Shown here: piece after piece, positions 1 to 64,000 of the stretch
Layout of the letters: the number at the start of each line of letters is the position of its first letter
Numbering within the stretch: the stretch's first letter is position 1
Source of the DNA: a virus
Lineage: Duplodnaviria; Caudoviricetes
IMG/VR virus record: IMGVR_UViG_3300030372_003166
Span: 3,188 to 67,187 of that record
Strand: one strand, 5' to 3'
DNA length: 64,000 nucleotides
The notes under the pieces: generated by a model
What the model was told of the DNA's origin: nothing
What the model saw: only the letters and a program-made list of their open reading frames with translations
Database searches by the model: none
Position numbers and translations under genes: made by a program

Positions 1-453
1 AGGGTCATCGCCACCAAAATAATAACCACCACCACTTTGTGGACCATACATTTGATGTATTGCAGCTTTATCGTTTTGTAAATCAAAACCTCCTGGGTGA
101 TTAATATATGGATTATAGTTTGGATCTTTAGGATTTGTACTACCTACCACACCTCTTGGTGGTGTTGTTACAGTAGTAGTGCCAGGCATTTCAGGCTCAT
201 TCAAATACGGGTCAGTAGTTCCGCCAACTGAAGGATTTACAGGGGGTGTCGGTGGCACGTATATATTATTTGTAGGAGGTGGCGTATACGGTTGTATAGT
301 AGGTGTAGGTGTTGTACTTGGTGTAGTGGTTGATGGTGGTGAATACACATTAGATGGAGTTGGGCTCGGTGTAGGTGTTACAGTTGTATTCATTAAATTT
401 GTACCTGGAGAGTACAAGTTGCTCATCATTTGATTGTAGTTGTAATAAGACAT
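1..453 (-). CDS. Pro/Thr-rich low-complexity protein, 3' end runs off the window
   Basis: Hand translation: ATG at 453, MSYYNYNQMMSNLYSPGTNLMNTTVTPTPSPTPSNVYSPPSTTTP..., open to base 1 (151 codons); TATCTTTG promoter-like element at 482-489 upstream. Not in the supplied ORF track. Confidence 0.8.
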   Translation of the reverse strand, partial: MSYYNYNQMMSNLYSPGTNLMNTTVTPTPSPTPSNVYSPPSTTTPSTTPTPTIQPYTPPPTNNIYVPPTPPVNPSVGGTTDPYLNEPEMPGTTTVTTPPRGVVGSTNPKDPNYNPYINHPGGFDLQNDKAAIHQMYGPQSGGGYYFGGDDP

Positions 454-481
454 AACAAGTGGTAAATATTAATATTAAGTA

Positions 482-489
482 CAAAGATA
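482..489 (-). promoter_or_regulatory. Bacteroidota sigma70-type -7 element (TAnnTTTG)
   Basis: CAAAGATA on + equals TATCTTTG on -, about 30 nt upstream of the ATG at 453. No clear -33 TTTG found. Confidence 0.5.
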
Positions 490-639
490 TAAAAAAAAAT
501 TATATTTTTTTGTGAAGGAGTGATACTATATGCTTAAATCCCCCCCTGCATTTCAAAACTTTTGATACCCTACCCTTTGTTTTTTATTTACAGATGTTTT
601 ACAACTTTATATTTGTTATTAATCAATATATATTTTATT

Positions 640-780
640 ATGAATAAGTTATTAGAAAAAGCAGGCGTTTATACAGGAAAAACAATTGGCACAGTAGTAG
701 GAATATGCGTTGGCATTAGCGAAGGTGTTAAGCTAGGTATTAAAGAAGCCAAAGAAGAACTAAGAAAGGAGAGCAAATAG
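640..780 (+). CDS. small hypothetical early protein (46 aa)
   Basis: In-frame ATG at 640 within track ORF 562-780; TATATTTG at 608-615 upstream; terminator overlaps the stop. Confidence 0.65.
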   Translation: MNKLLEKAGVYTGKTIGTVVGICVGISEGVKLGIKEAKEELRKESK

Positions 781-793
781 CTCTCTTTTTTTT
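769..793 (+). terminator. intrinsic terminator
   Basis: GAGAGC-aaata-GCTCTC followed by T8. Confidence 0.75.
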
Positions 794-957
794 AATTATA
801 CAAGAAATATGCGTATTGAAGTGTTAGAACTATACTGTCTTAAACTCTTTATAATCACACTTATAATAACTATAATAACAGTGTAATTAATTTAAAACAT
901 TGATAATCAATCAGTTATTGTTTTATTATCATTTTATATTAATATATAATACTCCTC

Positions 958-1084
958 CTAATATATTTAGCTGATTAATACTAATATCTAACTAATGAGT
1001 TTGCGAAGTTATACATTTTATTTGACATTGTCAAGTCTTTCATCCGTTTTTATTTTAAATAATATTTACTAATATATTTAGCTG
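958..1084. repeat. 16-bp direct repeat pair in AT-rich intergenic region
   Basis: CTAATATATTTAGCTG at 958-973 and 1069-1084; palindrome TTGAC-att-GTCAA at 1022-1034 lies between them. Confidence 0.8.
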
Positions 1085-1139
1085 TTTAATTTTTACAACT
1101 TAATAATAGATAACTAATTATTAATTTAAATATACTATT

Positions 1140-1358
1140 ATGAATAAAGATGTTTTAATATTAAATGTTGCAGAAAGATTAGCTCACAAAGAAGTTAATG
1201 CTACATCATACAATGAAATAGCAGAAGTTGTATTGTCTTATCATACAGGTTGGAAATATGAAGGTGAAGCAATGATTGAGTTAATAGATGAAATATTAAC
1301 TGTAAAAAACAATATAACTAAAAGTTTAAACTCACATGCAGAAAACTTACCATTCTAA
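1140..1358 (+). CDS. hypothetical early protein ending ...ENLPF
   Basis: 72-aa ORF, A/T-rich leader, flanked by the conserved motif and a terminator. Confidence 0.8.
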   Translation: MNKDVLILNVAERLAHKEVNATSYNEIAEVVLSYHTGWKYEGEAMIELIDEILTVKNNITKSLNSHAENLPF

Positions 1359-1363
1359 TAGAC

Positions 1364-1386
1364 GGAGCCTAGCGGCTCCTCTTTTT
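1364..1386 (+). terminator. intrinsic terminator
   Basis: GGAGCC-tagc-GGCTCC-TCTTTTT. Confidence 0.75.
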
Positions 1387-1430
1387 ACAACTTTACAATA
1401 GATAATAATATATTAACTTAAATCATTACT

Positions 1431-1706
1431 ATGGAAACTATAGGAATCAGTTGCACTAATTGCAACGAACAGAAAGAAGCACAGTATTTGTCAAAGAATT
1501 TAGTAGAGTGTCTTACTTGCACAACTCTTCATCATCATGAAGAAGATAGATCATACAGAACGTATGATGTAATACCATTACACGTTATAGAAGAACAACG
1601 TGCAAAAGAACAAGCAGTTATAGATATGTGGCTAGACGATATGCCATACATTGACTGGAAAACTTGTTTTCAAACTAATCACCAACAATTTGGTGTACCA
1701 TTCTAA
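1431..1706 (+). CDS. small Zn-ribbon-like protein ending ...GVPF
   Basis: CTNC...CLTC pairs near the N-terminus. Confidence 0.75.
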   Translation: METIGISCTNCNEQKEAQYLSKNLVECLTCTTLHHHEEDRSYRTYDVIPLHVIEEQRAKEQAVIDMWLDDMPYIDWKTCFQTNHQQFGVPF

Positions 1707-1949
1707 GAATGCGTGGGGTTGTGCTAACATTATTGTCGTAATACTTGTCGCTCAGCATTCTATAATAGGTCGGGACACAGCACAGTCCCTTCCTTTTTTC
1801 AACTTAATAATAAAGATATAACTTATAACAATCACGAACAGTATTCTAGAGTGCTTAGTAGTTAACCGACCAGAGATAGAGGCAACGGTTATATCTTTTT
1901 TTTCTAACTTAATAATAACTAATCTAATATTAATCAAAACAATTAAATC

Positions 1950-2258
1950 ATGTCAAAAACAGAAAACACATTAGTAAACGGTATGTTCGTTAAAGAACAC
2001 ACATTTGAATCAGGTACAAAAGTAGTTAACATAGGTATTAAACCAGAAGATTTTCTTAAATTTATGAGAGCTAACTTTGTAGAAGACAATAAAGGCGGCA
2101 AATGGGTTAACATTAAACTAATACCTAACAAAAATACTACAAAGTATACGCACACACCTATACTTAACACTTATACACCAAAAGCTGCAGATAAAGCTAT
2201 AGAAAATCTAGCAACGGAGGTTATAGAAGAGAAACAAACAGTAGCTCTACCATTCTAA
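1950..2258 (+). CDS. hypothetical protein, possibly small OB-fold ssDNA-binding protein, ending ...ALPF
   Basis: Beta-rich pattern (NGMFVKE, VNIGIKPEDF, KWVNIKL, ILNTYTP) with an acidic LPF tail. SSB function is inference. Confidence 0.6.
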   Translation: MSKTENTLVNGMFVKEHTFESGTKVVNIGIKPEDFLKFMRANFVEDNKGGKWVNIKLIPNKNTTKYTHTPILNTYTPKAADKAIENLATEVIEEKQTVALPF

Positions 2259-2512
2259 TGAGTATCCTAGGAATTGCATTCTGCGCTGCCATAGGTTATT
2301 ATATTATTGTATATAAAGCCTTAGGCAGACGTAGACTAGTTAAAACCCAAACATTCTGGGACATACTATTTACACTGCTTCTTCCCTTACTATTTATAGG
2401 AACATTCAGCGGTCTAGCTACTGCTGTTGTAGCAGGTGTAATATTCTCCATCTTTACTTCATTAACTCCAACGCCTGAAGAGCCTGAAGTTATGGACGAA
2501 CACAAACATTAA
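2258..2512 (+). CDS. small membrane protein
   Basis: Two to three hydrophobic segments; TAATG overlap with the previous gene. Confidence 0.75.
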   Translation: MSILGIAFCAAIGYYIIVYKALGRRRLVKTQTFWDILFTLLLPLLFIGTFSGLATAVVAGVIFSIFTSLTPTPEEPEVMDEHKH

Positions 2513-2516
2513 AAAA

Positions 2517-2543
2517 AAGAGCCCAAGTGGCTCTTCTTTTTTT
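2517..2543 (+). terminator. intrinsic terminator (possibly bidirectional)
   Basis: A-run, AAGAGCC-caagt-GGCTCTT, then CTTTTTTT. Confidence 0.75.
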
Positions 2544-2580
2544 CCACTTTATAATAACTAATAATCAAAATACTTTTACC

Positions 2581-2955
2581 ATGCAAAAAGAAATCTACGA
2601 GATCAGTTCAAAATACATGAAAGATCTAAAAAAACAACTTGACAACAGAAAAATATCACCATATGATATTGCACACAAGTCATTTAGAAAAAACAATGCT
2701 GCTTGGATAATCAAACACGTTGATAAAGCTAAGCTTAAAATTACTTATCTTAACGGCGATATAAGAAAAGAACCTACATACAGCAAACTTATAAAAAGAA
2801 TAAGCTGGTGCAATGGCATCTATAAATCAAGCAGAAGAAAATATATCAAAAGATATTACAAAATAGTAAATGCTTTTACTAAACATAGAGCACAAATAAA
2901 AAGTAATACTTTAGCTAATTGCGTTAAATCATTTAATATAAAGCAGTTAGCATAA
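2581..2955 (+). CDS. basic hypothetical protein
   Basis: In-frame ATG at 2581 (MQKEIYEISS...) within track ORF 2527-2955; Lys-rich. Confidence 0.75.
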   Translation: MQKEIYEISSKYMKDLKKQLDNRKISPYDIAHKSFRKNNAAWIIKHVDKAKLKITYLNGDIRKEPTYSKLIKRISWCNGIYKSSRRKYIKRYYKIVNAFTKHRAQIKSNTLANCVKSFNIKQLA

Positions 2956-3141
2956 TAAAAACATAGAAAGGAGGTTATAATCATTATTAATTATTAATTC
3001 AGCAGTTATACTTTGTAAAGATTATTGGCTAGAATATTGACCGACAACAAATAATTGAGTATTAATTTAAAAAAACTAATAACAATTAACAAATGGACTA
3101 GCCCCCTCCTTTCTTTTTTATTCACTTTAAAATAAATAATT

Positions 3142-3393
3142 ATGAAAATAAAAATAATAGATAAAGAAAATATAGCACAGTCATATAATGAGTGGAAAGA
3201 ATATGTAAGCGATAGCATGCAAAAAACTATACTTACAAAAGAAATTCCTAGAATTATAGAAAAGCTAAAAAACAACTTAAATAAGTTAGACGATACATTT
3301 TTAGGTAAGCACAACTATTTTGTTGATGCACAATACCTTAAGAAAAAAACTAAAGAAATATATAAACGTAGTCAAAAAATTATAAATAAATAG
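3142..3393 (+). CDS. hypothetical protein
   Basis: 83-aa ORF, first of a tightly packed run. Confidence 0.75.
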   Translation: MKIKIIDKENIAQSYNEWKEYVSDSMQKTILTKEIPRIIEKLKNNLNKLDDTFLGKHNYFVDAQYLKKKTKEIYKRSQKIINK

Positions 3394-3395
3394 TT

Positions 3396-3656
3396 ATGAA
3401 AGAAAATGAATACGAAAAAAACGGAGTTTGGGAACAAATTCAACCTAATGAAATGGAATTTATAGATGAGGTTGCCACTCAAATAACAATAGAAAGATTT
3501 AAAGAAAATACTTTTACGTTTTTACCAGAAAGTGAACAAAGTAAAGTAAACACTATTAAATTTACTGAATTGGCACAAGATTTCTACAACGAAAGATATG
3601 ATGAAGTAGAAAGTTTATACATAAAGTTAATATTACAAATACCTAAACAATTATAA
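3396..3656 (+). CDS. hypothetical acidic protein
   Basis: 86-aa ORF, 2-nt spacing from the previous gene. Confidence 0.75.
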   Translation: MKENEYEKNGVWEQIQPNEMEFIDEVATQITIERFKENTFTFLPESEQSKVNTIKFTELAQDFYNERYDEVESLYIKLILQIPKQL

Positions 3657-3661
3657 ATAAC

Positions 3662-3934
3662 ATGGAATACGCAAGAAAATGTTCAGTTACAGGCGAAGGA
3701 ATGAATAATGGCTGGATAAATGAACAAACTTATGAATATTTTAAATATGAAAAAGATGCAGTAAGCCATATCAAAAAAATTATAGAACAAGATAATAAAA
3801 CTTTTGAATGGATAAGCTGTACTGATGATATATTAGAAATAGGATTTTATTATTATGGAATATATTATACAGAATGGGAATGCCCTGAAGATATGCAATA
3901 TAAACAAGTAAATGAAGTACTAACAGAAATTTAA
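3662..3934 (+). CDS. hypothetical phage protein
   Basis: 90 aa, YARKCSVTGEGMNNGW start; packed operon. Confidence 0.75.
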   Translation: MEYARKCSVTGEGMNNGWINEQTYEYFKYEKDAVSHIKKIIEQDNKTFEWISCTDDILEIGFYYYGIYYTEWECPEDMQYKQVNEVLTEI

Positions 3935-3942
3935 AATAAATT

Positions 3943-4137
3943 ATGGATGTAAAGGATTTAATTGCAAAATTACAAGAACTGCCTCAAGATATACCAATAA
4001 GAACAATAATGAATAATGTTCCAGATGATTTACCTAATGAATGGGTGTTTAAAGTACAACTACATGAAACTTGTGTAGCTGATATAAACAATAATAATAA
4101 AGTATGTCAAGAAGCAGTATTAATAACAAGTCAATAA
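3943..4137 (+). CDS. hypothetical phage protein
   Basis: 64 aa, MDVKDLIAKLQELPQD start of a type common in small phage proteins. Confidence 0.75.
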   Translation: MDVKDLIAKLQELPQDIPIRTIMNNVPDDLPNEWVFKVQLHETCVADINNNNKVCQEAVLITSQ

Positions 4138-4148
4138 AATAAATAATT

Positions 4149-4397
4149 ATGGAAACAAATACAATATCATTTAATGTCAGCAAAACTATTAACATCGGTA
4201 ACTTTGAAGCTATTAAGATTAATTACGGCCAAAGTATTACTGTTGATCCTACGCGATCTATTGAAGAACAAAGGAAAAAACTTATACAGGAATGCTACGC
4301 TACTGTTAAGGAAGAAACGGCGGTATGGTCGCTTAAAAGCGTTGTGCACGTTGACGCTAAAAAGAATAGAACAACTTATAAAAGCAAAGTAAAATGA
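4149..4397 (+). CDS. hypothetical phage protein
   Basis: 82 aa, SKTINIGNFEAIKI motif; ATGA overlap with the next gene. Confidence 0.75.
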   Translation: METNTISFNVSKTINIGNFEAIKINYGQSITVDPTRSIEEQRKKLIQECYATVKEETAVWSLKSVVHVDAKKNRTTYKSKVK

Positions 4398-4648
4398 AAA
4401 ACTATAGTAAACAAGAAGTAGAAAAATACTGGACTGACTTAATATCAAAACATTTAGTTGGTAAAACAATTACTGGTGTTCAATATATATGTGATGAGGA
4501 AATGGAAAATAATATGTGGTATAAAAAACCAATAGCTATACAATTAGATGGTAAACATTGGCTAGTTCCTATGATGGATGATGAAGGGAATGATGGTGGA
4601 GCAATATCAACTTCATTTAAAGAACTACAGACAATACCAGTAATATGA
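4394..4648 (+). CDS. hypothetical phage protein
   Basis: 84 aa, ends ...PMMDDEGNDGGAIST; coupled overlaps on both sides. Confidence 0.75.
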   Translation: MKNYSKQEVEKYWTDLISKHLVGKTITGVQYICDEEMENNMWYKKPIAIQLDGKHWLVPMMDDEGNDGGAISTSFKELQTIPVI

Positions 4649-4908
4649 AATCTTATTTGCTTAAAAAACTTATAGCAGGTTACAAGGTAAATCCTAATTA
4701 CAAACAGGATAGCCTTGTAGCTTTGCCTTATAAGTATACTAACAAAAAAATACTAGTTAGACACGGCGATAAAAAAATGATTATAGATCAAGACACGCCG
4801 TTAATAGGACAACAAACGTTTCCTGATAAGTTTGGTAGAGACAAAACATATACCTTATATTACTATCAATGGGAACCAGGTAAAAAACAATTAAAATTAG
4901 AACTATGA
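4645..4908 (+). CDS. hypothetical phage protein
   Basis: 87 aa; ATGA overlaps. Confidence 0.75.
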   Translation: MKSYLLKKLIAGYKVNPNYKQDSLVALPYKYTNKKILVRHGDKKMIIDQDTPLIGQQTFPDKFGRDKTYTLYYYQWEPGKKQLKLEL

Positions 4909-5120
4909 AAAAATATCAAATAGTTATGAATAGAACATACACAACATTTATATCATTGAAATTTCCAGATGATGGTAGAAATCATTTAGAAATTATTGAT
5001 AAAAAAATATCAACTGGCGATGAAGATGTGTGGAGTATGATTGCACATGAAGAGCTTAAACAAATGGAAGTTAACGATGAAAGTTGGGAAATACATGAGG
5101 TTACTGACATAGAAAAATAA
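4905..5120 (+). CDS. hypothetical acidic protein
   Basis: 71 aa; ATGA overlap. Confidence 0.7.
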   Translation: MKKYQIVMNRTYTTFISLKFPDDGRNHLEIIDKKISTGDEDVWSMIAHEELKQMEVNDESWEIHEVTDIEK

Positions 5121-5125
5121 ATAAA

Positions 5126-5392
5126 ATGTATAAAACATATTTAACAAAATCAAAACAACCGTCTGTAAGAATTAAAAGAGCGGTAAAACAATTAAAAGAT
5201 ACAAATGAAATTATTGGCAACACTTTATTTGAGCAAATTATTGCTGTAGGTGTAGCTGAAACAGAAAATCAATTAGAATATTTAAAATCGCAAAACAAAA
5301 GGTCAATAATTAAACCTCAAATTTATGAAGATGTTATTAGTATTTTAAAAGATAATTTAGAACAAATAAATGAATCTACTTACACAGAATAG
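5126..5392 (+). CDS. hypothetical protein
   Basis: 88 aa in the packed operon. Confidence 0.7.
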   Translation: MYKTYLTKSKQPSVRIKRAVKQLKDTNEIIGNTLFEQIIAVGVAETENQLEYLKSQNKRSIIKPQIYEDVISILKDNLEQINESTYTE

Positions 5393-5975
5393 CAAACTTA
5401 AAAAAACATCAAAAGAACTTGGTGTAAAAGTATATAACTTTGGCATACCAGCGTACAAATCGGCTAGCGGCAAACTTACTTGTCCATTTGCTGATGCGTG
5501 TGTAAAGTTTTGTTATGCAAAGAAAGGCGCATACATATGGAGTAACGTGCAACCTGCCTTTGAAAAACGATACCAGCTTACACTTACAGATGAGTTTGTA
5601 GAGGCTATGTCCAAAGAAATTTTAAAAAAGCAACCAGACTTTGTACGTGTACATGACTCTGGCGATTACTATTCACCTAAATATTTACAAAAGTGGATAG
5701 ATCTTGCGGTAATGCATCACGCAGTTAAGTTTTATAGTTACACTAATTGCGTAAAAATGCTTAAAGACACAGAGCTACCAGATAATTATGACATTATATT
5801 TTCTGATAGCGGTAAACAAAAACACCTGATTAACAGGAAGATAGATAGACATACAAAAATATTTGACAATTATCAAGAATTACTAGATAATAATTATATT
5901 AATGCATCACAAATAGATTTGTATGCTACAAAATGGTTTAATAAAAATAATAAAGTAGGACTAATAAAACACTAA
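5370..5975 (+). CDS. Gp88-like phage protein (Cys triad, possible Fe-S/radical-SAM-related fold)
   Basis: TCPFADACVKFCYA and VRVHDSGDYY motifs, recognised by eye as GP88-family-like. Confidence 0.7.
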   Translation: MNLLTQNSKLKKTSKELGVKVYNFGIPAYKSASGKLTCPFADACVKFCYAKKGAYIWSNVQPAFEKRYQLTLTDEFVEAMSKEILKKQPDFVRVHDSGDYYSPKYLQKWIDLAVMHHAVKFYSYTNCVKMLKDTELPDNYDIIFSDSGKQKHLINRKIDRHTKIFDNYQELLDNNYINASQIDLYATKWFNKNNKVGLIKH

Positions 5976-5979
5976 AATT

Positions 5980-6459
5980 ATGGGAACAAGAAGCTTAACT
6001 TATGTAGAAGAATCATGGGAAACATGTGTTGCAGATGAAGACAATAATAATAAAGTATATGAAACAAAACAAAACATACTTTGTATGTATCGTCAGTACA
6101 ATGGTTATCTTGATAATCATGGCCTGGAGCTTGCTAAGTATTTGCAAGGATTTAATATTGTTAATGGTATTGGTCATAATACTCCAGAACGTGCTGCAAA
6201 CGGCATGGGATGCTTAGCAGCGCAATTAATTACACATTTTAAAGATGGTATTGGCGGTATTTATATTCATCATTCAGATGCTAAAGATTGTGGCGAAGAA
6301 TACACATACACTATTTACAAAAAAGTTGCACATATAGAACACAATAAAAGAGCACAAGTATATATGCGTGTTTATGATGTTTATGCAGAAAAGGTTATAT
6401 TTGATGGCACGCCAGACAAACTAATCAAAAAACTAGAAGCTAAACTAGAAAAGGTATAA
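5980..6459 (+). CDS. conserved phage hypothetical protein
   Basis: 159 aa, MGTRS...MYRQYNGY...NGMGCLAAQL pattern; terminator follows. Confidence 0.8.
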   Translation: MGTRSLTYVEESWETCVADEDNNNKVYETKQNILCMYRQYNGYLDNHGLELAKYLQGFNIVNGIGHNTPERAANGMGCLAAQLITHFKDGIGGIYIHHSDAKDCGEEYTYTIYKKVAHIEHNKRAQVYMRVYDVYAEKVIFDGTPDKLIKKLEAKLEKV

Positions 6460-6464
6460 TTTAT

Positions 6465-6489
6465 AAGGGGGTGCAAGCCCCCTTTTTTT
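6465..6489 (+). terminator. intrinsic terminator
   Basis: AAGGGGG-tgcaag-CCCCCTT running into T7. Confidence 0.8.
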
Positions 6490-6506
6490 AACTTTATAAT
6501 AACAAT

Positions 6507-6668
6507 ATGAAATTAATAGTGTTAAATTTTGACAAAAAAATTACGTATATATATACGATAGACAGAAGAATAACAGACACTGAAATTGATGATTTACTTA
6601 CAGAGATGGGCCATCGCCCTGAACACTGTCAATGGATGTTGACTAAAAATGAAATAATAATAAAATGA
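6507..6668 (+). CDS. small hypothetical protein (53 aa, below track cutoff)
   Basis: MKLIVLNFDKK...; directly after a motif copy; ATGA overlap with 6665. Confidence 0.65.
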   Translation: MKLIVLNFDKKITYIYTIDRRITDTEIDDLLTEMGHRPEHCQWMLTKNEIIIK

Positions 6669-6880
6669 CATACGAAAATTGGATAAAAGATTATATTAAA
6701 AAATTTGGATATGCACCTACTATTTCTGAATTGCATAATTTATATACTAAAGGTATATTAAAGTTATCAGATAGTGAAGAAAATACCTTAATAAAAGAAT
6801 ACAATAACTACTTGAAATTAGGTTATTACAATTACTATTATAATAATAAAAAATTAAAATTAAATAAAAATGAACTATAA
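6665..6880 (+). CDS. hypothetical protein
   Basis: 71-aa ORF, coupled to its neighbours. Confidence 0.65.
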   Translation: MTYENWIKDYIKKFGYAPTISELHNLYTKGILKLSDSEENTLIKEYNNYLKLGYYNYYYNNKKLKLNKNEL

Positions 6881-7037
6881 AAACTATTTAGAGGCAGTTA
6901 GGCAAGGATATGAAGACCCATGCGAATACCAACACAAAGAAAGATATTGTGAAGAATGTGATATAGAAGAATCTAAAACATATTTTGTAGATGAAACATG
7001 TATATGTCAAGATTGTTATGAGGAAAGTAAAGAATAA
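6870..7037 (+). CDS. small Zn-finger-like protein (55 aa, below track cutoff)
   Basis: MNYKNYLEAV...CEECD...CICQDC; fills the gap before the helicase. Confidence 0.65.
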   Translation: MNYKNYLEAVRQGYEDPCEYQHKERYCEECDIEESKTYFVDETCICQDCYEESKE

Positions 7038-7066
7038 TTATATATTTGCTACTCAAAATTTCACAT

Positions 7067-8356
7067 ATGGAAAATCATGAGATAGAACAAACATTACTGG
7101 GCAAACTTATTGTAGAACCAGAATTATTAGATAAATACAGTCAATTATTACACGAAAACTTGTTTGAGTATGAGTTTAATAAATCTACATATCTTGCAAT
7201 AAAAAGTTTGCGTAGTAAAAACCAAACTATAGACATACTTACTGTTTCTAAATTAATTAAAGGTGATAAGGTTGTATTGCATTTATCAGAAATGACAGAA
7301 AAATCTTATGATTTTATGAATACTTTAACTTGTATAAGCGCTTTGACGGAAGAGTTTCAAAAACGAACTTTATCGGGTATAGTTCATAATGTACATAATC
7401 AATTAAGTAATAGAGACGAGTTAGAGCTTATAGTTGGTAATTTAACTACAGAAATGTCTAAATTACAAATAGGTAAACCTGAACAGCTTGGTGATATAAA
7501 CAAGCAAATATCTAACTTTCTTAAAGATGTAGAAATAAGAATGAATACTGATGGTTTGTTAGGTATTGCATCAGGTTTTCAATCAATAGATAGGTTTACA
7601 GGTGGTTGGCAAGAAACAGACTTAATTATAGTAGGCGGCGCTTCATCTATGGGTAAAACTAGTTTTGCGCTTGCCTTAGCCTATAACGCCGCTTTGCATA
7701 CTAACACCCCTACAGTTATATTTTCTTACGAAATGAGCGCTTTACAATTAATTAGAAGGCTTGCGTCAATGGAATCTGAAATAAATAACAAGTATATTAC
7801 TAATGGAACACTTAATAATCAAGAATTAGAAAAAATACACAAAAGTGTTAATAATATACAAAAAATACCTTTGCATATAGACGAAGGAAATATAACATCA
7901 TTAGGATATTTAGTACATAGAATGAAAGAGTATGTAAAAAACAAAAACGTTAAACTTGTAATGATAGATTATTTGCAACTTGTTAGTTCTAAAAATAAAG
8001 CTGGTAGTCGCGAACAAGAAGTTAGCAAAGTAGCTAGAACATTAAAAAACCTAGCAAAAGAGCTAAATATTACTGTAATAGCACTAAGCCAACTTAATAG
8101 AGGTGTAGGTATGCGTAATAATAGTAAGCCAACACTGTCAGATCTTAGAGAGTCAGGCGAAATAGAACAAGCAGCAGACGTTGTAATGCTTATATATCGT
8201 CCAGAATATTACGGTATAGAATATAATGACGACGGAAAAGAAAGCAAAGGTACAGCCAATATAATATTTGCAAAAGGTAGAAATATAGGCGTAGGTGAAA
8301 TAACCTTAAGCTTTAAAAGTGAAATAACAAAATTTATAGACTATGAAAAAGTTTGA
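7067..8356 (+). CDS. dnaB: DnaB-like replicative helicase
   Basis: Walker A GGASSMGKT, VMIDYLQL, ALSQLNRG, PTLSDLRESGEIEQAAD; ATG at 7067 preferred to TTG 7046, which overlaps the TATATTTG element at 7041-7048. Confidence 0.97.
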   Translation: MENHEIEQTLLGKLIVEPELLDKYSQLLHENLFEYEFNKSTYLAIKSLRSKNQTIDILTVSKLIKGDKVVLHLSEMTEKSYDFMNTLTCISALTEEFQKRTLSGIVHNVHNQLSNRDELELIVGNLTTEMSKLQIGKPEQLGDINKQISNFLKDVEIRMNTDGLLGIASGFQSIDRFTGGWQETDLIIVGGASSMGKTSFALALAYNAALHTNTPTVIFSYEMSALQLIRRLASMESEINNKYITNGTLNNQELEKIHKSVNNIQKIPLHIDEGNITSLGYLVHRMKEYVKNKNVKLVMIDYLQLVSSKNKAGSREQEVSKVARTLKNLAKELNITVIALSQLNRGVGMRNNSKPTLSDLRESGEIEQAADVVMLIYRPEYYGIEYNDDGKESKGTANIIFAKGRNIGVGEITLSFKSEITKFIDYEKV

Positions 8357-8504
8357 AATGATAGGTAAATATCCTCTTGTATTTACAGTCCTTATAGGTG
8401 CTTCAATTTTTACATTAGGACCAATTATATTTGCGCTAGTTATTGCAGGAATTATTGTATTTCCTATATATTTAGCTGTTCAAATGAAAAATGATAAAGA
8501 ATAA
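8343..8504 (+). CDS. small membrane protein (53 aa, below track cutoff)
   Basis: MKKFEMIGKYPLVFTVLIGASIFTLGPIIFALVIAGIIVFPIYLAV...; two hydrophobic segments. Confidence 0.65.
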   Translation: MKKFEMIGKYPLVFTVLIGASIFTLGPIIFALVIAGIIVFPIYLAVQMKNDKE

Positions 8505-8524
8505 AATAGTATATTTGCTCTTGC

Positions 8525-8764
8525 ATGGATAAGAAAAAGCAAGGCAGATCAAAAATCAAATCTATCATTAATGAGATAGCTTATGATTTAGGAATAAACA
8601 AAAAACTTGTCAAACAGGTATTAATTTTAACATTTAAAGAAATTGCTCTTACTTTATTGCTAAAAGGTAGGCCTGTAATGATAAGAAGATTTGTAAAATT
8701 TGTAGTAGCTGCATCAGCTATGCGAAAATTAAAGAAAACAAAACAAAAACAACAATCAGAATGA
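8525..8764 (+). CDS. HU/IHF-like DNA-binding protein
   Basis: IINEIAYDLGINKKLVKQVL...KGRPVMIRRFVKF follows the HU helix-helix-strand pattern. Confidence 0.75.
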   Translation: MDKKKQGRSKIKSIINEIAYDLGINKKLVKQVLILTFKEIALTLLLKGRPVMIRRFVKFVVAASAMRKLKKTKQKQQSE

Positions 8765-9222
8765 ATTTAGACGATTTAAAAAAAGAAATACCATACAAGT
8801 GGCGCGTACAGTCTACCAAGTATGGAAAAACTACCTGTGTAGCGTATATAGACGCTAGAGACTGCATGGACATATTAGATAAAGTCTGTGGTCCAGAAAA
8901 TTGGCAAAGCATGTTTTATGAGGCAAACGGCTTGTTGTTTTGTAAAGTAGGAATATTTGCAAAAGAACAATGGGTTTGGAAATCAGACACAGGATCAGAA
9001 TCTAAAGTAGAAAAAGATAAAGGTCACGTATCAGATGCATTTAAACGTGCATGTGTAGAATGGGGTATAGGTAGATTCTTGTATAGACTACCAATACAAA
9101 CACTGCAAACTAAACAATGGAAGGGCAAGGAATATCCTTATGCGCCAGAAAAAGATAAAATTATATTTGATGGAGATACATTAACTAAGTATATTAACTG
9201 GAAAATTAAAAACAATAAATAA
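8761..9222 (+). CDS. Rad52/Rad22-family (Sak-like) ssDNA-annealing protein
   Basis: AYIDARD..DILDKVCGPENW, WVWKSDTG, KGHVSDAFKRACVEWGIGRFLY. Confidence 0.9.
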   Translation: MNLDDLKKEIPYKWRVQSTKYGKTTCVAYIDARDCMDILDKVCGPENWQSMFYEANGLLFCKVGIFAKEQWVWKSDTGSESKVEKDKGHVSDAFKRACVEWGIGRFLYRLPIQTLQTKQWKGKEYPYAPEKDKIIFDGDTLTKYINWKIKNNK

Positions 9223-9431
9223 TGGAAGAAACAGTAACGCATGAAAGTGCAATCCCAAAAAACAGTATTACAGAAGCTATTTTAAATAGTAAAGAAATAG
9301 ACTATTTAGAAATGGAAAAACTAAAAGAAGAAAATGAAAGATTTAGAAAAAACAATTTAGATCTTAAAATGCAAATTATTGATTTAAGAGAAAAAATGGT
9401 CAATATATTACAAATTATAAACAAAAAATAA
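9222..9431 (+). CDS. small coiled-coil protein
   Basis: 69 aa with heptad-like pattern; coupled overlap. Confidence 0.7.
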   Translation: MEETVTHESAIPKNSITEAILNSKEIDYLEMEKLKEENERFRKNNLDLKMQIIDLREKMVNILQIINKK

Positions 9432-9432
9432 C

Positions 9433-10014
9433 ATGAGTGCATTACCGTTTAATTTAAACACAACAACAACATCAAGGGCTAAAGGTGAAAAAGTAGAATA
9501 CATAACACCTGGCGCTCATAAATGTAAAATTACAGGATTAACAACATCTGAAACCTTAGAGGATTACAAAGGGTCGCCATTTATACAGTACGCTGTAAAG
9601 AGTGAGTCTGGTAAAGTAGGAAGGTGTAGGTTTTGGGTTGTAAAAGAAACAGACAAGCAATCTACAAGAGAATGGAAAACAAAACAAATAAAAGATTTTC
9701 TTATAAATGCAGGGGTAAAAGATTTTAGTGATGATAGCAATGCTATGAATGACGCTATTCACAAAGACCTGATGATTGCTTTTATATCTGAAGAATATAT
9801 AGGTATAAACAAAGAAAACCAAGAGCCTGTAATTAGAACTGCAACTAAATACAGATGGTCCGCAAAAGTTGGGGGCAAGTGTACATATAATAATGACATG
9901 AACCAGACTCTAACTGATGAGCAGATGGCTGAATTTAGCAGCAAACATGCTGAATGGAGCAAAGCTAACAGTGCTATGCAAACTACATCAGAAGATGAAG
10001 ACATGCCGTTCTAA
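9433..10014 (+). CDS. putative phage ssDNA-binding protein
   Basis: Beta-rich N-domain, acidic C-tail EDEDMPF, located next to the Sak gene. Confidence 0.65.
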   Translation: MSALPFNLNTTTTSRAKGEKVEYITPGAHKCKITGLTTSETLEDYKGSPFIQYAVKSESGKVGRCRFWVVKETDKQSTREWKTKQIKDFLINAGVKDFSDDSNAMNDAIHKDLMIAFISEEYIGINKENQEPVIRTATKYRWSAKVGGKCTYNNDMNQTLTDEQMAEFSSKHAEWSKANSAMQTTSEDEDMPF

Positions 10015-10025
10015 AGATATATAAA

Positions 10026-10102
10026 TGAGAGAGATAACAGATCTCTAGGATGGAGCAGTACCTATTGGGAGGTGTCTGAAAATTCCAAGGGTGAAACTCT
10101 CA
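10026..10102 (+). ncRNA. candidate multi-stem structured RNA
   Basis: Outer TGAGA/TCTCA stem enclosing GAGAT/ATCTC, TAGG/CCTA and TTGGGA/TTCCAA hairpins; no tRNA consensus. Confidence 0.35.
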
Positions 10103-10124
10103 AATTTATTATTATCTTTGCAAG

Positions 10125-10490
10125 ATGGACGAAATTTTCATAGCAGGAAATGTTCCATCTAGTAAGAACGGAAAACGATGGACGGGTAAGTATTTAATTC
10201 ATTCTAAAACAGTAATGAATTACATAAAAAAAACAAAAATTGATTGGGTAAACAACAAAGAAAAGTTTATAGAATTAGTTAAGGACAAGGAAATGCCATA
10301 CAAAATAGAATTTACATTTATAAGAAATAGTAGAAGAAAGTTTGATTACATAAACCCTTGCCAAACAGTTCAAGATTTAATGGTTACATATAATTATATA
10401 GAAGATGATAATTGTGATTGTGTAATACCTAGTTTTGGGGAATATAAATATGATAAGAATAATTCAGGTGTAAAAATAAAAATATTGTGA
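10125..10490 (+). CDS. RusA-like Holliday junction resolvase
   Basis: GNVPSSKNG, RRKFDYINPCQTVQDLM, IEDDN; TATCTTTG at 10113-10120. Confidence 0.75.
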   Translation: MDEIFIAGNVPSSKNGKRWTGKYLIHSKTVMNYIKKTKIDWVNNKEKFIELVKDKEMPYKIEFTFIRNSRRKFDYINPCQTVQDLMVTYNYIEDDNCDCVIPSFGEYKYDKNNSGVKIKIL

Positions 10491-10729
10491 CTAGACCTTA
10501 TAAAAAAAATAGAAAAAAACAAAGGAATACTATTAAATTTCCAGATTTAACAGAAGAAAAAAAAGATAATATTGTAGAGCATATACTTGCGAGCGATTTG
10601 CCTATAAATCTAGCAGCAGATGAGTTAAATGTAGGGGTGTCTACTGTAAGTAAAATATTTGCTGAAAGGTTTACAAGAAAAGAAAAAGAAAAAAATTATG
10701 AAGAAAATACACAAACAAAAACAAATTAA
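10487..10729 (+). CDS. small HTH protein
   Basis: LPINLAADELNVGVSTVSKIF helix-turn-helix pattern; GTG start overlapping the previous stop. Confidence 0.6.
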   Translation: MTRPYKKNRKKQRNTIKFPDLTEEKKDNIVEHILASDLPINLAADELNVGVSTVSKIFAERFTRKEKEKNYEENTQTKTN

Positions 10730-11083
10730 ATGGCTTTAAAAAAGAAAAAAGAAAAAGTAAAGATTATGGGAAAAAGCTACAAAGTAGAAGTTCCTATTAG
10801 CGACACATTAAAAGCAATGTCAGAAGCATTAAGGTCTCATGAAGTTGCTTTGTTAACATGGGTGCATAAAGACTACTCTGTTAAAGATATTAGTATGAAA
10901 GAAGACGTTAACGGCTTTAGAAAAAGCCTTAATGAATACTGTTTGCAAATACCAGAAGCAAAAAACATTTTAAAAAGAATGAATGAATTAGATAAACAAT
11001 TAGAAGAAGATATTAAAAACAAAGAAAAGCAAGAAAAAGAAATTCAAAACAAACAAGAGAAAGATACGGGAGCAAAAGATTAA
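10730..11083 (+). CDS. hypothetical protein
   Basis: 117 aa, charged, coiled C-terminus. Confidence 0.75.
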   Translation: MALKKKKEKVKIMGKSYKVEVPISDTLKAMSEALRSHEVALLTWVHKDYSVKDISMKEDVNGFRKSLNEYCLQIPEAKNILKRMNELDKQLEEDIKNKEKQEKEIQNKQEKDTGAKD

Positions 11084-11110
11084 TTTACTACTTTTGTAGA
11101 ACTTTCTTGT

Positions 11111-11135
11111 CCATGTTCACATGGTTTTTGTTTTG
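11111..11135 (+). terminator. terminator-like hairpin
   Basis: CCATG-ttca-CATGG then TTTTTGTTTTG. Confidence 0.55.
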
Positions 11136-11188
11136 ATTGCATTGGGGCCCTACTTCGGTAGGGTCTTAATGTCTTACAAAGTAAAATA

Positions 11189-11998
11189 ATGAAATTAATA
11201 GAAGATCACAACCTTACGCACGACAGCTACTACAACGATACAGAATATGTATCTAACAGTATGCTGAACAATCTTACTGGTAAATCACCAGAATATTTTA
11301 AACACATGCTGGATAATCCACAACCAGCAACACCAGCTATGAAATTTGGATCAGCATTACATATGAATGTGTTGCAACCAGAAGAATTTAAAAAGCATTA
11401 TGTAGTTTCGCCTAAGTTTGACAAAAGAACTAAAAAAGGAAAGGCAGATTATGAAGAATTTGCTAACAGCAACATGTTTAAAACTATAGTGTCTGAACAA
11501 GATTATTATTTAATAGAGCAGATGACAGATAAACTAATGCAAGATAGTGATGCAAAAACTATGTTAACTAACGGGCTTAAAGAACATATTATAGCTTGGG
11601 AAAATGAAGAATACGACGTAAAATGCAGGGGTATGCTTGATGTTTATAATACACAAGCCAATATTATAGTTGATTTAAAAACTACACAAGACAGCTCTTA
11701 TTATGGATTTGCAAGCTCTGTAAAGAAGTTTAAATATTATAAGCAGGCTGCCTTTTATTTAGATGCTGTAAGAGCTCATGAGTTTTATATAGTAGCTATA
11801 GAAAAAAATCCACCATACAGTCTTAACATTGTACAAATAGGTGATGACCTATTAGATAAAGGTAGAGAAATGTATAGTAGAGATTTAGAAATATACAAAT
11901 ATTGTGTAGATAATAACTATTGGCCTAGCCAGGGGTTTGATTATCTAGACAAAAAATCAGAAAGAAGTGTACATATAATGAACGAAAATATATTATGA
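11189..11998 (+). CDS. PD-(D/E)xK exonuclease, RecE/ExoVIII C-terminal (DUF3799)-like
   Basis: VSNSML, AMKFGSALH, KCRGMLD, IVDLKTT, YYKQAAFY. Confidence 0.9.
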   Translation: MKLIEDHNLTHDSYYNDTEYVSNSMLNNLTGKSPEYFKHMLDNPQPATPAMKFGSALHMNVLQPEEFKKHYVVSPKFDKRTKKGKADYEEFANSNMFKTIVSEQDYYLIEQMTDKLMQDSDAKTMLTNGLKEHIIAWENEEYDVKCRGMLDVYNTQANIIVDLKTTQDSSYYGFASSVKKFKYYKQAAFYLDAVRAHEFYIVAIEKNPPYSLNIVQIGDDLLDKGREMYSRDLEIYKYCVDNNYWPSQGFDYLDKKSERSVHIMNENIL

Positions 11999-12387
11999 AA
12001 AATTCAGTAGTATTTGAAGGTGGTATTGACAAGGTCAGCACCTTAGCAGACGGGAGCCTGCGTATCTATGTAGGTACTCCTGAGCTAGCACACGAAACTA
12101 TGGTTAACCTATTTGGGTTAATTAAAAAGCCAGGTTATGTATTAATATCAGCTAATCATATTAATCAAGACCAGATAGACGCTGTAGAAAAAGCAAGCAC
12201 TAATGCAGAGTTTAGCGAAAAAACACCTAGTCAAAGAATGCGTGGTGTATTATATAAACTATGGGAAAAAACACAACCTAAAACGCTAAATGGAGACACA
12301 GGAGAAATGGAGTATGTAGAATTTGATTTATTCTACAAACGACAAATGAATAAAATAATTGATCACTTTAAAACTAAATTAGACTAA
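11995..12387 (+). CDS. conserved phage hypothetical protein
   Basis: 130 aa with KTPSQRMRGVLYKLW motif. Confidence 0.8.
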   Translation: MKNSVVFEGGIDKVSTLADGSLRIYVGTPELAHETMVNLFGLIKKPGYVLISANHINQDQIDAVEKASTNAEFSEKTPSQRMRGVLYKLWEKTQPKTLNGDTGEMEYVEFDLFYKRQMNKIIDHFKTKLD

Positions 12388-12731
12388 TGACAGAACACAA
12401 CGAATACTATTATGATTTAGATAGAAACATGGATTCTACATATCCTATAAAAAAGGTTGAAAACAAAGTAAAATATAAATTTGACTGGCACCTAGAAAAG
12501 GTGTCTAGTCAAGTTATAAAATTATTAAAAGAAAAAAATAGAGCTTATGGAAATACAGCTCTAAATCCAACTAATATTTTTAGCAAGCTAGAATCAACAG
12601 AGGCTATTTGCGCTAGAATAGATGATAAATTAGCAAGAATAAAAAACAAAGGAATAACAGACAAAACAGAAGATTCAATAGACGATTTAATAGGCTATTT
12701 GTTTCTTTTAAAAATGTCATTAAATCAATAA
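12387..12731 (+). CDS. nucleotide-modification-associated domain (DUF1599/Nmad1-like) protein
   Basis: LKEKNRAYGN...RIDDKLARIKN...DSIDDLIGY pattern. Confidence 0.7.
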   Translation: MTEHNEYYYDLDRNMDSTYPIKKVENKVKYKFDWHLEKVSSQVIKLLKEKNRAYGNTALNPTNIFSKLESTEAICARIDDKLARIKNKGITDKTEDSIDDLIGYLFLLKMSLNQ

Positions 12732-12733
12732 TT

Positions 12734-12940
12734 ATGGCAATATATGTAATTGCAGCAATAGTTTTAATATATTTGTTTTTATATACAACATCAGATTTTA
12801 ATCCAAACAAAGAATTAATAGAAAATTTAGAAAAATATGCCCAAAAAAAGGAAGCTGGGGAGCAAAAACCCAAAGTACTGGTCAAAAGAAAAAAGACAAG
12901 GTCCAGAAATAAAAAAGAAAGTATTGATGTGTACTACTAG
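12734..12940 (+). CDS. small N-anchored membrane protein
   Basis: Hydrophobic N-terminus and basic tail; last clear plus-strand gene. Confidence 0.6.
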   Translation: MAIYVIAAIVLIYLFLYTTSDFNPNKELIENLEKYAQKKEAGEQKPKVLVKRKKTRSRNKKESIDVYY

Positions 12941-13079
12941 TAACAATATAAAAGTGTACGGTGTTTGGTACAAGTAAACTGTAAAAGCATGTTAAAATCA
13001 GATCAAATAAGATATTGGAAGCGTTATAAAAACTATTTGTTAAAATGGATAAAACGCATAGACAGACATATAGATAAAC

Positions 13080-14363
13080 TTAAACGGTAACGTTATAGTT
13101 AAGTATACCTTGTAAACCATTTTGTCTGCTATATATAAAAGCTTGTGCTTTCTTTATATTACCAATAAACCCTTTACTATCGTGCCAATAATCAGTTGCT
13201 GACATAGAAGATAAATTTCTTACAGTTATACCATTTAATTCTTCTATAGCTTGCAACTTGGTAGCTTTGTTGGTGTGATAATGACCTCTATGCACTTCTA
13301 CATAAACAGTATCACTCCACAAGTTTTTAAATCTTTGTGCTATAATACCTGGCAAATCATTTGTTTTAGGACCATCACCATGATCTGATATAATAAGGTT
13401 GTTACCATAAGGCAATGCTTTCATTAAACATTCATTATTATCTACTTTAACGTTTTTATTATTTTCATAGTAAAGCTGTAATGTGTCTCCTAGATGCATA
13501 ACAGATTCTCTATCGTGATTACCTGGTATTACCATAACGTGCACATCTGCAACTTCAGACAATATATCAATAGCTTTTATCATTAGTTTGCGTGCATGTC
13601 TATACATGTCTATATGATAATCTGAATTAAATTGAGGAGTACCTCTTGTTGTGGATGGAACTGGCCAATCTTTATCAGAATTTAATAAATCGTGCCCTAC
13701 GATAAAAAGTATCTTATCTATGTAGTACCCCTGGGCTCTATATAATAAGTGATCTATGGCGCCCAAAAGACGTTTTTCAGCTATTTCTAAACTATATTCG
13801 TCGCCTTTTATGCCTATTTTACCTAAATGTAAATCAAATGCTGATATTTCTAATAAATGTAAATCATTTCTATCATCAGGCCTTTCTCTTTTAATTTTAG
13901 AAACCTTTGGCGATATATTGCGTAAGTCTTCTATAAGTTCTTCTTTTATCTTTTTTAAATTTAATTGAGGTCTTATTTTTTTTAGCCAAGCCTTAGTTCT
14001 ATACATAGTTACAGTTACTGGGTTTCTGTCGTTATCAAAACCTGTAACTTCATAAGTTCCTATATCGTACTTATCTACATCCCACATGTCTAAGTCTACT
14101 TCACATGCTGAAAGTAAATCTTCTAATGATTTGACTCTTGTACAATTTTCAGCTGTTAGTACGGCATCATTTTTAGCTTCCTGAAAATTTATAACCTCTT
14201 TTTCTTTAGGCTCTACATCAGGATTTCTTTCTCTTAATCTTCGTGCAACTGTTCTAATTTGCTCGTAATTGGTGCCAAATTTTTTGGCTGTGTCTGCGTA
14301 TTTGCTACGCATTAAGTGAGGATTTTGTAATAAATACTCCCTAATTTGATCGTTTAAAGACAT
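13080..14363 (-). CDS. calcineurin-like metallophosphoesterase with N-terminal HTH-like segment
   Basis: DLHLGK, GHDLLN, PGNHD, HGD and GHYH motifs; ATG at 14363 (MSLND) preferred. Confidence 0.9.
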   Translation of the reverse strand: MSLNDQIREYLLQNPHLMRSKYADTAKKFGTNYEQIRTVARRLRERNPDVEPKEKEVINFQEAKNDAVLTAENCTRVKSLEDLLSACEVDLDMWDVDKYDIGTYEVTGFDNDRNPVTVTMYRTKAWLKKIRPQLNLKKIKEELIEDLRNISPKVSKIKRERPDDRNDLHLLEISAFDLHLGKIGIKGDEYSLEIAEKRLLGAIDHLLYRAQGYYIDKILFIVGHDLLNSDKDWPVPSTTRGTPQFNSDYHIDMYRHARKLMIKAIDILSEVADVHVMVIPGNHDRESVMHLGDTLQLYYENNKNVKVDNNECLMKALPYGNNLIISDHGDGPKTNDLPGIIAQRFKNLWSDTVYVEVHRGHYHTNKATKLQAIEELNGITVRNLSSMSATDYWHDSKGFIGNIKKAQAFIYSRQNGLQGILNYNVTV

Positions 14364-14373
14364 TGTTATTTTT

Positions 14374-14625
14374 TTAATTATCATCAACACCATAGCCGTG
14401 TTGACTTATTAGTGTTAAATTTACGGGAACAAGCTTTTTCTTTGAACGACTCCCAATTAATTTATTAACTGCTTTATTAACAATGCTTTTGCTAGTAAAT
14501 ATAGCGCCTTTATTATATCCTTTTACTATATAGTTGTCCAATACATATTCTTTATTTTTTTGGTCTTTAAATGTCCATTTAGACAGCCAAATAGGCACAC
14601 AAAATGTATCTGTTCTACTACTCAT
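14374..14625 (-). CDS. hypothetical basic protein
   Basis: 83-aa ORF in the packed minus-strand run. Confidence 0.7.
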   Translation of the reverse strand: MSSRTDTFCVPIWLSKWTFKDQKNKEYVLDNYIVKGYNKGAIFTSKSIVNKAVNKLIGSRSKKKLVPVNLTLISQHGYGVDDN

Positions 14626-15223
14626 TAGTAATACTATGTGTAACGTGTATATTATCTCCTGATGAAGCTATGTATAAAGTAATATCTTTATTCACCTTAT
14701 TAAATAAAGAGTTTACAACGTGTGATAAGTCAACGGCTACCATAGCTGGTATGTTACCTGCAAATAAACAGGTAGATGAGCCTCCAGCAGTAGCCGTTAT
14801 AACTCCAGAAGTAACAGTAAAAGAAATATTGTCTTGACTACCAGAACTCCAATGTATACTAACACTTCTAGGTTGAGTGCTAGACGTGTTTTGTATTAAT
14901 ATGTTATTTAGCGTAGAACCCTGACTTAAAAAACATAAATTTTGCGCTGTATTTGCGGTTGAAACAATAACGCTATTTACACCGCTAGTGCTTTGTACAG
15001 GGCTTGCGCCTGTAACAGAAGGTGTTGTTGCAACAGTTCTTTGTGAAACCTCGTTTCTGTTTGCAGAATCTGCTCTATATGTGTTTTTTTCTACTTCTCT
15101 TTTTTGTTGCTCACTTAAACCTACAGGGGCCTGTTCTATAACAGCTCTATTGTCTTTTCTAGTAACATATTTTGGTCTAGTTTGTGGTGCTTTTGCTCCG
15201 TATTTATCTTTTATTAAAGGCAT
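14618..15223 (-). CDS. putative virion protein
   Basis: 201 aa; disordered N-half and Ser/Thr/Val-rich beta C-domain. Confidence 0.65.
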   Translation of the reverse strand: MPLIKDKYGAKAPQTRPKYVTRKDNRAVIEQAPVGLSEQQKREVEKNTYRADSANRNEVSQRTVATTPSVTGASPVQSTSGVNSVIVSTANTAQNLCFLSQGSTLNNILIQNTSSTQPRSVSIHWSSGSQDNISFTVTSGVITATAGGSSTCLFAGNIPAMVAVDLSHVVNSLFNKVNKDITLYIASSGDNIHVTHSITNE

Positions 15224-15239
15224 AATTTTTTATTTAAAG

Positions 15240-16460
15240 TTAACTTAAATCCCACTCCCATAAACAAGTTATATAATATGTAGTATCTGAAATAGAACTA
15301 TCACTTTCAACTGCTAATTGAACTGTATCGCCAGCGTCTATTATATTGTCGCCAGTTACTCCTGTTGTAAAATCATATGTTGTCATAGTTTGACCAGTAC
15401 AACCCGCGCCAGCTTTTGTGCCAACCACTGAAGGTGCTGCTCCTGTGTTAGAGCCAGTAGCTTGCGTTTCTAACGTCCATGTTAAAGTATTGCTACTTAT
15501 ATCGCTAGTTGCTCTAAGAAATACTTTTAATAGCTTGCCAGCAAAAGGGGCTAACATAGGTAAGTTTTTATTAGTTGAATTTTCTGACTCAGCATCGGCT
15601 TCCTGCAATCCTACATAGTGTTTGTCAGCATCAAGAGCATCTTTAAACATATAATATGTTAATTGTTTCTGAGCTGAGTAATGAGCTGTATCAGAATCTA
15701 AATAAGCACTAGCTATAGCTGTTCCTCTCCATTCTCCAGAAGTTATGATACCAACACCAGTTATGTTAGGTTGATTCGCTACTTGTATACGCCCAAGAAC
15801 GTCAAGCACTGCAGTTGTTGATGGCGCAACACCTATATTAAGCGATCCTGCTATTGTTGTTACGCTAGTTTCTCCGCTTCCTATTGTAACATCAACCTCA
15901 TCATCTGTATTAGTATCTCCATCTATTAAAATACCTTGTGTTAAAACGCCGTCATAGGCAGCGACATTAAGAGTTAACTTACCTGCTTCTTGGCCATCAG
16001 TCATGTCAGCTGCTTCAGCTAAAACACTTGCGTAATTTATTACTTCAGGCGTACCAGCATCATTATCTCCATAAAAACTTATTAAACCTAAATTTTCTCC
16101 ATCATCAACATTAGCTGCATCTTTTACTAATCTAATTTCTGCCGACTTATCTGTATCAGTATGCGAAGATGTAATTTTTAGTAATGGCTTGTCTGATGCA
16201 GTAGAATTTATATTAATATCATCTGAAGTTATTGTGGAAGACTTGCCCGAAGCAGTAGCTAAAGAAAAAGTTCCATCTACATCCACGCGCATATTAGCGT
16301 TAGCACCTGAAGCATCAATAGTGCTTATAGTCACGCCACCCTCAGGATCTGGACTTATTTGAGTGTAGTCATCAGAATCTGGCGGTTCTGCAGTTTGTAA
16401 AAAAATATTATTACGAAATCTAGATACAAACTCAAATATATGTTGACCGATCCACTTCAA
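15240..16460 (-). CDS. tail fibre/spike-like protein
   Basis: 406 aa, Thr/Ser/Asp/Gly-rich beta-type composition, ITGVGIITSGEWRGTAI fibre-type motif. Confidence 0.6.
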   Translation of the reverse strand: MKWIGQHIFEFVSRFRNNIFLQTAEPPDSDDYTQISPDPEGGVTISTIDASGANANMRVDVDGTFSLATASGKSSTITSDDININSTASDKPLLKITSSHTDTDKSAEIRLVKDAANVDDGENLGLISFYGDNDAGTPEVINYASVLAEAADMTDGQEAGKLTLNVAAYDGVLTQGILIDGDTNTDDEVDVTIGSGETSVTTIAGSLNIGVAPSTTAVLDVLGRIQVANQPNITGVGIITSGEWRGTAIASAYLDSDTAHYSAQKQLTYYMFKDALDADKHYVGLQEADAESENSTNKNLPMLAPFAGKLLKVFLRATSDISSNTLTWTLETQATGSNTGAAPSVVGTKAGAGCTGQTMTTYDFTTGVTGDNIIDAGDTVQLAVESDSSISDTTYYITCLWEWDLS

Positions 16461-16461
16461 T

Positions 16462-16917
16462 TTATATCACTTTATATTTTGTTTTACCATCTTCTTTATA
16501 AGCTTTTAAACACCTATTTCTATTTAACCCTGGAGAAACATAACTAACATGCACCCAAGCTGGATTTTCATTAGAGCCAAATTCCCATATCATTTGATCA
16601 AAATCTAAATTTTCTTTTATCCACTCATACATATCTGCGTTTGACATATTACCATAAGTGTCATCTATATCTATTGCTTGGCCGTTACAATGTTGTGATT
16701 TGCTAGAACCGCCTATAGCTTTGTTTAATTCTGGACACCTAAAAAAACTATTAATTTTTATTGGCCTGCCAACATGTTCTCTTAATGGCTCAAAAACTTT
16801 TTCAGCTGTTAGCTTCATGTTTTTTAATTCTTTTGCGTTAGGATTATTGTCTATCCCTCTTCTAATTGCTGTATTACTATATGCTCCTTCTTTGTAGCTA
16901 ATATGTTTGCTTATCAT
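16462..16917 (-). CDS. peptidase M15A-family endolysin
   Basis: INSFFRCPELNKAIGGSSKSQHCNGQAIDI and WVHVSY zinc-binding motifs. Confidence 0.9.
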   Translation of the reverse strand: MISKHISYKEGAYSNTAIRRGIDNNPNAKELKNMKLTAEKVFEPLREHVGRPIKINSFFRCPELNKAIGGSSKSQHCNGQAIDIDDTYGNMSNADMYEWIKENLDFDQMIWEFGSNENPAWVHVSYVSPGLNRNRCLKAYKEDGKTKYKVI

Positions 16918-16934
16918 TTTTTCTTTTTTAAAAG

Positions 16935-16965
16935 AATAGCCAGAAGTGATGTGCTCCTGGCTATT
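16935..16965 (-). terminator. terminator-like hairpin
   Basis: AATAGCCAG/CTGGCTATT inverted repeat followed by CTTTT on the minus strand. Confidence 0.55.
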
Positions 16966-16990
16966 ATTAAATTTAATTTTTATTTATATT

Positions 16991-17419
16991 CTAATCGTCT
17001 GAAGCTATTCCAGTGTCAGGACCATCACATAATAAGTATTGAACTTTTTGCGCTGCTGTTGTCGCTGCTAAATCTAAATTAGCAGAACCATTCCCCGCAC
17101 CATCTATATGAACTGGAGAAAACATGCATTCACCTGGCTTTAAATCCGCTATAACGTCACCATCTGGCTTTACAGCTACTGGATAGTCAGTGTCTACATT
17201 TTTAACAAATGTAAATATCATATCTTTATTGTGACTTGCTAAATTTATTGTAGTGTCTGAAGTGCCGTTAGTTAATATTTCTCCTGTAGATATTAAAGCT
17301 GAATCTACTGTTGTAGAGTCTGTAGTAAAACTAGGAGAAAATGAACATACTAAGTTTCCGTCTGCATCAGTTAAATCCATAGAGCCTGATACTGTTACTG
17401 ATAATGATTGTGTTGCCAT
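16991..17419 (-). CDS. small beta-rich virion protein (paralogue family A)
   Basis: FTFVKNVD motif shared with 17431-17820 and 51577-52041. Confidence 0.65.
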   Translation of the reverse strand: MATQSLSVTVSGSMDLTDADGNLVCSFSPSFTTDSTTVDSALISTGEILTNGTSDTTINLASHNKDMIFTFVKNVDTDYPVAVKPDGDVIADLKPGECMFSPVHIDGAGNGSANLDLAATTAAQKVQYLLCDGPDTGIASDD

Positions 17420-17430
17420 ATTGTTTTATT

Positions 17431-17820
17431 TTAAGCGTTTGCGTCTATTTCTATTGCGGCATATTCTATGGTTACAGTTGCTGTATCTGCTAACGCAACT
17501 GTAGTTCCTGTGCCTCTTATTACTGTCATTAAAAAATGCCCTGGCTCTAGTATACCGATTAAATCTGCAGCCGAAGAAGCTCCGTCATATATTTTTACAA
17601 AATTTGTGTCATCTAAATTTTTAACATATATAAACCTTCCAGATCCTGGCGCAGCCATTACTGTAGAGTCACCATCATGAGCAACGTCTATTCTTCCAGT
17701 TGCTATTTGATCAACACCTGTAATATTCAAGGTATATGACCCTGACTGTGATTGAGAATAACCACTAGCAGAGGTTGCTGTCATACTTAGGTTACAGTTT
17801 AATGTATAATTTTTTGCCAT
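17431..17820 (-). CDS. small beta-rich virion protein (paralogue family A)
   Basis: FIYVKNLDDTNFV...ILEPG motif. Confidence 0.65.
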   Translation of the reverse strand: MAKNYTLNCNLSMTATSASGYSQSQSGSYTLNITGVDQIATGRIDVAHDGDSTVMAAPGSGRFIYVKNLDDTNFVKIYDGASSAADLIGILEPGHFLMTVIRGTGTTVALADTATVTIEYAAIEIDANA

Positions 17821-17832
17821 TGTTTTTTATTT

Positions 17833-18111
17833 TTACAAATTTATGAATTTTTTTTTATATTTTTTTGATTCTTTTAACTTTTTAAGCTCTCCGCACTTTT
17901 CATATTGCTCTAATGTACAAAAATAATCAATTATTTTATCAATTACGTCATTATTTATGCCTTTTTTCGGATTAAAGGGTAACGCGCATCCATTATATTC
18001 TAATAATTCATTAAATGATAACTTATTGGTTATTATCATGTAAGAGTTAAGCATTGACTCATGTACTATCTCATCAGGATCTTCAAGAAGTTTTTTCATA
18101 GATTCTGTCAT
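17833..18111 (-). CDS. hypothetical protein with UVR-like C-terminal helix pair
   Basis: IDYFCTLEQYEKCGELKKL. Confidence 0.6.
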   Translation of the reverse strand: MTESMKKLLEDPDEIVHESMLNSYMIITNKLSFNELLEYNGCALPFNPKKGINNDVIDKIIDYFCTLEQYEKCGELKKLKESKKYKKKFINL

Positions 18112-18494
18112 TTTTTTACTTTTTCTAGTGATCTACCGCCAAAATAAGCACCAATCACAGTTATTAATACTAATTGTAATAGGTCTGTCCATTTGTCTTC
18201 TACATTAAAACTTATAGCCCCAGCGTCAATAAATATCATTAATACTGTAGATGTAACTAAAAACACCAACACTAATGGGCGTATATTTTTAGATAGCCAT
18301 GAATCTGAGTTCATATCCATCTTCCACCTCTCTGTTATTTGTTTTTGCATTTCTGCTTCATAACCCATAACTAAATCTTTTATTTTTCTTTCTGCCTCTA
18401 ATTTTTCTTCCTTTGACGTGTGTAAATTATCTATAACACCTCCCACGCCTTTAACTAGTTCTGCTGCTCCTCCTGAAAATAAATTTCCTAACAT
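18108..18494 (-). CDS. 3TM holin (GTA_holin_3TM-like)
   Basis: IDNLHTSKEEKL, RWKMDMNSDSWLSKNIRP, hydrophobic segments, GAYFGGRSLEK. Confidence 0.85.
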   Translation of the reverse strand: MLGNLFSGGAAELVKGVGGVIDNLHTSKEEKLEAERKIKDLVMGYEAEMQKQITERWKMDMNSDSWLSKNIRPLVLVFLVTSTVLMIFIDAGAISFNVEDKWTDLLQLVLITVIGAYFGGRSLEKVKK

Positions 18495-18505
18495 AATTTA
18501 TAATT

Positions 18506-18736
18506 TTAGTATCCGCCTCCGCTAGACCCATTTCCTCCACTTGAAGATCTTGCATTTGGCAAATTGTTAATATTTGTATTGGTGGCTTGACTATGTGTTG
18601 CGCCCCCCATGTACCCGACCTGTCCTTGATATGTATGCGTGTGATAACCAGTTAAGCCTCTAGAAGCGGCCCAAGCTAAAGCTTCTTGTATAGTGCTATA
18701 TAATGGCTGTCCACCAATTGTAGTTAATAAAGGCAT
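18506..18736 (-). CDS. hypothetical phage protein
   Basis: 76 aa with GYHTH...GYMGGATH motif. Confidence 0.7.
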   Translation of the reverse strand: MPLLTTIGGQPLYSTIQEALAWAASRGLTGYHTHTYQGQVGYMGGATHSQATNTNINNLPNARSSSGGNGSSGGGY

Positions 18737-18737
18737 G

Positions 18738-21656
18738 TTAGTATTGTTTGAATTTTTTTTCTATTGTACCATCATCATAAATATATAATAAAGGCCTGTT
18801 ATTTGTTTGTTTAGTTTTTCTACCTAATAAATCAGTTATCATTATTAATTTTTTTGGCTCTGTTTGTCTTGTTAATAAAGGACCTCCGTATGTGCCTTCG
18901 CAATAATCATATGTTAACTGACATATTGAATCCCATGCATTTTCACAACAATAATCGTCCACTGATATAACCCAAGCGTAACACTCATCATTAAGGAAAA
19001 AAGGGTTGCCAGAACCGTTTATACACCAATCTGCCGCATATAAACAACCTAAAGAATCGTGTGCTATTACGTTAGCCAACGGGTTATAATTAAACGCATT
19101 CGGATCCCTACATCCTGCAATTGCCTCAATACACGAACCGTTTTCAGTGTTAGCCAACGAATCATAGTTAAGAGCAGTGCTGTCCATACAACCATACACA
19201 TAAGCAATACAACTAAAATCTTCTGTGTTTGCTTGGGGATTATAATTAAGCATACTAGGGTCAGTGCAGCCGTAAATAAAAGGCACGCAAGTATTATTAT
19301 CAACATTGGCTAGAGGATTATAGTTAAACATTGTGCTATCTGTGCAACCATATATTGGAAGTATACAGCTAAAATCATCAGTATTACAAGTATCGCAATA
19401 GTTTAAAGCTATTGGATTTGTACAGCCATATATAACTGGTATACACGAACCGTTATCAGTATTTACTAAAGGATCGTAATTAAAAGATGCGGTATCCATA
19501 CATCCATACACAAAAGGTATGCACGAGCCGTTGTCAGTATTTGCCGACGCATTGTAATTAAACATCGTAGGGTCTGTACAGCCTAAAACAACTTCTACAC
19601 ATGATCCGTCATTCGTGTTTGCTGCAGAATTGTAGTTAAATGCTACTGGATCTGTACAGCCATAAACAACACCTATACAACTACCATCGTCTGTATTAGC
19701 TGCAGGATTATAGTTATATGCTATAGGAGACGTACATCCTAAAACAACAGCTATACACGGACCAGATGTATTTGCTTGTGCATTATAATTAAAAGCTAAA
19801 GGCTGCATACAACCTACTATAACTGGCACACAGCCTCCGTTGTCTACATTTGCAGTAGAATCATAGTTAAATGCTGTTGAGTCAATACAACCAAATACAG
19901 CGACTATACTACAGCTGCCATCATCTACATCCGCAACAAATCCCTGTGTGTAGTATTCTAAATAACCTACATTAGTGCATCCTGGGCTGTAATAACACAC
20001 ATCGCTTGTGTTTGCTAAAGAGTTATAGTTATATGCCGTAGCATCCATACAGCCTATTACCACTGGAATACATTCATTACCACAGTAAGGTTGTGCCTCG
20101 TATATATCTAAAGCGTTTTTATAATTTCTTAATTTGTTTTCGTTTGGTCCAGGCCAAGGGTTGTTTCCTTCATACATTACCACACCAAAACTATTTTCTA
20201 ATTTAAATGAGTTTTGTATTGTTTGTATGTCTAATTGCTGTGTGTTTTGTTGTGGTGTAGGTATTTCAAAATAATAAAAATAAACCTCATCATATGAATT
20301 TAGTTCTAAAGCAAACGTGTCAGAATATACGCCATTTTGATTTATTCTAAATTGCCACAACGAATCTCCTTGCTCTACCCCTAACCAACAAGAACCCCAA
20401 GAATCCCCACCATCATCATACAGTATTAAATCATAAACACAAGGAGAGGTCAATAACATTCTGTCAGCGTTAGGATCATAATTAAATGCAGAGGCATCAG
20501 TACATCCATAAATAGCTAATGTCATACAGCTGCCATCATCTACAGTAGCAAGTGAATCATACTCTATATAAGCAGGGGTAGTACAACCATATATGGTAGT
20601 GTCATTATTACACGCATCAGAAACATAAGGTAAAGAAGATGCTGTATATCCAAAATTTGGTGGGCTTAATAAAAACATGGTGTCTTGACAATCTAGATTT
20701 GTTACTAAACAACTTCCAACTACAGAACCTCCACCTATACCATCACCATAAGTATCGTTTATTGTAAACATTATAGTGTCGCCAACAGGAACACAAACCT
20801 GAGTATGCACTGTTTGTCCTGTTTGCGTATAATCATATGTGCCAGAGTTGACAGACGCAAGCGTGTCTGTAGCAGAATATATCAACCAAGATGTTTCAGC
20901 TGGCCAATTATCTAACTTTATAGCTACATCTATTAATGACTGACCAGGATTGCAAATGATTTCTTGAATGCAGGAACCGTCATCTACGTTAGCCCAGGGA
21001 TTATAATTTGTAGCGCTAGGATCAGAGCATCCATAATAATATATACAAGTGCCGTTATCATGTGTAGCTGTTGAATCATAGTTAGATGATACAGTATCGG
21101 TACAGCCATATAAAACTGAATATGGGTCACTAATCATTATATCATCTATAGATATATCACTAGTATAACTAGTCCCAGTAATACCTTTAAATTTTATTTT
21201 AAATGGTGTAGTTGACAATATTGGGTAATATGCAAGCTGCCATTGATTTCCTTGATTGCCAGATATAGTGTCTAGCGCATTGTATCCAGAACTATCTAAT
21301 ACACCTATCTCTAAGTCTCCCATAGCAGCTCCATACATATGATACCAGAAAGACAGTACTTTTCCAGGCGTTTGTGATACATCAAACATTGGTGTATAAA
21401 ATGTAAAGACTTTACCTCCATAATTTTGCCCAGATGATTCTACATAAAAATAATTACCAAAACCAGTTGTGTGATCTCCTGTAGGCCCAGTATTCATAGA
21501 ACTTGTTGATCCTTGATGTAACAACCAATCACCAAAATCGTTAGTGTCTTGTTGTAATGCTACACCATTTTCAAAGTCATGTGTCCACGGAAAAGTGTTT
21601 ACTATTTGACTAAAACTAAATATAGGTAATAATATTAAAATTAAAATATTTTTCAT
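18738..21656 (-). CDS. secreted-type MAM-domain protein with about 17 Cys-bounded GCxD repeats and a T9SS-CTD-like C-terminus
   Basis: Signal-like MKNILILILLPIFSFSQ; MAM motifs (TGPTGDHT, LSFWYHMYG, GNQGNQW, DISIDDI); repeats GC[TM]DxxAxNYxxxANxDxGSC; ends MITDLLGRK...LYIYDDGTIEKKF. Confidence 0.8.
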   Translation of the reverse strand: MKNILILILLPIFSFSQIVNTFPWTHDFENGVALQQDTNDFGDWLLHQGSTSSMNTGPTGDHTTGFGNYFYVESSGQNYGGKVFTFYTPMFDVSQTPGKVLSFWYHMYGAAMGDLEIGVLDSSGYNALDTISGNQGNQWQLAYYPILSTTPFKIKFKGITGTSYTSDISIDDIMISDPYSVLYGCTDTVSSNYDSTATHDNGTCIYYYGCSDPSATNYNPWANVDDGSCIQEIICNPGQSLIDVAIKLDNWPAETSWLIYSATDTLASVNSGTYDYTQTGQTVHTQVCVPVGDTIMFTINDTYGDGIGGGSVVGSCLVTNLDCQDTMFLLSPPNFGYTASSLPYVSDACNNDTTIYGCTTPAYIEYDSLATVDDGSCMTLAIYGCTDASAFNYDPNADRMLLTSPCVYDLILYDDGGDSWGSCWLGVEQGDSLWQFRINQNGVYSDTFALELNSYDEVYFYYFEIPTPQQNTQQLDIQTIQNSFKLENSFGVVMYEGNNPWPGPNENKLRNYKNALDIYEAQPYCGNECIPVVIGCMDATAYNYNSLANTSDVCYYSPGCTNVGYLEYYTQGFVADVDDGSCSIVAVFGCIDSTAFNYDSTANVDNGGCVPVIVGCMQPLAFNYNAQANTSGPCIAVVLGCTSPIAYNYNPAANTDDGSCIGVVYGCTDPVAFNYNSAANTNDGSCVEVVLGCTDPTMFNYNASANTDNGSCIPFVYGCMDTASFNYDPLVNTDNGSCIPVIYGCTNPIALNYCDTCNTDDFSCILPIYGCTDSTMFNYNPLANVDNNTCVPFIYGCTDPSMLNYNPQANTEDFSCIAYVYGCMDSTALNYDSLANTENGSCIEAIAGCRDPNAFNYNPLANVIAHDSLGCLYAADWCINGSGNPFFLNDECYAWVISVDDYCCENAWDSICQLTYDYCEGTYGGPLLTRQTEPKKLIMITDLLGRKTKQTNNRPLLYIYDDGTIEKKFKQY

Positions 21657-21901
21657 TCTTTGTTTTTTACTTTTTCAAACGCACTAATACCAAAACATCC
21701 TAATGTTACCATAACAAATGAATTATATATAGTGTCATTAATTTCTAATTCACCGCCTCCTACATATCCCATGTATATGACAGCAGTACCTAAATCTATA
21801 ATAGCAAATAACACCATAATAGCAAAAGATATAAAACCAACTACATTCTTTTCATTAATATCATTTTTATTTTTAAATAATTTCCACATGTTAAAAATCA
21901 C
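21653..21901 (-). CDS. small two-TM membrane protein (holin-like)
   Basis: Two hydrophobic segments with charged termini. Confidence 0.65.
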   Translation of the reverse strand: MIFNMWKLFKNKNDINEKNVVGFISFAIMVLFAIIDLGTAVIYMGYVGGGELEINDTIYNSFVMVTLGCFGISAFEKVKNKE

Positions 21902-22253
21902 TCATTAATAAATTGTCTATCTCTTCTTGTACTTCTTCTTTTTTTGCTACCATTTTAAAACTTAAATCTGCTTGAAATCTTAAAACTTCTTCTTCGTCTC
22001 TAAATATTATAATAGTGGGTATAACTGCTATTTTATATTTTGTTGCTATTTCAGGCTCTTTTGCTATATCTATAATGCTTTTAGTTTTACATTCTTGCAG
22101 GTCCATGAACCAAGAAACACCATTTGTTTTATTCCATTCAGCGTTAAAGTGCATTGCTGTTATTTGACCAAAAGATACATTAGAAAAAAAAACAAGAAAC
22201 ATAATAATAAAATACATAACAAACAATTTCCAGTCAACCTTTGCTTCTTCCAT
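21891..22253 (-). CDS. exported thioredoxin-fold protein lacking CxxC
   Basis: Hydrophobic leader; HFNAEWNKTN in place of FxAxWCxxC; YKIAVIPTIIIF cis-Pro strand. Confidence 0.7.
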   Translation of the reverse strand: MEEAKVDWKLFVMYFIIMFLVFFSNVSFGQITAMHFNAEWNKTNGVSWFMDLQECKTKSIIDIAKEPEIATKYKIAVIPTIIIFRDEEEVLRFQADLSFKMVAKKEEVQEEIDNLLMSDF

Positions 22254-22543
22254 TATCTATTATATAATTTATCTTCTATTTTTTCCATAGATTTTTTTAT
22301 TTCTTCTACATCTTTCTGTGTAGTCATAATAGTATTACGTATCATTTGATCTTTCATATCAAACTCCATTCTTGTAACATCAGGAGCTGGTGGCTCAGGC
22401 AGTTGTTTTGCCTCTTCAATATCTGCTTGTAACATAAACCACATGCTGATAACTGTAGCCATTGCGGCTCCTATTCCTATAAGCGTTTTAATACTTACTT
22501 GAAAGCCTGTATCCTCATTTAATTCTTTTGCCATTACTCCCAA
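22253..22543 (-). CDS. membrane-anchored coiled-coil protein
   Basis: One TM segment, Pro-rich linker, then coiled-coil. Confidence 0.7.
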   Translation of the reverse strand: MGVMAKELNEDTGFQVSIKTLIGIGAAMATVISMWFMLQADIEEAKQLPEPPAPDVTRMEFDMKDQMIRNTIMTTQKDVEEIKKSMEKIEDKLYNR

Positions 22544-22767
22544 AACATTTTAATAACCAGTCCAATTGTAACCGCGTATATAGCCCACAAAGCTTTACTC
22601 ATAATCTTGCGATAAGAGGTGTTTTTATTTACTCTTGCTGTTACTCCGTAATCTGGGTTTAACAACTTTTCTGTTAACATATCTAGTTTAGCATCCATTT
22701 TATCTATTTTTTCTTCCATTGAGTCCATTCTATGCTTTACTAATGATATGTCGTCTTTCATTGTCAT
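22534..22767 (-). CDS. coiled-coil protein with C-terminal TM anchor
   Basis: Heptad N-region and hydrophobic C-terminus ALWAIYAVTIGLVIKMFW. Confidence 0.7.
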   Translation of the reverse strand: MTMKDDISLVKHRMDSMEEKIDKMDAKLDMLTEKLLNPDYGVTARVNKNTSYRKIMSKALWAIYAVTIGLVIKMFWE

Positions 22768-22919
22768 TACAATTCAAAACCTAAATTTAATACTATAAAT
22801 CTGTGTTCTACACCTGGATTACAATACAATTCTAATATTGTAAACCTGCCCAGCCTGATAGATATATCGTATATACTATCTTTTTTATTGCCTTGTCTCC
22901 AACTGTTTATCCAATTCAT
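22767..22919 (-). CDS. small hypothetical protein (50 aa, below track cutoff)
   Basis: MNWINSWRQGNKKDSIYDISIRLGRF...; TAATG and ATGA overlaps on both sides. Confidence 0.65.
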   Translation of the reverse strand: MNWINSWRQGNKKDSIYDISIRLGRFTILELYCNPGVEHRFIVLNLGFEL

Positions 22920-23029
22920 GCCTTACAACATTTATCTCCTAAGTCGCATACATCAGGTTTTGCACACCAATTAAAACATATTAATCCAAATGTTATAGCC
23001 TGAACCCATTTACAAATTTTATTTTTCAT
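22916..23029 (-). CDS. Cys-rich peptide (37 aa, below track cutoff)
   Basis: MKNKICKWVQAITFGLICFNWCAKPDVCDLGDKCCKA; fills the gap, ATGA overlap with the next gene. Confidence 0.55.
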   Translation of the reverse strand: MKNKICKWVQAITFGLICFNWCAKPDVCDLGDKCCKA

Positions 23030-23033
23030 ACTA

Positions 23034-23402
23034 TTATCTTTTTCCGCCATGATACTCAACTGCATGACCTTCTTTTATTAATAATTCATTTACACTCTCT
23101 AGCGTCATTTTTTCTTTTCCATCTACTACATCTATATGGATTTCTCCAAGACACCTTCCAAATTTGCCAACACCATGTGATGTTAACTGTATTCTGTTAG
23201 AACCCTCTAGCAATTGTTTAACCCTGTCTTTTGCAGCCAAACCTTTTGCTTTTTCTTCTAGGTCTCTAGTGCGACACTCAGGGGTGTTTACCCCCGAGAA
23301 TCTCACTCTTTTTTTTACACTTATATCAAAACCTAAATCTATGTTTGCGTCTATAGTGTCTCCGTCAACAACTTTTAACAATTCAATATTGTAAGTGTAC
23401 AT
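23034..23402 (-). CDS. thermonuclease (SNase-like) family nuclease
   Basis: VVDGDTID, RVRFSGVNTPE, GKFGRCLGEI; no signal peptide. Confidence 0.9.
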   Translation of the reverse strand: MYTYNIELLKVVDGDTIDANIDLGFDISVKKRVRFSGVNTPECRTRDLEEKAKGLAAKDRVKQLLEGSNRIQLTSHGVGKFGRCLGEIHIDVVDGKEKMTLESVNELLIKEGHAVEYHGGKR

Positions 23403-23410
23403 ACTAACGG

Positions 23411-23821
23411 TTATAGTTTATAAGCTATTCCAATTACAAACTTCCCTTCTTTTTTGCCGTTTTCATCTTCTTTCATCGGCATAGAATAACTAGGTTCAAT
23501 ATATAATTTTTCCCAAACATTATAAGAGTATCCAGCACCTACATTCATGTTTTCTGACATCTCTTCAGTTGGCATTTGTAAAGATACGTATATATTTTCA
23601 AAATAATATCTTCCAAACACATCATAATTTTCACCATTTTTTATTACACCCGCCATCATTTTGTCGTTTATTTGATAGCCAGCGCCCATATTATCTGTTA
23701 TACTATTTACCGTCCACTCTTCTCCATCCTCTGGCATATTTACAGAAGACATAATTGAAAATTGTGCTGATACTAATAAACATACACAAGTTGATAAAGC
23801 TGTTAAAAATATTTTTTTCAT
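23411..23821 (-). CDS. small outer-membrane beta-barrel-like protein
   Basis: Signal peptide ending ...VSAQ; alternating aromatic strands GAGYQIN, VFGRYYF, GAGYSYNV; terminal FVIGIAYKL. Confidence 0.7.
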   Translation of the reverse strand: MKKIFLTALSTCVCLLVSAQFSIMSSVNMPEDGEEWTVNSITDNMGAGYQINDKMMAGVIKNGENYDVFGRYYFENIYVSLQMPTEEMSENMNVGAGYSYNVWEKLYIEPSYSMPMKEDENGKKEGKFVIGIAYKL

Positions 23822-23843
23822 TTTTTATTTATTTAAATTAATA

Positions 23844-24974
23844 CTAAAATATGACGTAATTTACGCCTAGTTTAAAATCATACCACTCTCTGTTCCAGTA
23901 CTTGTTGTATTTCCCCTCAACAAAATATCCAAGACTTTTGTTTACTTTAATTCCATATATTAAACCGCCTGAATAATCGTACCATTGTTCTCCGTCGTTA
24001 AAGTTGTGATATGAAAACTCACTACCATTATCATAATGATAAGGGAGTATGTTGCCCCAAGCATGCAGCCATCTATTTTTTTTATATTTATAATAGTCAA
24101 ATCCAATTATAACAGAATGCTGTATTTGTTTGGATAATTGATTTCTTTTTTTAATAGTATAGTCAGCTATGACTTGTGGTATTACTACTTCTTTCCAAAC
24201 CTCTGGACTGTTTGCAACTACATTCCCACCTGGATCCTTATACTCACTATTTGCAACATCAATATTATAACCTTCTTGAATCGCTAAGTAAGTGTAATGC
24301 AAATTTCCATTATCCAGAATCCATTCTTCTAGTGGGTCGTAGCCGTAGGGTTCTGCTAGTCTATGAGCAAGTCCTACGCTTATAGCTAGCTCTTTATTTC
24401 TTTTTATTCTATATCTTTCTGACAGTTCAAAATATTCTACATCTGCAAAACCGTCTTTTACATATTCAACTTTTGCTGCAAAATGATCTACACACAAAGG
24501 CCCATCGCAATCATCATCAGAACTATATCTAATAAAATGATGCTGATCTATATAGTCTACCCCTTGTTGTCTTGCATAATCTATCTCAAATAAATACTCA
24601 AATCCCTGTACCTTACCTACCGTTGCTGCATCTGTGTAATTAGATTCGGTACCATCATAAAATGTGTTTGCTTTGTTTTCGTATCCGAACCTAGCTATTT
24701 TTCTGATACCTACAGTTAACGAATAATCATAAGGGGTTGAAATAATATTTTCTTGCAACTGACCAGATGTAACAGAAAATGTTTTAAAATCAGAAACAGA
24801 GGTTCCTCCATTAACCGCAGCATACACTGTAGAAAATTTTAAATGTTTTTTTAGTGCTTTTTCAAAATCATACTCTTTGATAAGGGTAACATAATCTATT
24901 TGCCCACAGCACTCCTTTGGTGCTGCGCAAGACATCAAAAATAAAAACAGTATAAATAGCATTGTGTTTCTCAT
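23844..24974 (-). CDS. exported, probably outer-membrane beta-barrel protein with lipoprotein-like leader
   Basis: MRNTMLFILFLFLMSC leader; amphipathic strands; C-terminal FKLGVNYVIF with terminal Phe. Confidence 0.65.
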   Translation of the reverse strand: MRNTMLFILFLFLMSCAAPKECCGQIDYVTLIKEYDFEKALKKHLKFSTVYAAVNGGTSVSDFKTFSVTSGQLQENIISTPYDYSLTVGIRKIARFGYENKANTFYDGTESNYTDAATVGKVQGFEYLFEIDYARQQGVDYIDQHHFIRYSSDDDCDGPLCVDHFAAKVEYVKDGFADVEYFELSERYRIKRNKELAISVGLAHRLAEPYGYDPLEEWILDNGNLHYTYLAIQEGYNIDVANSEYKDPGGNVVANSPEVWKEVVIPQVIADYTIKKRNQLSKQIQHSVIIGFDYYKYKKNRWLHAWGNILPYHYDNGSEFSYHNFNDGEQWYDYSGGLIYGIKVNKSLGYFVEGKYNKYWNREWYDFKLGVNYVIF

Positions 24975-25702
24975 GATATACTAAATTTTTCTTTTAAATA
25001 TGCGTGCATACGTGTTAATTGATTGGCGGTAAATATATCAGAATAAAACAAAAGCTCTAATATAGTCCCGTCTAAAAACCTATCACTATCATTTCTAGAA
25101 CCAATATTTTGAAAATCAAATCCTTTATTGTTTTCTGCATTTGTTGACGATGAGTTTTGTACAACTGTAGTGCCGTCAACAAACCATTGAAAAACACCAT
25201 CTGCGTCTCTTATAAATGAAACTATCATAGGGTCTGTAGTGAATACATCACTATCTGATCTTAACACCGTTGTTACGTTTGAAGGATTGTTTCCCTTAAA
25301 TCTAATTGAGTTAGCTCTTAAAATTTCTATAAATTCATTATTACTATCTGACAATATCGCTTCGTTTGTTAATTCGTCTAATCTTGTTACAACAAATAAT
25401 GAAAACGCTCCACCTTCTAGAATTGCAATTGAGGAATCTAAATCTAAAAACTGATTTCCAATTCCTGGCATTGATTGATCAAAATTTAATCCACCCGAGC
25501 TAACGTTAGGGCGATTAGCCTCAGTTGTTTGTGTAGCGTCATTTCCATTACCAGAGGAGTCTAACCAAGCGCTTCCATCTGCGCTTAAACCAACATTATT
25601 CTGCAACCATAATGCAAGTTTTGTTCCTATTATTTCATCTTTAGGAGTCCAATCAGTTGGAGTTTCTAGTAGCTCATTTGTTATTCCTAATCCTAATGAC
25701 AT
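24971..25702 (-). CDS. LamG/ConA-like lectin-fold virion protein
   Basis: LALWL...WLDSSGNGNDATQ...FDQ...FSLFVV...IGSR...LDGTILELLFY pattern. Confidence 0.8.
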   Translation of the reverse strand: MSLGLGITNELLETPTDWTPKDEIIGTKLALWLQNNVGLSADGSAWLDSSGNGNDATQTTEANRPNVSSGGLNFDQSMPGIGNQFLDLDSSIAILEGGAFSLFVVTRLDELTNEAILSDSNNEFIEILRANSIRFKGNNPSNVTTVLRSDSDVFTTDPMIVSFIRDADGVFQWFVDGTTVVQNSSSTNAENNKGFDFQNIGSRNDSDRFLDGTILELLFYSDIFTANQLTRMHAYLKEKFSIS

Positions 25703-25861
25703 TTACCAGTTTTTTGGATTTAAATAATATAAAAAGTTTTTCTTCTTAGGTTTAAATTTTTCATAAAGCACATTGTCTTTTACAATATACTTTGGTTTTT
25801 CTTCTATAGATTTTTTGTAAACCCTTGGATTGCGAGTTGCAAGTTTTTGTATAAATCCCAT
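25703..25861 (-). CDS. small basic protein (52 aa, below track cutoff)
   Basis: MGFIQKLATRNPRV...LNPKNW; fills the gap exactly. Confidence 0.55.
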   Translation of the reverse strand: MGFIQKLATRNPRVYKKSIEEKPKYIVKDNVLYEKFKPKKKNFLYYLNPKNW

Positions 25862-25862
25862 T

Positions 25863-26213
25863 TTAGATTCCTGTTTTAGGAACCAAGTATAATATTACTC
25901 CTCCGTCACTATCTGCAGTTTGTAATTTAGCAGTGTCCCACCTTCCATATATAGTTGTTCCTGCTGTAAAAACAGCTGTATTGTCTAATTGACAACCATT
26001 TGTTCCTTCCTGTACAGTGCCCGAATTATGTGCTGCATTTGCTGTATTAAAATATCTTCTGTTTCCAGCGCTAGTATCAGAGGCCGTTAAGGTGTTAAGA
26101 GTATTGTTAGCTATAAAATGTATAGCCCCTATAACCATTCCGTCTGGTGCAGTAAATAAATTTGTAGTGTCTACATAAACAGACCCGTATTTTCCTAAAT
26201 CAAAATTATCCAT
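25863..26213 (-). CDS. small virion protein (paralogue family B)
   Basis: GKYGSVY...FTAGTTIYGRWD...VILYL. Confidence 0.7.
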   Translation of the reverse strand: MDNFDLGKYGSVYVDTTNLFTAPDGMVIGAIHFIANNTLNTLTASDTSAGNRRYFNTANAAHNSGTVQEGTNGCQLDNTAVFTAGTTIYGRWDTAKLQTADSDGGVILYLVPKTGI

Positions 26214-26232
26214 AGTTTTTTATTTTAAATTA

Positions 26233-26607
26233 TTAATATCCTACTGGCGCTAAATAACATATACAAGAGCCGCTATTTAACTCAACATGATCCCACTTTC
26301 CATATATAGTAACTCCTTTTGGAAATTCATGTGTAGTTAATATTCTTTCTGCATCTGTTGATGTGCTTTCATTTGTTACTGCTCCAAACTCCGTTCCTAT
26401 ATCTATTTGATCTGTTTCTGTTGATATAGAATTTATTAAGTTGTCTAAAGTTTGTAACTCTTGAAAAGTCACTACGTCTAGCATTGTAATAGCAATTACA
26501 AATCTGTTTGCAGTAGCGCCGTCTAAATCTAATTTTGCCCCATCTCCTGTTAAATAAACAGAACCAAATTGACCAAAAGATGCTTTAAACAAATCATTTA
26601 TGTTCAT
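26233..26607 (-). CDS. small virion protein (paralogue family B)
   Basis: GQFGSVY...FPKGVTIYGKWD...CICYL; TATATTTG upstream at 26622-26629. Confidence 0.7.
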   Translation of the reverse strand: MNINDLFKASFGQFGSVYLTGDGAKLDLDGATANRFVIAITMLDVVTFQELQTLDNLINSISTETDQIDIGTEFGAVTNESTSTDAERILTTHEFPKGVTIYGKWDHVELNSGSCICYLAPVGY

Positions 26608-26640
26608 ACCTTAAATTTTTACAAATATAGTGAAATTTAA

Positions 26641-29600
26641 TTACCTAATTAACGAACTAGTTTCCTTTTTGTTAGAATTGTCGTCACCCAATATGTTCAT
26701 CAAATCTTTTCTAGCTTCTGCAAATGGAGATATTTCATACTTAAAAGTCTTTCCAGCCTGTGATTCTCCACGTTTCGCATACGGACCTGTTCTTTTAACT
26801 CTGTCCTCACTTACAGACTCTTGTATAGCTTTTGCTGCATTTTTCATTGTACCGTATGAAGAAGGGACTGCTGTGTAATTTACAAATCTTCTTATGTCAG
26901 TTGTAATAAATACATCGTGTGACAATTTTTTAAGCCTTCTAATTGCAAATGTATCAGGTTCGTCATCGTCTTCCATCATAGCAATTAAAGACAGCAAGGT
27001 TACTCCTATACCAATACCAGAAACATGATTTCGCATTTCTTGTTTTCTTTTTTCGCTAGAATTATTATATATTTCTTTTATTTTATCTTTTGTTAATTCA
27101 CCTGCAAAATACTTCCTAAACAAATCTGTTACAAACTCAGAACTTGCCCTATAGCTACCTATGTTTACTTCTCCAAACCTATCTATATCTTCGGCCTTAA
27201 ACCTATCATTAATTAAAGTTATAAACCATTTTTTAAATTGCAGCAATGCTCTACCATATGAATACATAGAAAGTAAACTAGCGTCTAACGCAGTATAACC
27301 CTCTCCGTGCAAAGTTGTTATTTTATTGTTTATATACATAACTCTGTCCTCACTTATAACTCCTGTGTTATACTCTTTGTCAGTAAGCATACCTAAGAAA
27401 GAAGCCCCTTGTATGTATGCTTCAGATTTATCCATAAACAAATAAGAAAATCTTTCTAACCTTCCTAAAGGTCCTGACTTTTCAGACAAATGTATAAATT
27501 CATCAAAACTGTATTCTACTATTCTGTGTTTCTTTAATATATCTCTAGAGCGTAACATATCTTTCCAATACCTAGCCTCACCTTTAATAAACTGTTTACC
27601 ACCACGCTTACGTAGTTCCTGATATTTACCTGCTAGAATATTACCTAAACCTACACTCATGTTAAAACCTAGAAGACGTAAAGATGTAAGCCTAACAAAA
27701 GAGTCTATAACCTTATCTCCTGTTTTTCCCAGTGCACTAGTTTGCTGCTTCTTTTCTAAAAATCCTTCCTTCCACCATTCAGTAAGATATTTTACAGCGT
27801 TCTTATTGTCTAAGTCTTTGTTAAATCCAATTATAGAATCAGTTAATATTGCAACTTTATCCATTCCTGTAAAACGATCGTCTCTTTCGCTTATTTTGCC
27901 ATCTTTCATTTGATACCTACCCTCACCATGTCTAAATATATGACCTCTTGTAAATTCTAGCAATGTTGTATTTATATCATACGATATGTTTTGAGCTTTT
28001 ACACCCTTTCTTCTTTCGTATTCTTTTATTAATTCAGCATCTATGTTGCTAGTTTTATCGTAGCCCACCATTCTTTTTAACAATGATCCGTTATTTACAA
28101 GTGCATCATATTCTGTATCTGAAAGCAAAATAGGAGTTTTATCCTCATGCATTCCTTGCTGCTTAAAACTCTTAGCTTTTCTCCTAAGTTTGTCTAGTTC
28201 ATATATTTCTTTACCTGACTTTAATCTAAGCTTGCCTGTTCTACCTTTGTAAACATCATACTTCCATTCATAATAAGTTTTTATTACTTTATTGCCGTCT
28301 AAGTCTGTTCCACGAACTCTTACCTTATAATAATCATTAGAGTCAATAGCGGCATTATAAAGACCAAACAACCCGCTTCTTGCCATGTTTTCTATTGTAC
28401 CCATCTGCAATCCAGGGATTACTGTTTTGCCTTCTTCTGATCCTAAAAGTATTTCTGCAACAGCTTTGTATCTAATGTAATATTCTTTTTCTTCCTTAGT
28501 TAACTCTACACCATTAGCCACTATTTCTTCAGGCGTATACAGTCTAACGTTTCCATTTTCTACTGTAGCTAAATTACCATATATATATTGGTAACGAGCA
28601 TTTGTGTCAAACTCTTTTCTTATTCTTTCTAATACAGAAAGGTCTTTCATTTTAGACCTAACCAGCGCTCTATTTTTTTCTTCAATTAAGTTTTTGTGTT
28701 CTTTAAAACTTTTTATATACTTTCTATAGTCTTTTTGCGCTTCATTAATTAAGTATTGTATTTCTGGTCTTTTAGATGTCATGTTGTTAGAACCAAGCCA
28801 TGCTTGAAAATTAGTTAGATCATCTTGCGCCACACCATCAACACCAGGTATCTTATAATTATAGCCCTGATCTTTTCCTGCTTCTTTTAAAAACTGAGAT
28901 TGTTTTCTAAACGCTCTTTGTCCTATTTCTTTTTCTAACATATGCGCCACACCCTTTGTAGCCGAGTTGTCCATTTTTCTAAACCTTCTAGCTTCTGTAT
29001 ACAAGCCCTCCATAGTGTATTTACTCAAAGGTTTTTTGGCTAGACTAGACTCAAACTCTTTTGCTAGCTTAAGGTGATTTTTGTATTTACTATAATTTTC
29101 TGTAAGTATTTTAAAAGTATTAGACTTTTTTTCTATCTTGTCTATGTCTATACCTTTGTCTGCAGCCCAATTACGAAAAGACAAAGTCTCAACTCCACCT
29201 GCTAAATAGTCACCATTAAAAGAAGTGTCAGGAGTTATTACTTTTTTTGGTTTTTTAATATCGCCTATAATTATATTATTATTATCTTTAGATGCTTTGT
29301 CTCTTCTTTGGCTAGCGGTAAATTTGTCTTTACCTGCCTTACGATCTTCTACATCTTTTATAGCGTCTAATAACTCTCCTGGTACAGGGCTTCTATCTAA
29401 ATCTATTTTGTAGTCTTTTTCATTATGCTTTATAACTTTAAGCATGCCGTCGTTTATTTTTTGCACATATTCATTATCAAAAAACGGAACAAATGAAGTA
29501 GCCTTGCCTGCTCCTCCCGTATACCCAAACAAATTAAACATGTATTCTATTTCAAACAATAAGTCTTTTTCTGTAGAATTTAATTTAGAAAATTCGTTTT

Positions 29601-32600
29601 TAATTTCACTAATACTTTTGTATGATGTAAATTCCGTTATTGCCTGCCTGTTAATAACTATGTTCTTTTTGTTTTCAGAAACTTGCAACACATTTTTTAA
29701 AAGCATGTTGTCTTTATTTTTCTCTAATTTTTTTATTGCTTCAAACTCTTTAATTAACACATCTTTACCTCTATTGTCTTTTATAAGACCAATTTGATTT
29801 TTTATGTTATTTGCAATTACTTGGTTTATTACTTCAGACTTTGACTCTCCTAATTTTTGTAGTGACTTTTGAGCCATAGGATTTTCTAGTATATCTTTTA
29901 TATAGTTTGAATACCTTATATCAGCTATATTAGCCCTGTCTAGTACGGCATCAAAAAGCGTAGTTGCGTGGTCTAATATAAAATTACTTTTGGTTTCTTG
30001 CTGTAATTCATACGTAAGTGATTGCTTGCCCCATTTAGTAATTAGATTTAACGGGCCCTTAACTATTTCCTTTATTTTATTATTTATTTTAGAAAGCTCT
30101 AAAGGGTTTTTTTCAATAGTTTGGTGTACCGTGAAAGCCTTTGAAAACGGTTTAACTATATTTTTATTATAACTATCTAGTATGTATATTAATTCTAGTA
30201 TTTTTTTCTGCTGTTCTTTACTCTTTATATTAGTTAAATCTATTTTTATCTTTTTGTTTTTTATAGTTGAACTTAAATCTATTCCAAGTTTTTCGTCTTT
30301 AATAAAAGTTAAAAATTGATTTTCAAATTGATCGTTTTTATCGTCAAACATTTGCATTATATCACTATCCTTAGAAATATAATTTTGACTTCTTCCTCTT
30401 TTATATTCTAAATATTGTTTGACTAATGGTGAGTTAAACATTAAAGCTATATCTTCTAAAGAATACCCTAGTCTTCGCAGAGTTACAAAAGAAAATATAC
30501 TTTCAAAATTCATTCCTAGCTTACTAGCATACTGAAACTTTGCATTATCTAAAGATATATTAAGTAGTTGCGCAACCCCATACCAATTACCTACTTTGTT
30601 TTCTAATTCAGCATCATCAAAAAATCTGTCTCTTTCTACCGTGCCTTTATCGTTTTTTATAGATATTGATACGGGTAGCCTGTCTTGACTATTAGAAAAT
30701 AAATTAAAGGTTCTCATTAAAGCCGCTATTATACCAACTAATTTTTTTGCTGGCACATTATCTTCAAACATTTGCGCGTCTCCCATAGGGGTGAGTTGTG
30801 AAGGCTTGTCTTTTTTTATTTTACCGAAAACTTTTTCTACGTTTTCTATCGCTTGCTTTGACACATCTTGAAAATCTATATCGGCAGTTATTTCTCTTTG
30901 CCTATTTTCTTGACTAACCAAATCTACATATAAATCAAAAAACTCATTTGATTGACCCTTCCATGAATCTTTTTTAACTTCTTCTTGCGTATATCTAAAA
31001 TTCATATGTATACTGTCTCCATCTAAGTCAGCACCCCAATATTTACTCACCCATGCAGGTATAGTTATATTTGACGTAGGCGTTCCCTTTATTTGTTTGT
31101 GGAAGTCTTTTACTATAAAAACAGAACTACTTACCTTTCCGTGAGCAGGAACTCTTGTTCCAATAAATAGATCACCAATTCTAACGCCTTGATCATATAA
31201 ATATCCAGGAACTATTGCTTCAGAAACAACTATATCTTCATTTTTAGCAAGAGACACATCTATAGAAGATTTAAGAGGCTCGCCTTTATATAGACCTTTT
31301 TGATATGATTTCAAATCCATTCCTATACTAGAAGACTGATAGCCTATAGATCCTTTAATATACATTTTAGTTCCTTTGTGTGTAATACGACCAGTGGCTA
31401 CAGCATTATGAACTGCATTTAAATAAGGAAACATAGGGTGTAAATTGTCATAAGAACTTTCTATTAACACATCATATATATCTGCCGTTACAGAAGACTT
31501 AAAATTTTCCCTCTCTACCAGCACATCTTTATTTTCACTTACACCTATAATAGAACCGTTTCTATTTTTGTTGTTTGTTTCCATTACTAGCTTTCTTAAC
31601 TCAAGCATCCTAGCAACTTGTTTTTTATTTTCTGTTGTAATATTAGTTAGAAGGTTGTAGAATAATTGAGAAGGAAAAAACCTTTCATCTGTTTGTTTGT
31701 CTAGCTCAAGCTGTATACCAAATCCTTCTCCTGACAATCCTTTATATCCAGTTTCATCTGTATATATTTCATCTTGCTTTTCCATCATATCCCCTATATT
31801 ATCCGTAGAAGCTATATCATGTATATACCGCTGTTCTCCTGCGTATAGTTTAGCCGCTGATTGTGAGGCTCCTATAACTAGATTTCCTTTATTTTTTGAC
31901 ATAGCCTCCACTTCAAAAGTTCTGGCTCTTAAGGCGTCTCCTAAGTTTTTTAAATATAAGCTTGACGCTTCCATTTCTGGTGTTAGAGTGTGAACAGCAA
32001 ACTTCATATATGTAGTCCTGTCTTTTAATGGTCCTTCTAGCTCAGTATAATGATATACAAACTTAAACACATTACCTACCTTTTGAGCATCACCATACTT
32101 AGCTGTTATTAATTCTGCTTGTTCTGGCAAAACATATCCCATTGCGTCGTTTTCTACAGCCACCTCATTTTCCCAATTTTCGCCAAATCTATCTTTAGCC
32201 TCTTCTTCTGTAAAAACACGCTTACCATCCTCTGCAACATAGTCATCTTTTGCCACGTAGTAATCATTAGTTACAAAAAATTCTACAGATGTATTTCTGT
32301 CTAAAACTGTGTGTCCCGCTATTGCTCCAGCCGCACGCTTTATGTAATCTATTTCGTTTTTTGACTGCCTGTGATCATGTACGAATAATTGTTGTGCCAT
32401 AAACTTGTTGGCTGCGCTTGATATTAAAAAAGCCTCCAAAACCTTTCTGCTAAGCTTTCCTTTATTTAAAATCTTGTTTAGGTCTTTGTTGTTTTTGAAC
32501 AGCTCTTTATTTTTTTGAATATAGTCATACCATTCATTAACCAGCTTGTTCATGTCTTTTCCAACTATATTATTATTTTCAATAGTAAAAGGAAAAACTA

Positions 32601-35600
32601 AATCTCCGTTTTTGTATGTGCCTCGCTTACCATTTGATTTGTATGCTGGATTTTTTTCTACTCTTGACAATAATGCCTTTCTGCTTTTAGCATCGTGAGC
32701 AATAATGCTTTCTATGTAATACCTTCTGCTTTTATCAGAAAACACAGCGATAGGCTGGTCATAATAAATTGTTTTTTGGTTGTTTTCTTTACCCTGATTG
32801 TATCTAGACAAAAACATAAAGAAGTCTCCTACTGTTAACTCATTAGGATTCAAGTCATTTGCTTTTCTAGCTAACCCTTCTTTGTTTTTTAAACCATATG
32901 CATTTTGCACAAAATACCTTTTCATTCCATTGTGTAGCGTTATATTAAATGGGTTTAGGTTATTTCTCCCTTCTTCTTTACCCTGAAGCTGTGCTATTGC
33001 TACAAAAATGTTATGTTCAGGATTAATTAAATCTTTTTTACCAAAAGTTATGCCGCTATTAGCAATATCAAAAACATTTTTAGTTCTACTCCACAATCCA
33101 TTGTCTTTGTTTAAAACACTAACACCGTCCTGCTCTACATTATCCACCATAGTAATATAGTTTTCTGCCCTAGACATAACTAAAGCTTGTGTTACTATGT
33201 CTTTTATTTCTATTTGGCTTCCACGAAAAATTCCTTCAGGTTTAAAACCATTTGAATTATGGGTAAATTTGTTTTCTTTAGAGCTAAATACTGTAAATAA
33301 ATTTTCATTTGTAAGCTTGTATATAGGCTTTCTTCTGTATTTAGTTTTGCCATCAACCACATACGACCTTTGTAACTTGTAGTCAAATAAAATGTTTTGT
33401 ATAAATTGTTTTTTTCCTCTGAATGTAATTTGATTATTTAACAACAACTCCTTGTTAATAAACTCTCCGTTTTCTACATCAAAAAGTTCAGTTAATATTT
33501 TTTCTGCAGCTACTCCAGCATCATATTCATTATTGATTAAATGCCTATTGTATATTTCTGCAATTCTTTTTTCTTTTTCTACGTTATTAAAAAGGCCTTT
33601 TACTATACTGTCTATTACCTTTTTCTCTATAGTCATGCTAGTAGACAGATTTCTATACCATGCTCTTTGTCCATTATCCCCTATACTTAATACGTTGTGA
33701 GCTAAAACTTCTATGTTTATTCCTTCTATAGGTCCTTTTAACTCTACAAGCTTTGCATTAGTGTATCTTTTTGGATTTTCTATTCCCTCTACTTGTGAAT
33801 ATATTTCGTCCATTGTTAAAACCATTGCCTGCATGTCAGGGTTTTTTGATTCTCTTATTTGTATTACAAAATCATAAGGGTTGTTTTTTGTGTCTTTTGC
33901 TAAAGACATGATGGCAGATAGTATTTTTTTGCTGTCTATCATGCTTTTTTCGTCCTTATCTCTATTGTAATATTCTACGATTTTCTTTATAAAATTAGTC
34001 GTGGTTGTAGGCAAAACTCTTAATTTCTCCTCTTCTCTTTTGTAGTCTTCAGATATAACATCTACATTATCACCTTCTTTATGTTTACCTGTTAATCCCA
34101 TTTGCGACAGCTTAGCGTCTAGTATCTTGTCTGCTTGAGCAAGATTATTTTTATCTTTACGTTGTATTATTACAGAGTATACATATGGCTCTATATCTTT
34201 TATTATTTTATTACTTCTTTTCATTCCCGAATCATCAGCTATAGCTTGAACCACTCTTTCTGTAATTTCTTCAGAAGATAAGTTACGATCCATAAACTCT
34301 GCTATATATGAAGAGACAGACGAATAAGAAGCGGTTTTACTTAATATTTTTTTATTTGCTTTGTTTATTGCGCCATAAGCTGAATTTAAGACAAAAGGAA
34401 CCGTTCTGTCTGCAGAATCAAAGTTTAGCAATATAGTTTTGATAGCGGCTTCTAAATCTAAATCAGCTATATTGTCAACAGCTGAGTCTAACAGTTTTCT
34501 TGCCTCTTCTTCTGTAGCTAAGTTTTTTACTTCTTTATAAAACTGTATTAAATCTTTTTCTAATTGTTTTTGCGCAGCAGTGCCTTTTATTACAGCGTCT
34601 ACGGTTCCGTAAGAATAAGCCTCTAATGTTCTAGCAAAAGTTTCTTCTAATAAATGCGTTTGCTGTTTTGCCGCCACATCTTTACCGCCATTTATTTTTA
34701 TTTGTGTTCTTAAGCTTTGAAACAGGTCGTTTACTCTAGCACTGTCTTGTGCTTTTTCTGCCTCAGCTATATTCTTTACAATATCTCTTATGTCAGTAAA
34801 AGAATCATATTTTTTATCTGTATTTTTAAATATTTCTCTGTAAATTAAACCAAGCGTCATGTTCAAGCCTTCAAACTTCATTAATATAAGTTCAGGGTAG
34901 TCTTGCTTTGTTCTTTGATATATTTCTGATTTAGGTAAAAGTTTATTTATTTTTTTCATTAATGGGGTGTCTCCCATCAGGGTATAATAAATGTGTCCTG
35001 CTTCGTGTATTATATCAGATTGAAATACAGAGTCTTCATTAATTAATATTGTAGATCCTATAGCTAATGAAGAAGCTTCTTGACCATAGTCGTCTATTAA
35101 TTTATTAAACGCAACAAAACCTCTGGCTCCAGGAAACTTTTTTTCTACTATGTTTCTTACCATCTGCGCCTCACCTACACCAGAGCCGTAACGATATAAA
35201 GGATGTGCTTCAACACCTGTAGCCTTGTAATTAGGTATTTCTTTTTGCGTTTTAGATAAATATGATTTTATTTTTTCCTTTGCTTGTTTTACAGCGCCTA
35301 TTAATTGGTCTATTTTACGCTGGTCTTTTTTCTTTGCTTTTTTTGTTGGTTTTTTCTTTTCTGTTGTTTGTGAAACTTCTTGTTCTTTAAAAAATTCATC
35401 TGTTGCTTGTTCTACCTCACCTATAACTTTTCCGTCAACCACAACTTCAATCTTGCTTTCATATAATGGTGCGCCCTTTTTGTATTGAAAATATAATTTT
35501 CCATTTACCTCAACAACATCTGCCTTGCCAGCAACTGGTTCAACTAATCTTAATACAACATCACTTACAGTTTTAGTGTAAGATCTTATATCTACATTTC

Positions 35601-38259
35601 TTTTCGCAAAAAACTTTATGGTTTTGTCTGTAGTAGTTTTTATTATATAACTAAAAGGGCTAGCTGGCTTTTCTTTTGATCCTTTTACTTTAGATATAGA
35701 AGACAAGTCTAAATTTAATTTACCTTTTTGTTTTAGACTTTCTTCTGTTTTTCTGTACTTCTCGTTTTTAGGAACTACGGTTGGTTGGTCTTTTTTTTTT
35801 ACGTCTTCTTTAGACGTTTTAGTTTCAGCTTCGGTAGAATCTTTTTCTTTTGCTGCCTTCCTTAGCGCAGAAGCAACATCTTTGTCGTTTATTACCTTTC
35901 CTATACCTGTACCCACAATTTCCAATGCTTTCTTTGCGGCTATTTTTCCAGCTTTAACTGCGTCAATTAATTTGTCTTTTGCTCTTGAAGTTATTTTCGC
36001 AGCAGCACCTTTTGTGTCATATGCTTTTATCTTTTCTATAGCGTCTTTTACTTCTTTTGAGTCTGCTTTTTCTTTTGCTTTACCAAACAAGCCTTTAACA
36101 CCTTCTACAGCCTTACCTCCTATATCTTTTACGGTCTCAAATGCTTTAGCGCCAACTCCTTTAACCTGTTCTGTTATAGTAGGCTTTTCTTTAGCTTCGG
36201 CTTTTTCTTTTTCAGTTTTTTGCTTTTCACCTTCTTGTGTAAAAGCTTCAAACTCTTCTTTACTCAAGCCAGCCTCTTTAAATCTTTTATCTCTAGCTCC
36301 AGTAGACTTTGCTATAGGAGCAGTATCTAACTTTCTAGTATATATATCCTGTATACGTTTTGTTATTTCCGCTTCTTGAATAGCTATTGATTCTAAAACA
36401 CCTAAATGCTCTGCCTCTGCTTGTTCTAATATCTGATTTAATTTTTTGTCTTGACCCTTCAGCACTTCTTTTTGTTTCTTAACGTATGCATTATAAGCTT
36501 CCGTTTGACTTTCTTTTTGCTTAGCAAGTATTGATAAAACTGTTTCATTATAAAAGGCCTGCTCTGCGCCTGCTTCTGTCAAACCAGTGTTTACAGAATG
36601 TTTCTCGTAATTTTTTTCTGACTGTTCTATAGCTTGCTTATATTCTGCAGCTGCTTCCTCGGTCATTTTACCGTCTTTTACCATGTTGTCAACTATTGAC
36701 ATAGCAACAGAACCGTCTCCTGAATAATTCCATACGTTAGCAGCTATCATATTAGCAACTGCTTGTCTAAACACAACTGTGTATTCTTGTGCTGATAATT
36801 TTTCTCCGTCTTTTAATAAACTTATTGTATTGTTGTAAGCATCTGCTTGTTTATGCAAAGCTCTAGTTCGCTCGGCAGCAGAATCATAATATCCTCTTGC
36901 TCCACCCATAGCCACTCCTAATCCTACAGATGACCAAAATATATCTCTTAACTCTGGCCTGTCTTCACCAAATGGAGCCTCTTTTAACCATGTTGTCCAT
37001 GATTCCCAATCTAATCCTTTAGCCTCTTGTATTTCTGCATACTTTGCCCATTCTTGAAAGGCTTCTTGAAATCCTTCAGTAACACCTTCTATGCTTGCAT
37101 ACGCAGCAGCAGCTGGTAAATTAGGCGCCACTCTTCTCATAAACATACCAGTTAAACCTTTCATGTTTTGTGCAAATGGAGTTTTTTGTACAGGATTTCT
37201 TAAAACTCTTCCCATAACACCTCTTCCCATACCTCCGAACAATATACCATATTGCAACGCGTCAACACCTATCCAAGCAGCGTTATCAACCATAACACCT
37301 GCCGCATGATGTGCAGCTTCTTGTGGAGTAAACAAAGGGTTTCCATTCTCATCTACTTCGTTAACCATTTCGTTATAAGCTTCTCCAGACAAATAAGCTC
37401 CTTCGGCTAAGTTTGCCGCTGTACCACCACCAATATATCCAGTTACATTTCTTAATAGTTGTGTAGGCTGTACGCCTTTTTTCCCAAGATCAACTGCTAA
37501 GTATCCTAAAACTCCAGAGCCTGGCTTACCCTTTTTTACGTCTTTTAGTCCCACACCTTTACCCGCTCTTCCAAATTTTCCTGATTTATTAGCAGATTTT
37601 AATACTTTTGGTCCAAATCTACCTAGCATTCTAGTAGCAGCCATAGATCCTCCAGCATAAGGTATCATAAAAGATAAAGCGTAAGGAACAAGTCTTGATA
37701 CTTTAGAGCTCCAAAACTCTCCATCAAACATGTCTTGCCAAGTTATATCTTGCAAATCTTCAGAAAGTATTAATGCGTTTTCTTTTTGATATTCTGTTCC
37801 TACTTTTTTTAGGTATGAGCCTAGCGTAGTTGTTAAATCCCCCTCTCCTGGCATAACGGCTGCAGTTACAAAATCAATAGTATCACCTGTTCCCGCGACT
37901 AAATCTCCCCAACCTGCTTTTAGCGCTCTCTGTGCTCTTTGTCCAGCAGAACTAACCATTTCAGCAGGATCAATTATTTGTTGTTGTGGTGCTTGACCAT
38001 ACCTTAACTCGTCTAACTTTCCATATTCGTCAGCCGCCATTTGGCCCGCCGCTTGCCCTGCAGCATATCTATCTAAAGCCTGATTCTCTACAGGATTTAT
38101 TGTTGAGCTATTAATTAATTGGTCAAAACCAGTTGGTCCTGTTTCCATTCCCTGTTCGTATAAATTTTGCAAGTCTTGTTCTGGAGATCCTGGCTGCACT
38201 TGATTTGACGCCTTGTTGCCTAATAAAATGTTAAGTCCTGATGTGTAGTCTTCTGCCAT
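26641..38259 (-). CDS. giant virion protein containing a crAss-type double-psi-barrel RNA polymerase and a zincin-like protease motif
   Basis: GTRVPAHG followed by WGADLDGDS (DLDGD at 31015-31029); IIHEAGHIY (34993-35007) with downstream LEETFA; Gly/Ala-rich hydrophobic N-region. Established: crAss-like phages package such RNAPs. Confidence 0.85.
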   Translation of the reverse strand: MAEDYTSGLNILLGNKASNQVQPGSPEQDLQNLYEQGMETGPTGFDQLINSSTINPVENQALDRYAAGQAAGQMAADEYGKLDELRYGQAPQQQIIDPAEMVSSAGQRAQRALKAGWGDLVAGTGDTIDFVTAAVMPGEGDLTTTLGSYLKKVGTEYQKENALILSEDLQDITWQDMFDGEFWSSKVSRLVPYALSFMIPYAGGSMAATRMLGRFGPKVLKSANKSGKFGRAGKGVGLKDVKKGKPGSGVLGYLAVDLGKKGVQPTQLLRNVTGYIGGGTAANLAEGAYLSGEAYNEMVNEVDENGNPLFTPQEAAHHAAGVMVDNAAWIGVDALQYGILFGGMGRGVMGRVLRNPVQKTPFAQNMKGLTGMFMRRVAPNLPAAAAYASIEGVTEGFQEAFQEWAKYAEIQEAKGLDWESWTTWLKEAPFGEDRPELRDIFWSSVGLGVAMGGARGYYDSAAERTRALHKQADAYNNTISLLKDGEKLSAQEYTVVFRQAVANMIAANVWNYSGDGSVAMSIVDNMVKDGKMTEEAAAEYKQAIEQSEKNYEKHSVNTGLTEAGAEQAFYNETVLSILAKQKESQTEAYNAYVKKQKEVLKGQDKKLNQILEQAEAEHLGVLESIAIQEAEITKRIQDIYTRKLDTAPIAKSTGARDKRFKEAGLSKEEFEAFTQEGEKQKTEKEKAEAKEKPTITEQVKGVGAKAFETVKDIGGKAVEGVKGLFGKAKEKADSKEVKDAIEKIKAYDTKGAAAKITSRAKDKLIDAVKAGKIAAKKALEIVGTGIGKVINDKDVASALRKAAKEKDSTEAETKTSKEDVKKKDQPTVVPKNEKYRKTEESLKQKGKLNLDLSSISKVKGSKEKPASPFSYIIKTTTDKTIKFFAKRNVDIRSYTKTVSDVVLRLVEPVAGKADVVEVNGKLYFQYKKGAPLYESKIEVVVDGKVIGEVEQATDEFFKEQEVSQTTEKKKPTKKAKKKDQRKIDQLIGAVKQAKEKIKSYLSKTQKEIPNYKATGVEAHPLYRYGSGVGEAQMVRNIVEKKFPGARGFVAFNKLIDDYGQEASSLAIGSTILINEDSVFQSDIIHEAGHIYYTLMGDTPLMKKINKLLPKSEIYQRTKQDYPELILMKFEGLNMTLGLIYREIFKNTDKKYDSFTDIRDIVKNIAEAEKAQDSARVNDLFQSLRTQIKINGGKDVAAKQQTHLLEETFARTLEAYSYGTVDAVIKGTAAQKQLEKDLIQFYKEVKNLATEEEARKLLDSAVDNIADLDLEAAIKTILLNFDSADRTVPFVLNSAYGAINKANKKILSKTASYSSVSSYIAEFMDRNLSSEEITERVVQAIADDSGMKRSNKIIKDIEPYVYSVIIQRKDKNNLAQADKILDAKLSQMGLTGKHKEGDNVDVISEDYKREEEKLRVLPTTTTNFIKKIVEYYNRDKDEKSMIDSKKILSAIMSLAKDTKNNPYDFVIQIRESKNPDMQAMVLTMDEIYSQVEGIENPKRYTNAKLVELKGPIEGINIEVLAHNVLSIGDNGQRAWYRNLSTSMTIEKKVIDSIVKGLFNNVEKEKRIAEIYNRHLINNEYDAGVAAEKILTELFDVENGEFINKELLLNNQITFRGKKQFIQNILFDYKLQRSYVVDGKTKYRRKPIYKLTNENLFTVFSSKENKFTHNSNGFKPEGIFRGSQIEIKDIVTQALVMSRAENYITMVDNVEQDGVSVLNKDNGLWSRTKNVFDIANSGITFGKKDLINPEHNIFVAIAQLQGKEEGRNNLNPFNITLHNGMKRYFVQNAYGLKNKEGLARKANDLNPNELTVGDFFMFLSRYNQGKENNQKTIYYDQPIAVFSDKSRRYYIESIIAHDAKSRKALLSRVEKNPAYKSNGKRGTYKNGDLVFPFTIENNNIVGKDMNKLVNEWYDYIQKNKELFKNNKDLNKILNKGKLSRKVLEAFLISSAANKFMAQQLFVHDHRQSKNEIDYIKRAAGAIAGHTVLDRNTSVEFFVTNDYYVAKDDYVAEDGKRVFTEEEAKDRFGENWENEVAVENDAMGYVLPEQAELITAKYGDAQKVGNVFKFVYHYTELEGPLKDRTTYMKFAVHTLTPEMEASSLYLKNLGDALRARTFEVEAMSKNKGNLVIGASQSAAKLYAGEQRYIHDIASTDNIGDMMEKQDEIYTDETGYKGLSGEGFGIQLELDKQTDERFFPSQLFYNLLTNITTENKKQVARMLELRKLVMETNNKNRNGSIIGVSENKDVLVERENFKSSVTADIYDVLIESSYDNLHPMFPYLNAVHNAVATGRITHKGTKMYIKGSIGYQSSSIGMDLKSYQKGLYKGEPLKSSIDVSLAKNEDIVVSEAIVPGYLYDQGVRIGDLFIGTRVPAHGKVSSSVFIVKDFHKQIKGTPTSNITIPAWVSKYWGADLDGDSIHMNFRYTQEEVKKDSWKGQSNEFFDLYVDLVSQENRQREITADIDFQDVSKQAIENVEKVFGKIKKDKPSQLTPMGDAQMFEDNVPAKKLVGIIAALMRTFNLFSNSQDRLPVSISIKNDKGTVERDRFFDDAELENKVGNWYGVAQLLNISLDNAKFQYASKLGMNFESIFSFVTLRRLGYSLEDIALMFNSPLVKQYLEYKRGRSQNYISKDSDIMQMFDDKNDQFENQFLTFIKDEKLGIDLSSTIKNKKIKIDLTNIKSKEQQKKILELIYILDSYNKNIVKPFSKAFTVHQTIEKNPLELSKINNKIKEIVKGPLNLITKWGKQSLTYELQQETKSNFILDHATTLFDAVLDRANIADIRYSNYIKDILENPMAQKSLQKLGESKSEVINQVIANNIKNQIGLIKDNRGKDVLIKEFEAIKKLEKNKDNMLLKNVLQVSENKKNIVINRQAITEFTSYKSISEIKNEFSKLNSTEKDLLFEIEYMFNLFGYTGGAGKATSFVPFFDNEYVQKINDGMLKVIKHNEKDYKIDLDRSPVPGELLDAIKDVEDRKAGKDKFTASQRRDKASKDNNNIIIGDIKKPKKVITPDTSFNGDYLAGGVETLSFRNWAADKGIDIDKIEKKSNTFKILTENYSKYKNHLKLAKEFESSLAKKPLSKYTMEGLYTEARRFRKMDNSATKGVAHMLEKEIGQRAFRKQSQFLKEAGKDQGYNYKIPGVDGVAQDDLTNFQAWLGSNNMTSKRPEIQYLINEAQKDYRKYIKSFKEHKNLIEEKNRALVRSKMKDLSVLERIRKEFDTNARYQYIYGNLATVENGNVRLYTPEEIVANGVELTKEEKEYYIRYKAVAEILLGSEEGKTVIPGLQMGTIENMARSGLFGLYNAAIDSNDYYKVRVRGTDLDGNKVIKTYYEWKYDVYKGRTGKLRLKSGKEIYELDKLRRKAKSFKQQGMHEDKTPILLSDTEYDALVNNGSLLKRMVGYDKTSNIDAELIKEYERRKGVKAQNISYDINTTLLEFTRGHIFRHGEGRYQMKDGKISERDDRFTGMDKVAILTDSIIGFNKDLDNKNAVKYLTEWWKEGFLEKKQQTSALGKTGDKVIDSFVRLTSLRLLGFNMSVGLGNILAGKYQELRKRGGKQFIKGEARYWKDMLRSRDILKKHRIVEYSFDEFIHLSEKSGPLGRLERFSYLFMDKSEAYIQGASFLGMLTDKEYNTGVISEDRVMYINNKITTLHGEGYTALDASLLSMYSYGRALLQFKKWFITLINDRFKAEDIDRFGEVNIGSYRASSEFVTDLFRKYFAGELTKDKIKEIYNNSSEKRKQEMRNHVSGIGIGVTLLSLIAMMEDDDEPDTFAIRRLKKLSHDVFITTDIRRFVNYTAVPSSYGTMKNAAKAIQESVSEDRVKRTGPYAKRGESQAGKTFKYEISPFAEARKDLMNILGDDNSNKKETSSLIR

Positions 38260-40307
38260 TAGTAAGAATATTGTGTAATGCTTTTGCTTATGCTTCTGCT
38301 TTGCTTGTAACCTACAGGAGTCATTATAGACTCACTGTAAGCGTCATATTTACCTGTTTTTATTGCTTCCAACATTGCTGTAAAGTTAGGGTCGTTATTT
38401 ACAAGACCTGCTTTTAGTTTTTGCGCCGAATAAGCCATGTATTCTGAAGCATTATTTGCGACCATAGTTGGGTTGCCCTGACCATCTTCTTCCATAACAA
38501 TTGGATACTCTCTTGGTTGTCGCGAATTTACATATAAATCTGAAATAATCATAGGCATTACTTGTTGAATTTTAGTAGCGCTAACATTAGCCATGCCCAG
38601 TCCTATAGTAAGAGATTGATCGTAAGCGCTTACCACCTGGTTAACAGCAGCATCATCTGGCAAATCCAACTGTTTTTGTAATTTTATAGAGTTTGTTACT
38701 CTGCGTTTTTCGGCATGTTTTTTGTGAGCTAATTCTTGCGAATACGAAGCCATCTGCCCTTTAACTCTATTTATGTTTTCAGAATTTACATTTTGATTTA
38801 TAGCTGCTTGTACATTAGCATCGCCTAAATCTACTTTTTTGTAATAAGCGTCGTCATGAGTAACCATGTCGTCATCTATAAGCTCTGCTACAATAACATA
38901 ATCAAATGTTGTATCTTTATATTTCTCTCTCATTTTATTCATATCCTCTTCGCTTGAAACATCTGTAAGTAAGAAAGAATCTCCATCTGCATTTTTACCT
39001 TCTAAGGCAATATGATAACCTGTAAGTCTTAAATCGTCTGTTTCAGATTCTTGCCAAGAGTCTTTACCTGTAATCCACATAGAAGATATATCCCGATCTT
39101 GTATTTTATGACCTCTTGAATCATACAACCCTAACATACTAATACCGTTTACTTGGCGGTTTTTGGAATTATACCTAGAAGTTTTGTTTTCATCATTATA
39201 AGCTCCAGCCCATGCCATTGTTATTTGGTCTTCTAAACCTTGGTTATATGCAAAAATTCTACCACTACCTACCATTTCTCTCCCTTTAGCAAAAGGAGCT
39301 TTTATTCCTTTATAGCTTTTCATTGTTGAGCTTTTATCATAACCCCCTAGTCTGTCCCAATCCATAGCAGAAGTTTCATCAAACAATTGTTTAAATGATA
39401 TGTTTTGATCTCTAAATCTAAAGAAATCAGAGCCCTTGTAAACACCTGTTTTATTTGTAGCATCAATAGACCTAACTAATTCAGTAGAAAACTCTGTATC
39501 TATTTCTTTTTCTCCATACAATGCTTTGTCACCAAAATATGATATACTTCCAGAAGAATAATGACCTAGCTCTTTTGAAACCCAGTTCCTTATATCTTGG
39601 TCTGATAGCGCTTGCATATAAGCTTGCGCGTCTGCTGGGTTTTGATCATTTACCATATCCATTATAATAGCGCTATAATTATCAGCTATAACCTCATCTA
39701 AACTAATGTTATCTGAAGCTAAACGATCTTTTGTTGCTTCTTTCAAATAATCAGCCCTTGGCCCGTTAAAAATAAAATTATCTATTTTACCATTAACAAA
39801 TTCTTTATATCTTTCTTTTGACCTTCCTGTTAAAAATTTACCGTTTCCGTCTTTATCTAGTGCGTAGGCGTGATACAGCTCTAGACTTGCTTTGTTTTTG
39901 TTAGTTCTCATAGAAATAGGGTTTGTTTTTAGTTTACCCTTGTATTCTTCTAGTAAATAATCCAAATTACCGTATAATCTTGCGTTGTCTACAGATCCGT
40001 GCTCTCTTAAAACAGCTTGTATGTCGCTCCAACCTGACATAGTGTTGTGCCAATCTCTAAAATCATCTATATCTTTTTGCCTAGCAAAATTATTTTTTGT
40101 ATACAAATCCATTCTTGCAGCTTCAGTTGCTGTATTAACCTGAGATTGTATTTGTTTTTGTTTGTCTAATTGCTGAAGCTCCAATTGACGCTGTTGTTGC
40201 ATCAATTGATATTCTTGTAATTTTCTTTGTTCTCTTTGCGCTTGTATAGCCCCTGCTTGCTGCATAGGTCCTGTCAAGGCTTGAAAAAAATAGTTATCTA
40301 CTGCCAT
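38259..40307 (-). CDS. putative internal virion/ejection protein
   Basis: 682 aa, Gln-rich helical N-terminus, directly upstream of the vRNAP gene with coupled overlap. Confidence 0.65.
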   Translation of the reverse strand: MAVDNYFFQALTGPMQQAGAIQAQREQRKLQEYQLMQQQRQLELQQLDKQKQIQSQVNTATEAARMDLYTKNNFARQKDIDDFRDWHNTMSGWSDIQAVLREHGSVDNARLYGNLDYLLEEYKGKLKTNPISMRTNKNKASLELYHAYALDKDGNGKFLTGRSKERYKEFVNGKIDNFIFNGPRADYLKEATKDRLASDNISLDEVIADNYSAIIMDMVNDQNPADAQAYMQALSDQDIRNWVSKELGHYSSGSISYFGDKALYGEKEIDTEFSTELVRSIDATNKTGVYKGSDFFRFRDQNISFKQLFDETSAMDWDRLGGYDKSSTMKSYKGIKAPFAKGREMVGSGRIFAYNQGLEDQITMAWAGAYNDENKTSRYNSKNRQVNGISMLGLYDSRGHKIQDRDISSMWITGKDSWQESETDDLRLTGYHIALEGKNADGDSFLLTDVSSEEDMNKMREKYKDTTFDYVIVAELIDDDMVTHDDAYYKKVDLGDANVQAAINQNVNSENINRVKGQMASYSQELAHKKHAEKRRVTNSIKLQKQLDLPDDAAVNQVVSAYDQSLTIGLGMANVSATKIQQVMPMIISDLYVNSRQPREYPIVMEEDGQGNPTMVANNASEYMAYSAQKLKAGLVNNDPNFTAMLEAIKTGKYDAYSESIMTPVGYKQSRSISKSITQYSY

Positions 40308-40310
40308 TTT

Positions 40311-42470
40311 TTATTTATTTGTTGTTTGTTCTGATACATCAAACATATTGTATAAGTTTGTGGTGCCCTTTGGCATATTTGGAACTAAAGAACTTTTTCC
40401 TAATCCAGATAACAAAGTTGTAAATGCTGCTGAAGTAAATCCTGCTGCTGCTTTTTTGTTTGCCAGCTGTCTTTCCATGTCTTCTGTTCTTTCTTGTTCT
40501 GTTCTTTGTATGTCAAAGTTTTCTTTAAAAAGCATCATCTTTTCATACTTATCTTGATTTTCTCTTTGTAATTTTTCGTCGGCTACGGCATAATCTAATA
40601 AAGCTGATGAGCGCTGCGCGTCTAACACTCCTGACTGCGCTAAAAATCTAGCTCTTTGACCGCCAGAACCTCTTACTGCGTTTTCCAACCCTTTTTGATA
40701 TGACATATCCAAATCTTTTCTAAACTTTCTTGCTTGATCTGGATGAAACCCTTTTTTAGCTAACTCTCTAGTTTGCCTAAGGTGCTGCATAAACAAAGGA
40801 GACAATTCAGGCTTAGCTAGGGGTTTTACTTCTTTCATGGCTTCTTGTAAGCCTCTTTTGCCCATAAAGTAAGAAATAATAGCGCTAGGACCCCCTACCG
40901 CATCTAAAATAGCGCCAGCACCTTTTAATAATGAAGACCCTACTTTTTGCGCCTTTTGTGCGTTTGTTAAAGGAGCGGCAGGCTGTGGATCCTCAACTGT
41001 TTTTGGCAATTGTTCTATGTTACCCTCAAATGGTGTAAGCTGGTTTTCAAAACTTTGTTCATCATCAAATACAAAAGCATTGCTAGGGTCTTTTTTGTCT
41101 AAAGTAGTCCAATCATCTTCATAATTATATTTCATTTCAAATGTTGGCTGGTCAAACTCGTCTATTGTAGGGGCTCCAGTTTCTCTTGTAGCCTTATTAT
41201 ATTTTACTTGCCACCCTCCTTCTTTTCCTTTTCTCCATAAATTACCCTCGTCATCTGTGAATACCCCTTCTGATAATGGTACGTATTCTTCTGGGACAAA
41301 GTCTAAGTCTTGATCGTTTACCTCTCCAGTATTAATTATTCTTTCTTCCTTTTTCTCAGTTTCGGTTAAATAATTTTCGTTAAACTGTTTTAAGTATTTC
41401 TCAGCATTGGGATCACCAGCTTTACTTAAACCAGCAATAATATTATACACCTCGTCTCGTGCTGAAAAGTCTTGTCCTACTTTTTTGCTTGGGTAGGGAC
41501 TAGTTCCTTTTTCTTTATGGTCAGGATCAAATTCCTGCATTTCATATATATCAGAAACTAAAGGTACGTTGTTGTCTAAAATTAATTTTAAATTTCTTAC
41601 ATCGCCAAATAAAATATTTAAATCGCTTACAGAAAGAGGTTGGTTTTTATCTCCGTTTTGAAATTGTTTTGCTAAATTTTCTACAGTACCTACAAATCCT
41701 CCCTGCACATACCCCTCTGGTGTTTCCATTGCGCGTATAATATCATCTTCTGCTTTTTGTATGTCTATTGTCCCAGTTGTCATGTATTCTTCTTTCAAAC
41801 TAGGAACTTCTTCAGATAAAAATTTTAAAAGACTTTCTTTATTTGCAAAGTCATATTTTGTCTTATCTTTAAAATATTTAGCATATTTACTTTTCTTTAA
41901 TTGCTTTACAATTTCTCCTACACCAAAAGTGCCTGTTGAAACACCTGATTGTGTAGCTTGCGCTGGGTCTAGAATTTGTTTTGTTAAAGAAGGGTCTATG
42001 GATCCTTGTGTTCTTCTTGGTATTTTATTTAGTTTAAAAATAAAATCTTCACTAAAATTAGAATCTTCCATCATGTCTTCTAATTCAGAATCAAAAAATC
42101 CTTCTTGTCCAGTTATTTTTTCCGCGTATTCTTCTCCCTTTGTAATGCTTATGGCGTGCGCCATATATGCCTGCGCTTTTTTAATATCCGCAGGATTAGT
42201 CATATCTAGACCTTGCAGGTTTAATGCTTTTTTTATTCCTTTACTCCATCTTTCTATGTTAGCATAGTCTTCTGCTTGACCAGCACCAGCTAAACTTAAA
42301 CCTGCAGGTAATTTTTCTGTTTTAAAATCTTTTGTAAAATTATAAACCTTACTTGCTATATCTTTTTTTTCTTTATCCGTAAGGTCATATACAGATTGGT
42401 CAGCCTCCATTTGACTGTAGTTATTTAGCAATTTAAGAAACGCAACTATATTTATGTCTTTTTCAGCCAT
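40311..42470 (-). CDS. putative internal virion/ejection protein
   Basis: 719 aa; Gly/Ala amphipathic segment plus coiled-coil at the C-terminus. Confidence 0.65.
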   Translation of the reverse strand: MAEKDINIVAFLKLLNNYSQMEADQSVYDLTDKEKKDIASKVYNFTKDFKTEKLPAGLSLAGAGQAEDYANIERWSKGIKKALNLQGLDMTNPADIKKAQAYMAHAISITKGEEYAEKITGQEGFFDSELEDMMEDSNFSEDFIFKLNKIPRRTQGSIDPSLTKQILDPAQATQSGVSTGTFGVGEIVKQLKKSKYAKYFKDKTKYDFANKESLLKFLSEEVPSLKEEYMTTGTIDIQKAEDDIIRAMETPEGYVQGGFVGTVENLAKQFQNGDKNQPLSVSDLNILFGDVRNLKLILDNNVPLVSDIYEMQEFDPDHKEKGTSPYPSKKVGQDFSARDEVYNIIAGLSKAGDPNAEKYLKQFNENYLTETEKKEERIINTGEVNDQDLDFVPEEYVPLSEGVFTDDEGNLWRKGKEGGWQVKYNKATRETGAPTIDEFDQPTFEMKYNYEDDWTTLDKKDPSNAFVFDDEQSFENQLTPFEGNIEQLPKTVEDPQPAAPLTNAQKAQKVGSSLLKGAGAILDAVGGPSAIISYFMGKRGLQEAMKEVKPLAKPELSPLFMQHLRQTRELAKKGFHPDQARKFRKDLDMSYQKGLENAVRGSGGQRARFLAQSGVLDAQRSSALLDYAVADEKLQRENQDKYEKMMLFKENFDIQRTEQERTEDMERQLANKKAAAGFTSAAFTTLLSGLGKSSLVPNMPKGTTNLYNMFDVSEQTTNK

Positions 42471-43687
42471 TACGCCATATTATTTTTTTTCCACTTCTTC
42501 ATATTCTTTTTTACCACCTTAACTACTGTATCGTCATCCATGTCCATTTTAAATTGATCTGTAGCGTGATCGTATATTCCAGCTCCTTTGTTAGCTTTAA
42601 AAGGTAGCGCGCTCCCGCCCGCGTAGATGTTTCCTTCACTGTCTACTGGCATTGGGTTGTTTTTATGTGTTTCAGGACCAGGAGTTATTTTACCTCCTTT
42701 CATAGCCATTCTTATTCTGTTAGCTGCAGATTTGTTGTTGCCCTTAGCTATATCGTTTTCTAAAGCATCTTGATCATTTACAACTAACTCGTTACCAGTG
42801 AACTCAGCTACAATATTTTTATCCATCTTCATGCCTTGTTCAGCATAACTTCTCATATTGTAATTACCACCATATTGGTTGTCATACCTTCCTTCTCTTT
42901 GCCGAGCCATTTGATCTGATAATTGTGCCTGCATTTCTTCTCTTCCTTCTTCAACTGCTGCATATCTTTCATCTCGCATATCATCTCTATATTCTTTCAT
43001 CTTTTTTTCTGCTGCTCTCTTTTTTCTTCTTGCTGACCTTTTTCCTAACATAGAAAGTAATATTCCTATACCAATTCCCACAGGCCCAGCTGCCGCTGTT
43101 CCCATTCCTAAATAAGGAGCGAGTTGTTGTGCGGCTAAGTATGAAGAACCTATAGTTCCAGCTGCCTCCATAGACGAATAACTATAAGGATCTTGATCTC
43201 TTGTTAAGCCATACACTAATGCGGCAGGCCCTAAATTCATGCTTGTAGCGGTAGATCCAGGTGGTATAGCTGCTCCAGGCGCCAAACTTGTTGTAACTCC
43301 AGTAGCTGCATCTGTTACTAATTGCGTTCCTGCGGCTTGTCCTGTTACCAGATTTCTCGTATGAAGAGCCGCCTCACCAAGAAACGGAGACACTTTATTT
43401 GCTATAGATGCATAGGTTAACCCCTGAGAGCCTCTTAACATTAACTTTTCACCAGTAGTCATACCTGACTCTAACTCTTTAGCAGCGGCAATAGGATTTG
43501 GTGTTCGCCTTCCCTCTCCAGTGTATATGTTTCTAGCTGATCTAGGTGTGTACGCGCCAGAAGAGTATGGATTTACAGGGGCGTATTCCATTTGTACATT
43601 ACGAAGATTATTACCAGTATTTGCAAAACTGTTTCGTAATAAATCCCCGTATAATCTTGTTGCACCTAAAACGTCTGAGTAACTCAT
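42470..43687 (-). CDS. putative internal virion/ejection protein with TM-like segment
   Basis: Gly/Ala-rich hydrophobic stretch (AAGPVGIGIGILLSMLG), basic coiled-coil, YAEQG...AEFTGNE motif. Confidence 0.65.
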   Translation of the reverse strand: MSYSDVLGATRLYGDLLRNSFANTGNNLRNVQMEYAPVNPYSSGAYTPRSARNIYTGEGRRTPNPIAAAKELESGMTTGEKLMLRGSQGLTYASIANKVSPFLGEAALHTRNLVTGQAAGTQLVTDAATGVTTSLAPGAAIPPGSTATSMNLGPAALVYGLTRDQDPYSYSSMEAAGTIGSSYLAAQQLAPYLGMGTAAAGPVGIGIGILLSMLGKRSARRKKRAAEKKMKEYRDDMRDERYAAVEEGREEMQAQLSDQMARQREGRYDNQYGGNYNMRSYAEQGMKMDKNIVAEFTGNELVVNDQDALENDIAKGNNKSAANRIRMAMKGGKITPGPETHKNNPMPVDSEGNIYAGGSALPFKANKGAGIYDHATDQFKMDMDDDTVVKVVKKNMKKWKKNNMA

Positions 43688-43696
43688 ATTATCTTT

Positions 43697-46600
43697 TTAG
43701 TATGTTTTTCTATACTTTGCAAGTATTGCAAAGATATTAAATTTTTCTGTGGTTTTCGCACTATATTTTATTTTTGCATACGTTCCTCTTGTTCTACGTT
43801 TGCTTTTTTCTGTTCTTAGAGGTACTCTTAATACTCCATCTAGATATTTGTCTGCTTTTAATCCTCCTATTTCTATCCAATCTATCCAAAATTTAGCGGC
43901 ACCTGTATTACCAACAAGATCTATTCTAATTTGATATATAGTAGATTCATTCCACTCAGGAACAACAGACATGTCCCACTCTAAAATTACATAGTCAGCA
44001 TCTATTCCTCCTACAATATTAACTCCACTAGAATTTTGCCCAAAATCACCCGTACCTAAAGGCTCGGCTATTTGTACCATTCTACTTTCTGCTTCTCCAA
44101 GCATAACATAATTACCTTTTTCTTTTTCTATAGGATCAAACCCTTCCCAATATATCTTTCCTTCCCACTCTGACGAGATGTCTTCTTGCCTCTTAACTTT
44201 CATTCTAATTATATTGTTATACTTACCAGGTAGGTTTATCGGCTCCCCATTTCTATTGTCTGGAGATCTAAATCTTCCATCACCATCATAATGCAACTGA
44301 ACATAAGAACTTCCCGCTCCTCCAGGCATACTCATTCCCTCATAAGCATCGCCATCATAAAAAGACCAGCCATGTGCGGTTCCGTCAAAATCCCATCTTC
44401 TGTTAATTACAAGTTGCTCTGTTTCGTCTAACAACTCAGTTTTGTCATCTAAAACACTTGTTGCTTTTATTGTGTCGTGAGTTATATCTGTAGTGTAGTC
44501 TATAAAACTATAATCAACATGTTTTGGTGTCATTACAATTTGAGCGTTATCAAAAACCTTACTTATAGGTGCTTCTGAATTTACAGTTTTTACTATATAG
44601 CTTTCATCTGGAACAGGGGCTAATCCTGGACTTGTTAGACTTACTTTATTATCTTTTGTTGATGTTCCGTCTATAGGTGAGGTTACTGTTAATAAAGGTC
44701 TTCCATACACCACATCAGTTTTGCCAAAAAAGTGATTTTTCATTTGCAAATTGTGATTGTCCCATAACCATAGTTTTAAAGGGTTGCATCTTCTCACTCT
44801 ATATGTGTCACTTTGATTTGCTCCTGAAAAATTATATGGGAATAAAGACGCTTCTTTGCTTTTACCAGTAGACTCATGAAAGTCAGCTATAGAAACAACG
44901 TTTATTTCGTTTTCTGGACAAAGGATAAAAGACCCTTGTCCTCCTGTCAGCCATTGTGGAGGAGCTACGCTGTATTTAGAGGTAAATGCATTAATAGCTT
45001 CACTATAAACTAGTGTTTCTGAATGTCCTACTGGCTCTCCATCTGTTGAGTTAGCCATTGAGTGATTATCAATTGTTCTAGCAAAAGCTTGTCTTTTATT
45101 GTTTTTATCATTCCACGATGAATTGTGAAATGTTATTAAAAGCTCCTTGTTGGTATAATCGTATACAGATGTTATTCCCAAGAAATTTAATGGATTATCT
45201 GAAAGATAATTTCTGTCTCCATCTGGCTTTTCAACACTGTCTAACATGCCGTAATGTGTGCCATGTAAAACGGATGATGCAACGGTAGTACTACTAGTAT
45301 GAACACCACCAGCAATCCCTCCGCTACCTCCTTTATTTGAACAAATTCTATAAGCTCTTTGCTCCCATTCTTTTATTATATATTTTATATAATTTCTTTG
45401 CCCTAAAGCGTCTCCTAGAGATATTAACTTTTCTGTATCGTACTTAAATAATCTACCAAAATTACTATCTACAAAAAATAAAGACTTTTCACTCATAGCT
45501 ACACTAAACCTATGTCTTGATCCATACCTGGTAGATATATAAATGTGATTTTCTACAGTTTCACCTGTACCTGTAAATAATGATGTTCCAGCATCGTCAC
45601 TAAGCATTGATAGAGGGTTAACAAGAAGTTTAGAAAAAGCAGAGTCTTGTAGAACGTATATTTCATTTCTAAAGTTTACTATTCTATTTATTTCTCCGTA
45701 CAACCCTTCCATATTGTGGAATTGGTTAATAGGGAATTGTCTGAATGCGTCAGATTCTTGTCCTAATATTTTTGTATTTGAATAAGCAATCTCATAAGGC
45801 AAATCTAAGCTTATTTGAAATTTCTTTTCATCAACTAAAAGACCAGATCGTATATTATTTTCTTGTGAATAAATACTATTATACAACCAGTCATTACTGT
45901 AAGGTTTTGCGTTTATGTCTTTTCCTACTACTGTGTCACCTGCGTTTAATGTCAATCCGCTTCTCATATCTGTATTAACAAAAGACTCTACAGGGAATAC
46001 CTGCCATCTAGATGCAGATTTTTTCATGTAAGGGCTAGATGTTTTTTGGTGAGAATATAAATTTACAAATGTATCTCCTCCAAACACCTGTGAAGCATGG
46101 CCCTGCATTTCCCCATTAGATTCTCCTATTGGATGAAAGTTACCACATGGAATATATCTTGTTTTTTCTATAGCCCCTTTGTTGTATCCTCCATACGGTG
46201 TTACTTTTCTTACTATAGAGCAAAGATATTTATAAGGAACATAACTTCTACCTCTTTGATACACTTTTAAATCCCCTTCATCATAATTTTCAGTACCCAT
46301 CAAAGACCCCGCCTCATCAACACCTCTAGAAGAAAGAAAACCAGTTCTGTATGGCATTATATAGCGTCCGTGTTGAAGATTTGAGTTAAGACCTGTTGAG
46401 GTCCCTGTTTGCGTGACATTGTTCCAAGTTTTTCCCTCCCAGCATCCATGCTCATACAAGGCTCCCACGTTTACTGGAGCAAACCAAGAGGCGTATCTCC
46501 TATTCATTCTATTTTCAAAAAATGACGTACCCTGCCCGCTTAATCTTACAACAGAGCAACGATTGTCTACCTCTACTAAAATACTTCTTAATCCCATTTG

Positions 46601-49600
46601 CAAGGTAGATACAGTATCATAATCGTAATCAGCCTCTTTTACATCATCCCGTGCGGTTCCGCTGTTATCGCTTTTATCAGGTAGATGTTTTGCTACCGAC
46701 CCAAAAGTATTAAACCATGAATTGTCGTCTTTTGTTCCGCTAGGGTGTACATATTCTGCTTTATTTACAAAACCTAATGTGTTATTAGAAAAGCCAGAAA
46801 CTTTGCCCTCGCTAACTCTTTTTGACACTTTGAAAAAACCACTCGGTACAATTTCTCCATCAGAGATTTCTTTTGATGCCGATATAGGTAATTGCCAACC
46901 ATAGCCTTTTCTAGGCGCATCGTTTGTGCTATCGCTTGCAGAGCCACTTTGTGATGCAAAAGTTCTTCCTCCATTAATTTCCATACCAATAGCAAAGTAT
47001 GGGTCATATGAATAATATTTTCCTACTAGCACACTATAGTCTTTATCTACATCTTTTCTTGTACAAAAATTTAGAGCCGTTTTACGCACCATGCCATAAT
47101 ACTTTGGCTCCCAATAAGATTTTAAGTCGTTACCTGCAGTTCTCGCGATGTTGTCTTGCGCCTCATAAGATTCGTTTGTATTTGTTCTGTTGTGACTAAA
47201 CGCGCCATGCGGATTGTTAGCTGCCCCTGCTCTGTTTTCATATCTACGCTCGTCTGATAATTTTAAAATGTCATCAATTCTTAACATATCGCCTTCCCTA
47301 AAAACATAAGGTCTGATTCCAAACGCGCTATCAGGAGCATCTAATGTAAAAATATTTCCGCTTATTTCTGGTCTATTCCTTAAATCGTCATAAATTTTTT
47401 CTACATCTGAATCGTGAGATGCATACATTGCCATTTTATCAAATCCGCCAAAGTAACCACTGTGCCTAAAATGTTCGCCGTGTGTCCCTGGTCCCGCATA
47501 TTTTTTATTAAGTGCTTGATTAAGGTTTTCTCCTTGTCCTCTTGGTTGTTGTATGCCGATATAATTTAGTCCAGGAGCATAAATTCTTGCGTCTTCCCTT
47601 TCTGGCCAATAAAATATTTCCCCCGCTGTATTCCCTCCTGTTGTTGTTTTACCTGTGGTTTCGCCGTCCTTATACCAAGCCATAAAAGAATGCTCAGCAA
47701 GGCCTAAGTAACCATTTAGATATACATTATATTCAGGCTGCTCCACTTCTGTTGGTGCCGTCCCATCAGCTGTATATTCATTTACAAAAACTGGGTCATC
47801 ACCAAAAGCCTCATTGTCTTTTTGCGAAAATTTTCCTATACCATATCCGTATCTTGATCCTAGCTCTGCATTTCCATACTGGGCAGTTTGATTTAACAGT
47901 CCTTGCTGCACTATTCTCCTGTCTTCTTCTTTCCTTTCTGCTCTTACCACCCTAAATCCAGATATTTTTTTACAAACGTTATCAGGTATTATAAACTCAA
48001 AACTTGCGTATAAATCAAATAAAAGATGAGTGTCGCTGTGATTAAGAACTTGCGCGCCACCTTGTTCTGGTTTGTAAGCTGTTACTGCTTTTATTAATCC
48101 TTCTGCGCCATCTAAGTTATTTACGAAATTACCTGTATCTGTTGGTAATCGGTCTTGCACCGAGCCATCATCTTTTATATATGCATCTAAATTTTGAAAA
48201 GAAGTATTTCCTCTTGCAGAAAACCACTCTACGTCAACTGCAGGTATAACATGTCCATAAATAAAAGAAAGTCTATGGTCTCTAATTAATGTTGGCGCTA
48301 TTATATTTTTTGAATCTACCAAATCTGTATGATTGTAGGTGGAAGTTATTCCTGTATAAGTTGGCATAAATGGACTGTATCCCGCACTTCCAGCCGTTGA
48401 TTTCTTTTTTATATTTACCATTCTAGCCACATCATACATATGTGGAGTTTCCACATCTCCTATCCATAAAACGTTACCAGGTGATCCGTTTAAATCATAT
48501 ATCTGCACTCCAAACCTATATATCTCTCCTCTTTGATAACCCCTAGTGTTTCCAGCTAAGTGTGGATCTTTCGTTCCCCCTAAGGACATAGAAGCTTTAA
48601 ATGTAGTTCCTGAATTTATTGGAGTTCCGTCGTGGTACTCTCCAAATTCTGTTGCAATTACCCCCTCCCTAGCTGTTGATGATATAAAAGGAGATGAAAA
48701 TGCATTTTGCGCTATATCTGCAGTTTTTTCTTCTACCCCAAATGAAACACGACAACCACCTAACTCATTTACACCGTAGTTATAGCTTTCTGCTCCTACT
48801 GTCATTCTATCAGATAAATATTTGTAAGTAAAGCTACCTATAGGTTTAAAGCCATTAGCACCACCCTGTAAAATAGGTTCACATCTTTGGCTAGAAATAG
48901 CTGTTGCCCACATTGGCACATTCAAATTTCCGTCAAAGTTAAAGTGCGTATTTGTTGAAGCAGGATACATGCCGTCATCTTGTCCCAGTAACTGCCCATA
49001 CCCAACCCTATCTCCTCTGGCGTCCGTAACGTCGTATTCTACACTGTTGTTATTTATAGAAACGGCATCGCCAGATGAATTTAATTTATAGTGCTTTACT
49101 TCAGGATCGTTAGTAGTTAACATAGCGTCTAGACGGTCAGACTGTCCTGGTTTTATTCTCCATCTTAAAACTTTTACATTCCATTCTTTTTCAGAAATAA
49201 AATTTCTTTTTTGCCTTAAATTGGCAGCAAATAAAATATTATCTTTGATTGCTATATCCTTGCAAACGTCAAATGTGTTTGATTCTATTAATATTTCTTC
49301 TAACCCATTATCAACTTCGTTATTCCAAGTGGTATGTTGAAAAACGCTGTTAGACGAAGTAATGGTGTTTCTAGAGACAACAGCAACTCTTGGTGGCGCA
49401 TTAAATTCATCATAAAATAATGAGTATAGCTCTATGTATTGAAAGTTTTGATCAATATCAGCAACAGATATTTGAAACCCTTGTGTTCCTACGTTGCCTT
49501 TTGGCCCTCCAGCGTATTCTGATGAATTACTAAAACCTTGATCTGATACGTGATACAAATTACTTAATGGTGAAAAAGTTGTTTCTCCTCCGTTTTCTGA

Positions 49601-50446
49601 CAAAAGTTTATAAGCATACTGATAAACACCGACTGGCAAAGATCCAAATAAATTTAGGTCCAGTGCTGGTTGAGAAGGTTTCATCAAAGGTGTTATATCT
49701 AACGACTTTATAGTAATATCAACTAAATTTGGAAAGTTTTTTATATTTAGAGTTCTCAAAGGGTTTTTATTATCAGTCCAATACACCCTAGAAATTCTTT
49801 CATTTTCTACAATGTGTTCCATTCTAACTGGAGTGTCAATATCCATTCCAAGGTCAGGGTATTGGAATCCCGAGGTGTTATAACAAACTCTTAAATCAGT
49901 AACTTTTTTTACCTTAAACTCATGGTCAAAATCTACCAGCAAAAATATAGTCCTGTCTATTTCTGTGTTTTCGTCTGAATAATTAGTCTCTGTACTTGCT
50001 ACTGTAGAAGATATAGGATTCGGATAATTTCTATCCCATTCAAACCTTCCTACTAACATTAACAATAGTTGATTGGCATACGAAACATGTCCTACAATAG
50101 AACACCTATTGTCTATTTTTAAGTTGCTTGACATGGGATTGTTAAATGGACCTCTATCGTAAAATGTTGGGTAGTTGTTTGCTGATATTGGCCCGTCAGG
50201 ATCAGGATATTCAGCATATATAGGGTAATTAGCTAAGTCTACAAACAGGCTGTTGCCCTCTATGTTTTCTACAGTAAATGTATCTCCTTCAGAATTTGTA
50301 AGTCTAATATTTTTTGCGTCTGAATAACTACCACTTAATTGAAAATGCGGATCAAGATCACTAACCATTCCATGCGTGAAGCTTTCTGGTGCCGAGACCC
50401 CCTTTTGTTGTGGCGGCGCTTGTCCTTGTCTATTTTTTTTTGCCAT
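43697..50446 (-). CDS. tail stabilisation/muzzle protein (P22 gp10-like, crAss-type), very large
   Basis: N-terminal SFTHGMVSDLDP...AKNIR; YQYAYK, GYQRGEIYRFGV, QVFGGDTF, FHNMEGLYGEI motifs; position after the tail tube gene. Confidence 0.8.
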   Translation of the reverse strand: MAKKNRQGQAPPQQKGVSAPESFTHGMVSDLDPHFQLSGSYSDAKNIRLTNSEGDTFTVENIEGNSLFVDLANYPIYAEYPDPDGPISANNYPTFYDRGPFNNPMSSNLKIDNRCSIVGHVSYANQLLLMLVGRFEWDRNYPNPISSTVASTETNYSDENTEIDRTIFLLVDFDHEFKVKKVTDLRVCYNTSGFQYPDLGMDIDTPVRMEHIVENERISRVYWTDNKNPLRTLNIKNFPNLVDITIKSLDITPLMKPSQPALDLNLFGSLPVGVYQYAYKLLSENGGETTFSPLSNLYHVSDQGFSNSSEYAGGPKGNVGTQGFQISVADIDQNFQYIELYSLFYDEFNAPPRVAVVSRNTITSSNSVFQHTTWNNEVDNGLEEILIESNTFDVCKDIAIKDNILFAANLRQKRNFISEKEWNVKVLRWRIKPGQSDRLDAMLTTNDPEVKHYKLNSSGDAVSINNNSVEYDVTDARGDRVGYGQLLGQDDGMYPASTNTHFNFDGNLNVPMWATAISSQRCEPILQGGANGFKPIGSFTYKYLSDRMTVGAESYNYGVNELGGCRVSFGVEEKTADIAQNAFSSPFISSTAREGVIATEFGEYHDGTPINSGTTFKASMSLGGTKDPHLAGNTRGYQRGEIYRFGVQIYDLNGSPGNVLWIGDVETPHMYDVARMVNIKKKSTAGSAGYSPFMPTYTGITSTYNHTDLVDSKNIIAPTLIRDHRLSFIYGHVIPAVDVEWFSARGNTSFQNLDAYIKDDGSVQDRLPTDTGNFVNNLDGAEGLIKAVTAYKPEQGGAQVLNHSDTHLLFDLYASFEFIIPDNVCKKISGFRVVRAERKEEDRRIVQQGLLNQTAQYGNAELGSRYGYGIGKFSQKDNEAFGDDPVFVNEYTADGTAPTEVEQPEYNVYLNGYLGLAEHSFMAWYKDGETTGKTTTGGNTAGEIFYWPEREDARIYAPGLNYIGIQQPRGQGENLNQALNKKYAGPGTHGEHFRHSGYFGGFDKMAMYASHDSDVEKIYDDLRNRPEISGNIFTLDAPDSAFGIRPYVFREGDMLRIDDILKLSDERRYENRAGAANNPHGAFSHNRTNTNESYEAQDNIARTAGNDLKSYWEPKYYGMVRKTALNFCTRKDVDKDYSVLVGKYYSYDPYFAIGMEINGGRTFASQSGSASDSTNDAPRKGYGWQLPISASKEISDGEIVPSGFFKVSKRVSEGKVSGFSNNTLGFVNKAEYVHPSGTKDDNSWFNTFGSVAKHLPDKSDNSGTARDDVKEADYDYDTVSTLQMGLRSILVEVDNRCSVVRLSGQGTSFFENRMNRRYASWFAPVNVGALYEHGCWEGKTWNNVTQTGTSTGLNSNLQHGRYIMPYRTGFLSSRGVDEAGSLMGTENYDEGDLKVYQRGRSYVPYKYLCSIVRKVTPYGGYNKGAIEKTRYIPCGNFHPIGESNGEMQGHASQVFGGDTFVNLYSHQKTSSPYMKKSASRWQVFPVESFVNTDMRSGLTLNAGDTVVGKDINAKPYSNDWLYNSIYSQENNIRSGLLVDEKKFQISLDLPYEIAYSNTKILGQESDAFRQFPINQFHNMEGLYGEINRIVNFRNEIYVLQDSAFSKLLVNPLSMLSDDAGTSLFTGTGETVENHIYISTRYGSRHRFSVAMSEKSLFFVDSNFGRLFKYDTEKLISLGDALGQRNYIKYIIKEWEQRAYRICSNKGGSGGIAGGVHTSSTTVASSVLHGTHYGMLDSVEKPDGDRNYLSDNPLNFLGITSVYDYTNKELLITFHNSSWNDKNNKRQAFARTIDNHSMANSTDGEPVGHSETLVYSEAINAFTSKYSVAPPQWLTGGQGSFILCPENEINVVSIADFHESTGKSKEASLFPYNFSGANQSDTYRVRRCNPLKLWLWDNHNLQMKNHFFGKTDVVYGRPLLTVTSPIDGTSTKDNKVSLTSPGLAPVPDESYIVKTVNSEAPISKVFDNAQIVMTPKHVDYSFIDYTTDITHDTIKATSVLDDKTELLDETEQLVINRRWDFDGTAHGWSFYDGDAYEGMSMPGGAGSSYVQLHYDGDGRFRSPDNRNGEPINLPGKYNNIIRMKVKRQEDISSEWEGKIYWEGFDPIEKEKGNYVMLGEAESRMVQIAEPLGTGDFGQNSSGVNIVGGIDADYVILEWDMSVVPEWNESTIYQIRIDLVGNTGAAKFWIDWIEIGGLKADKYLDGVLRVPLRTEKSKRRTRGTYAKIKYSAKTTEKFNIFAILAKYRKTY

Positions 50447-50447
50447 T

Positions 50448-51566
50448 TTAGAAATCTATTAAACTACTTCTATCATTTGTAATAGGCACTAATGTATTCC
50501 ACATATTTCCTATTTGCTTTAATTCTTCGGATGTAGGCATACTATCATCTCCTCTGGCTTTACCACAAAGCTGATACCATCTTTTTTCTAATTCCTTTGT
50601 AATATATTGTGGAAGTTTTCCGTTATAAAATTCAATCAATTTCATTTGCCACATTATATATTGCGCTACTGCTGTTTCATGACCCTCTTTTATCATAGGC
50701 CAACCTCTAGCGTCAGTAGGGTATGCCAAATAATTTATAGTAATTTCACTTACATCATCGTGCAATATATTTAATCTGTTTCCATCTACATAATATCTAA
50801 ACGCTCTTTGTTGTGAGTCGTTATCTGTTTTTCCTACCCTGCCTCTATGAACAGCAGATGTTTTTTTAATAGATGCATGTTCGTAAGTTGAATCATCTGT
50901 TCCAACCCTAACTCCTAATAGCTTTAGATTATCTTCTGGTAATATTATTTGCTGATTTCTGTATATCCCCTTTCCTCCTGTTAACGTTAATCCACTAACC
51001 TTTGCATTGGCATTATCTGATGATAAAGTATAATCATTTCCATAAGGCCCTATTTCTTTTGCTGTAATAGTTAAAGTTCCTGCAGTTGTGTCAACAGCAT
51101 AATCAGCAATATTTAATGCATCTGGATAGTGCCATGTTGGACTGTAGTCTGTCATAGATCCAGTCATAGGACTTGTAGTGGTTCCAACAAATCCTTTTAA
51201 TCTTTGAAGTAATCCGTATGGACTTGTAGCTGTATCTGTAAGAGTTAAAGCTAACGTAGTATCTATTTTAGATTCATTTATTCCTTTTGCTTCACCCCGA
51301 TTAGTAGCATTTTTAAAAAATATATCTACACCATTTAATGTAATAGAATCTCCAGATGTTGGGTTTGCAGCAAATGTTATAGTTCCTGAGGCTTTTGCTC
51401 CAGAGGCGTCATATGTAACTTCTTTTTGTATAAAAGTATCAACACTACCAATAAGTTTTTCTGCTTCATAAGCCCACTCTATCCAGCTATTGGTATATCT
51501 AGTAAAGTCTTCTAAACCTAGATTTCTAGATACCGTTGTAAATACTCTATCTATATTTATATGCAT
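50448..51566 (-). CDS. tail tubular/ring protein with internal insertion
   Basis: IDRVFTTVSRNL...WIEWAYEAEKLIG and YLAYPTDARGWPMI...AVAQYI; follows IHF as in the crAss gene order. Confidence 0.7.
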   Translation of the reverse strand: MHINIDRVFTTVSRNLGLEDFTRYTNSWIEWAYEAEKLIGSVDTFIQKEVTYDASGAKASGTITFAANPTSGDSITLNGVDIFFKNATNRGEAKGINESKIDTTLALTLTDTATSPYGLLQRLKGFVGTTTSPMTGSMTDYSPTWHYPDALNIADYAVDTTAGTLTITAKEIGPYGNDYTLSSDNANAKVSGLTLTGGKGIYRNQQIILPEDNLKLLGVRVGTDDSTYEHASIKKTSAVHRGRVGKTDNDSQQRAFRYYVDGNRLNILHDDVSEITINYLAYPTDARGWPMIKEGHETAVAQYIMWQMKLIEFYNGKLPQYITKELEKRWYQLCGKARGDDSMPTSEELKQIGNMWNTLVPITNDRSSLIDF

Positions 51567-51576
51567 AATTTACTTT

Positions 51577-52041
51577 TTATACAGAAGCAATAAACACTTC
51601 TAGTTGATGACTGGCTACTCCTTTTACCTTAAGAGCTGTTGCATTGTCTAAGGTAGTACCGCCATTACCCCCCTCGCATGTAGTTCCTGTATACATAATA
51701 CTGCTATTCGCAGCAACAGATGTGTAGGCCGCATCAGAAGATTCATCATCTAAACCAACTTGCAAAGCGTCTGTTCCATCTAGATTCGTCACCCTTATAT
51801 ATCTTATATCAGCTCTTACGAAAGCCCCATCTGCAGTTGTACTGCCAAAGGTAGCTACCTCTGTCAAATTTGTGTTTGCTAATTTAATAATTCTTTTTGA
51901 AGTATTTATAATACTGCCAAAGGTATGCGTGTATGTTTGTGCAAAATCTAAATTATCTGTAGACCCGTTGTCGTGTCCTACAGCTAATGATTCTGTTATT
52001 GTTACTGTTAGCGTTGCCGCATTTAAATCAGTATCTGCCAT
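51577..52041 (-). CDS. small beta-rich virion protein (paralogue family A)
   Basis: LTVTITESL...RYIRVTNLD motif. Confidence 0.65.
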   Translation of the reverse strand: MADTDLNAATLTVTITESLAVGHDNGSTDNLDFAQTYTHTFGSIINTSKRIIKLANTNLTEVATFGSTTADGAFVRADIRYIRVTNLDGTDALQVGLDDESSDAAYTSVAANSSIMYTGTTCEGGNGGTTLDNATALKVKGVASHQLEVFIASV

Positions 52042-52046
52042 ATTTT

Positions 52047-52481
52047 CTAATTTTTATTTATTAATTTTTTTGAATACCCTAAAGAGAGTATTTTACAATT
52101 TCCATATTTAGAAGGCCTCACCCAAACTAATGTTTTGTAAAAGTCATCTAAAATAGGGACCTTGTAAAAAACAGTTTTTCCTTTTTCTTTTGTCACTCTG
52201 TTGTCCACGCGCACGTGAAAAGCTCTATCATGTGGCTTTTCTTCAAGACAAACATAACCCATTTTGCTTGGCAAATCTACCAAACGATTTCTTTCAACCA
52301 CATCTCTTATCAATATTTCAAAAAATCTTTTAATTATACTGTAATATATTTGATAATCAATACTTCTATTTACTTTTTTCTTTCTTTTATTACAATATAA
52401 AATATGTTTACCAAAAGAACTTTTTATATCTTCGTATATGTCTCTTATTGAAACATATTTGTCTTTATACTTATGCCCCAC
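52047..52481 (-). CDS. IHF/HU-like protein of the crAss structural module
   Basis: IIKRFFEILIRDVV...VDLPSKMGYV; conserved position between ring-protein genes. Confidence 0.7.
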   Translation of the reverse strand: MGHKYKDKYVSIRDIYEDIKSSFGKHILYCNKRKKKVNRSIDYQIYYSIIKRFFEILIRDVVERNRLVDLPSKMGYVCLEEKPHDRAFHVRVDNRVTKEKGKTVFYKVPILDDFYKTLVWVRPSKYGNCKILSLGYSKKLINKN

Positions 52482-53337
52482 TTGCTCTCATTTTCATATT
52501 ATCATCAGCCCCATCGGTCATCTCATCTGCTCTAGTTTTTAGCTCAACCTGAACTTCTGTTTGTAAAACCCTTTGAACTAAATCTCCTACATATTGTGCG
52601 GGAATAGGGTATGGCGAAGTTTTGTCATCAAAACCATCTATCTCAGTAGGGTTTTGTAATATAGCCGCATAATAAGAGTGGTATATATATCTAAGATTTT
52701 CCCCTCCTGGAGTTTCTAGATCGCCATAATAATTTGGACTGTCTTGCAGGCCATATATTTCTATTCTCATTTTTCCCGAAGGTCGTAAGCCTGTGTTCAT
52801 GCTATCAGGATTACGTTCAATTATATAAAAAGGATTATCGTTGTTTGTAAATTTGTTAAAGTCTCCATAAGCCATTTCTGATTGAAATTTTCTGTAAACT
52901 TTTATTGGTGATGAGTAAGCTGAAGTTTTACTGTTAGCCGAATCATATATCGCTCTCATCACTGAAACCTCTTTTATTGCTGCATCATGTGGAAGCATAA
53001 TAACTTCTGGTATTGTGATGTTTATCCATCCTTGATTTCTAAATCCTCCTTTATTTTGCTTGCTATTTTTTCTTAAAGTAGAAGTTCCATAAAAATTAGT
53101 AGTGGAAAAATTATATCGCAGCGTGGGAAGCACACCAGGTGTAGGGGCGTTAAAGGCTATTTGATACAAAGCTTGATTATTTGTAATTCCTTTATCTATA
53201 TTATCAGCGATAAGTTTGGCCCTATGATAATGTATCCAATGTTTTATCTGATTTGTACTTATATTATTCTCTGTGCTATTTTTACCTCCATACGCAAGGT
53301 TTTTAATATTATAAGCTATTTCATTTAATGTGATCAT
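52471..53337 (-). CDS. crAss-type tail ring/adaptor protein
   Basis: MITLNEIAYNIK...ISTNQIKHWIHYHRAKLI...YPIPAQY; TAATTTTG upstream at 53359-53366. Confidence 0.7.
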   Translation of the reverse strand: MITLNEIAYNIKNLAYGGKNSTENNISTNQIKHWIHYHRAKLIADNIDKGITNNQALYQIAFNAPTPGVLPTLRYNFSTTNFYGTSTLRKNSKQNKGGFRNQGWINITIPEVIMLPHDAAIKEVSVMRAIYDSANSKTSAYSSPIKVYRKFQSEMAYGDFNKFTNNDNPFYIIERNPDSMNTGLRPSGKMRIEIYGLQDSPNYYGDLETPGGENLRYIYHSYYAAILQNPTEIDGFDDKTSPYPIPAQYVGDLVQRVLQTEVQVELKTRADEMTDGADDNMKMRASGA

Positions 53338-53382
53338 TAGGCGTATTTTAGGTCTTTACAAAATTAGTTAAATTTTCTGTAT

Positions 53383-53424
53383 AAAACAAAAATAGGCCTT
53401 GACTATTTCTAGTCTTAACCTATT
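53383..53424 (-). terminator. intrinsic terminator
   Basis: Minus strand AATAGG-TTAA-GACTA-GAAA-TAGTC-AAGG-CCTATT then TTTGTTTT. Confidence 0.7.
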
Positions 53425-53463
53425 CTTGCAGCAGGGAGCAAAAGAACTCTCTTCAAATATCAT

Positions 53464-54309
53464 TTATTCTGTACTAGGGGTCATTAGCCCTATATCAACT
53501 TTTGTCATTTTACTTACAGCCAATTCTACTATTTGTCTTTGATAATGCTCAGTAAAAACTAATGGTGGTGGAACTGATGAACTCTCCCTCGTATCACTAG
53601 AAAAAGCCTGTTCTACTGTAGGTAGCGTTATTGTCTCCATATCAACTCTTGCTATGTTTTTTCGCGGCTCTATCATTATACAGTTTTCGCTGTATGTCCA
53701 TTGCGCTCCCAGTCCAGAATCAGGATAGTAAATTTCTCCATCTCCTATTCCATTAAAAGGATCTCCAGACGTTCTGTCTTCACGATACTGCCTTATAGAT
53801 TTGTTTTTAACTTGTATAGGCTTATAAAAAACAACATCGCTTTCACTAACAGTTACAGCAGCTGTTGTTCCCGCCGCTGGAGTAGTTATTAATGCGGTTC
53901 CATCTGATGGATCTATAACGTCATCAAAGTTGTAATAAGTTACTATTAATGACAAAACATACAAATGTTGTTTTGGCAGAGCATATTGATTTCCATATAT
54001 CCAATAACCTTTAATATCTGACGCGGAGTCATCCTCATATTTTTCTGACAAGGCTGGGGCTTTATATGAAGTAAAAACATAAGATCCGCTAATAATGTTT
54101 GCGGCAGTCAAACTAAAAGCATTATAGTCCACACATCCTGACAAAGCTCTTCTTGCGTCTTCATCAGTGGCTATTTTTTGATAGTTTATATTAATAAAGT
54201 CAGATATTGCTAAGCTTAAGAATTTATTTTTTTCTTCTTCTGTAAAATAAGGTTGATCTGCTTTGTCTAAAAGCAAGTCCATATATTCAAAAGCTTCGTT
54301 TAATGTCAT
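53464..54309 (-). CDS. crAss-type tail ring/adaptor protein
   Basis: MTLNEAFEYMDLLLDK...FTEEEKNKFL...EHYQRQIVELAV. Confidence 0.7.
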   Translation of the reverse strand: MTLNEAFEYMDLLLDKADQPYFTEEEKNKFLSLAISDFININYQKIATDEDARRALSGCVDYNAFSLTAANIISGSYVFTSYKAPALSEKYEDDSASDIKGYWIYGNQYALPKQHLYVLSLIVTYYNFDDVIDPSDGTALITTPAAGTTAAVTVSESDVVFYKPIQVKNKSIRQYREDRTSGDPFNGIGDGEIYYPDSGLGAQWTYSENCIMIEPRKNIARVDMETITLPTVEQAFSSDTRESSSVPPPLVFTEHYQRQIVELAVSKMTKVDIGLMTPSTE

Positions 54310-54312
54310 GTA

Positions 54313-55089
54313 TTACTTTTTCTTACCACCAAACCATCCTTTTGGCTTAGCAGGCTCATTCTCTAATTGATTTATAGTGCTAGTAGACATTGTTTGTGGA
54401 GCCGCTTCTTCTACTGCAACCTCCTCAACTACAGGCGTCTCCTCAACAGCTGGCTTACCAGTTCTTAACTGTCTTCTTAACAACGCATACAAATCAGCAT
54501 TTTCTTTTAACCATACAATTGCTTGCTCATCTGCTAATCCGATGTTTATAGAACCATGTTTCCAAACTCCATTAACTTTAGTTAATACATTTTTAGCTAA
54601 TGCTTTCTTTAAAAATATTCTATATTCTTGGTCTATATCATTTGTTAATGATAAAAATTCTTCTGGCGTGTTATTAGCAAATTGAATAATCTTAGCTTTC
54701 AACATAGTGTCTTCTATGTCTGAATCCATGCCTATCAAAATAGCTAAATCTTTCATAGCATTTATTGTTAGGTCTGTTGCTTTTGTAATTGCTTCAGCGC
54801 TTTTTAAGGCTGTTTCAGCATTCTTTTCATCGTTTGCTCTTAAGTCTTCAATTTGAAATTTGCCACTTAACAACGGGTGACCTTTTAAAAACTCATAAAT
54901 TCTTTTGTCTTGTTTTTGATTTACATCTAAAGAAACTACAGCTTGGAACATTTCATATCCATCTGTCATTTGATCATTAATATCTACTAAAGTCTTGTTT
55001 CTTCCCTGTTTGTCTTTGTAATTACCAAATTTACAGTAATTAAATTTGTCAGGTCTTTTTGATTTGATTAATACAATGTGTTTTTTCAT
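54313..55089 (-). CDS. conserved crAss-type structural-module protein
   Basis: 258 aa between the capsid accessory genes and ring genes; helical LAILIG...LKAKII...YRIFLKKAL. Confidence 0.65.
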   Translation of the reverse strand: MKKHIVLIKSKRPDKFNYCKFGNYKDKQGRNKTLVDINDQMTDGYEMFQAVVSLDVNQKQDKRIYEFLKGHPLLSGKFQIEDLRANDEKNAETALKSAEAITKATDLTINAMKDLAILIGMDSDIEDTMLKAKIIQFANNTPEEFLSLTNDIDQEYRIFLKKALAKNVLTKVNGVWKHGSINIGLADEQAIVWLKENADLYALLRRQLRTGKPAVEETPVVEEVAVEEAAPQTMSTSTINQLENEPAKPKGWFGGKKK

Positions 55090-55117
55090 TTTCTTTCTTT
55101 TTAGTTAATACTCCCTG

Positions 55118-55315
55118 TTATTTATTTATTCTTTTGCCTTTTTTATTTTTTACTACTCTACCGTTTTCTATCCAGGTTTTATTTGCAGATTCTGTTTTCC
55201 ATTTGAATCCAGATCTACCACCTATTGAGAAAACTTCTAGACCTTTTTTTGTTTCAAAGTCCCCTTCTTTTAACTCTACCACCTTACCGTCTCTTACTAC
55301 TAGTCTTGTTCCCAT
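55118..55315 (-). CDS. small basic hypothetical protein
   Basis: 65 aa; TATCTTTG at 55320-55327 just upstream. Confidence 0.6.
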   Translation of the reverse strand: MGTRLVVRDGKVVELKEGDFETKKGLEVFSIGGRSGFKWKTESANKTWIENGRVVKNKKGKRINK

Positions 55316-55335
55316 TTTACAAAGATAAGAATTTT

Positions 55336-55355
55336 GGGGGAACCGAAGCTCCCCC
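55336..55355 (-). terminator. stable C(UUCG)G hairpin (terminator or stabiliser)
   Basis: Minus strand GGGGGAGC-TTCG-GTTCCCCC; U-tract is weak. Confidence 0.5.
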
Positions 55356-55376
55356 GAAACTCTAATTTACTTACTA

Positions 55377-55877
55377 TTAACTAAACGCAGGATCAGCGTC
55401 AGCAGAGTTTACAACCCCACTAACAACCCAGTTCGTAGAATCAACACAGAAGAACTTTAAAACCGTTCCTGGCTCTATGTTGTCATTTACAGTAATTTTA
55501 GTATCAGTACCATCAGACTGAACAATAGTTGTTCCAGTACCATTTTGTGCTGTAACGCTTCCTAATAAAGCTCCAGAAGGAACTTCTATTATAGTAGCCT
55601 GTGCATCAGAAGCTACAGACCAGCAAACCTCATAATATAAACCAGTATTTGCAGCTGGTAAAGTATAAGTTCTGTCGGCTGTTGCAGCTGTCGCCACATT
55701 AATAATAGCACCAGAATCATCATCAAGAATTGTATAGTTTGCGTCTCCGACCTCTATAACGTTTCTCGCTTGTCTGAATGTTGGTAAGTGTACTACTTCA
55801 GAACCTGCAGCATCAGTAATCTTTAGAAAACTTTTAACGCCTGTTCTTAATCTGTTAAAATCAAATTTTATTGCCAT
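55377..55877 (-). CDS. capsid decoration/head-fibre-like protein
   Basis: TILDDDSGAII...TYTLPAANTGLYY...WVVSG; located downstream of the MCP. Confidence 0.6.
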   Translation of the reverse strand: MAIKFDFNRLRTGVKSFLKITDAAGSEVVHLPTFRQARNVIEVGDANYTILDDDSGAIINVATAATADRTYTLPAANTGLYYEVCWSVASDAQATIIEVPSGALLGSVTAQNGTGTTIVQSDGTDTKITVNDNIEPGTVLKFFCVDSTNWVVSGVVNSADADPAFS

Positions 55878-55999
55878 TTTTTTATTTGTTTTACGGTATT
55901 TGGGGGGCTTTTTATTTTTAACCCCCCTTCTACCAAGTTATTTACTAAGGTATCCTAGCTAAGCAAGATGTTCTAGGTATACCAATTAATTAATTATTG

Positions 56000-56305
56000 T
56001 TATGAACCAGGAGTAATTGTACCAGCTGCAGTAATACCGTCAATGTAAATTCCTTTTACATCGTCTGCAATAGTTACAACGCCTCTACCAGTCATACAAA
56101 CTCTTGCGATTGCCTTTACAGCATCGTCTTCTTTTCCATCTGTTGCCGTTAATTCAGCTACACCTATAACCCCACCAGCAGCACCAGCATTTAGAAAACT
56201 AACGTGAACTGAACCGTCAGTATCATTTTCAATACTAGTTACTTGCCCTGAAGGTATACACATACAGTCATCATTAGCAGTTTGGAAGAATAACATACAA
56301 GCCAT
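56000..56305 (-). CDS. small capsid-associated protein
   Basis: 101 aa directly after the MCP, bounded by GC-rich hairpins at about 55901-55927 and 56360-56380. Confidence 0.6.
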   Translation of the reverse strand: MACMLFFQTANDDCMCIPSGQVTSIENDTDGSVHVSFLNAGAAGGVIGVAELTATDGKEDDAVKAIARVCMTGRGVVTIADDVKGIYIDGITAAGTITPGS

Positions 56306-56402
56306 TTTTTAAATTACCTCCTACTTTACTCAGAGGATTTTTTTAAAGTTAAGTCTAGAGAGGGGGAGGTTAGTCCCCCTGTGTAGACAATTAAGTTAAT
56401 TA

Positions 56403-57935
56403 TTATGATGCACTTAAGATACCACAAGACAATGGGTTTCTAACAATGATTCCAGTTTCTGAAAGCACGTGGCATTCAAATTTGTCATCAGCGTTAGCAG
56501 CCAACATTGCTTTTTGGTCATAAGGATTCACCATTCCAGCTACATACTTCTTGATCATACTTCTGTTAACTCCTTCAGCTCCTTTAGTAACTAACTCAAC
56601 GTTAGAAACACCAGAAGATTTTCCGAAGTCCATGAATACCATCTTAGCAGACTCTTTTAATCTGTTGTCACCAAAAGCATTGGTTCCACCAGCAGTAGAA
56701 TGCAAGTTAGGGTCATCAAATACAGGGCAGTGAGCAATAGTAATCTTGTTACCTAATGCACTGTAAGATACAAAGTTCGCACCTAGGCTAACATCTCCAT
56801 TTACACCTGACATAGATCCACCAGTCATCGCGCCCGCAGGAGCAACAATAAGGTCTTTCATAGCTCTGTGGAATGCTAATCTACCTTCAGTTCCAGTAAA
56901 TACAACAAACTCATTTCCTTCAGCAGATTGTGTATTTAATGAAATTTTAGCAATAAACTCAGTAATGATGTCTTCAGTTAAAGATCCCATTGAATAAGAA
57001 GCTTGGTTAGAAGAATCAATTTGTGCTAATAGTCCGTCTCCAGTAATTACAGAAGAACCCATAGTACCAGAAGTACCAAGTACAGAAGAGCTATAAGCCT
57101 CTGGTCTTTTAACTTCAGTATCAGTAACTGACTTTCTACCATACCATCTTTGAAGCTCTTGTTGATACATGAATTCATCCATCATCATTTGCTCTTTAGT
57201 AAAGTACCAAAGTTTAGAACCATTATTTTCAATCCAAGTTACATCAGTAAGGTCTTTACCAGTAACTGAACACTTCTTACGCATTGTAGTTAACCAGTTT
57301 TGGTGAGTAGATGGATAAACATAGTTTTCACCTACATCAGCACCGTCAGACCCGTTAGGGAATGCAGAACCAATAGAAGCAATTATAGCTTCATCAGCAA
57401 CATCTGATGTTTGTACAGCTTGTGCAGAAGCATCAATAATTTCAAACTTTACAATTCTATCTCCAGAAGCACCTTGACCTGAATCGTTAGATCTTGGGTC
57501 TTCAACTACAATTGCAGTAGCTCCAGACTGGAATCTAACCATGTCAAACTTGTTTAAGAAGTCAGGAGTTCTACTTGAAGCAGTTCCATCAATAAGAATT
57601 TCAAATACATCATTTACAGCATCAGCAGCAGCCCATGCGCTTCCTGAAGCAGTTGGTGAGTTAGTCCAAGAAGTATCTCCAGATACACCTTTAACATAAC
57701 CAGTAGAGTATGATGGAGCATTGTATCTTCCCATCACTTTCCATTCAAAAGAGTTGTCCCCTAGGACTTTCTCCGATGCAAAACGACCTGTTCTTTCTAA
57801 AAGATAAGTCGCAGCATAACGAGGATACTGTTGAATAAGAGTTCTAGCAATCTCTGGGTATTGCATTAGAGCTGTATTCAAAGCATTCTCGGCAGTTGTT
57901 CCAGAACCATAAGTTCCAGTATATAATTTTGCCAT
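56403..57935 (-). CDS. major capsid protein (HK97 fold, crAss-like)
   Basis: 510 aa; NWLTTMRKK, ITGDGLLAQI, VFTGTEG; position TerL-portal-scaffold-MCP; strong codon bias. Confidence 0.9.
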   Translation of the reverse strand: MAKLYTGTYGSGTTAENALNTALMQYPEIARTLIQQYPRYAATYLLERTGRFASEKVLGDNSFEWKVMGRYNAPSYSTGYVKGVSGDTSWTNSPTASGSAWAAADAVNDVFEILIDGTASSRTPDFLNKFDMVRFQSGATAIVVEDPRSNDSGQGASGDRIVKFEIIDASAQAVQTSDVADEAIIASIGSAFPNGSDGADVGENYVYPSTHQNWLTTMRKKCSVTGKDLTDVTWIENNGSKLWYFTKEQMMMDEFMYQQELQRWYGRKSVTDTEVKRPEAYSSSVLGTSGTMGSSVITGDGLLAQIDSSNQASYSMGSLTEDIITEFIAKISLNTQSAEGNEFVVFTGTEGRLAFHRAMKDLIVAPAGAMTGGSMSGVNGDVSLGANFVSYSALGNKITIAHCPVFDDPNLHSTAGGTNAFGDNRLKESAKMVFMDFGKSSGVSNVELVTKGAEGVNRSMIKKYVAGMVNPYDQKAMLAANADDKFECHVLSETGIIVRNPLSCGILSAS

Positions 57936-58021
57936 TTTTTTTAAATTTATTAATTAAACATTATTTTACTTTTGTTCAATTAACTTTCAACTATGAGCAG
58001 ACTTTGTCTTACTTTTTAAGC

Positions 58022-59029
58022 TTACTCGCTCATGAACGCTTTAGGATCAAACGCACCTGACTTTACTTTAAAGTTAGATTTGCCTTTTCCTGAGTTAAGG
58101 TTTGGCGAGACTATACTATCCATGATAGCGGCTTTGCCGTCTTCTAAACCTTGAGAACGAAGAATCTTTTCAATTTGCTTACGATAGAGCATAAACATTG
58201 CAACATCAGCAACATTGGCGTGATCTGCATATATTTCTTTCATCATATCGCCTGTAGCATACCTATAGACTTCTTCTTTCTGTTTTTTTGTTACTTTCCC
58301 TCCCATGAACTCATTCATGTTTTTGATTTGACTTTTTAACTCTTTTCTTGCGTTTTCTGCTTGTTTTTTTCCTTGCGCTACACTTTGCTGTTGTTGATGT
58401 TGCGCTTGTGCTGTTTGTTGATCAATAGCATTATTAATAACTCTTCTAATGCTTTTAGCTTTCATCTTCATCATACCAGAATCCTCTAGCTTATCTAAAG
58501 ATTCTTCTATTTCTGAATCTTCAATACCATCAGCTTTTAATTCTTCTGCCACTAAATCTCTATCAGAAAAGTTTAGGTAAGATTTAAGCTCAGCCACTTG
58601 ACTACTAACTGGCGCTTGTTGTTGTTGAGCTTGTTGCTGTAAAGAATTTAAAGCTTGTACAAACTCATCTTTAGATTTTATCTCTATACCTAATTCTTCA
58701 CCTACCTTAGCCCAATTTAACGCCTCTTGTGCTGTTGGAGTGTCTTCTGCTTTTTCTTCAACTCCATCCCAGTTATACTCTTCTTCTTTTTCTGTTTTTT
58801 CTTCTGTCTTGCTATCCCAAGACCAACCTTCTTCCTGCTCTTGCTCTTCTGTTTTCTCTTCTTTAGCCTCTACCTCTTCTTTTTGTTCTTCTTTCTTTTC
58901 TTCTTCTATTTCTTCTTTTGTTCCATATGTGTCATCACCAGCAAAAGCTAGTGGATTAAAGTCTTCTTTTTTTTCTGTAGCTTCTGTTGTTTCCACAACC
59001 TCTTCTACTAATTTTGATTCTTCTGCCAT
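58022..59029 (-). CDS. acidic scaffold-like protein
   Basis: Glu/Lys-rich disordered N-half and coiled-coil; between portal and MCP; TATATTTG at 59062-59069. Confidence 0.75.
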   Translation of the reverse strand: MAEESKLVEEVVETTEATEKKEDFNPLAFAGDDTYGTKEEIEEEKKEEQKEEVEAKEEKTEEQEQEEGWSWDSKTEEKTEKEEEYNWDGVEEKAEDTPTAQEALNWAKVGEELGIEIKSKDEFVQALNSLQQQAQQQQAPVSSQVAELKSYLNFSDRDLVAEELKADGIEDSEIEESLDKLEDSGMMKMKAKSIRRVINNAIDQQTAQAQHQQQQSVAQGKKQAENARKELKSQIKNMNEFMGGKVTKKQKEEVYRYATGDMMKEIYADHANVADVAMFMLYRKQIEKILRSQGLEDGKAAIMDSIVSPNLNSGKGKSNFKVKSGAFDPKAFMSE

Positions 59030-59080
59030 TTTATTTTAATTTAGTTAATACTCCCAATTTGCAAATATACAAAATATTTG

Positions 59081-61381
59081 TTATACTCTTTGTGCTGCTT
59101 TTTTAAGATTTTCAGTTCCAGTGGTAGATTCTGTAGATTTTACTTTATCCTTTTCTTTAGCCGCATCTTCTTCTCTATTTTTTCTATCTATATAATAGTC
59201 AGCCGCTTTTCTATCCATTTCGTTTCTTTCTTTAGTATCATGAAGATCTCTGTCTACATCAGCTTGTATTTTAGCAACCTCCAGCCTAGAATCAGCACCA
59301 ATTTGAGCAACTTGCAATTTAGCTTCATTATCCATTTGTTTAAGTTGTGCCTCAGCTTCAAATTTAGCCTGCTCTGACTCTGCAGCCGCTTGTTGCGCTT
59401 GCATTTGTTCTTGCATGCTTTGTTCTTGTTGTTTTTTCATTTCAGTCATTGCTTGTTCTAATACTTTTTCAGCCTCTGTCATTGTATCAGATTTTAAAAC
59501 TTTTATCACGCCTAACATATCAATAGTTCCAGCTTGTAAAGCAGCTTGGGCTAATTGTTGAACCACTTGTTTCATAGAATCATCTTTACCGCTATCTCCA
59601 ACGTATATACCAAAGTCTTGCAAAGCAATATCTGGCATTACGTTCAAAAATTTATAAGCACCATCACCAAGTATCATGCCTGCTTTCTTTCCTCCCGCCC
59701 AACACACCTTCATTAAGTTACACAGTCGTTCCATAACTCGTTGTTTGCACTCTCCGTGAGAATAAAACCAACTTTCGGTGATAGTTGCAGACTGCACAAC
59801 ACTTCTTTGCACATTTCCTACATATTCATACTGTCCCACCGCTCCTTCTCTTTGTCTACTAACACCAGAGATTTGTCCAGCCATTTCCTCTAGCATAACT
59901 TTTAGGTTTATTAGCTGCTGTACTGATTGAGACAATGTAAAATCAATTTGTTGGAATTGATTAAAAGATTGCATTTGATTTCCTTCATCTTTTGAGTTAA
60001 TTGGTATGATACCGTCTGTTTTTAGGTGATATAACACCTGTTGCATATCCATACCAACATTTGTAGGTAATTGTGACACGTCATACACCACTGCCTTACC
60101 ACCAGAACGCGCCATAGCAAGTTCTATTTGGTAAACAACAATATTATATAACATTTGAATATTATCAAGCATGTCCACTAAGGATGTACCTGCACCTGTT
60201 GTGTTTCCTTTTATACAACCTACATAAGAAAGTGGTGTTTTACCTGGATCATCTATACTTCTTACTTGATTGTCTCTTCTTCTTGCGTTTACTAATATTT
60301 TACCACCAATTAGCGTTGCCTCCCAAACATCATCCACCCATTTTGTTTCTATTTTCTCACCCTTTCTTTTTCTATAAGTATCTTTTACCATTTTTCTAAA
60401 AGGTCTAGAAGGGTCATATTTATTATCAGATAATTTAAACTTTATAGCTCTTAATGATTTCCATTCACAACTTACCACTCTTATTCGCGCTTCCCTTCCG
60501 TGCGCGACATCCACCCATTCAAAACTACTGTTGTAATTTTCCATATCTCCACCCATATACAGGTTTCTCATTTTGTCTAACTCTAAAAGGTCGTCAGTTG
60601 TTAGATCATCTTTATACTCATCGTTAATTTCATTTATAGACATCCATCTTTCTTCACCCACCCATCCAGCATCATCTAAATAATCAGAATGGAATGAATC
60701 ATCAAACACTATGTTTCTTGGATCTACCCTGCGCGCGTGCGGGTCTCCATTTTGCACGCCTATTTTGTAAAATTCTTTTCCTGTTACAAGTAAATCTCTG
60801 AATCCTTCTTTAAAAACGTCTTTTAAGTTATATCTGTTTACAACATACTCTAATCCGTCCTGTGCTGTTTCTTCTATCATCTCGCGATAATTATACTTCA
60901 TGTACGTCTCTATATCTTCTGGTACAGGCATGCCCTGTCCTTCTGCCAAAACGTCAATATTCATTTTTTCTTGCATTTCAGCATGAAAATCTTGCAATAA
61001 ATCTCTCATTATTAATCCTACTTTATGATCATGCTTTCTAATTACAGCATCTTTGTTTATCGTGGTAACTTTCATATCTATAGGCCTTCTTATTTCCTCA
61101 CCAACTAATAGGTCTATTTTTGGAGTGATGATAGGATAGTTTACAAGTCTTGCTGGATAAGTTAGTCCATATTGCTCTGTTATGTAAGAATAATCACCCT
61201 GACTTAGCTGGCCGTTGTAAATTTGATAATTTCTTATATCTTTCACTCTTGTTGAGTAATGAGAACCTCCCTCTGCGCCCATATAGCCTGTAACAGCATT
61301 TAAAACTTGTCTGCACCAGTCTTCTGTCTTATCTTTTTCAGCAATTACCATTGACGGCATTGAATTATAATTGTTTTCCAT
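59081..61381 (-). CDS. portal protein (crAss-like)
   Basis: PARLVNYPIITPKIDLLVGEE, QISGVSRQREG, coiled-coil C-terminus; directly after TerL. Confidence 0.9.
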   Translation of the reverse strand: MENNYNSMPSMVIAEKDKTEDWCRQVLNAVTGYMGAEGGSHYSTRVKDIRNYQIYNGQLSQGDYSYITEQYGLTYPARLVNYPIITPKIDLLVGEEIRRPIDMKVTTINKDAVIRKHDHKVGLIMRDLLQDFHAEMQEKMNIDVLAEGQGMPVPEDIETYMKYNYREMIEETAQDGLEYVVNRYNLKDVFKEGFRDLLVTGKEFYKIGVQNGDPHARRVDPRNIVFDDSFHSDYLDDAGWVGEERWMSINEINDEYKDDLTTDDLLELDKMRNLYMGGDMENYNSSFEWVDVAHGREARIRVVSCEWKSLRAIKFKLSDNKYDPSRPFRKMVKDTYRKRKGEKIETKWVDDVWEATLIGGKILVNARRRDNQVRSIDDPGKTPLSYVGCIKGNTTGAGTSLVDMLDNIQMLYNIVVYQIELAMARSGGKAVVYDVSQLPTNVGMDMQQVLYHLKTDGIIPINSKDEGNQMQSFNQFQQIDFTLSQSVQQLINLKVMLEEMAGQISGVSRQREGAVGQYEYVGNVQRSVVQSATITESWFYSHGECKQRVMERLCNLMKVCWAGGKKAGMILGDGAYKFLNVMPDIALQDFGIYVGDSGKDDSMKQVVQQLAQAALQAGTIDMLGVIKVLKSDTMTEAEKVLEQAMTEMKKQQEQSMQEQMQAQQAAAESEQAKFEAEAQLKQMDNEAKLQVAQIGADSRLEVAKIQADVDRDLHDTKERNEMDRKAADYYIDRKNREEDAAKEKDKVKSTESTTGTENLKKAAQRV

Positions 61382-61385
61382 AATC

Positions 61386-63203
61386 TTAGTTTATTTGCAT
61401 AGGAACTCCATTGTATCCCATTTTATAATATTTTAAACCTATATCTACTGTTTCTTCTTCTTTTGCTTTTGCTTGTATTCTATAATTATCTATATTGTGA
61501 ATCAAACAAAGACCAAACGCCATAGCGCGGTCAGTATTTTGTAGCCCATAATTAGCAAGTTCATCTATAAGATCAATAAACCATATATCCTCTGCGCTTT
61601 CTCTTAAATAATCGTCTATTAAGTCTTCCATCAATGATTTTACCTGCTTGTTCATATGCACACCATATCTATTTCTAGTTTTTGTTCCAGGGTTGTGTGC
61701 TGACTCTGGTTTTTCTTTTAAATACTTTAACGCATTCATACGTTTAAAGTAATCTAATATACCTATCTTTGTATACTCTACTAGCATTTTAGAGTTGTAG
61801 TATACTGCTAATTTTAAACAGCCATCCCAAAAATCTTCTTTCTTTTTTGGTCTATCTGTGTATTCAGCAACCACATAATCGCTTGACATATCAGTATTTG
61901 CAAATCTACGATAAATTATTGCACTACCCAAAGATTCTGATGCTCCAGCTTGATCTTGATCATACGAGTCAATGCCTCCAATGTCTAAATTTTTAAAATC
62001 TGGCTCTGGATGCGTTAATATTTTATAAGGACCGTTAGGGTGTGGCCTCCATGACACCGTAGGGTCTTCTGATCCTAAATTCCAATCCAAATACCCTCTT
62101 TGTATTTGACTTCTATGGTCTTTACTAGACAATATCCTAGATCGTTGCGCGTTGAGCAGAGATATATCAAACCTTGCAGAGTGCGTGTTTAAAAACGCTT
62201 CTTCTACTGTAAGCGGGTAGTTTTGTATGTGTAGATTATAAGCCTCATTATCTCCAGATCTTTGAATGTCCTCTCTGTCTGCTATAAGTTTTTCTTTAGC
62301 TCCTTTATCATCCTCTACACCACTTTCTATGTCAAAAAAACCATAGTAAGCTCTAGAAGCGGGTATAAATACAGGTATTAAGTTGTAAGCATCGTAACTA
62401 TAGTACATATCCATAAAATCTTTTGATGCTTTAGATATATCACCACCAGTTCCTCCAACAATAGGTACGCCAAACTGAACATCTCCATCCATAAAACATG
62501 CTTTTGATGACATGTATGCGTTTTTAAGCTTTTTAAACTCCCCTGCTTCTTCAAATACCATTAAAGACACACGTTCTCCTTTAAAAACCTCTGGATTGTC
62601 CATTGTTCTGCAAATTATGGTAGATTGATAGCCTCCTATCTCCCACTTGCCGTCTTTATTCTTTTGCTTGTATCCCGATCTCATTATACCATCAGTGTCT
62701 TTTAGCATAGAGTGTTTAAAGTTGGGGTGTATACCATTTAAACCTTTTCTTGTTTTGTCAAAGAACGCGTCTGCTGTAGCTTGCAATCCTGCTGCCACGC
62801 CTACATCATTAAATGGATAGAAAGTGTATTCATGAGCTACCGCGCCAGAATTCATATAAGAAAAACCTTTATCTCTGGCTTTTATAACTATCATACCCTT
62901 ACCTTCTTCCTTACAAAGCTCAATTGTATCAAAATATTCATGATCCATGCTTCTGTACCAAGGGTGTATTAAGGTTTTACGATTACCAGAGGTTCCATCA
63001 TTACCAAGTATCATATAGTAATTAAGGTAAAAATAATACTTACCAGATATTTTCTTCATACCCTTAGGCTTAAAACCATTCATGCAACGATCAGTTTCTC
63101 TAGTCCAATATTCTTGATATGCAACAGAATCAGGGTTTAAATCTGGATGTCCATTATTAGGAATAGGTCTATATTTCTGCGGGTCAAATTTAATCTTACC
63201 CAT
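61386..63203 (-). CDS. terL: terminase large subunit
   Basis: VIKARDKGFSY Walker-A-like motif, FEEAG Walker B, GGTGG, GGIDSYDQD nuclease motif. Confidence 0.95.
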   Translation of the reverse strand: MGKIKFDPQKYRPIPNNGHPDLNPDSVAYQEYWTRETDRCMNGFKPKGMKKISGKYYFYLNYYMILGNDGTSGNRKTLIHPWYRSMDHEYFDTIELCKEEGKGMIVIKARDKGFSYMNSGAVAHEYTFYPFNDVGVAAGLQATADAFFDKTRKGLNGIHPNFKHSMLKDTDGIMRSGYKQKNKDGKWEIGGYQSTIICRTMDNPEVFKGERVSLMVFEEAGEFKKLKNAYMSSKACFMDGDVQFGVPIVGGTGGDISKASKDFMDMYYSYDAYNLIPVFIPASRAYYGFFDIESGVEDDKGAKEKLIADREDIQRSGDNEAYNLHIQNYPLTVEEAFLNTHSARFDISLLNAQRSRILSSKDHRSQIQRGYLDWNLGSEDPTVSWRPHPNGPYKILTHPEPDFKNLDIGGIDSYDQDQAGASESLGSAIIYRRFANTDMSSDYVVAEYTDRPKKKEDFWDGCLKLAVYYNSKMLVEYTKIGILDYFKRMNALKYLKEKPESAHNPGTKTRNRYGVHMNKQVKSLMEDLIDDYLRESAEDIWFIDLIDELANYGLQNTDRAMAFGLCLIHNIDNYRIQAKAKEEETVDIGLKYYKMGYNGVPMQIN

Positions 63204-63414
63204 ACTTTAATTTTTTTGTTTTTCCTAAACCATACATGCCAGCGTTCTCCTCTTTTTTTGCTAACTTTGCATGATACCTGTCTCTTAAATCTACGCCATG
63301 TAGTTTTTGAGCCAAATCATTATAATTGTTAGCTTTTTGCATATCAAGTTTCTTATAATTTTTTTTATAAGAATTATACAAATACTGTAAGTCGTATTTC
63401 TTTTTTTCAGCCAT
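63196..63414 (-). CDS. small basic hypothetical protein
   Basis: 72 aa overlapping the terL start. Confidence 0.7.
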   Translation of the reverse strand: MAEKKKYDLQYLYNSYKKNYKKLDMQKANNYNDLAQKLHGVDLRDRYHAKLAKKEENAGMYGLGKTKKLKYG

Positions 63415-63722
63415 TAAGCGTGCTGCGCTCTGTACCCACCCGTTGACGTAGGCATTTTACAACCATCATTACAGTTCCATTTACGTAAAGCTTTATTAAT
63501 TCTAGAATTTGGATCTCTTTTTTTCTTTGCGCCAGTAAGTTTCTTTTTCATTCCACCCATTCTTGCACAAAAGGACGCTTTTCTAGATTTTTCCTTACCT
63601 TTTGGATTTTTTTTAGTGACAGGCGCCTTAACACCAGCGCTTTTACGACCTGCAGCATTTAAACCACCAGAAGGACTTTTACCAGCCTTTCTTTGCCATA
63701 TTGGAGTTTTAGCGCCAGCCAT
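63414..63722 (-). CDS. small basic phage protein (DUF6321-like, from memory)
   Basis: SGGLNAAGRK...KASFCARMGGM...DPNSRINKALRKWNC. Confidence 0.65.
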   Translation of the reverse strand: MAGAKTPIWQRKAGKSPSGGLNAAGRKSAGVKAPVTKKNPKGKEKSRKASFCARMGGMKKKLTGAKKKRDPNSRINKALRKWNCNDGCKMPTSTGGYRAQHA

Positions 63723-64000
63723 TAGTCTAACTGTCTGTGAGAACCGCCATGCTTGTATTTCATTTTCATACCGCCCATAGCTTTTTTCATTTTACCACCA
63801 TACATCATTTCTTTTTTCATTTTACCACCATACATCATTTTCTTACCTTTAGTGGCTCCAGCAATTCTATCAGCTTGTGTAGGATTAGGATTGTTGTCAA
63901 TACCAGCTTTTACACTAAGCATACCAAAGTCACCACCTTTTGCGAATCTACCGCCTCCAGCGTAACTCATCATTTTCTTTTTCATTTTCATACCACCCAT
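63722..64000 (-). CDS. Met/Lys/Gly-rich repeat protein (may extend beyond the window)
   Basis: Repeated MMYGGKMKK and xGG motifs; ATG at the window edge. Confidence 0.7.
   Translation of the reverse strand: MGGMKMKKKMMSYAGGGRFAKGGDFGMLSVKAGIDNNPNPTQADRIAGATKGKKMMYGGKMKKEMMYGGKMKKAMGGMKMKYKHGGSHRQLD
63781..63840. repeat. perfect 30-bp tandem duplication
   Basis: CTTTTTTCATTTTACCACCATACATCATTT twice, encoding the repeated MMYGGKMKK unit. Confidence 0.9.

Follow-up and report, generated by a model that had tools for sequence, protein, structure and literature searches.

A phage-only gene trio of barrel, coiled coil and thioredoxin fold beside the lysis genes of uncultured phages, possibly acting at the envelope step of lysis

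Here we report that the late genes of an uncultured oceanic phage of Flavobacterium-like bacteria include a conserved core of three genes, omp376, cc96 and Trx120, which form a phage-only set seen on more than a thousand viral contigs and for which we found no published description. Based on gene context and position, we tentatively suggest that this trio serves the envelope step of lysis, filling a spanin-like role with non-spanin parts. The window analysed is a 64,000-nucleotide stretch (positions 3,188 to 67,187 of IMG/VR record IMGVR_UViG_3300030372_003166), and the region may be viewed as a layered late-gene block of a marine crAss-like phage of about 67 kb with a host within Bacteroidota.

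Eleven closely spaced minus-strand genes span the interval from a lectin-fold gene to the holin, the majority encoding exported or membrane proteins. A preliminary description had claimed a coupled run of about ten genes between holin and fibre gene, most of them with exported or membrane products; the open reading frames are indeed there, all on the minus strand, and conserved signal peptides and transmembrane (TM) anchors bear out the second point. The packing is indeed tight: no gap between adjoining genes exceeds 22 nt, and where such genes overlap they share 1-11 nt, or as many as 32 nt if the listed start of cys49 is used. The features are:

24971-25702, minus strand: LamG/ConA-like lectin-fold gene, upstream boundary (Pfam Laminin_G_3, 1.2e-8; phrog_10356 'virion structural protein', 7.1e-15), probably a virion fibre part
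23844-24974, minus strand: omp376, 376 aa, exported outer-membrane beta-barrel, core trio member 1
23411-23821, minus strand: omp136, 136 aa, small exported protein, candidate minimal beta-barrel, accessory
23034-23402, minus strand: SNase122, staphylococcal-nuclease-fold endonuclease, cytoplasmic accessory
22916-23065, minus strand: cys49, Cys-rich membrane peptide of 37-49 aa, accessory
22767-22919, minus strand: orf50, small conserved Cys-containing protein (MNWINSW...LNLGFE), accessory
22534-22767, minus strand: cc77, coiled coil with C-terminal TM anchor, accessory
22253-22543 (ATG at 22534), minus strand: cc96, 93-aa bitopic coiled-coil protein, core trio member 2
21891-22253, minus strand: Trx120, Sec-exported thioredoxin fold without CxxC, core trio member 3
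21653-21901, minus strand: 2TM82, two-TM membrane protein, possible holin-type accessory
18738-21656, minus strand: MAM972, 972 aa, Sec-exported MAM/Cys-repeat protein, clade-specific cargo
18506-18736, minus strand: orf76, 50-aa conserved N-terminal domain and Gly/Ser/Asn-rich tail ending in Y
18108-18494, minus strand: holin (phrog_3427, 8.6e-31), downstream boundary, with homologues annotated as holins in Nonlabens and Vibrio phages
16462-16917, minus strand: M15-type peptidase endolysin (phrog_894, 7.8e-33), outside the finding but in the same lysis context

We compared 160 related viral loci, 80 from the window's clade and 80 from distant clades, all of which contain the barrel by construction. 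The gene cc96 is present in 75/80 and 73/80 loci of the two sets and Trx120 in 70/80 and 69/80, and this conservation persists down to about 35% barrel identity. SNase, cc77, orf50, cys49, omp136 and 2TM82 each occur in 14-30 of 80 loci with shifting positions, and a MAM-like gene occurs in 68/80 loci of the window's clade versus 3/80 of the distant set. The neighbourhood comparison thus upholds co-occurrence for the trio, but the remaining genes are sporadic or clade-specific; the coordinated ten-gene system of the preliminary description is not sustained, since only barrel, cc96 and Trx120 persist in both sets. Barrel, cc96 and Trx had no match among 50,697 cultured-phage records, and the sole find of Trx in 185,579 bacterial genomes was one misbinned phage contig. 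The absence of any Trx prophage copy in those genomes leaves the suggested carrier state unsupported.

The AlphaFold2 (AF2) model of omp376 is an outer-membrane beta-barrel (pLDDT 78.6, pTM 0.72), with fold matches (VIA) to Tsx (Z 13.6), KdgM (12.9), autotransporter barrels (11.6-12.7) and OMPLA (10.5). The protein is therefore predicted to share the fold class of the small 12-strand outer-membrane barrels (Tsx, KdgM/NanC, autotransporter beta-domains, OMPLA; about 170-200 aligned residues), but at only 7-13% sequence identity and with no family-level match. Unlike those barrels it has a helical insert of about 75 residues (208-282) and a conserved but poorly modelled loop (93-123). It had no match in Pfam, NCBIfam or PHROG, and none of 3640 related protein clusters carries a name; relatives were found on 443 and at least 590 stretches of viral contigs. 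Its leader is open to two readings, lipobox (LMSC) and SPI site (CCG/Q), and its C-terminus is NYVIF. Like lambda Lom and the outer-membrane proteins of huge phages (preprint 10.64898/2026.10.24.761521), omp376 is a phage-encoded beta-barrel with a signal peptide for the host outer membrane, yet it belongs to another size class, lacks homology to them, comes from a 67-kb rather than a huge phage, and has obligate inner-membrane and periplasmic partners and tight linkage to lysis genes.

In the second member, cc96, a Pro-rich linker joins the N-terminal TM helix to a conserved periplasmic helix whose last residues are EKIEDKLYNR (mean column identity 71%, alignment A5). The protein had no match in PDB, Pfam or cultured phages, and its closest Atlas clusters contain viruses only. 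Trx120 is translationally coupled to it: its start codon overlaps the cc96 stop codon, and the gap between the two genes has a median of -1 and -4 bp in the two sets and is at most 30 bp in 130/136 loci. The Trx120 family profile matches PDB thioredoxins (E 7.6e-7), and the homologous fold (Pfam PF00085; PDB 7bzk, 2vim) extends to the cis-Pro loop region (KIAVIPTIIIF). In contrast to the thioredoxin family, the CGPC site is replaced by WNxxN in 41/41 aligned homologues (WNKTN here), a Sec signal peptide implies a periplasmic location, the C-terminus LMSDF is invariant, and the family is phage-only. With a signal peptide that exposes Gln in 125/137 homologues, the early description of a redox-dead exported thioredoxin holds.

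Export signals are a consistent property of four families. A Gln is exposed after the predicted cleavage site in 125/137 Trx, 127/158 large-barrel, 16/19 small-barrel and 59/59 MAM-like proteins, and in none of about 300 ORFs of cytoplasmic families from the same loci. On account of this +1 Gln, the leaders of Trx, the large barrel and the MAM-like proteins fit the Bacteroidota Q-rule for signal-peptide cleavage (PMC5837995). The claim of signal peptides is accordingly confirmed for Trx, barrels and MAM-like proteins but not for SNase, which has none.

The SNase, cc77, 2TM82, the Cys peptides and omp136 are shuffled accessories. SNase122 (Pfam SNase 4.8e-9; phrog_452 1.8e-37) occurs at varying positions in 22/80 loci. 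Two OMP-like proteins had been proposed; omp376 has its barrel model, but omp136, with a signal peptide ending SAQ/F, has only weak matches (Pfam OMP_b-brl E 0.055; NCBIfam TDE1717 barrel E 0.0031) and strand-like segments read by eye from alignment A9. It occurs in 18/80 and 2/80 loci, at times elsewhere and on the opposite strand. Orf50, without a signal peptide, is found in 30/80 and 28/80 loci at variable positions; cys49 in 14/80, often directly upstream of cc96; and orf76 in 17/80, mostly right before the holin, as here. Present in 17/80 loci, cc77 bears a weak likeness over residues 2-72 to phrog_1193 'hemolysin' (E 0.0049). 2TM82 (19/80 and 30/80 loci) has only a 16-residue C-terminal motif in common with the holin, a likeness that is not significant (hhalign probability 2%). 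The weak 'hemolysin' match and the two-TM protein, lying by the lysis genes, were counted for a lysis reading.

The position of the trio is what points to lysis. In distant clades the trio gene nearest to the M15 endolysin or holin lies at a median of 28 bp from it (at most 100 bp in 24/42 loci and 1 kb in 39/42), compact barrel-coil-Trx-endolysin-holin blocks with adjacent or overlapping gene ends occur (L158:43-2608, L134, L111), and the endolysin directly follows Trx120 in many loci (e.g., L158, L111). In the window's clade a MAM-like gene of 2-3 kb separates Trx from holin, and the median distance of 3149 bp matches the expectation for its insertion. In a lipobox-type scan of 13000-27000 the sporadic cys49 was the only small lipobox-like ORF, and no other candidate for a small o-spanin-type lipoprotein gene came up, in agreement with the earlier remark that no classical spanin pair is evident. 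A survey detected no spanin in 91 of 677 phages of Gram-negative hosts (PMC6139136), so routes other than spanins are to be expected. Of the two functions first offered for the region, surface remodelling (for superinfection exclusion, adhesion or grazer avoidance) and an outer-membrane lysis apparatus, the latter is the best contextual fit, but for the trio and not for ten genes.

Like two-component spanins of the lambda Rz/Rz1 type (PMC6139136), the trio sits in the lysis cassette by endolysin and holin and is predicted to place proteins in both membranes, with cc96 sharing the i-spanin layout of N-terminal TM anchor and periplasmic coiled coil. It differs from spanins in having no sequence relation to them, in an outer-membrane partner that is a 376-aa beta-barrel instead of a small lipoprotein, and in a third subunit, the folded periplasmic thioredoxin-like protein. 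We infer that the trio may be part of the lysis cassette and that its proteins, one per envelope layer (outer-membrane barrel, periplasmic Trx120, inner-membrane-anchored cc96), may assemble into a complex across the periplasm that performs or controls the final step at the outer membrane. Once holin and endolysin had removed the murein, this complex would become active and the outer membrane would be broken or fused.

Several observations count against this lysis reading. We know of no described lysis system that contains a beta-barrel or a thioredoxin fold. A barrel has to be assembled by BAM, a seemingly slow route for a late lysis factor; with only about 55 aa in the periplasm, cc96 is short for a protein that is to span it; and clustering of late non-virion genes near lysis genes could be incidental. 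A close relative (L170, an 81%-complete record) lacks barrel and Trx and keeps cc77, and the cultured Flavobacteriaceae phage P12024L shares the holin family and encodes a TM-coil protein, with no barrel- or Trx-sized gene annotated beside its lysis genes; the trio thus appears dispensable for lysing such hosts. At the trio position in L170, two 70-aa TM-plus-coil ORFs adjoin the holin, a replacement that was counted in favour of lysis.

The cargo protein of the window, MAM972, has a Sec signal, 50 Cys and a MAM domain (nt 21129-21575; Pfam E 3e-24, above cut-off). It further contains the repeat 'GCTDxxAFNYxxxANxDxGSC' in at least 13 copies and a helical Cys-rich domain that its orthologues conserve, and closes with a 38-aa tail (nt 18744-18872), which AF2 models as three strands (pLDDT 84-88). 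Upstream in related loci, large proteins (1300-1900 aa) that lack signal peptides contain the same Cys repeat. Such a short tail (..YNLxGQxI..GxYIExGKxK or ITDLLGR..LFYIYDDGT..KK) stands at the extreme C-terminus in 51/51 ORFs, and in 7 a canonical T9SS CTD takes that place. The proposal of a T9SS-like cargo survives by orthology only: Pfam Por_Secre_tail matches at the tail position in 6/41 orthologues (best E 7.4e-13), but the MAM972 C-terminus itself contains no T9SS domain recognisable by Pfam or NCBIfam models. Phage-encoded T9SS type A cargo is known from 'Cryophage' (Bellas et al. 2020, PMC7468147), and the two families are alike in being variable, Sec-exported and, in those six orthologues, equipped with a T9SS C-terminal sorting domain; MAM972 differs in its short tail, missed by every T9SS model, in being a MAM/Cys-repeat protein and not a glycoside hydrolase or PA14 protein, and in adjoining a conserved envelope trio. 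MAM972 is a secondary, clade-specific insertion that separates trio from holin. Exported by the Sec route, it probably goes on to the surface of the cell or the medium, either through its tail, which resembles a trimmed T9SS sorting domain, or by binding to the barrel. Phages differ in its N-terminal domain, which is a MAM domain in 12/42, and this swapping points to a role in binding or as an adhesin-like protein.

The trio might handle such cargo, with the barrel as outer-membrane dock or conduit and cc96-Trx as periplasmic holder for a secreted protein with such a tail, MAM972 in the window and smaller Cys-rich proteins in other loci, to be shown on or shed from the infected cell for adhesion or binding; the lysis genes would then be nearby by chance. 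We consider this unlikely, if the strongest of the alternatives. In most loci of the window's clade and in 48/65 distant ones, a tail-bearing Sec-signal protein is encoded no more than 3.5 kb from the trio; in the 48 it is a small secreted Cys-rich protein inside the trio, an arrangement counted against lysis that fits cargo handling too. The terminal position of the tail, its exchange for a canonical T9SS CTD in the six orthologues, the swapping N-terminal domains and the 'Cryophage' precedent likewise speak for cargo handling. However, the other 17/65 distant loci lack a nearby tail-bearing gene and have the trio right against endolysin and holin, and the trio is conserved far better than any cargo. 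The barrel has no specific likeness to PorV or FadL-type T9SS barrels, its best matches being Tsx, KdgM/NanC and autotransporters, and no trio member matched a T9SS family in Pfam or NCBIfam.

Rather less probable is receptor masking or superinfection exclusion, in which barrel and partners would occupy or alter a host receptor and bar further phages or the loss of progeny on debris. Receptor-masking genes usually vary and follow host range, whereas the barrel is as conserved as the holin (67-86% versus 69-87% identity). This reading also leaves the obligate inner-membrane and periplasmic partners and the tight coupling to endolysin and holin unexplained, and Pfam and NCBIfam detected no homology to Lom/Ail-type or other named barrels. 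The trio does consist of envelope proteins with functional-looking signals and is dispensable in at least one relative, and phage-encoded outer-membrane proteins are widespread, one such role being discussed, with lambda Lom blocking LamB as the cited example, in the preprint 10.64898/2026.10.24.761521.

Control of lysis timing, with cc96, Trx120 and barrel sensing an envelope signal and delaying or triggering the holin with no direct breakage of the outer membrane, seems to us improbable. The place within the lysis cassette would suit it. So would cc96 as a small bitopic protein with a periplasmic helical domain, about as large as the periplasmic antiholin RI of T4 and of similar topology, and several loci (L149, L151, L154, L159, L160) have a further cc96-like paralogue immediately ahead of the endolysin. 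Yet there is no sequence relation to known antiholins, the holin appears, by the positive-inside rule as read from its sequence, to have no periplasmic domain to bind, and a conserved 376-aa barrel would be an elaborate sensor. That these are ordinary virion components merely looking exported is very hard to credit: the block does end the structural operon beside the fibre-like lectin-fold gene, and the signal-less upstream proteins share the MAM972 repeat, but four families conserve cleavable Sec leaders with a host-specific +1 Gln, which the neighbouring virion-type families lack, and a transmembrane beta-barrel and a TM-anchored protein are unexpected in a tailed-phage virion.

If the lysis reading is true, the trio of barrel, coiled coil and thioredoxin fold would represent a possibly undescribed way to break the outer membrane.

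We know of no account of how Bacteroidota phages break the outer membrane of their hosts. Here we show that three genes of this virus, for a large barrel (omp376), a membrane-anchored coiled coil (cc96) and a thioredoxin fold (Trx120), hereafter the trio, form a conserved set with one protein per envelope layer that is tightly coupled to lysis genes. The viral record (67,187 bp, 99% complete by CheckV), of which the window covers 64 kb, has PHROG matches for terminase, portal and major head protein. Late genes of the window all lie on the minus strand, and the cassette that holds the trio is the end of the late block:

26641-38259, minus: giant protein of 3872 aa, preceding the cassette region
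Upstream boundary of the cassette, minus: lectin-fold fibre-like gene (Laminin_G_3, 1.2e-8; phrog_10356 'virion structural protein')
23844-24974, minus: omp376, large barrel
22253-22534, minus: cc96, transmembrane (TM) helix plus coil
21891-22253, minus: Trx120, thioredoxin fold
18738-21656, minus: MAM972, MAM/Cys-repeat protein of 972 aa
Downstream boundary of the cassette, minus: holin (phrog_3427, 8.6e-31)
1.2 kb beyond the holin, minus: M15 endolysin (phrog_894, 7.8e-33)

The ORF run is as tightly packed as the preliminary description had claimed, with neighbours overlapping by 1-11 nt or separated by at most 22 nt; at the listed start of cys49, a small Cys-rich ORF, the overlap reaches 32 nt. 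A barrel scan of viral contigs gave 443 relatives, and among the 80 loci analysed from the window's clade cc96 was present in 75, Trx120 in 70 and a MAM-like protein (a relative of MAM972) in 68, while the SNase, cc77, orf50, cys49, omp136 and 2TM82 genes each occurred in 14-30 of the 80 and changed place. Barrel relatives down to 25-40% identity, from a library-wide HMMER search, seeded a second contig scan that returned at least 590 further contigs; profile mapping of 80 of these distant loci located the barrel in all 80, together with cc96 (73 loci), Trx120 (69), holin (43) and M15 endolysin (35); the MAM-like C-terminus turned up in only 3, there in large upstream proteins. The order cc96 then Trx120 is constant and the two are always adjacent (median gap -1 and -4 bp; at most 30 bp in 130 of 136 loci). 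Because the trio persists across both sets of loci while the other genes vary, it is the constant unit of the locus. What had been described as a single set of about ten genes is thus reduced to a trio kept across clades, the remaining genes being sporadic, shifting in place or, for the MAM-like gene, bound to one clade. The C-terminus of the giant protein, used as a scan query, recovered only nine close relatives, too few to gauge how universal the trio is; a PHROG search with this protein gave nothing at E <= 1e-5.

Clustered at 90% identity, the barrel family comprises 3640 clusters; they come from marine metagenomes and from Tara, and none of them is named. Searches with tblastn for the barrel, Trx and cc96 found no match in 50,697 cultured-phage records, nor did megablast of 15000-27000 against cultured phages. 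Scanning 185,579 species genomes with the Trx profile yielded no prophage copy: the matches were a 7-kb phage contig misplaced in a MAG bin, with the same cassette, and 34 residues in a Liberibacter MAG. The lack of cultured-phage matches and the recovery from bacterial genomes of only a misbinned phage contig, the 34-residue match aside, therefore identify the trio as phage-only. The most distant barrel relative (P0237) found no matches as a query in a viral-contig scan, and a literature search found no published description of the trio.

Among the accessory genes, SNase122 (PF00565, 37.1 bits against a cut-off of 21; Pfam 4.8e-9; phrog_452, 1.8e-37) is a nuclease-family protein as proposed, but it carries no signal peptide. 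Profile comparison with hhalign rejected homology of 2TM82 with the holin (probability 2%), of cc77 with cc96 (5%) and of the small barrel candidate omp136 with omp376 (18%, leader only). The orf50 type (window 22767-22919) is 50-60 aa long, reads MNWINSWxxGNKK...LNFGFE with or without a CxxC-rich middle, and is widespread in these phages, with homologues in 58 of 160 loci, placed now in the cassette and now at sites that precede the barrel by several kb. In most window-clade loci the holin is immediately preceded by orf76 (18506-18736), which has a conserved 50-aa N-terminal domain (..GYHTHxYQGQxGYMGG..), a Gly/Ser/Asn low-complexity tail, a Tyr end and no family match. Between the giant gene and its following neighbour there are 33 bp, and these contain a Bacteroidota -7-like motif, TATATTTG (26622-26629, minus), that could start a transcript running into the cassette; such motifs are near chance in the window (122 against 102 +/- 10 expected), and scans for sigma-70 promoters, terminators and TAnnTTTG found none above chance level.

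The distance from an endolysin or holin gene to the closest trio gene has a median of 28 bp in the distant clades (at most 100 bp in 24 of 42 loci, at most 1 kb in 39). One locus, L158:43-2608, is a five-gene block of barrel, cc96, Trx, M15 endolysin and holin whose ends overlap or lie within 24 bp of one another, and L134 and L111 hold similar compact blocks. The MAM-like gene, which separates Trx from the holin in the window's clade, raises the corresponding median there to 3149 bp; this gene looks like an insertion into an older arrangement of trio and lysis genes. Several distant loci have, in addition to the canonical cc96, another and diverged protein of the cc96 type (108 aa, TM plus coil) directly before the M15 endolysin, at L149:10826-11152 and also in L151, L154, L159 and L160.

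The subunits of a two-component spanin bind each other across the periplasm, and disruption of the outer membrane requires them: the i-spanin has an N-terminal TM domain and a periplasmic coiled coil, and the o-spanin is a small outer-membrane lipoprotein whose gene is embedded in, overlaps or lies next to that of the i-spanin. The trio resembles a two-component spanin in the i-spanin architecture of cc96 and, in distant clades, in its location within the lysis cassette, but differs in having no o-spanin gene of this kind. In agreement with the preliminary description, which saw no classical spanin pair, a scan of 13000-27000 for small o-spanin-type lipoprotein genes found only cys49, whose mature part is about 15 aa and which occurs sporadically (14 of 80 loci), and the ambiguous leader of the barrel. 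Recognisable spanins are likewise missing from 91 of 677 phages of Gram-negative hosts (PMC6139136).

Related phages fill the same site differently. L170 (IMGVR_UViG_3300025168_000110) is a close relative whose giant protein is 62% identical, yet the barrel, cc96, Trx and MAM-like genes are absent from the whole 54.7-kb record, which is 81% complete; the same site (L170:12700-15000) is occupied by a cc77-like gene and a pair of 70-aa ORFs of the TM-plus-coil type, followed by orf76 and the holin. A different endolysin-sized gene lies further on in L170. The cultured Nonlabens phage P12024L shares the holin family and encodes an 88-aa TM-plus-coil protein directly before its endolysin, with no barrel- or Trx-sized gene annotated nearby. 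Taken together, the lysis linkage, the replacement in L170 and the arrangement in P12024L mark the position of the trio as a slot for membrane-active lysis accessories and show the trio to be one of several alternatives rather than indispensable.

Signal peptidase I substrates of Bacteroidota typically expose an N-terminal glutamine (PMC5837995), and export was scored as a hydrophobic leader followed by [AGSTC]Q, with neighbouring cytoplasmic or virion-type ORF families as controls. The pattern was found in 125 of 137 Trx proteins, 127 of 158 large barrels, 16 of 19 small barrels and 59 of 59 MAM-like proteins, and in none of about 300 control ORFs. Its retention in four families bears out the exported leaders first noted for the cassette and supports their being functional export signals in a Bacteroidota host. 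An unusual leader, ..[LA]xSC[AST]xPKKCC[AGS]Q, is shared by some members of the barrel, Trx and MAM-like families, which are unrelated to one another, and is interchangeable with plain signal peptidase I leaders (omp376, window 24900-24974; MAM-like L004 and L040; Trx L082:2915-2990); it may be either a lipobox (Cys +1) or a long signal peptidase I leader cleaved before Gln.

The predicted folds are consistent with one protein per envelope layer. In its AlphaFold model (39-row alignment; pLDDT 78.6, pTM 0.72) omp376 forms a closed beta-barrel that is interrupted by a helical insert and has conserved loops at 93-123 and 152-164, whereas omp136, the second of the two barrels originally proposed, stays a candidate. 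Exhaustive structure comparison ranked Tsx (Z 13.6), KdgM (12.9), autotransporter barrels (11.6-12.7) and OMPLA (10.5) highest, Foldseek listed only generic barrels (TM 0.2-0.36), and the model accordingly belongs with the small outer-membrane barrels as a class, a specific relative being absent. Signal peptide, closed barrel and C-terminal aromatic residue are all present as in BAM substrates, most members ending in ..NY[VI]IF and one subgroup in ..NYIIR. In the coiled-coil protein cc96 a Pro-rich linker joins a TM helix (about residues 17-35) to a conserved helix (alignment A5), and the periplasmic part is short (about 55 aa); Pfam, NCBIfam and PHROG searches gave no significant family for cc96 or for the barrel. 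As a single sequence Trx120 scores 20.2 bits, below the PF00085 cut-off of 23.5, and its family profile matches PDB thioredoxins at E 7.6e-7 and 1.4e-6. It shares the thioredoxin fold but lacks the redox-active CxxC site: WN(K/S)xN aligns to WCGPC in 41 of 41 members, and WNxxN also occurs in the diverged members inspected, so that the reading of a redox-dead thioredoxin fold stands. A search for fused or longer Trx forms gave one 340-aa AAA-plus-Trx fusion on a 1.9-kb contig, taken as a gene-calling artefact.

The MAM domain of MAM972 was confirmed (PF00629, residues 28-176; 86.1 bits against a cut-off of 26.4, E 3e-24). Like T9SS type A cargo, the protein has a Sec signal, in the leader MKNILILILLPIFSFSQ/IV, and a hydrophobic leader followed by [AGS]Q is kept in all 59 orthologues. 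It also carries at least 13 two-cysteine repeats (11 at a 26-aa period), a Cys-rich helical domain that is conserved, and a tail of 38 aa, with 50 cysteines in the whole protein. The proposal that it is T9SS-like cargo holds in part: Pfam Por_Secre_tail matches 6 of 41 orthologues (best E 7.4e-13), exactly at the junction where the others have the short tail, but in MAM972 itself no sorting domain (PF18962, TIGR04183) was found with NCBIfam at E <= 0.1 or, in the last 130 aa, with Pfam at E <= 0.01. The T9SS C-terminal domain (CTD) is a compact Ig-like 3+4 beta-sandwich of seven strands (PMC11285876), whereas AlphaFold gives the last 130 aa of MAM972 only three (95-99, 113-118, 123-127; pLDDT 84-88, overall 63.5). 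Profile comparison of short and canonical tails gave a probability of 3.8%; by eye the short tail retains two canonical motifs, xxDxxGR and a last, K-rich hydrophobic strand, and it stands at the extreme C-terminus in 51 of 51. From the glutamine-rule leaders, the canonical CTDs in MAM972 orthologues and the portal, which is about 30% identical to those of crAss-like phages (Bacteroides) and also matches Flavobacterium and Cellulophaga phages, we infer a probable Bacteroidota host.

N-terminal domains are swapped between phages (MAM in 12 of 42), and in 48 of 65 loci of the distant clades the trio contains or adjoins another secreted protein, small (148-310 aa), Cys-rich and similar in its tail. 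A GCTDxxAxNYDxxA..C repeat recurs in 1300-1900-aa proteins upstream of the barrel that have no signal peptide and 39-87 cysteines (L006:634-5823, L031:2394-7004, L040:3274-7752, L101:1707-5639, L138:3651-8003 and others); the Cys repeat of the secreted MAM-like protein is thus also that of these probable virion or fibre proteins.

Based on the envelope features and lysis linkage of the trio, our leading reading, to which we give somewhat less than even chances, is that it acts at the outer-membrane step of lysis. The tail-bearing neighbours would fit a trio that docks cargo or displays it at the surface, and phage-encoded T9SS cargo has one verified published precedent (PMC7468147); such a neighbour is absent from 17 of the 65 distant loci. 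We regard this docking or display role as unlikely. A likeness of omp376 to the T9SS barrels PorV, PorP/SprF and PorQ was considered as a possibility: the protein has no Pfam or NCBIfam match, its fold matches are of the 12-strand type, and FadL-type chains come far down its Foldseek list (TM 0.25-0.30) with PorV and PorP not among the listed matches. Exported envelope proteins could also mask receptors or bring about exclusion, which for genes set against endolysin and holin we hold distinctly unlikely, and a role in lysis timing, at the same position, is quite improbable.

Returning to the outer-membrane step of lysis, we advance only tentatively the fuller and rather doubtful proposal that barrel, anchored coil and redox-dead thioredoxin constitute an undescribed three-layer outer-membrane lysis machine in Bacteroidota phages, in a very large ocean phage group, perhaps also handling secreted proteins with cut-down T9SS tails. 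Because it sits against endolysin and holin, the trio is a concrete candidate for a new outer-membrane step. Should lysis not be its function, the trio would stand as an abundant system by which phages remodel the host envelope at a late stage of infection, and in which a thioredoxin fold has been retained for a task other than redox chemistry. The swappable heads of the secreted, tail-bearing proteins suggest in addition that the phages place proteins of their own on or outside the host cell, which would bear on adhesion and on phage-host ecology in the sea.
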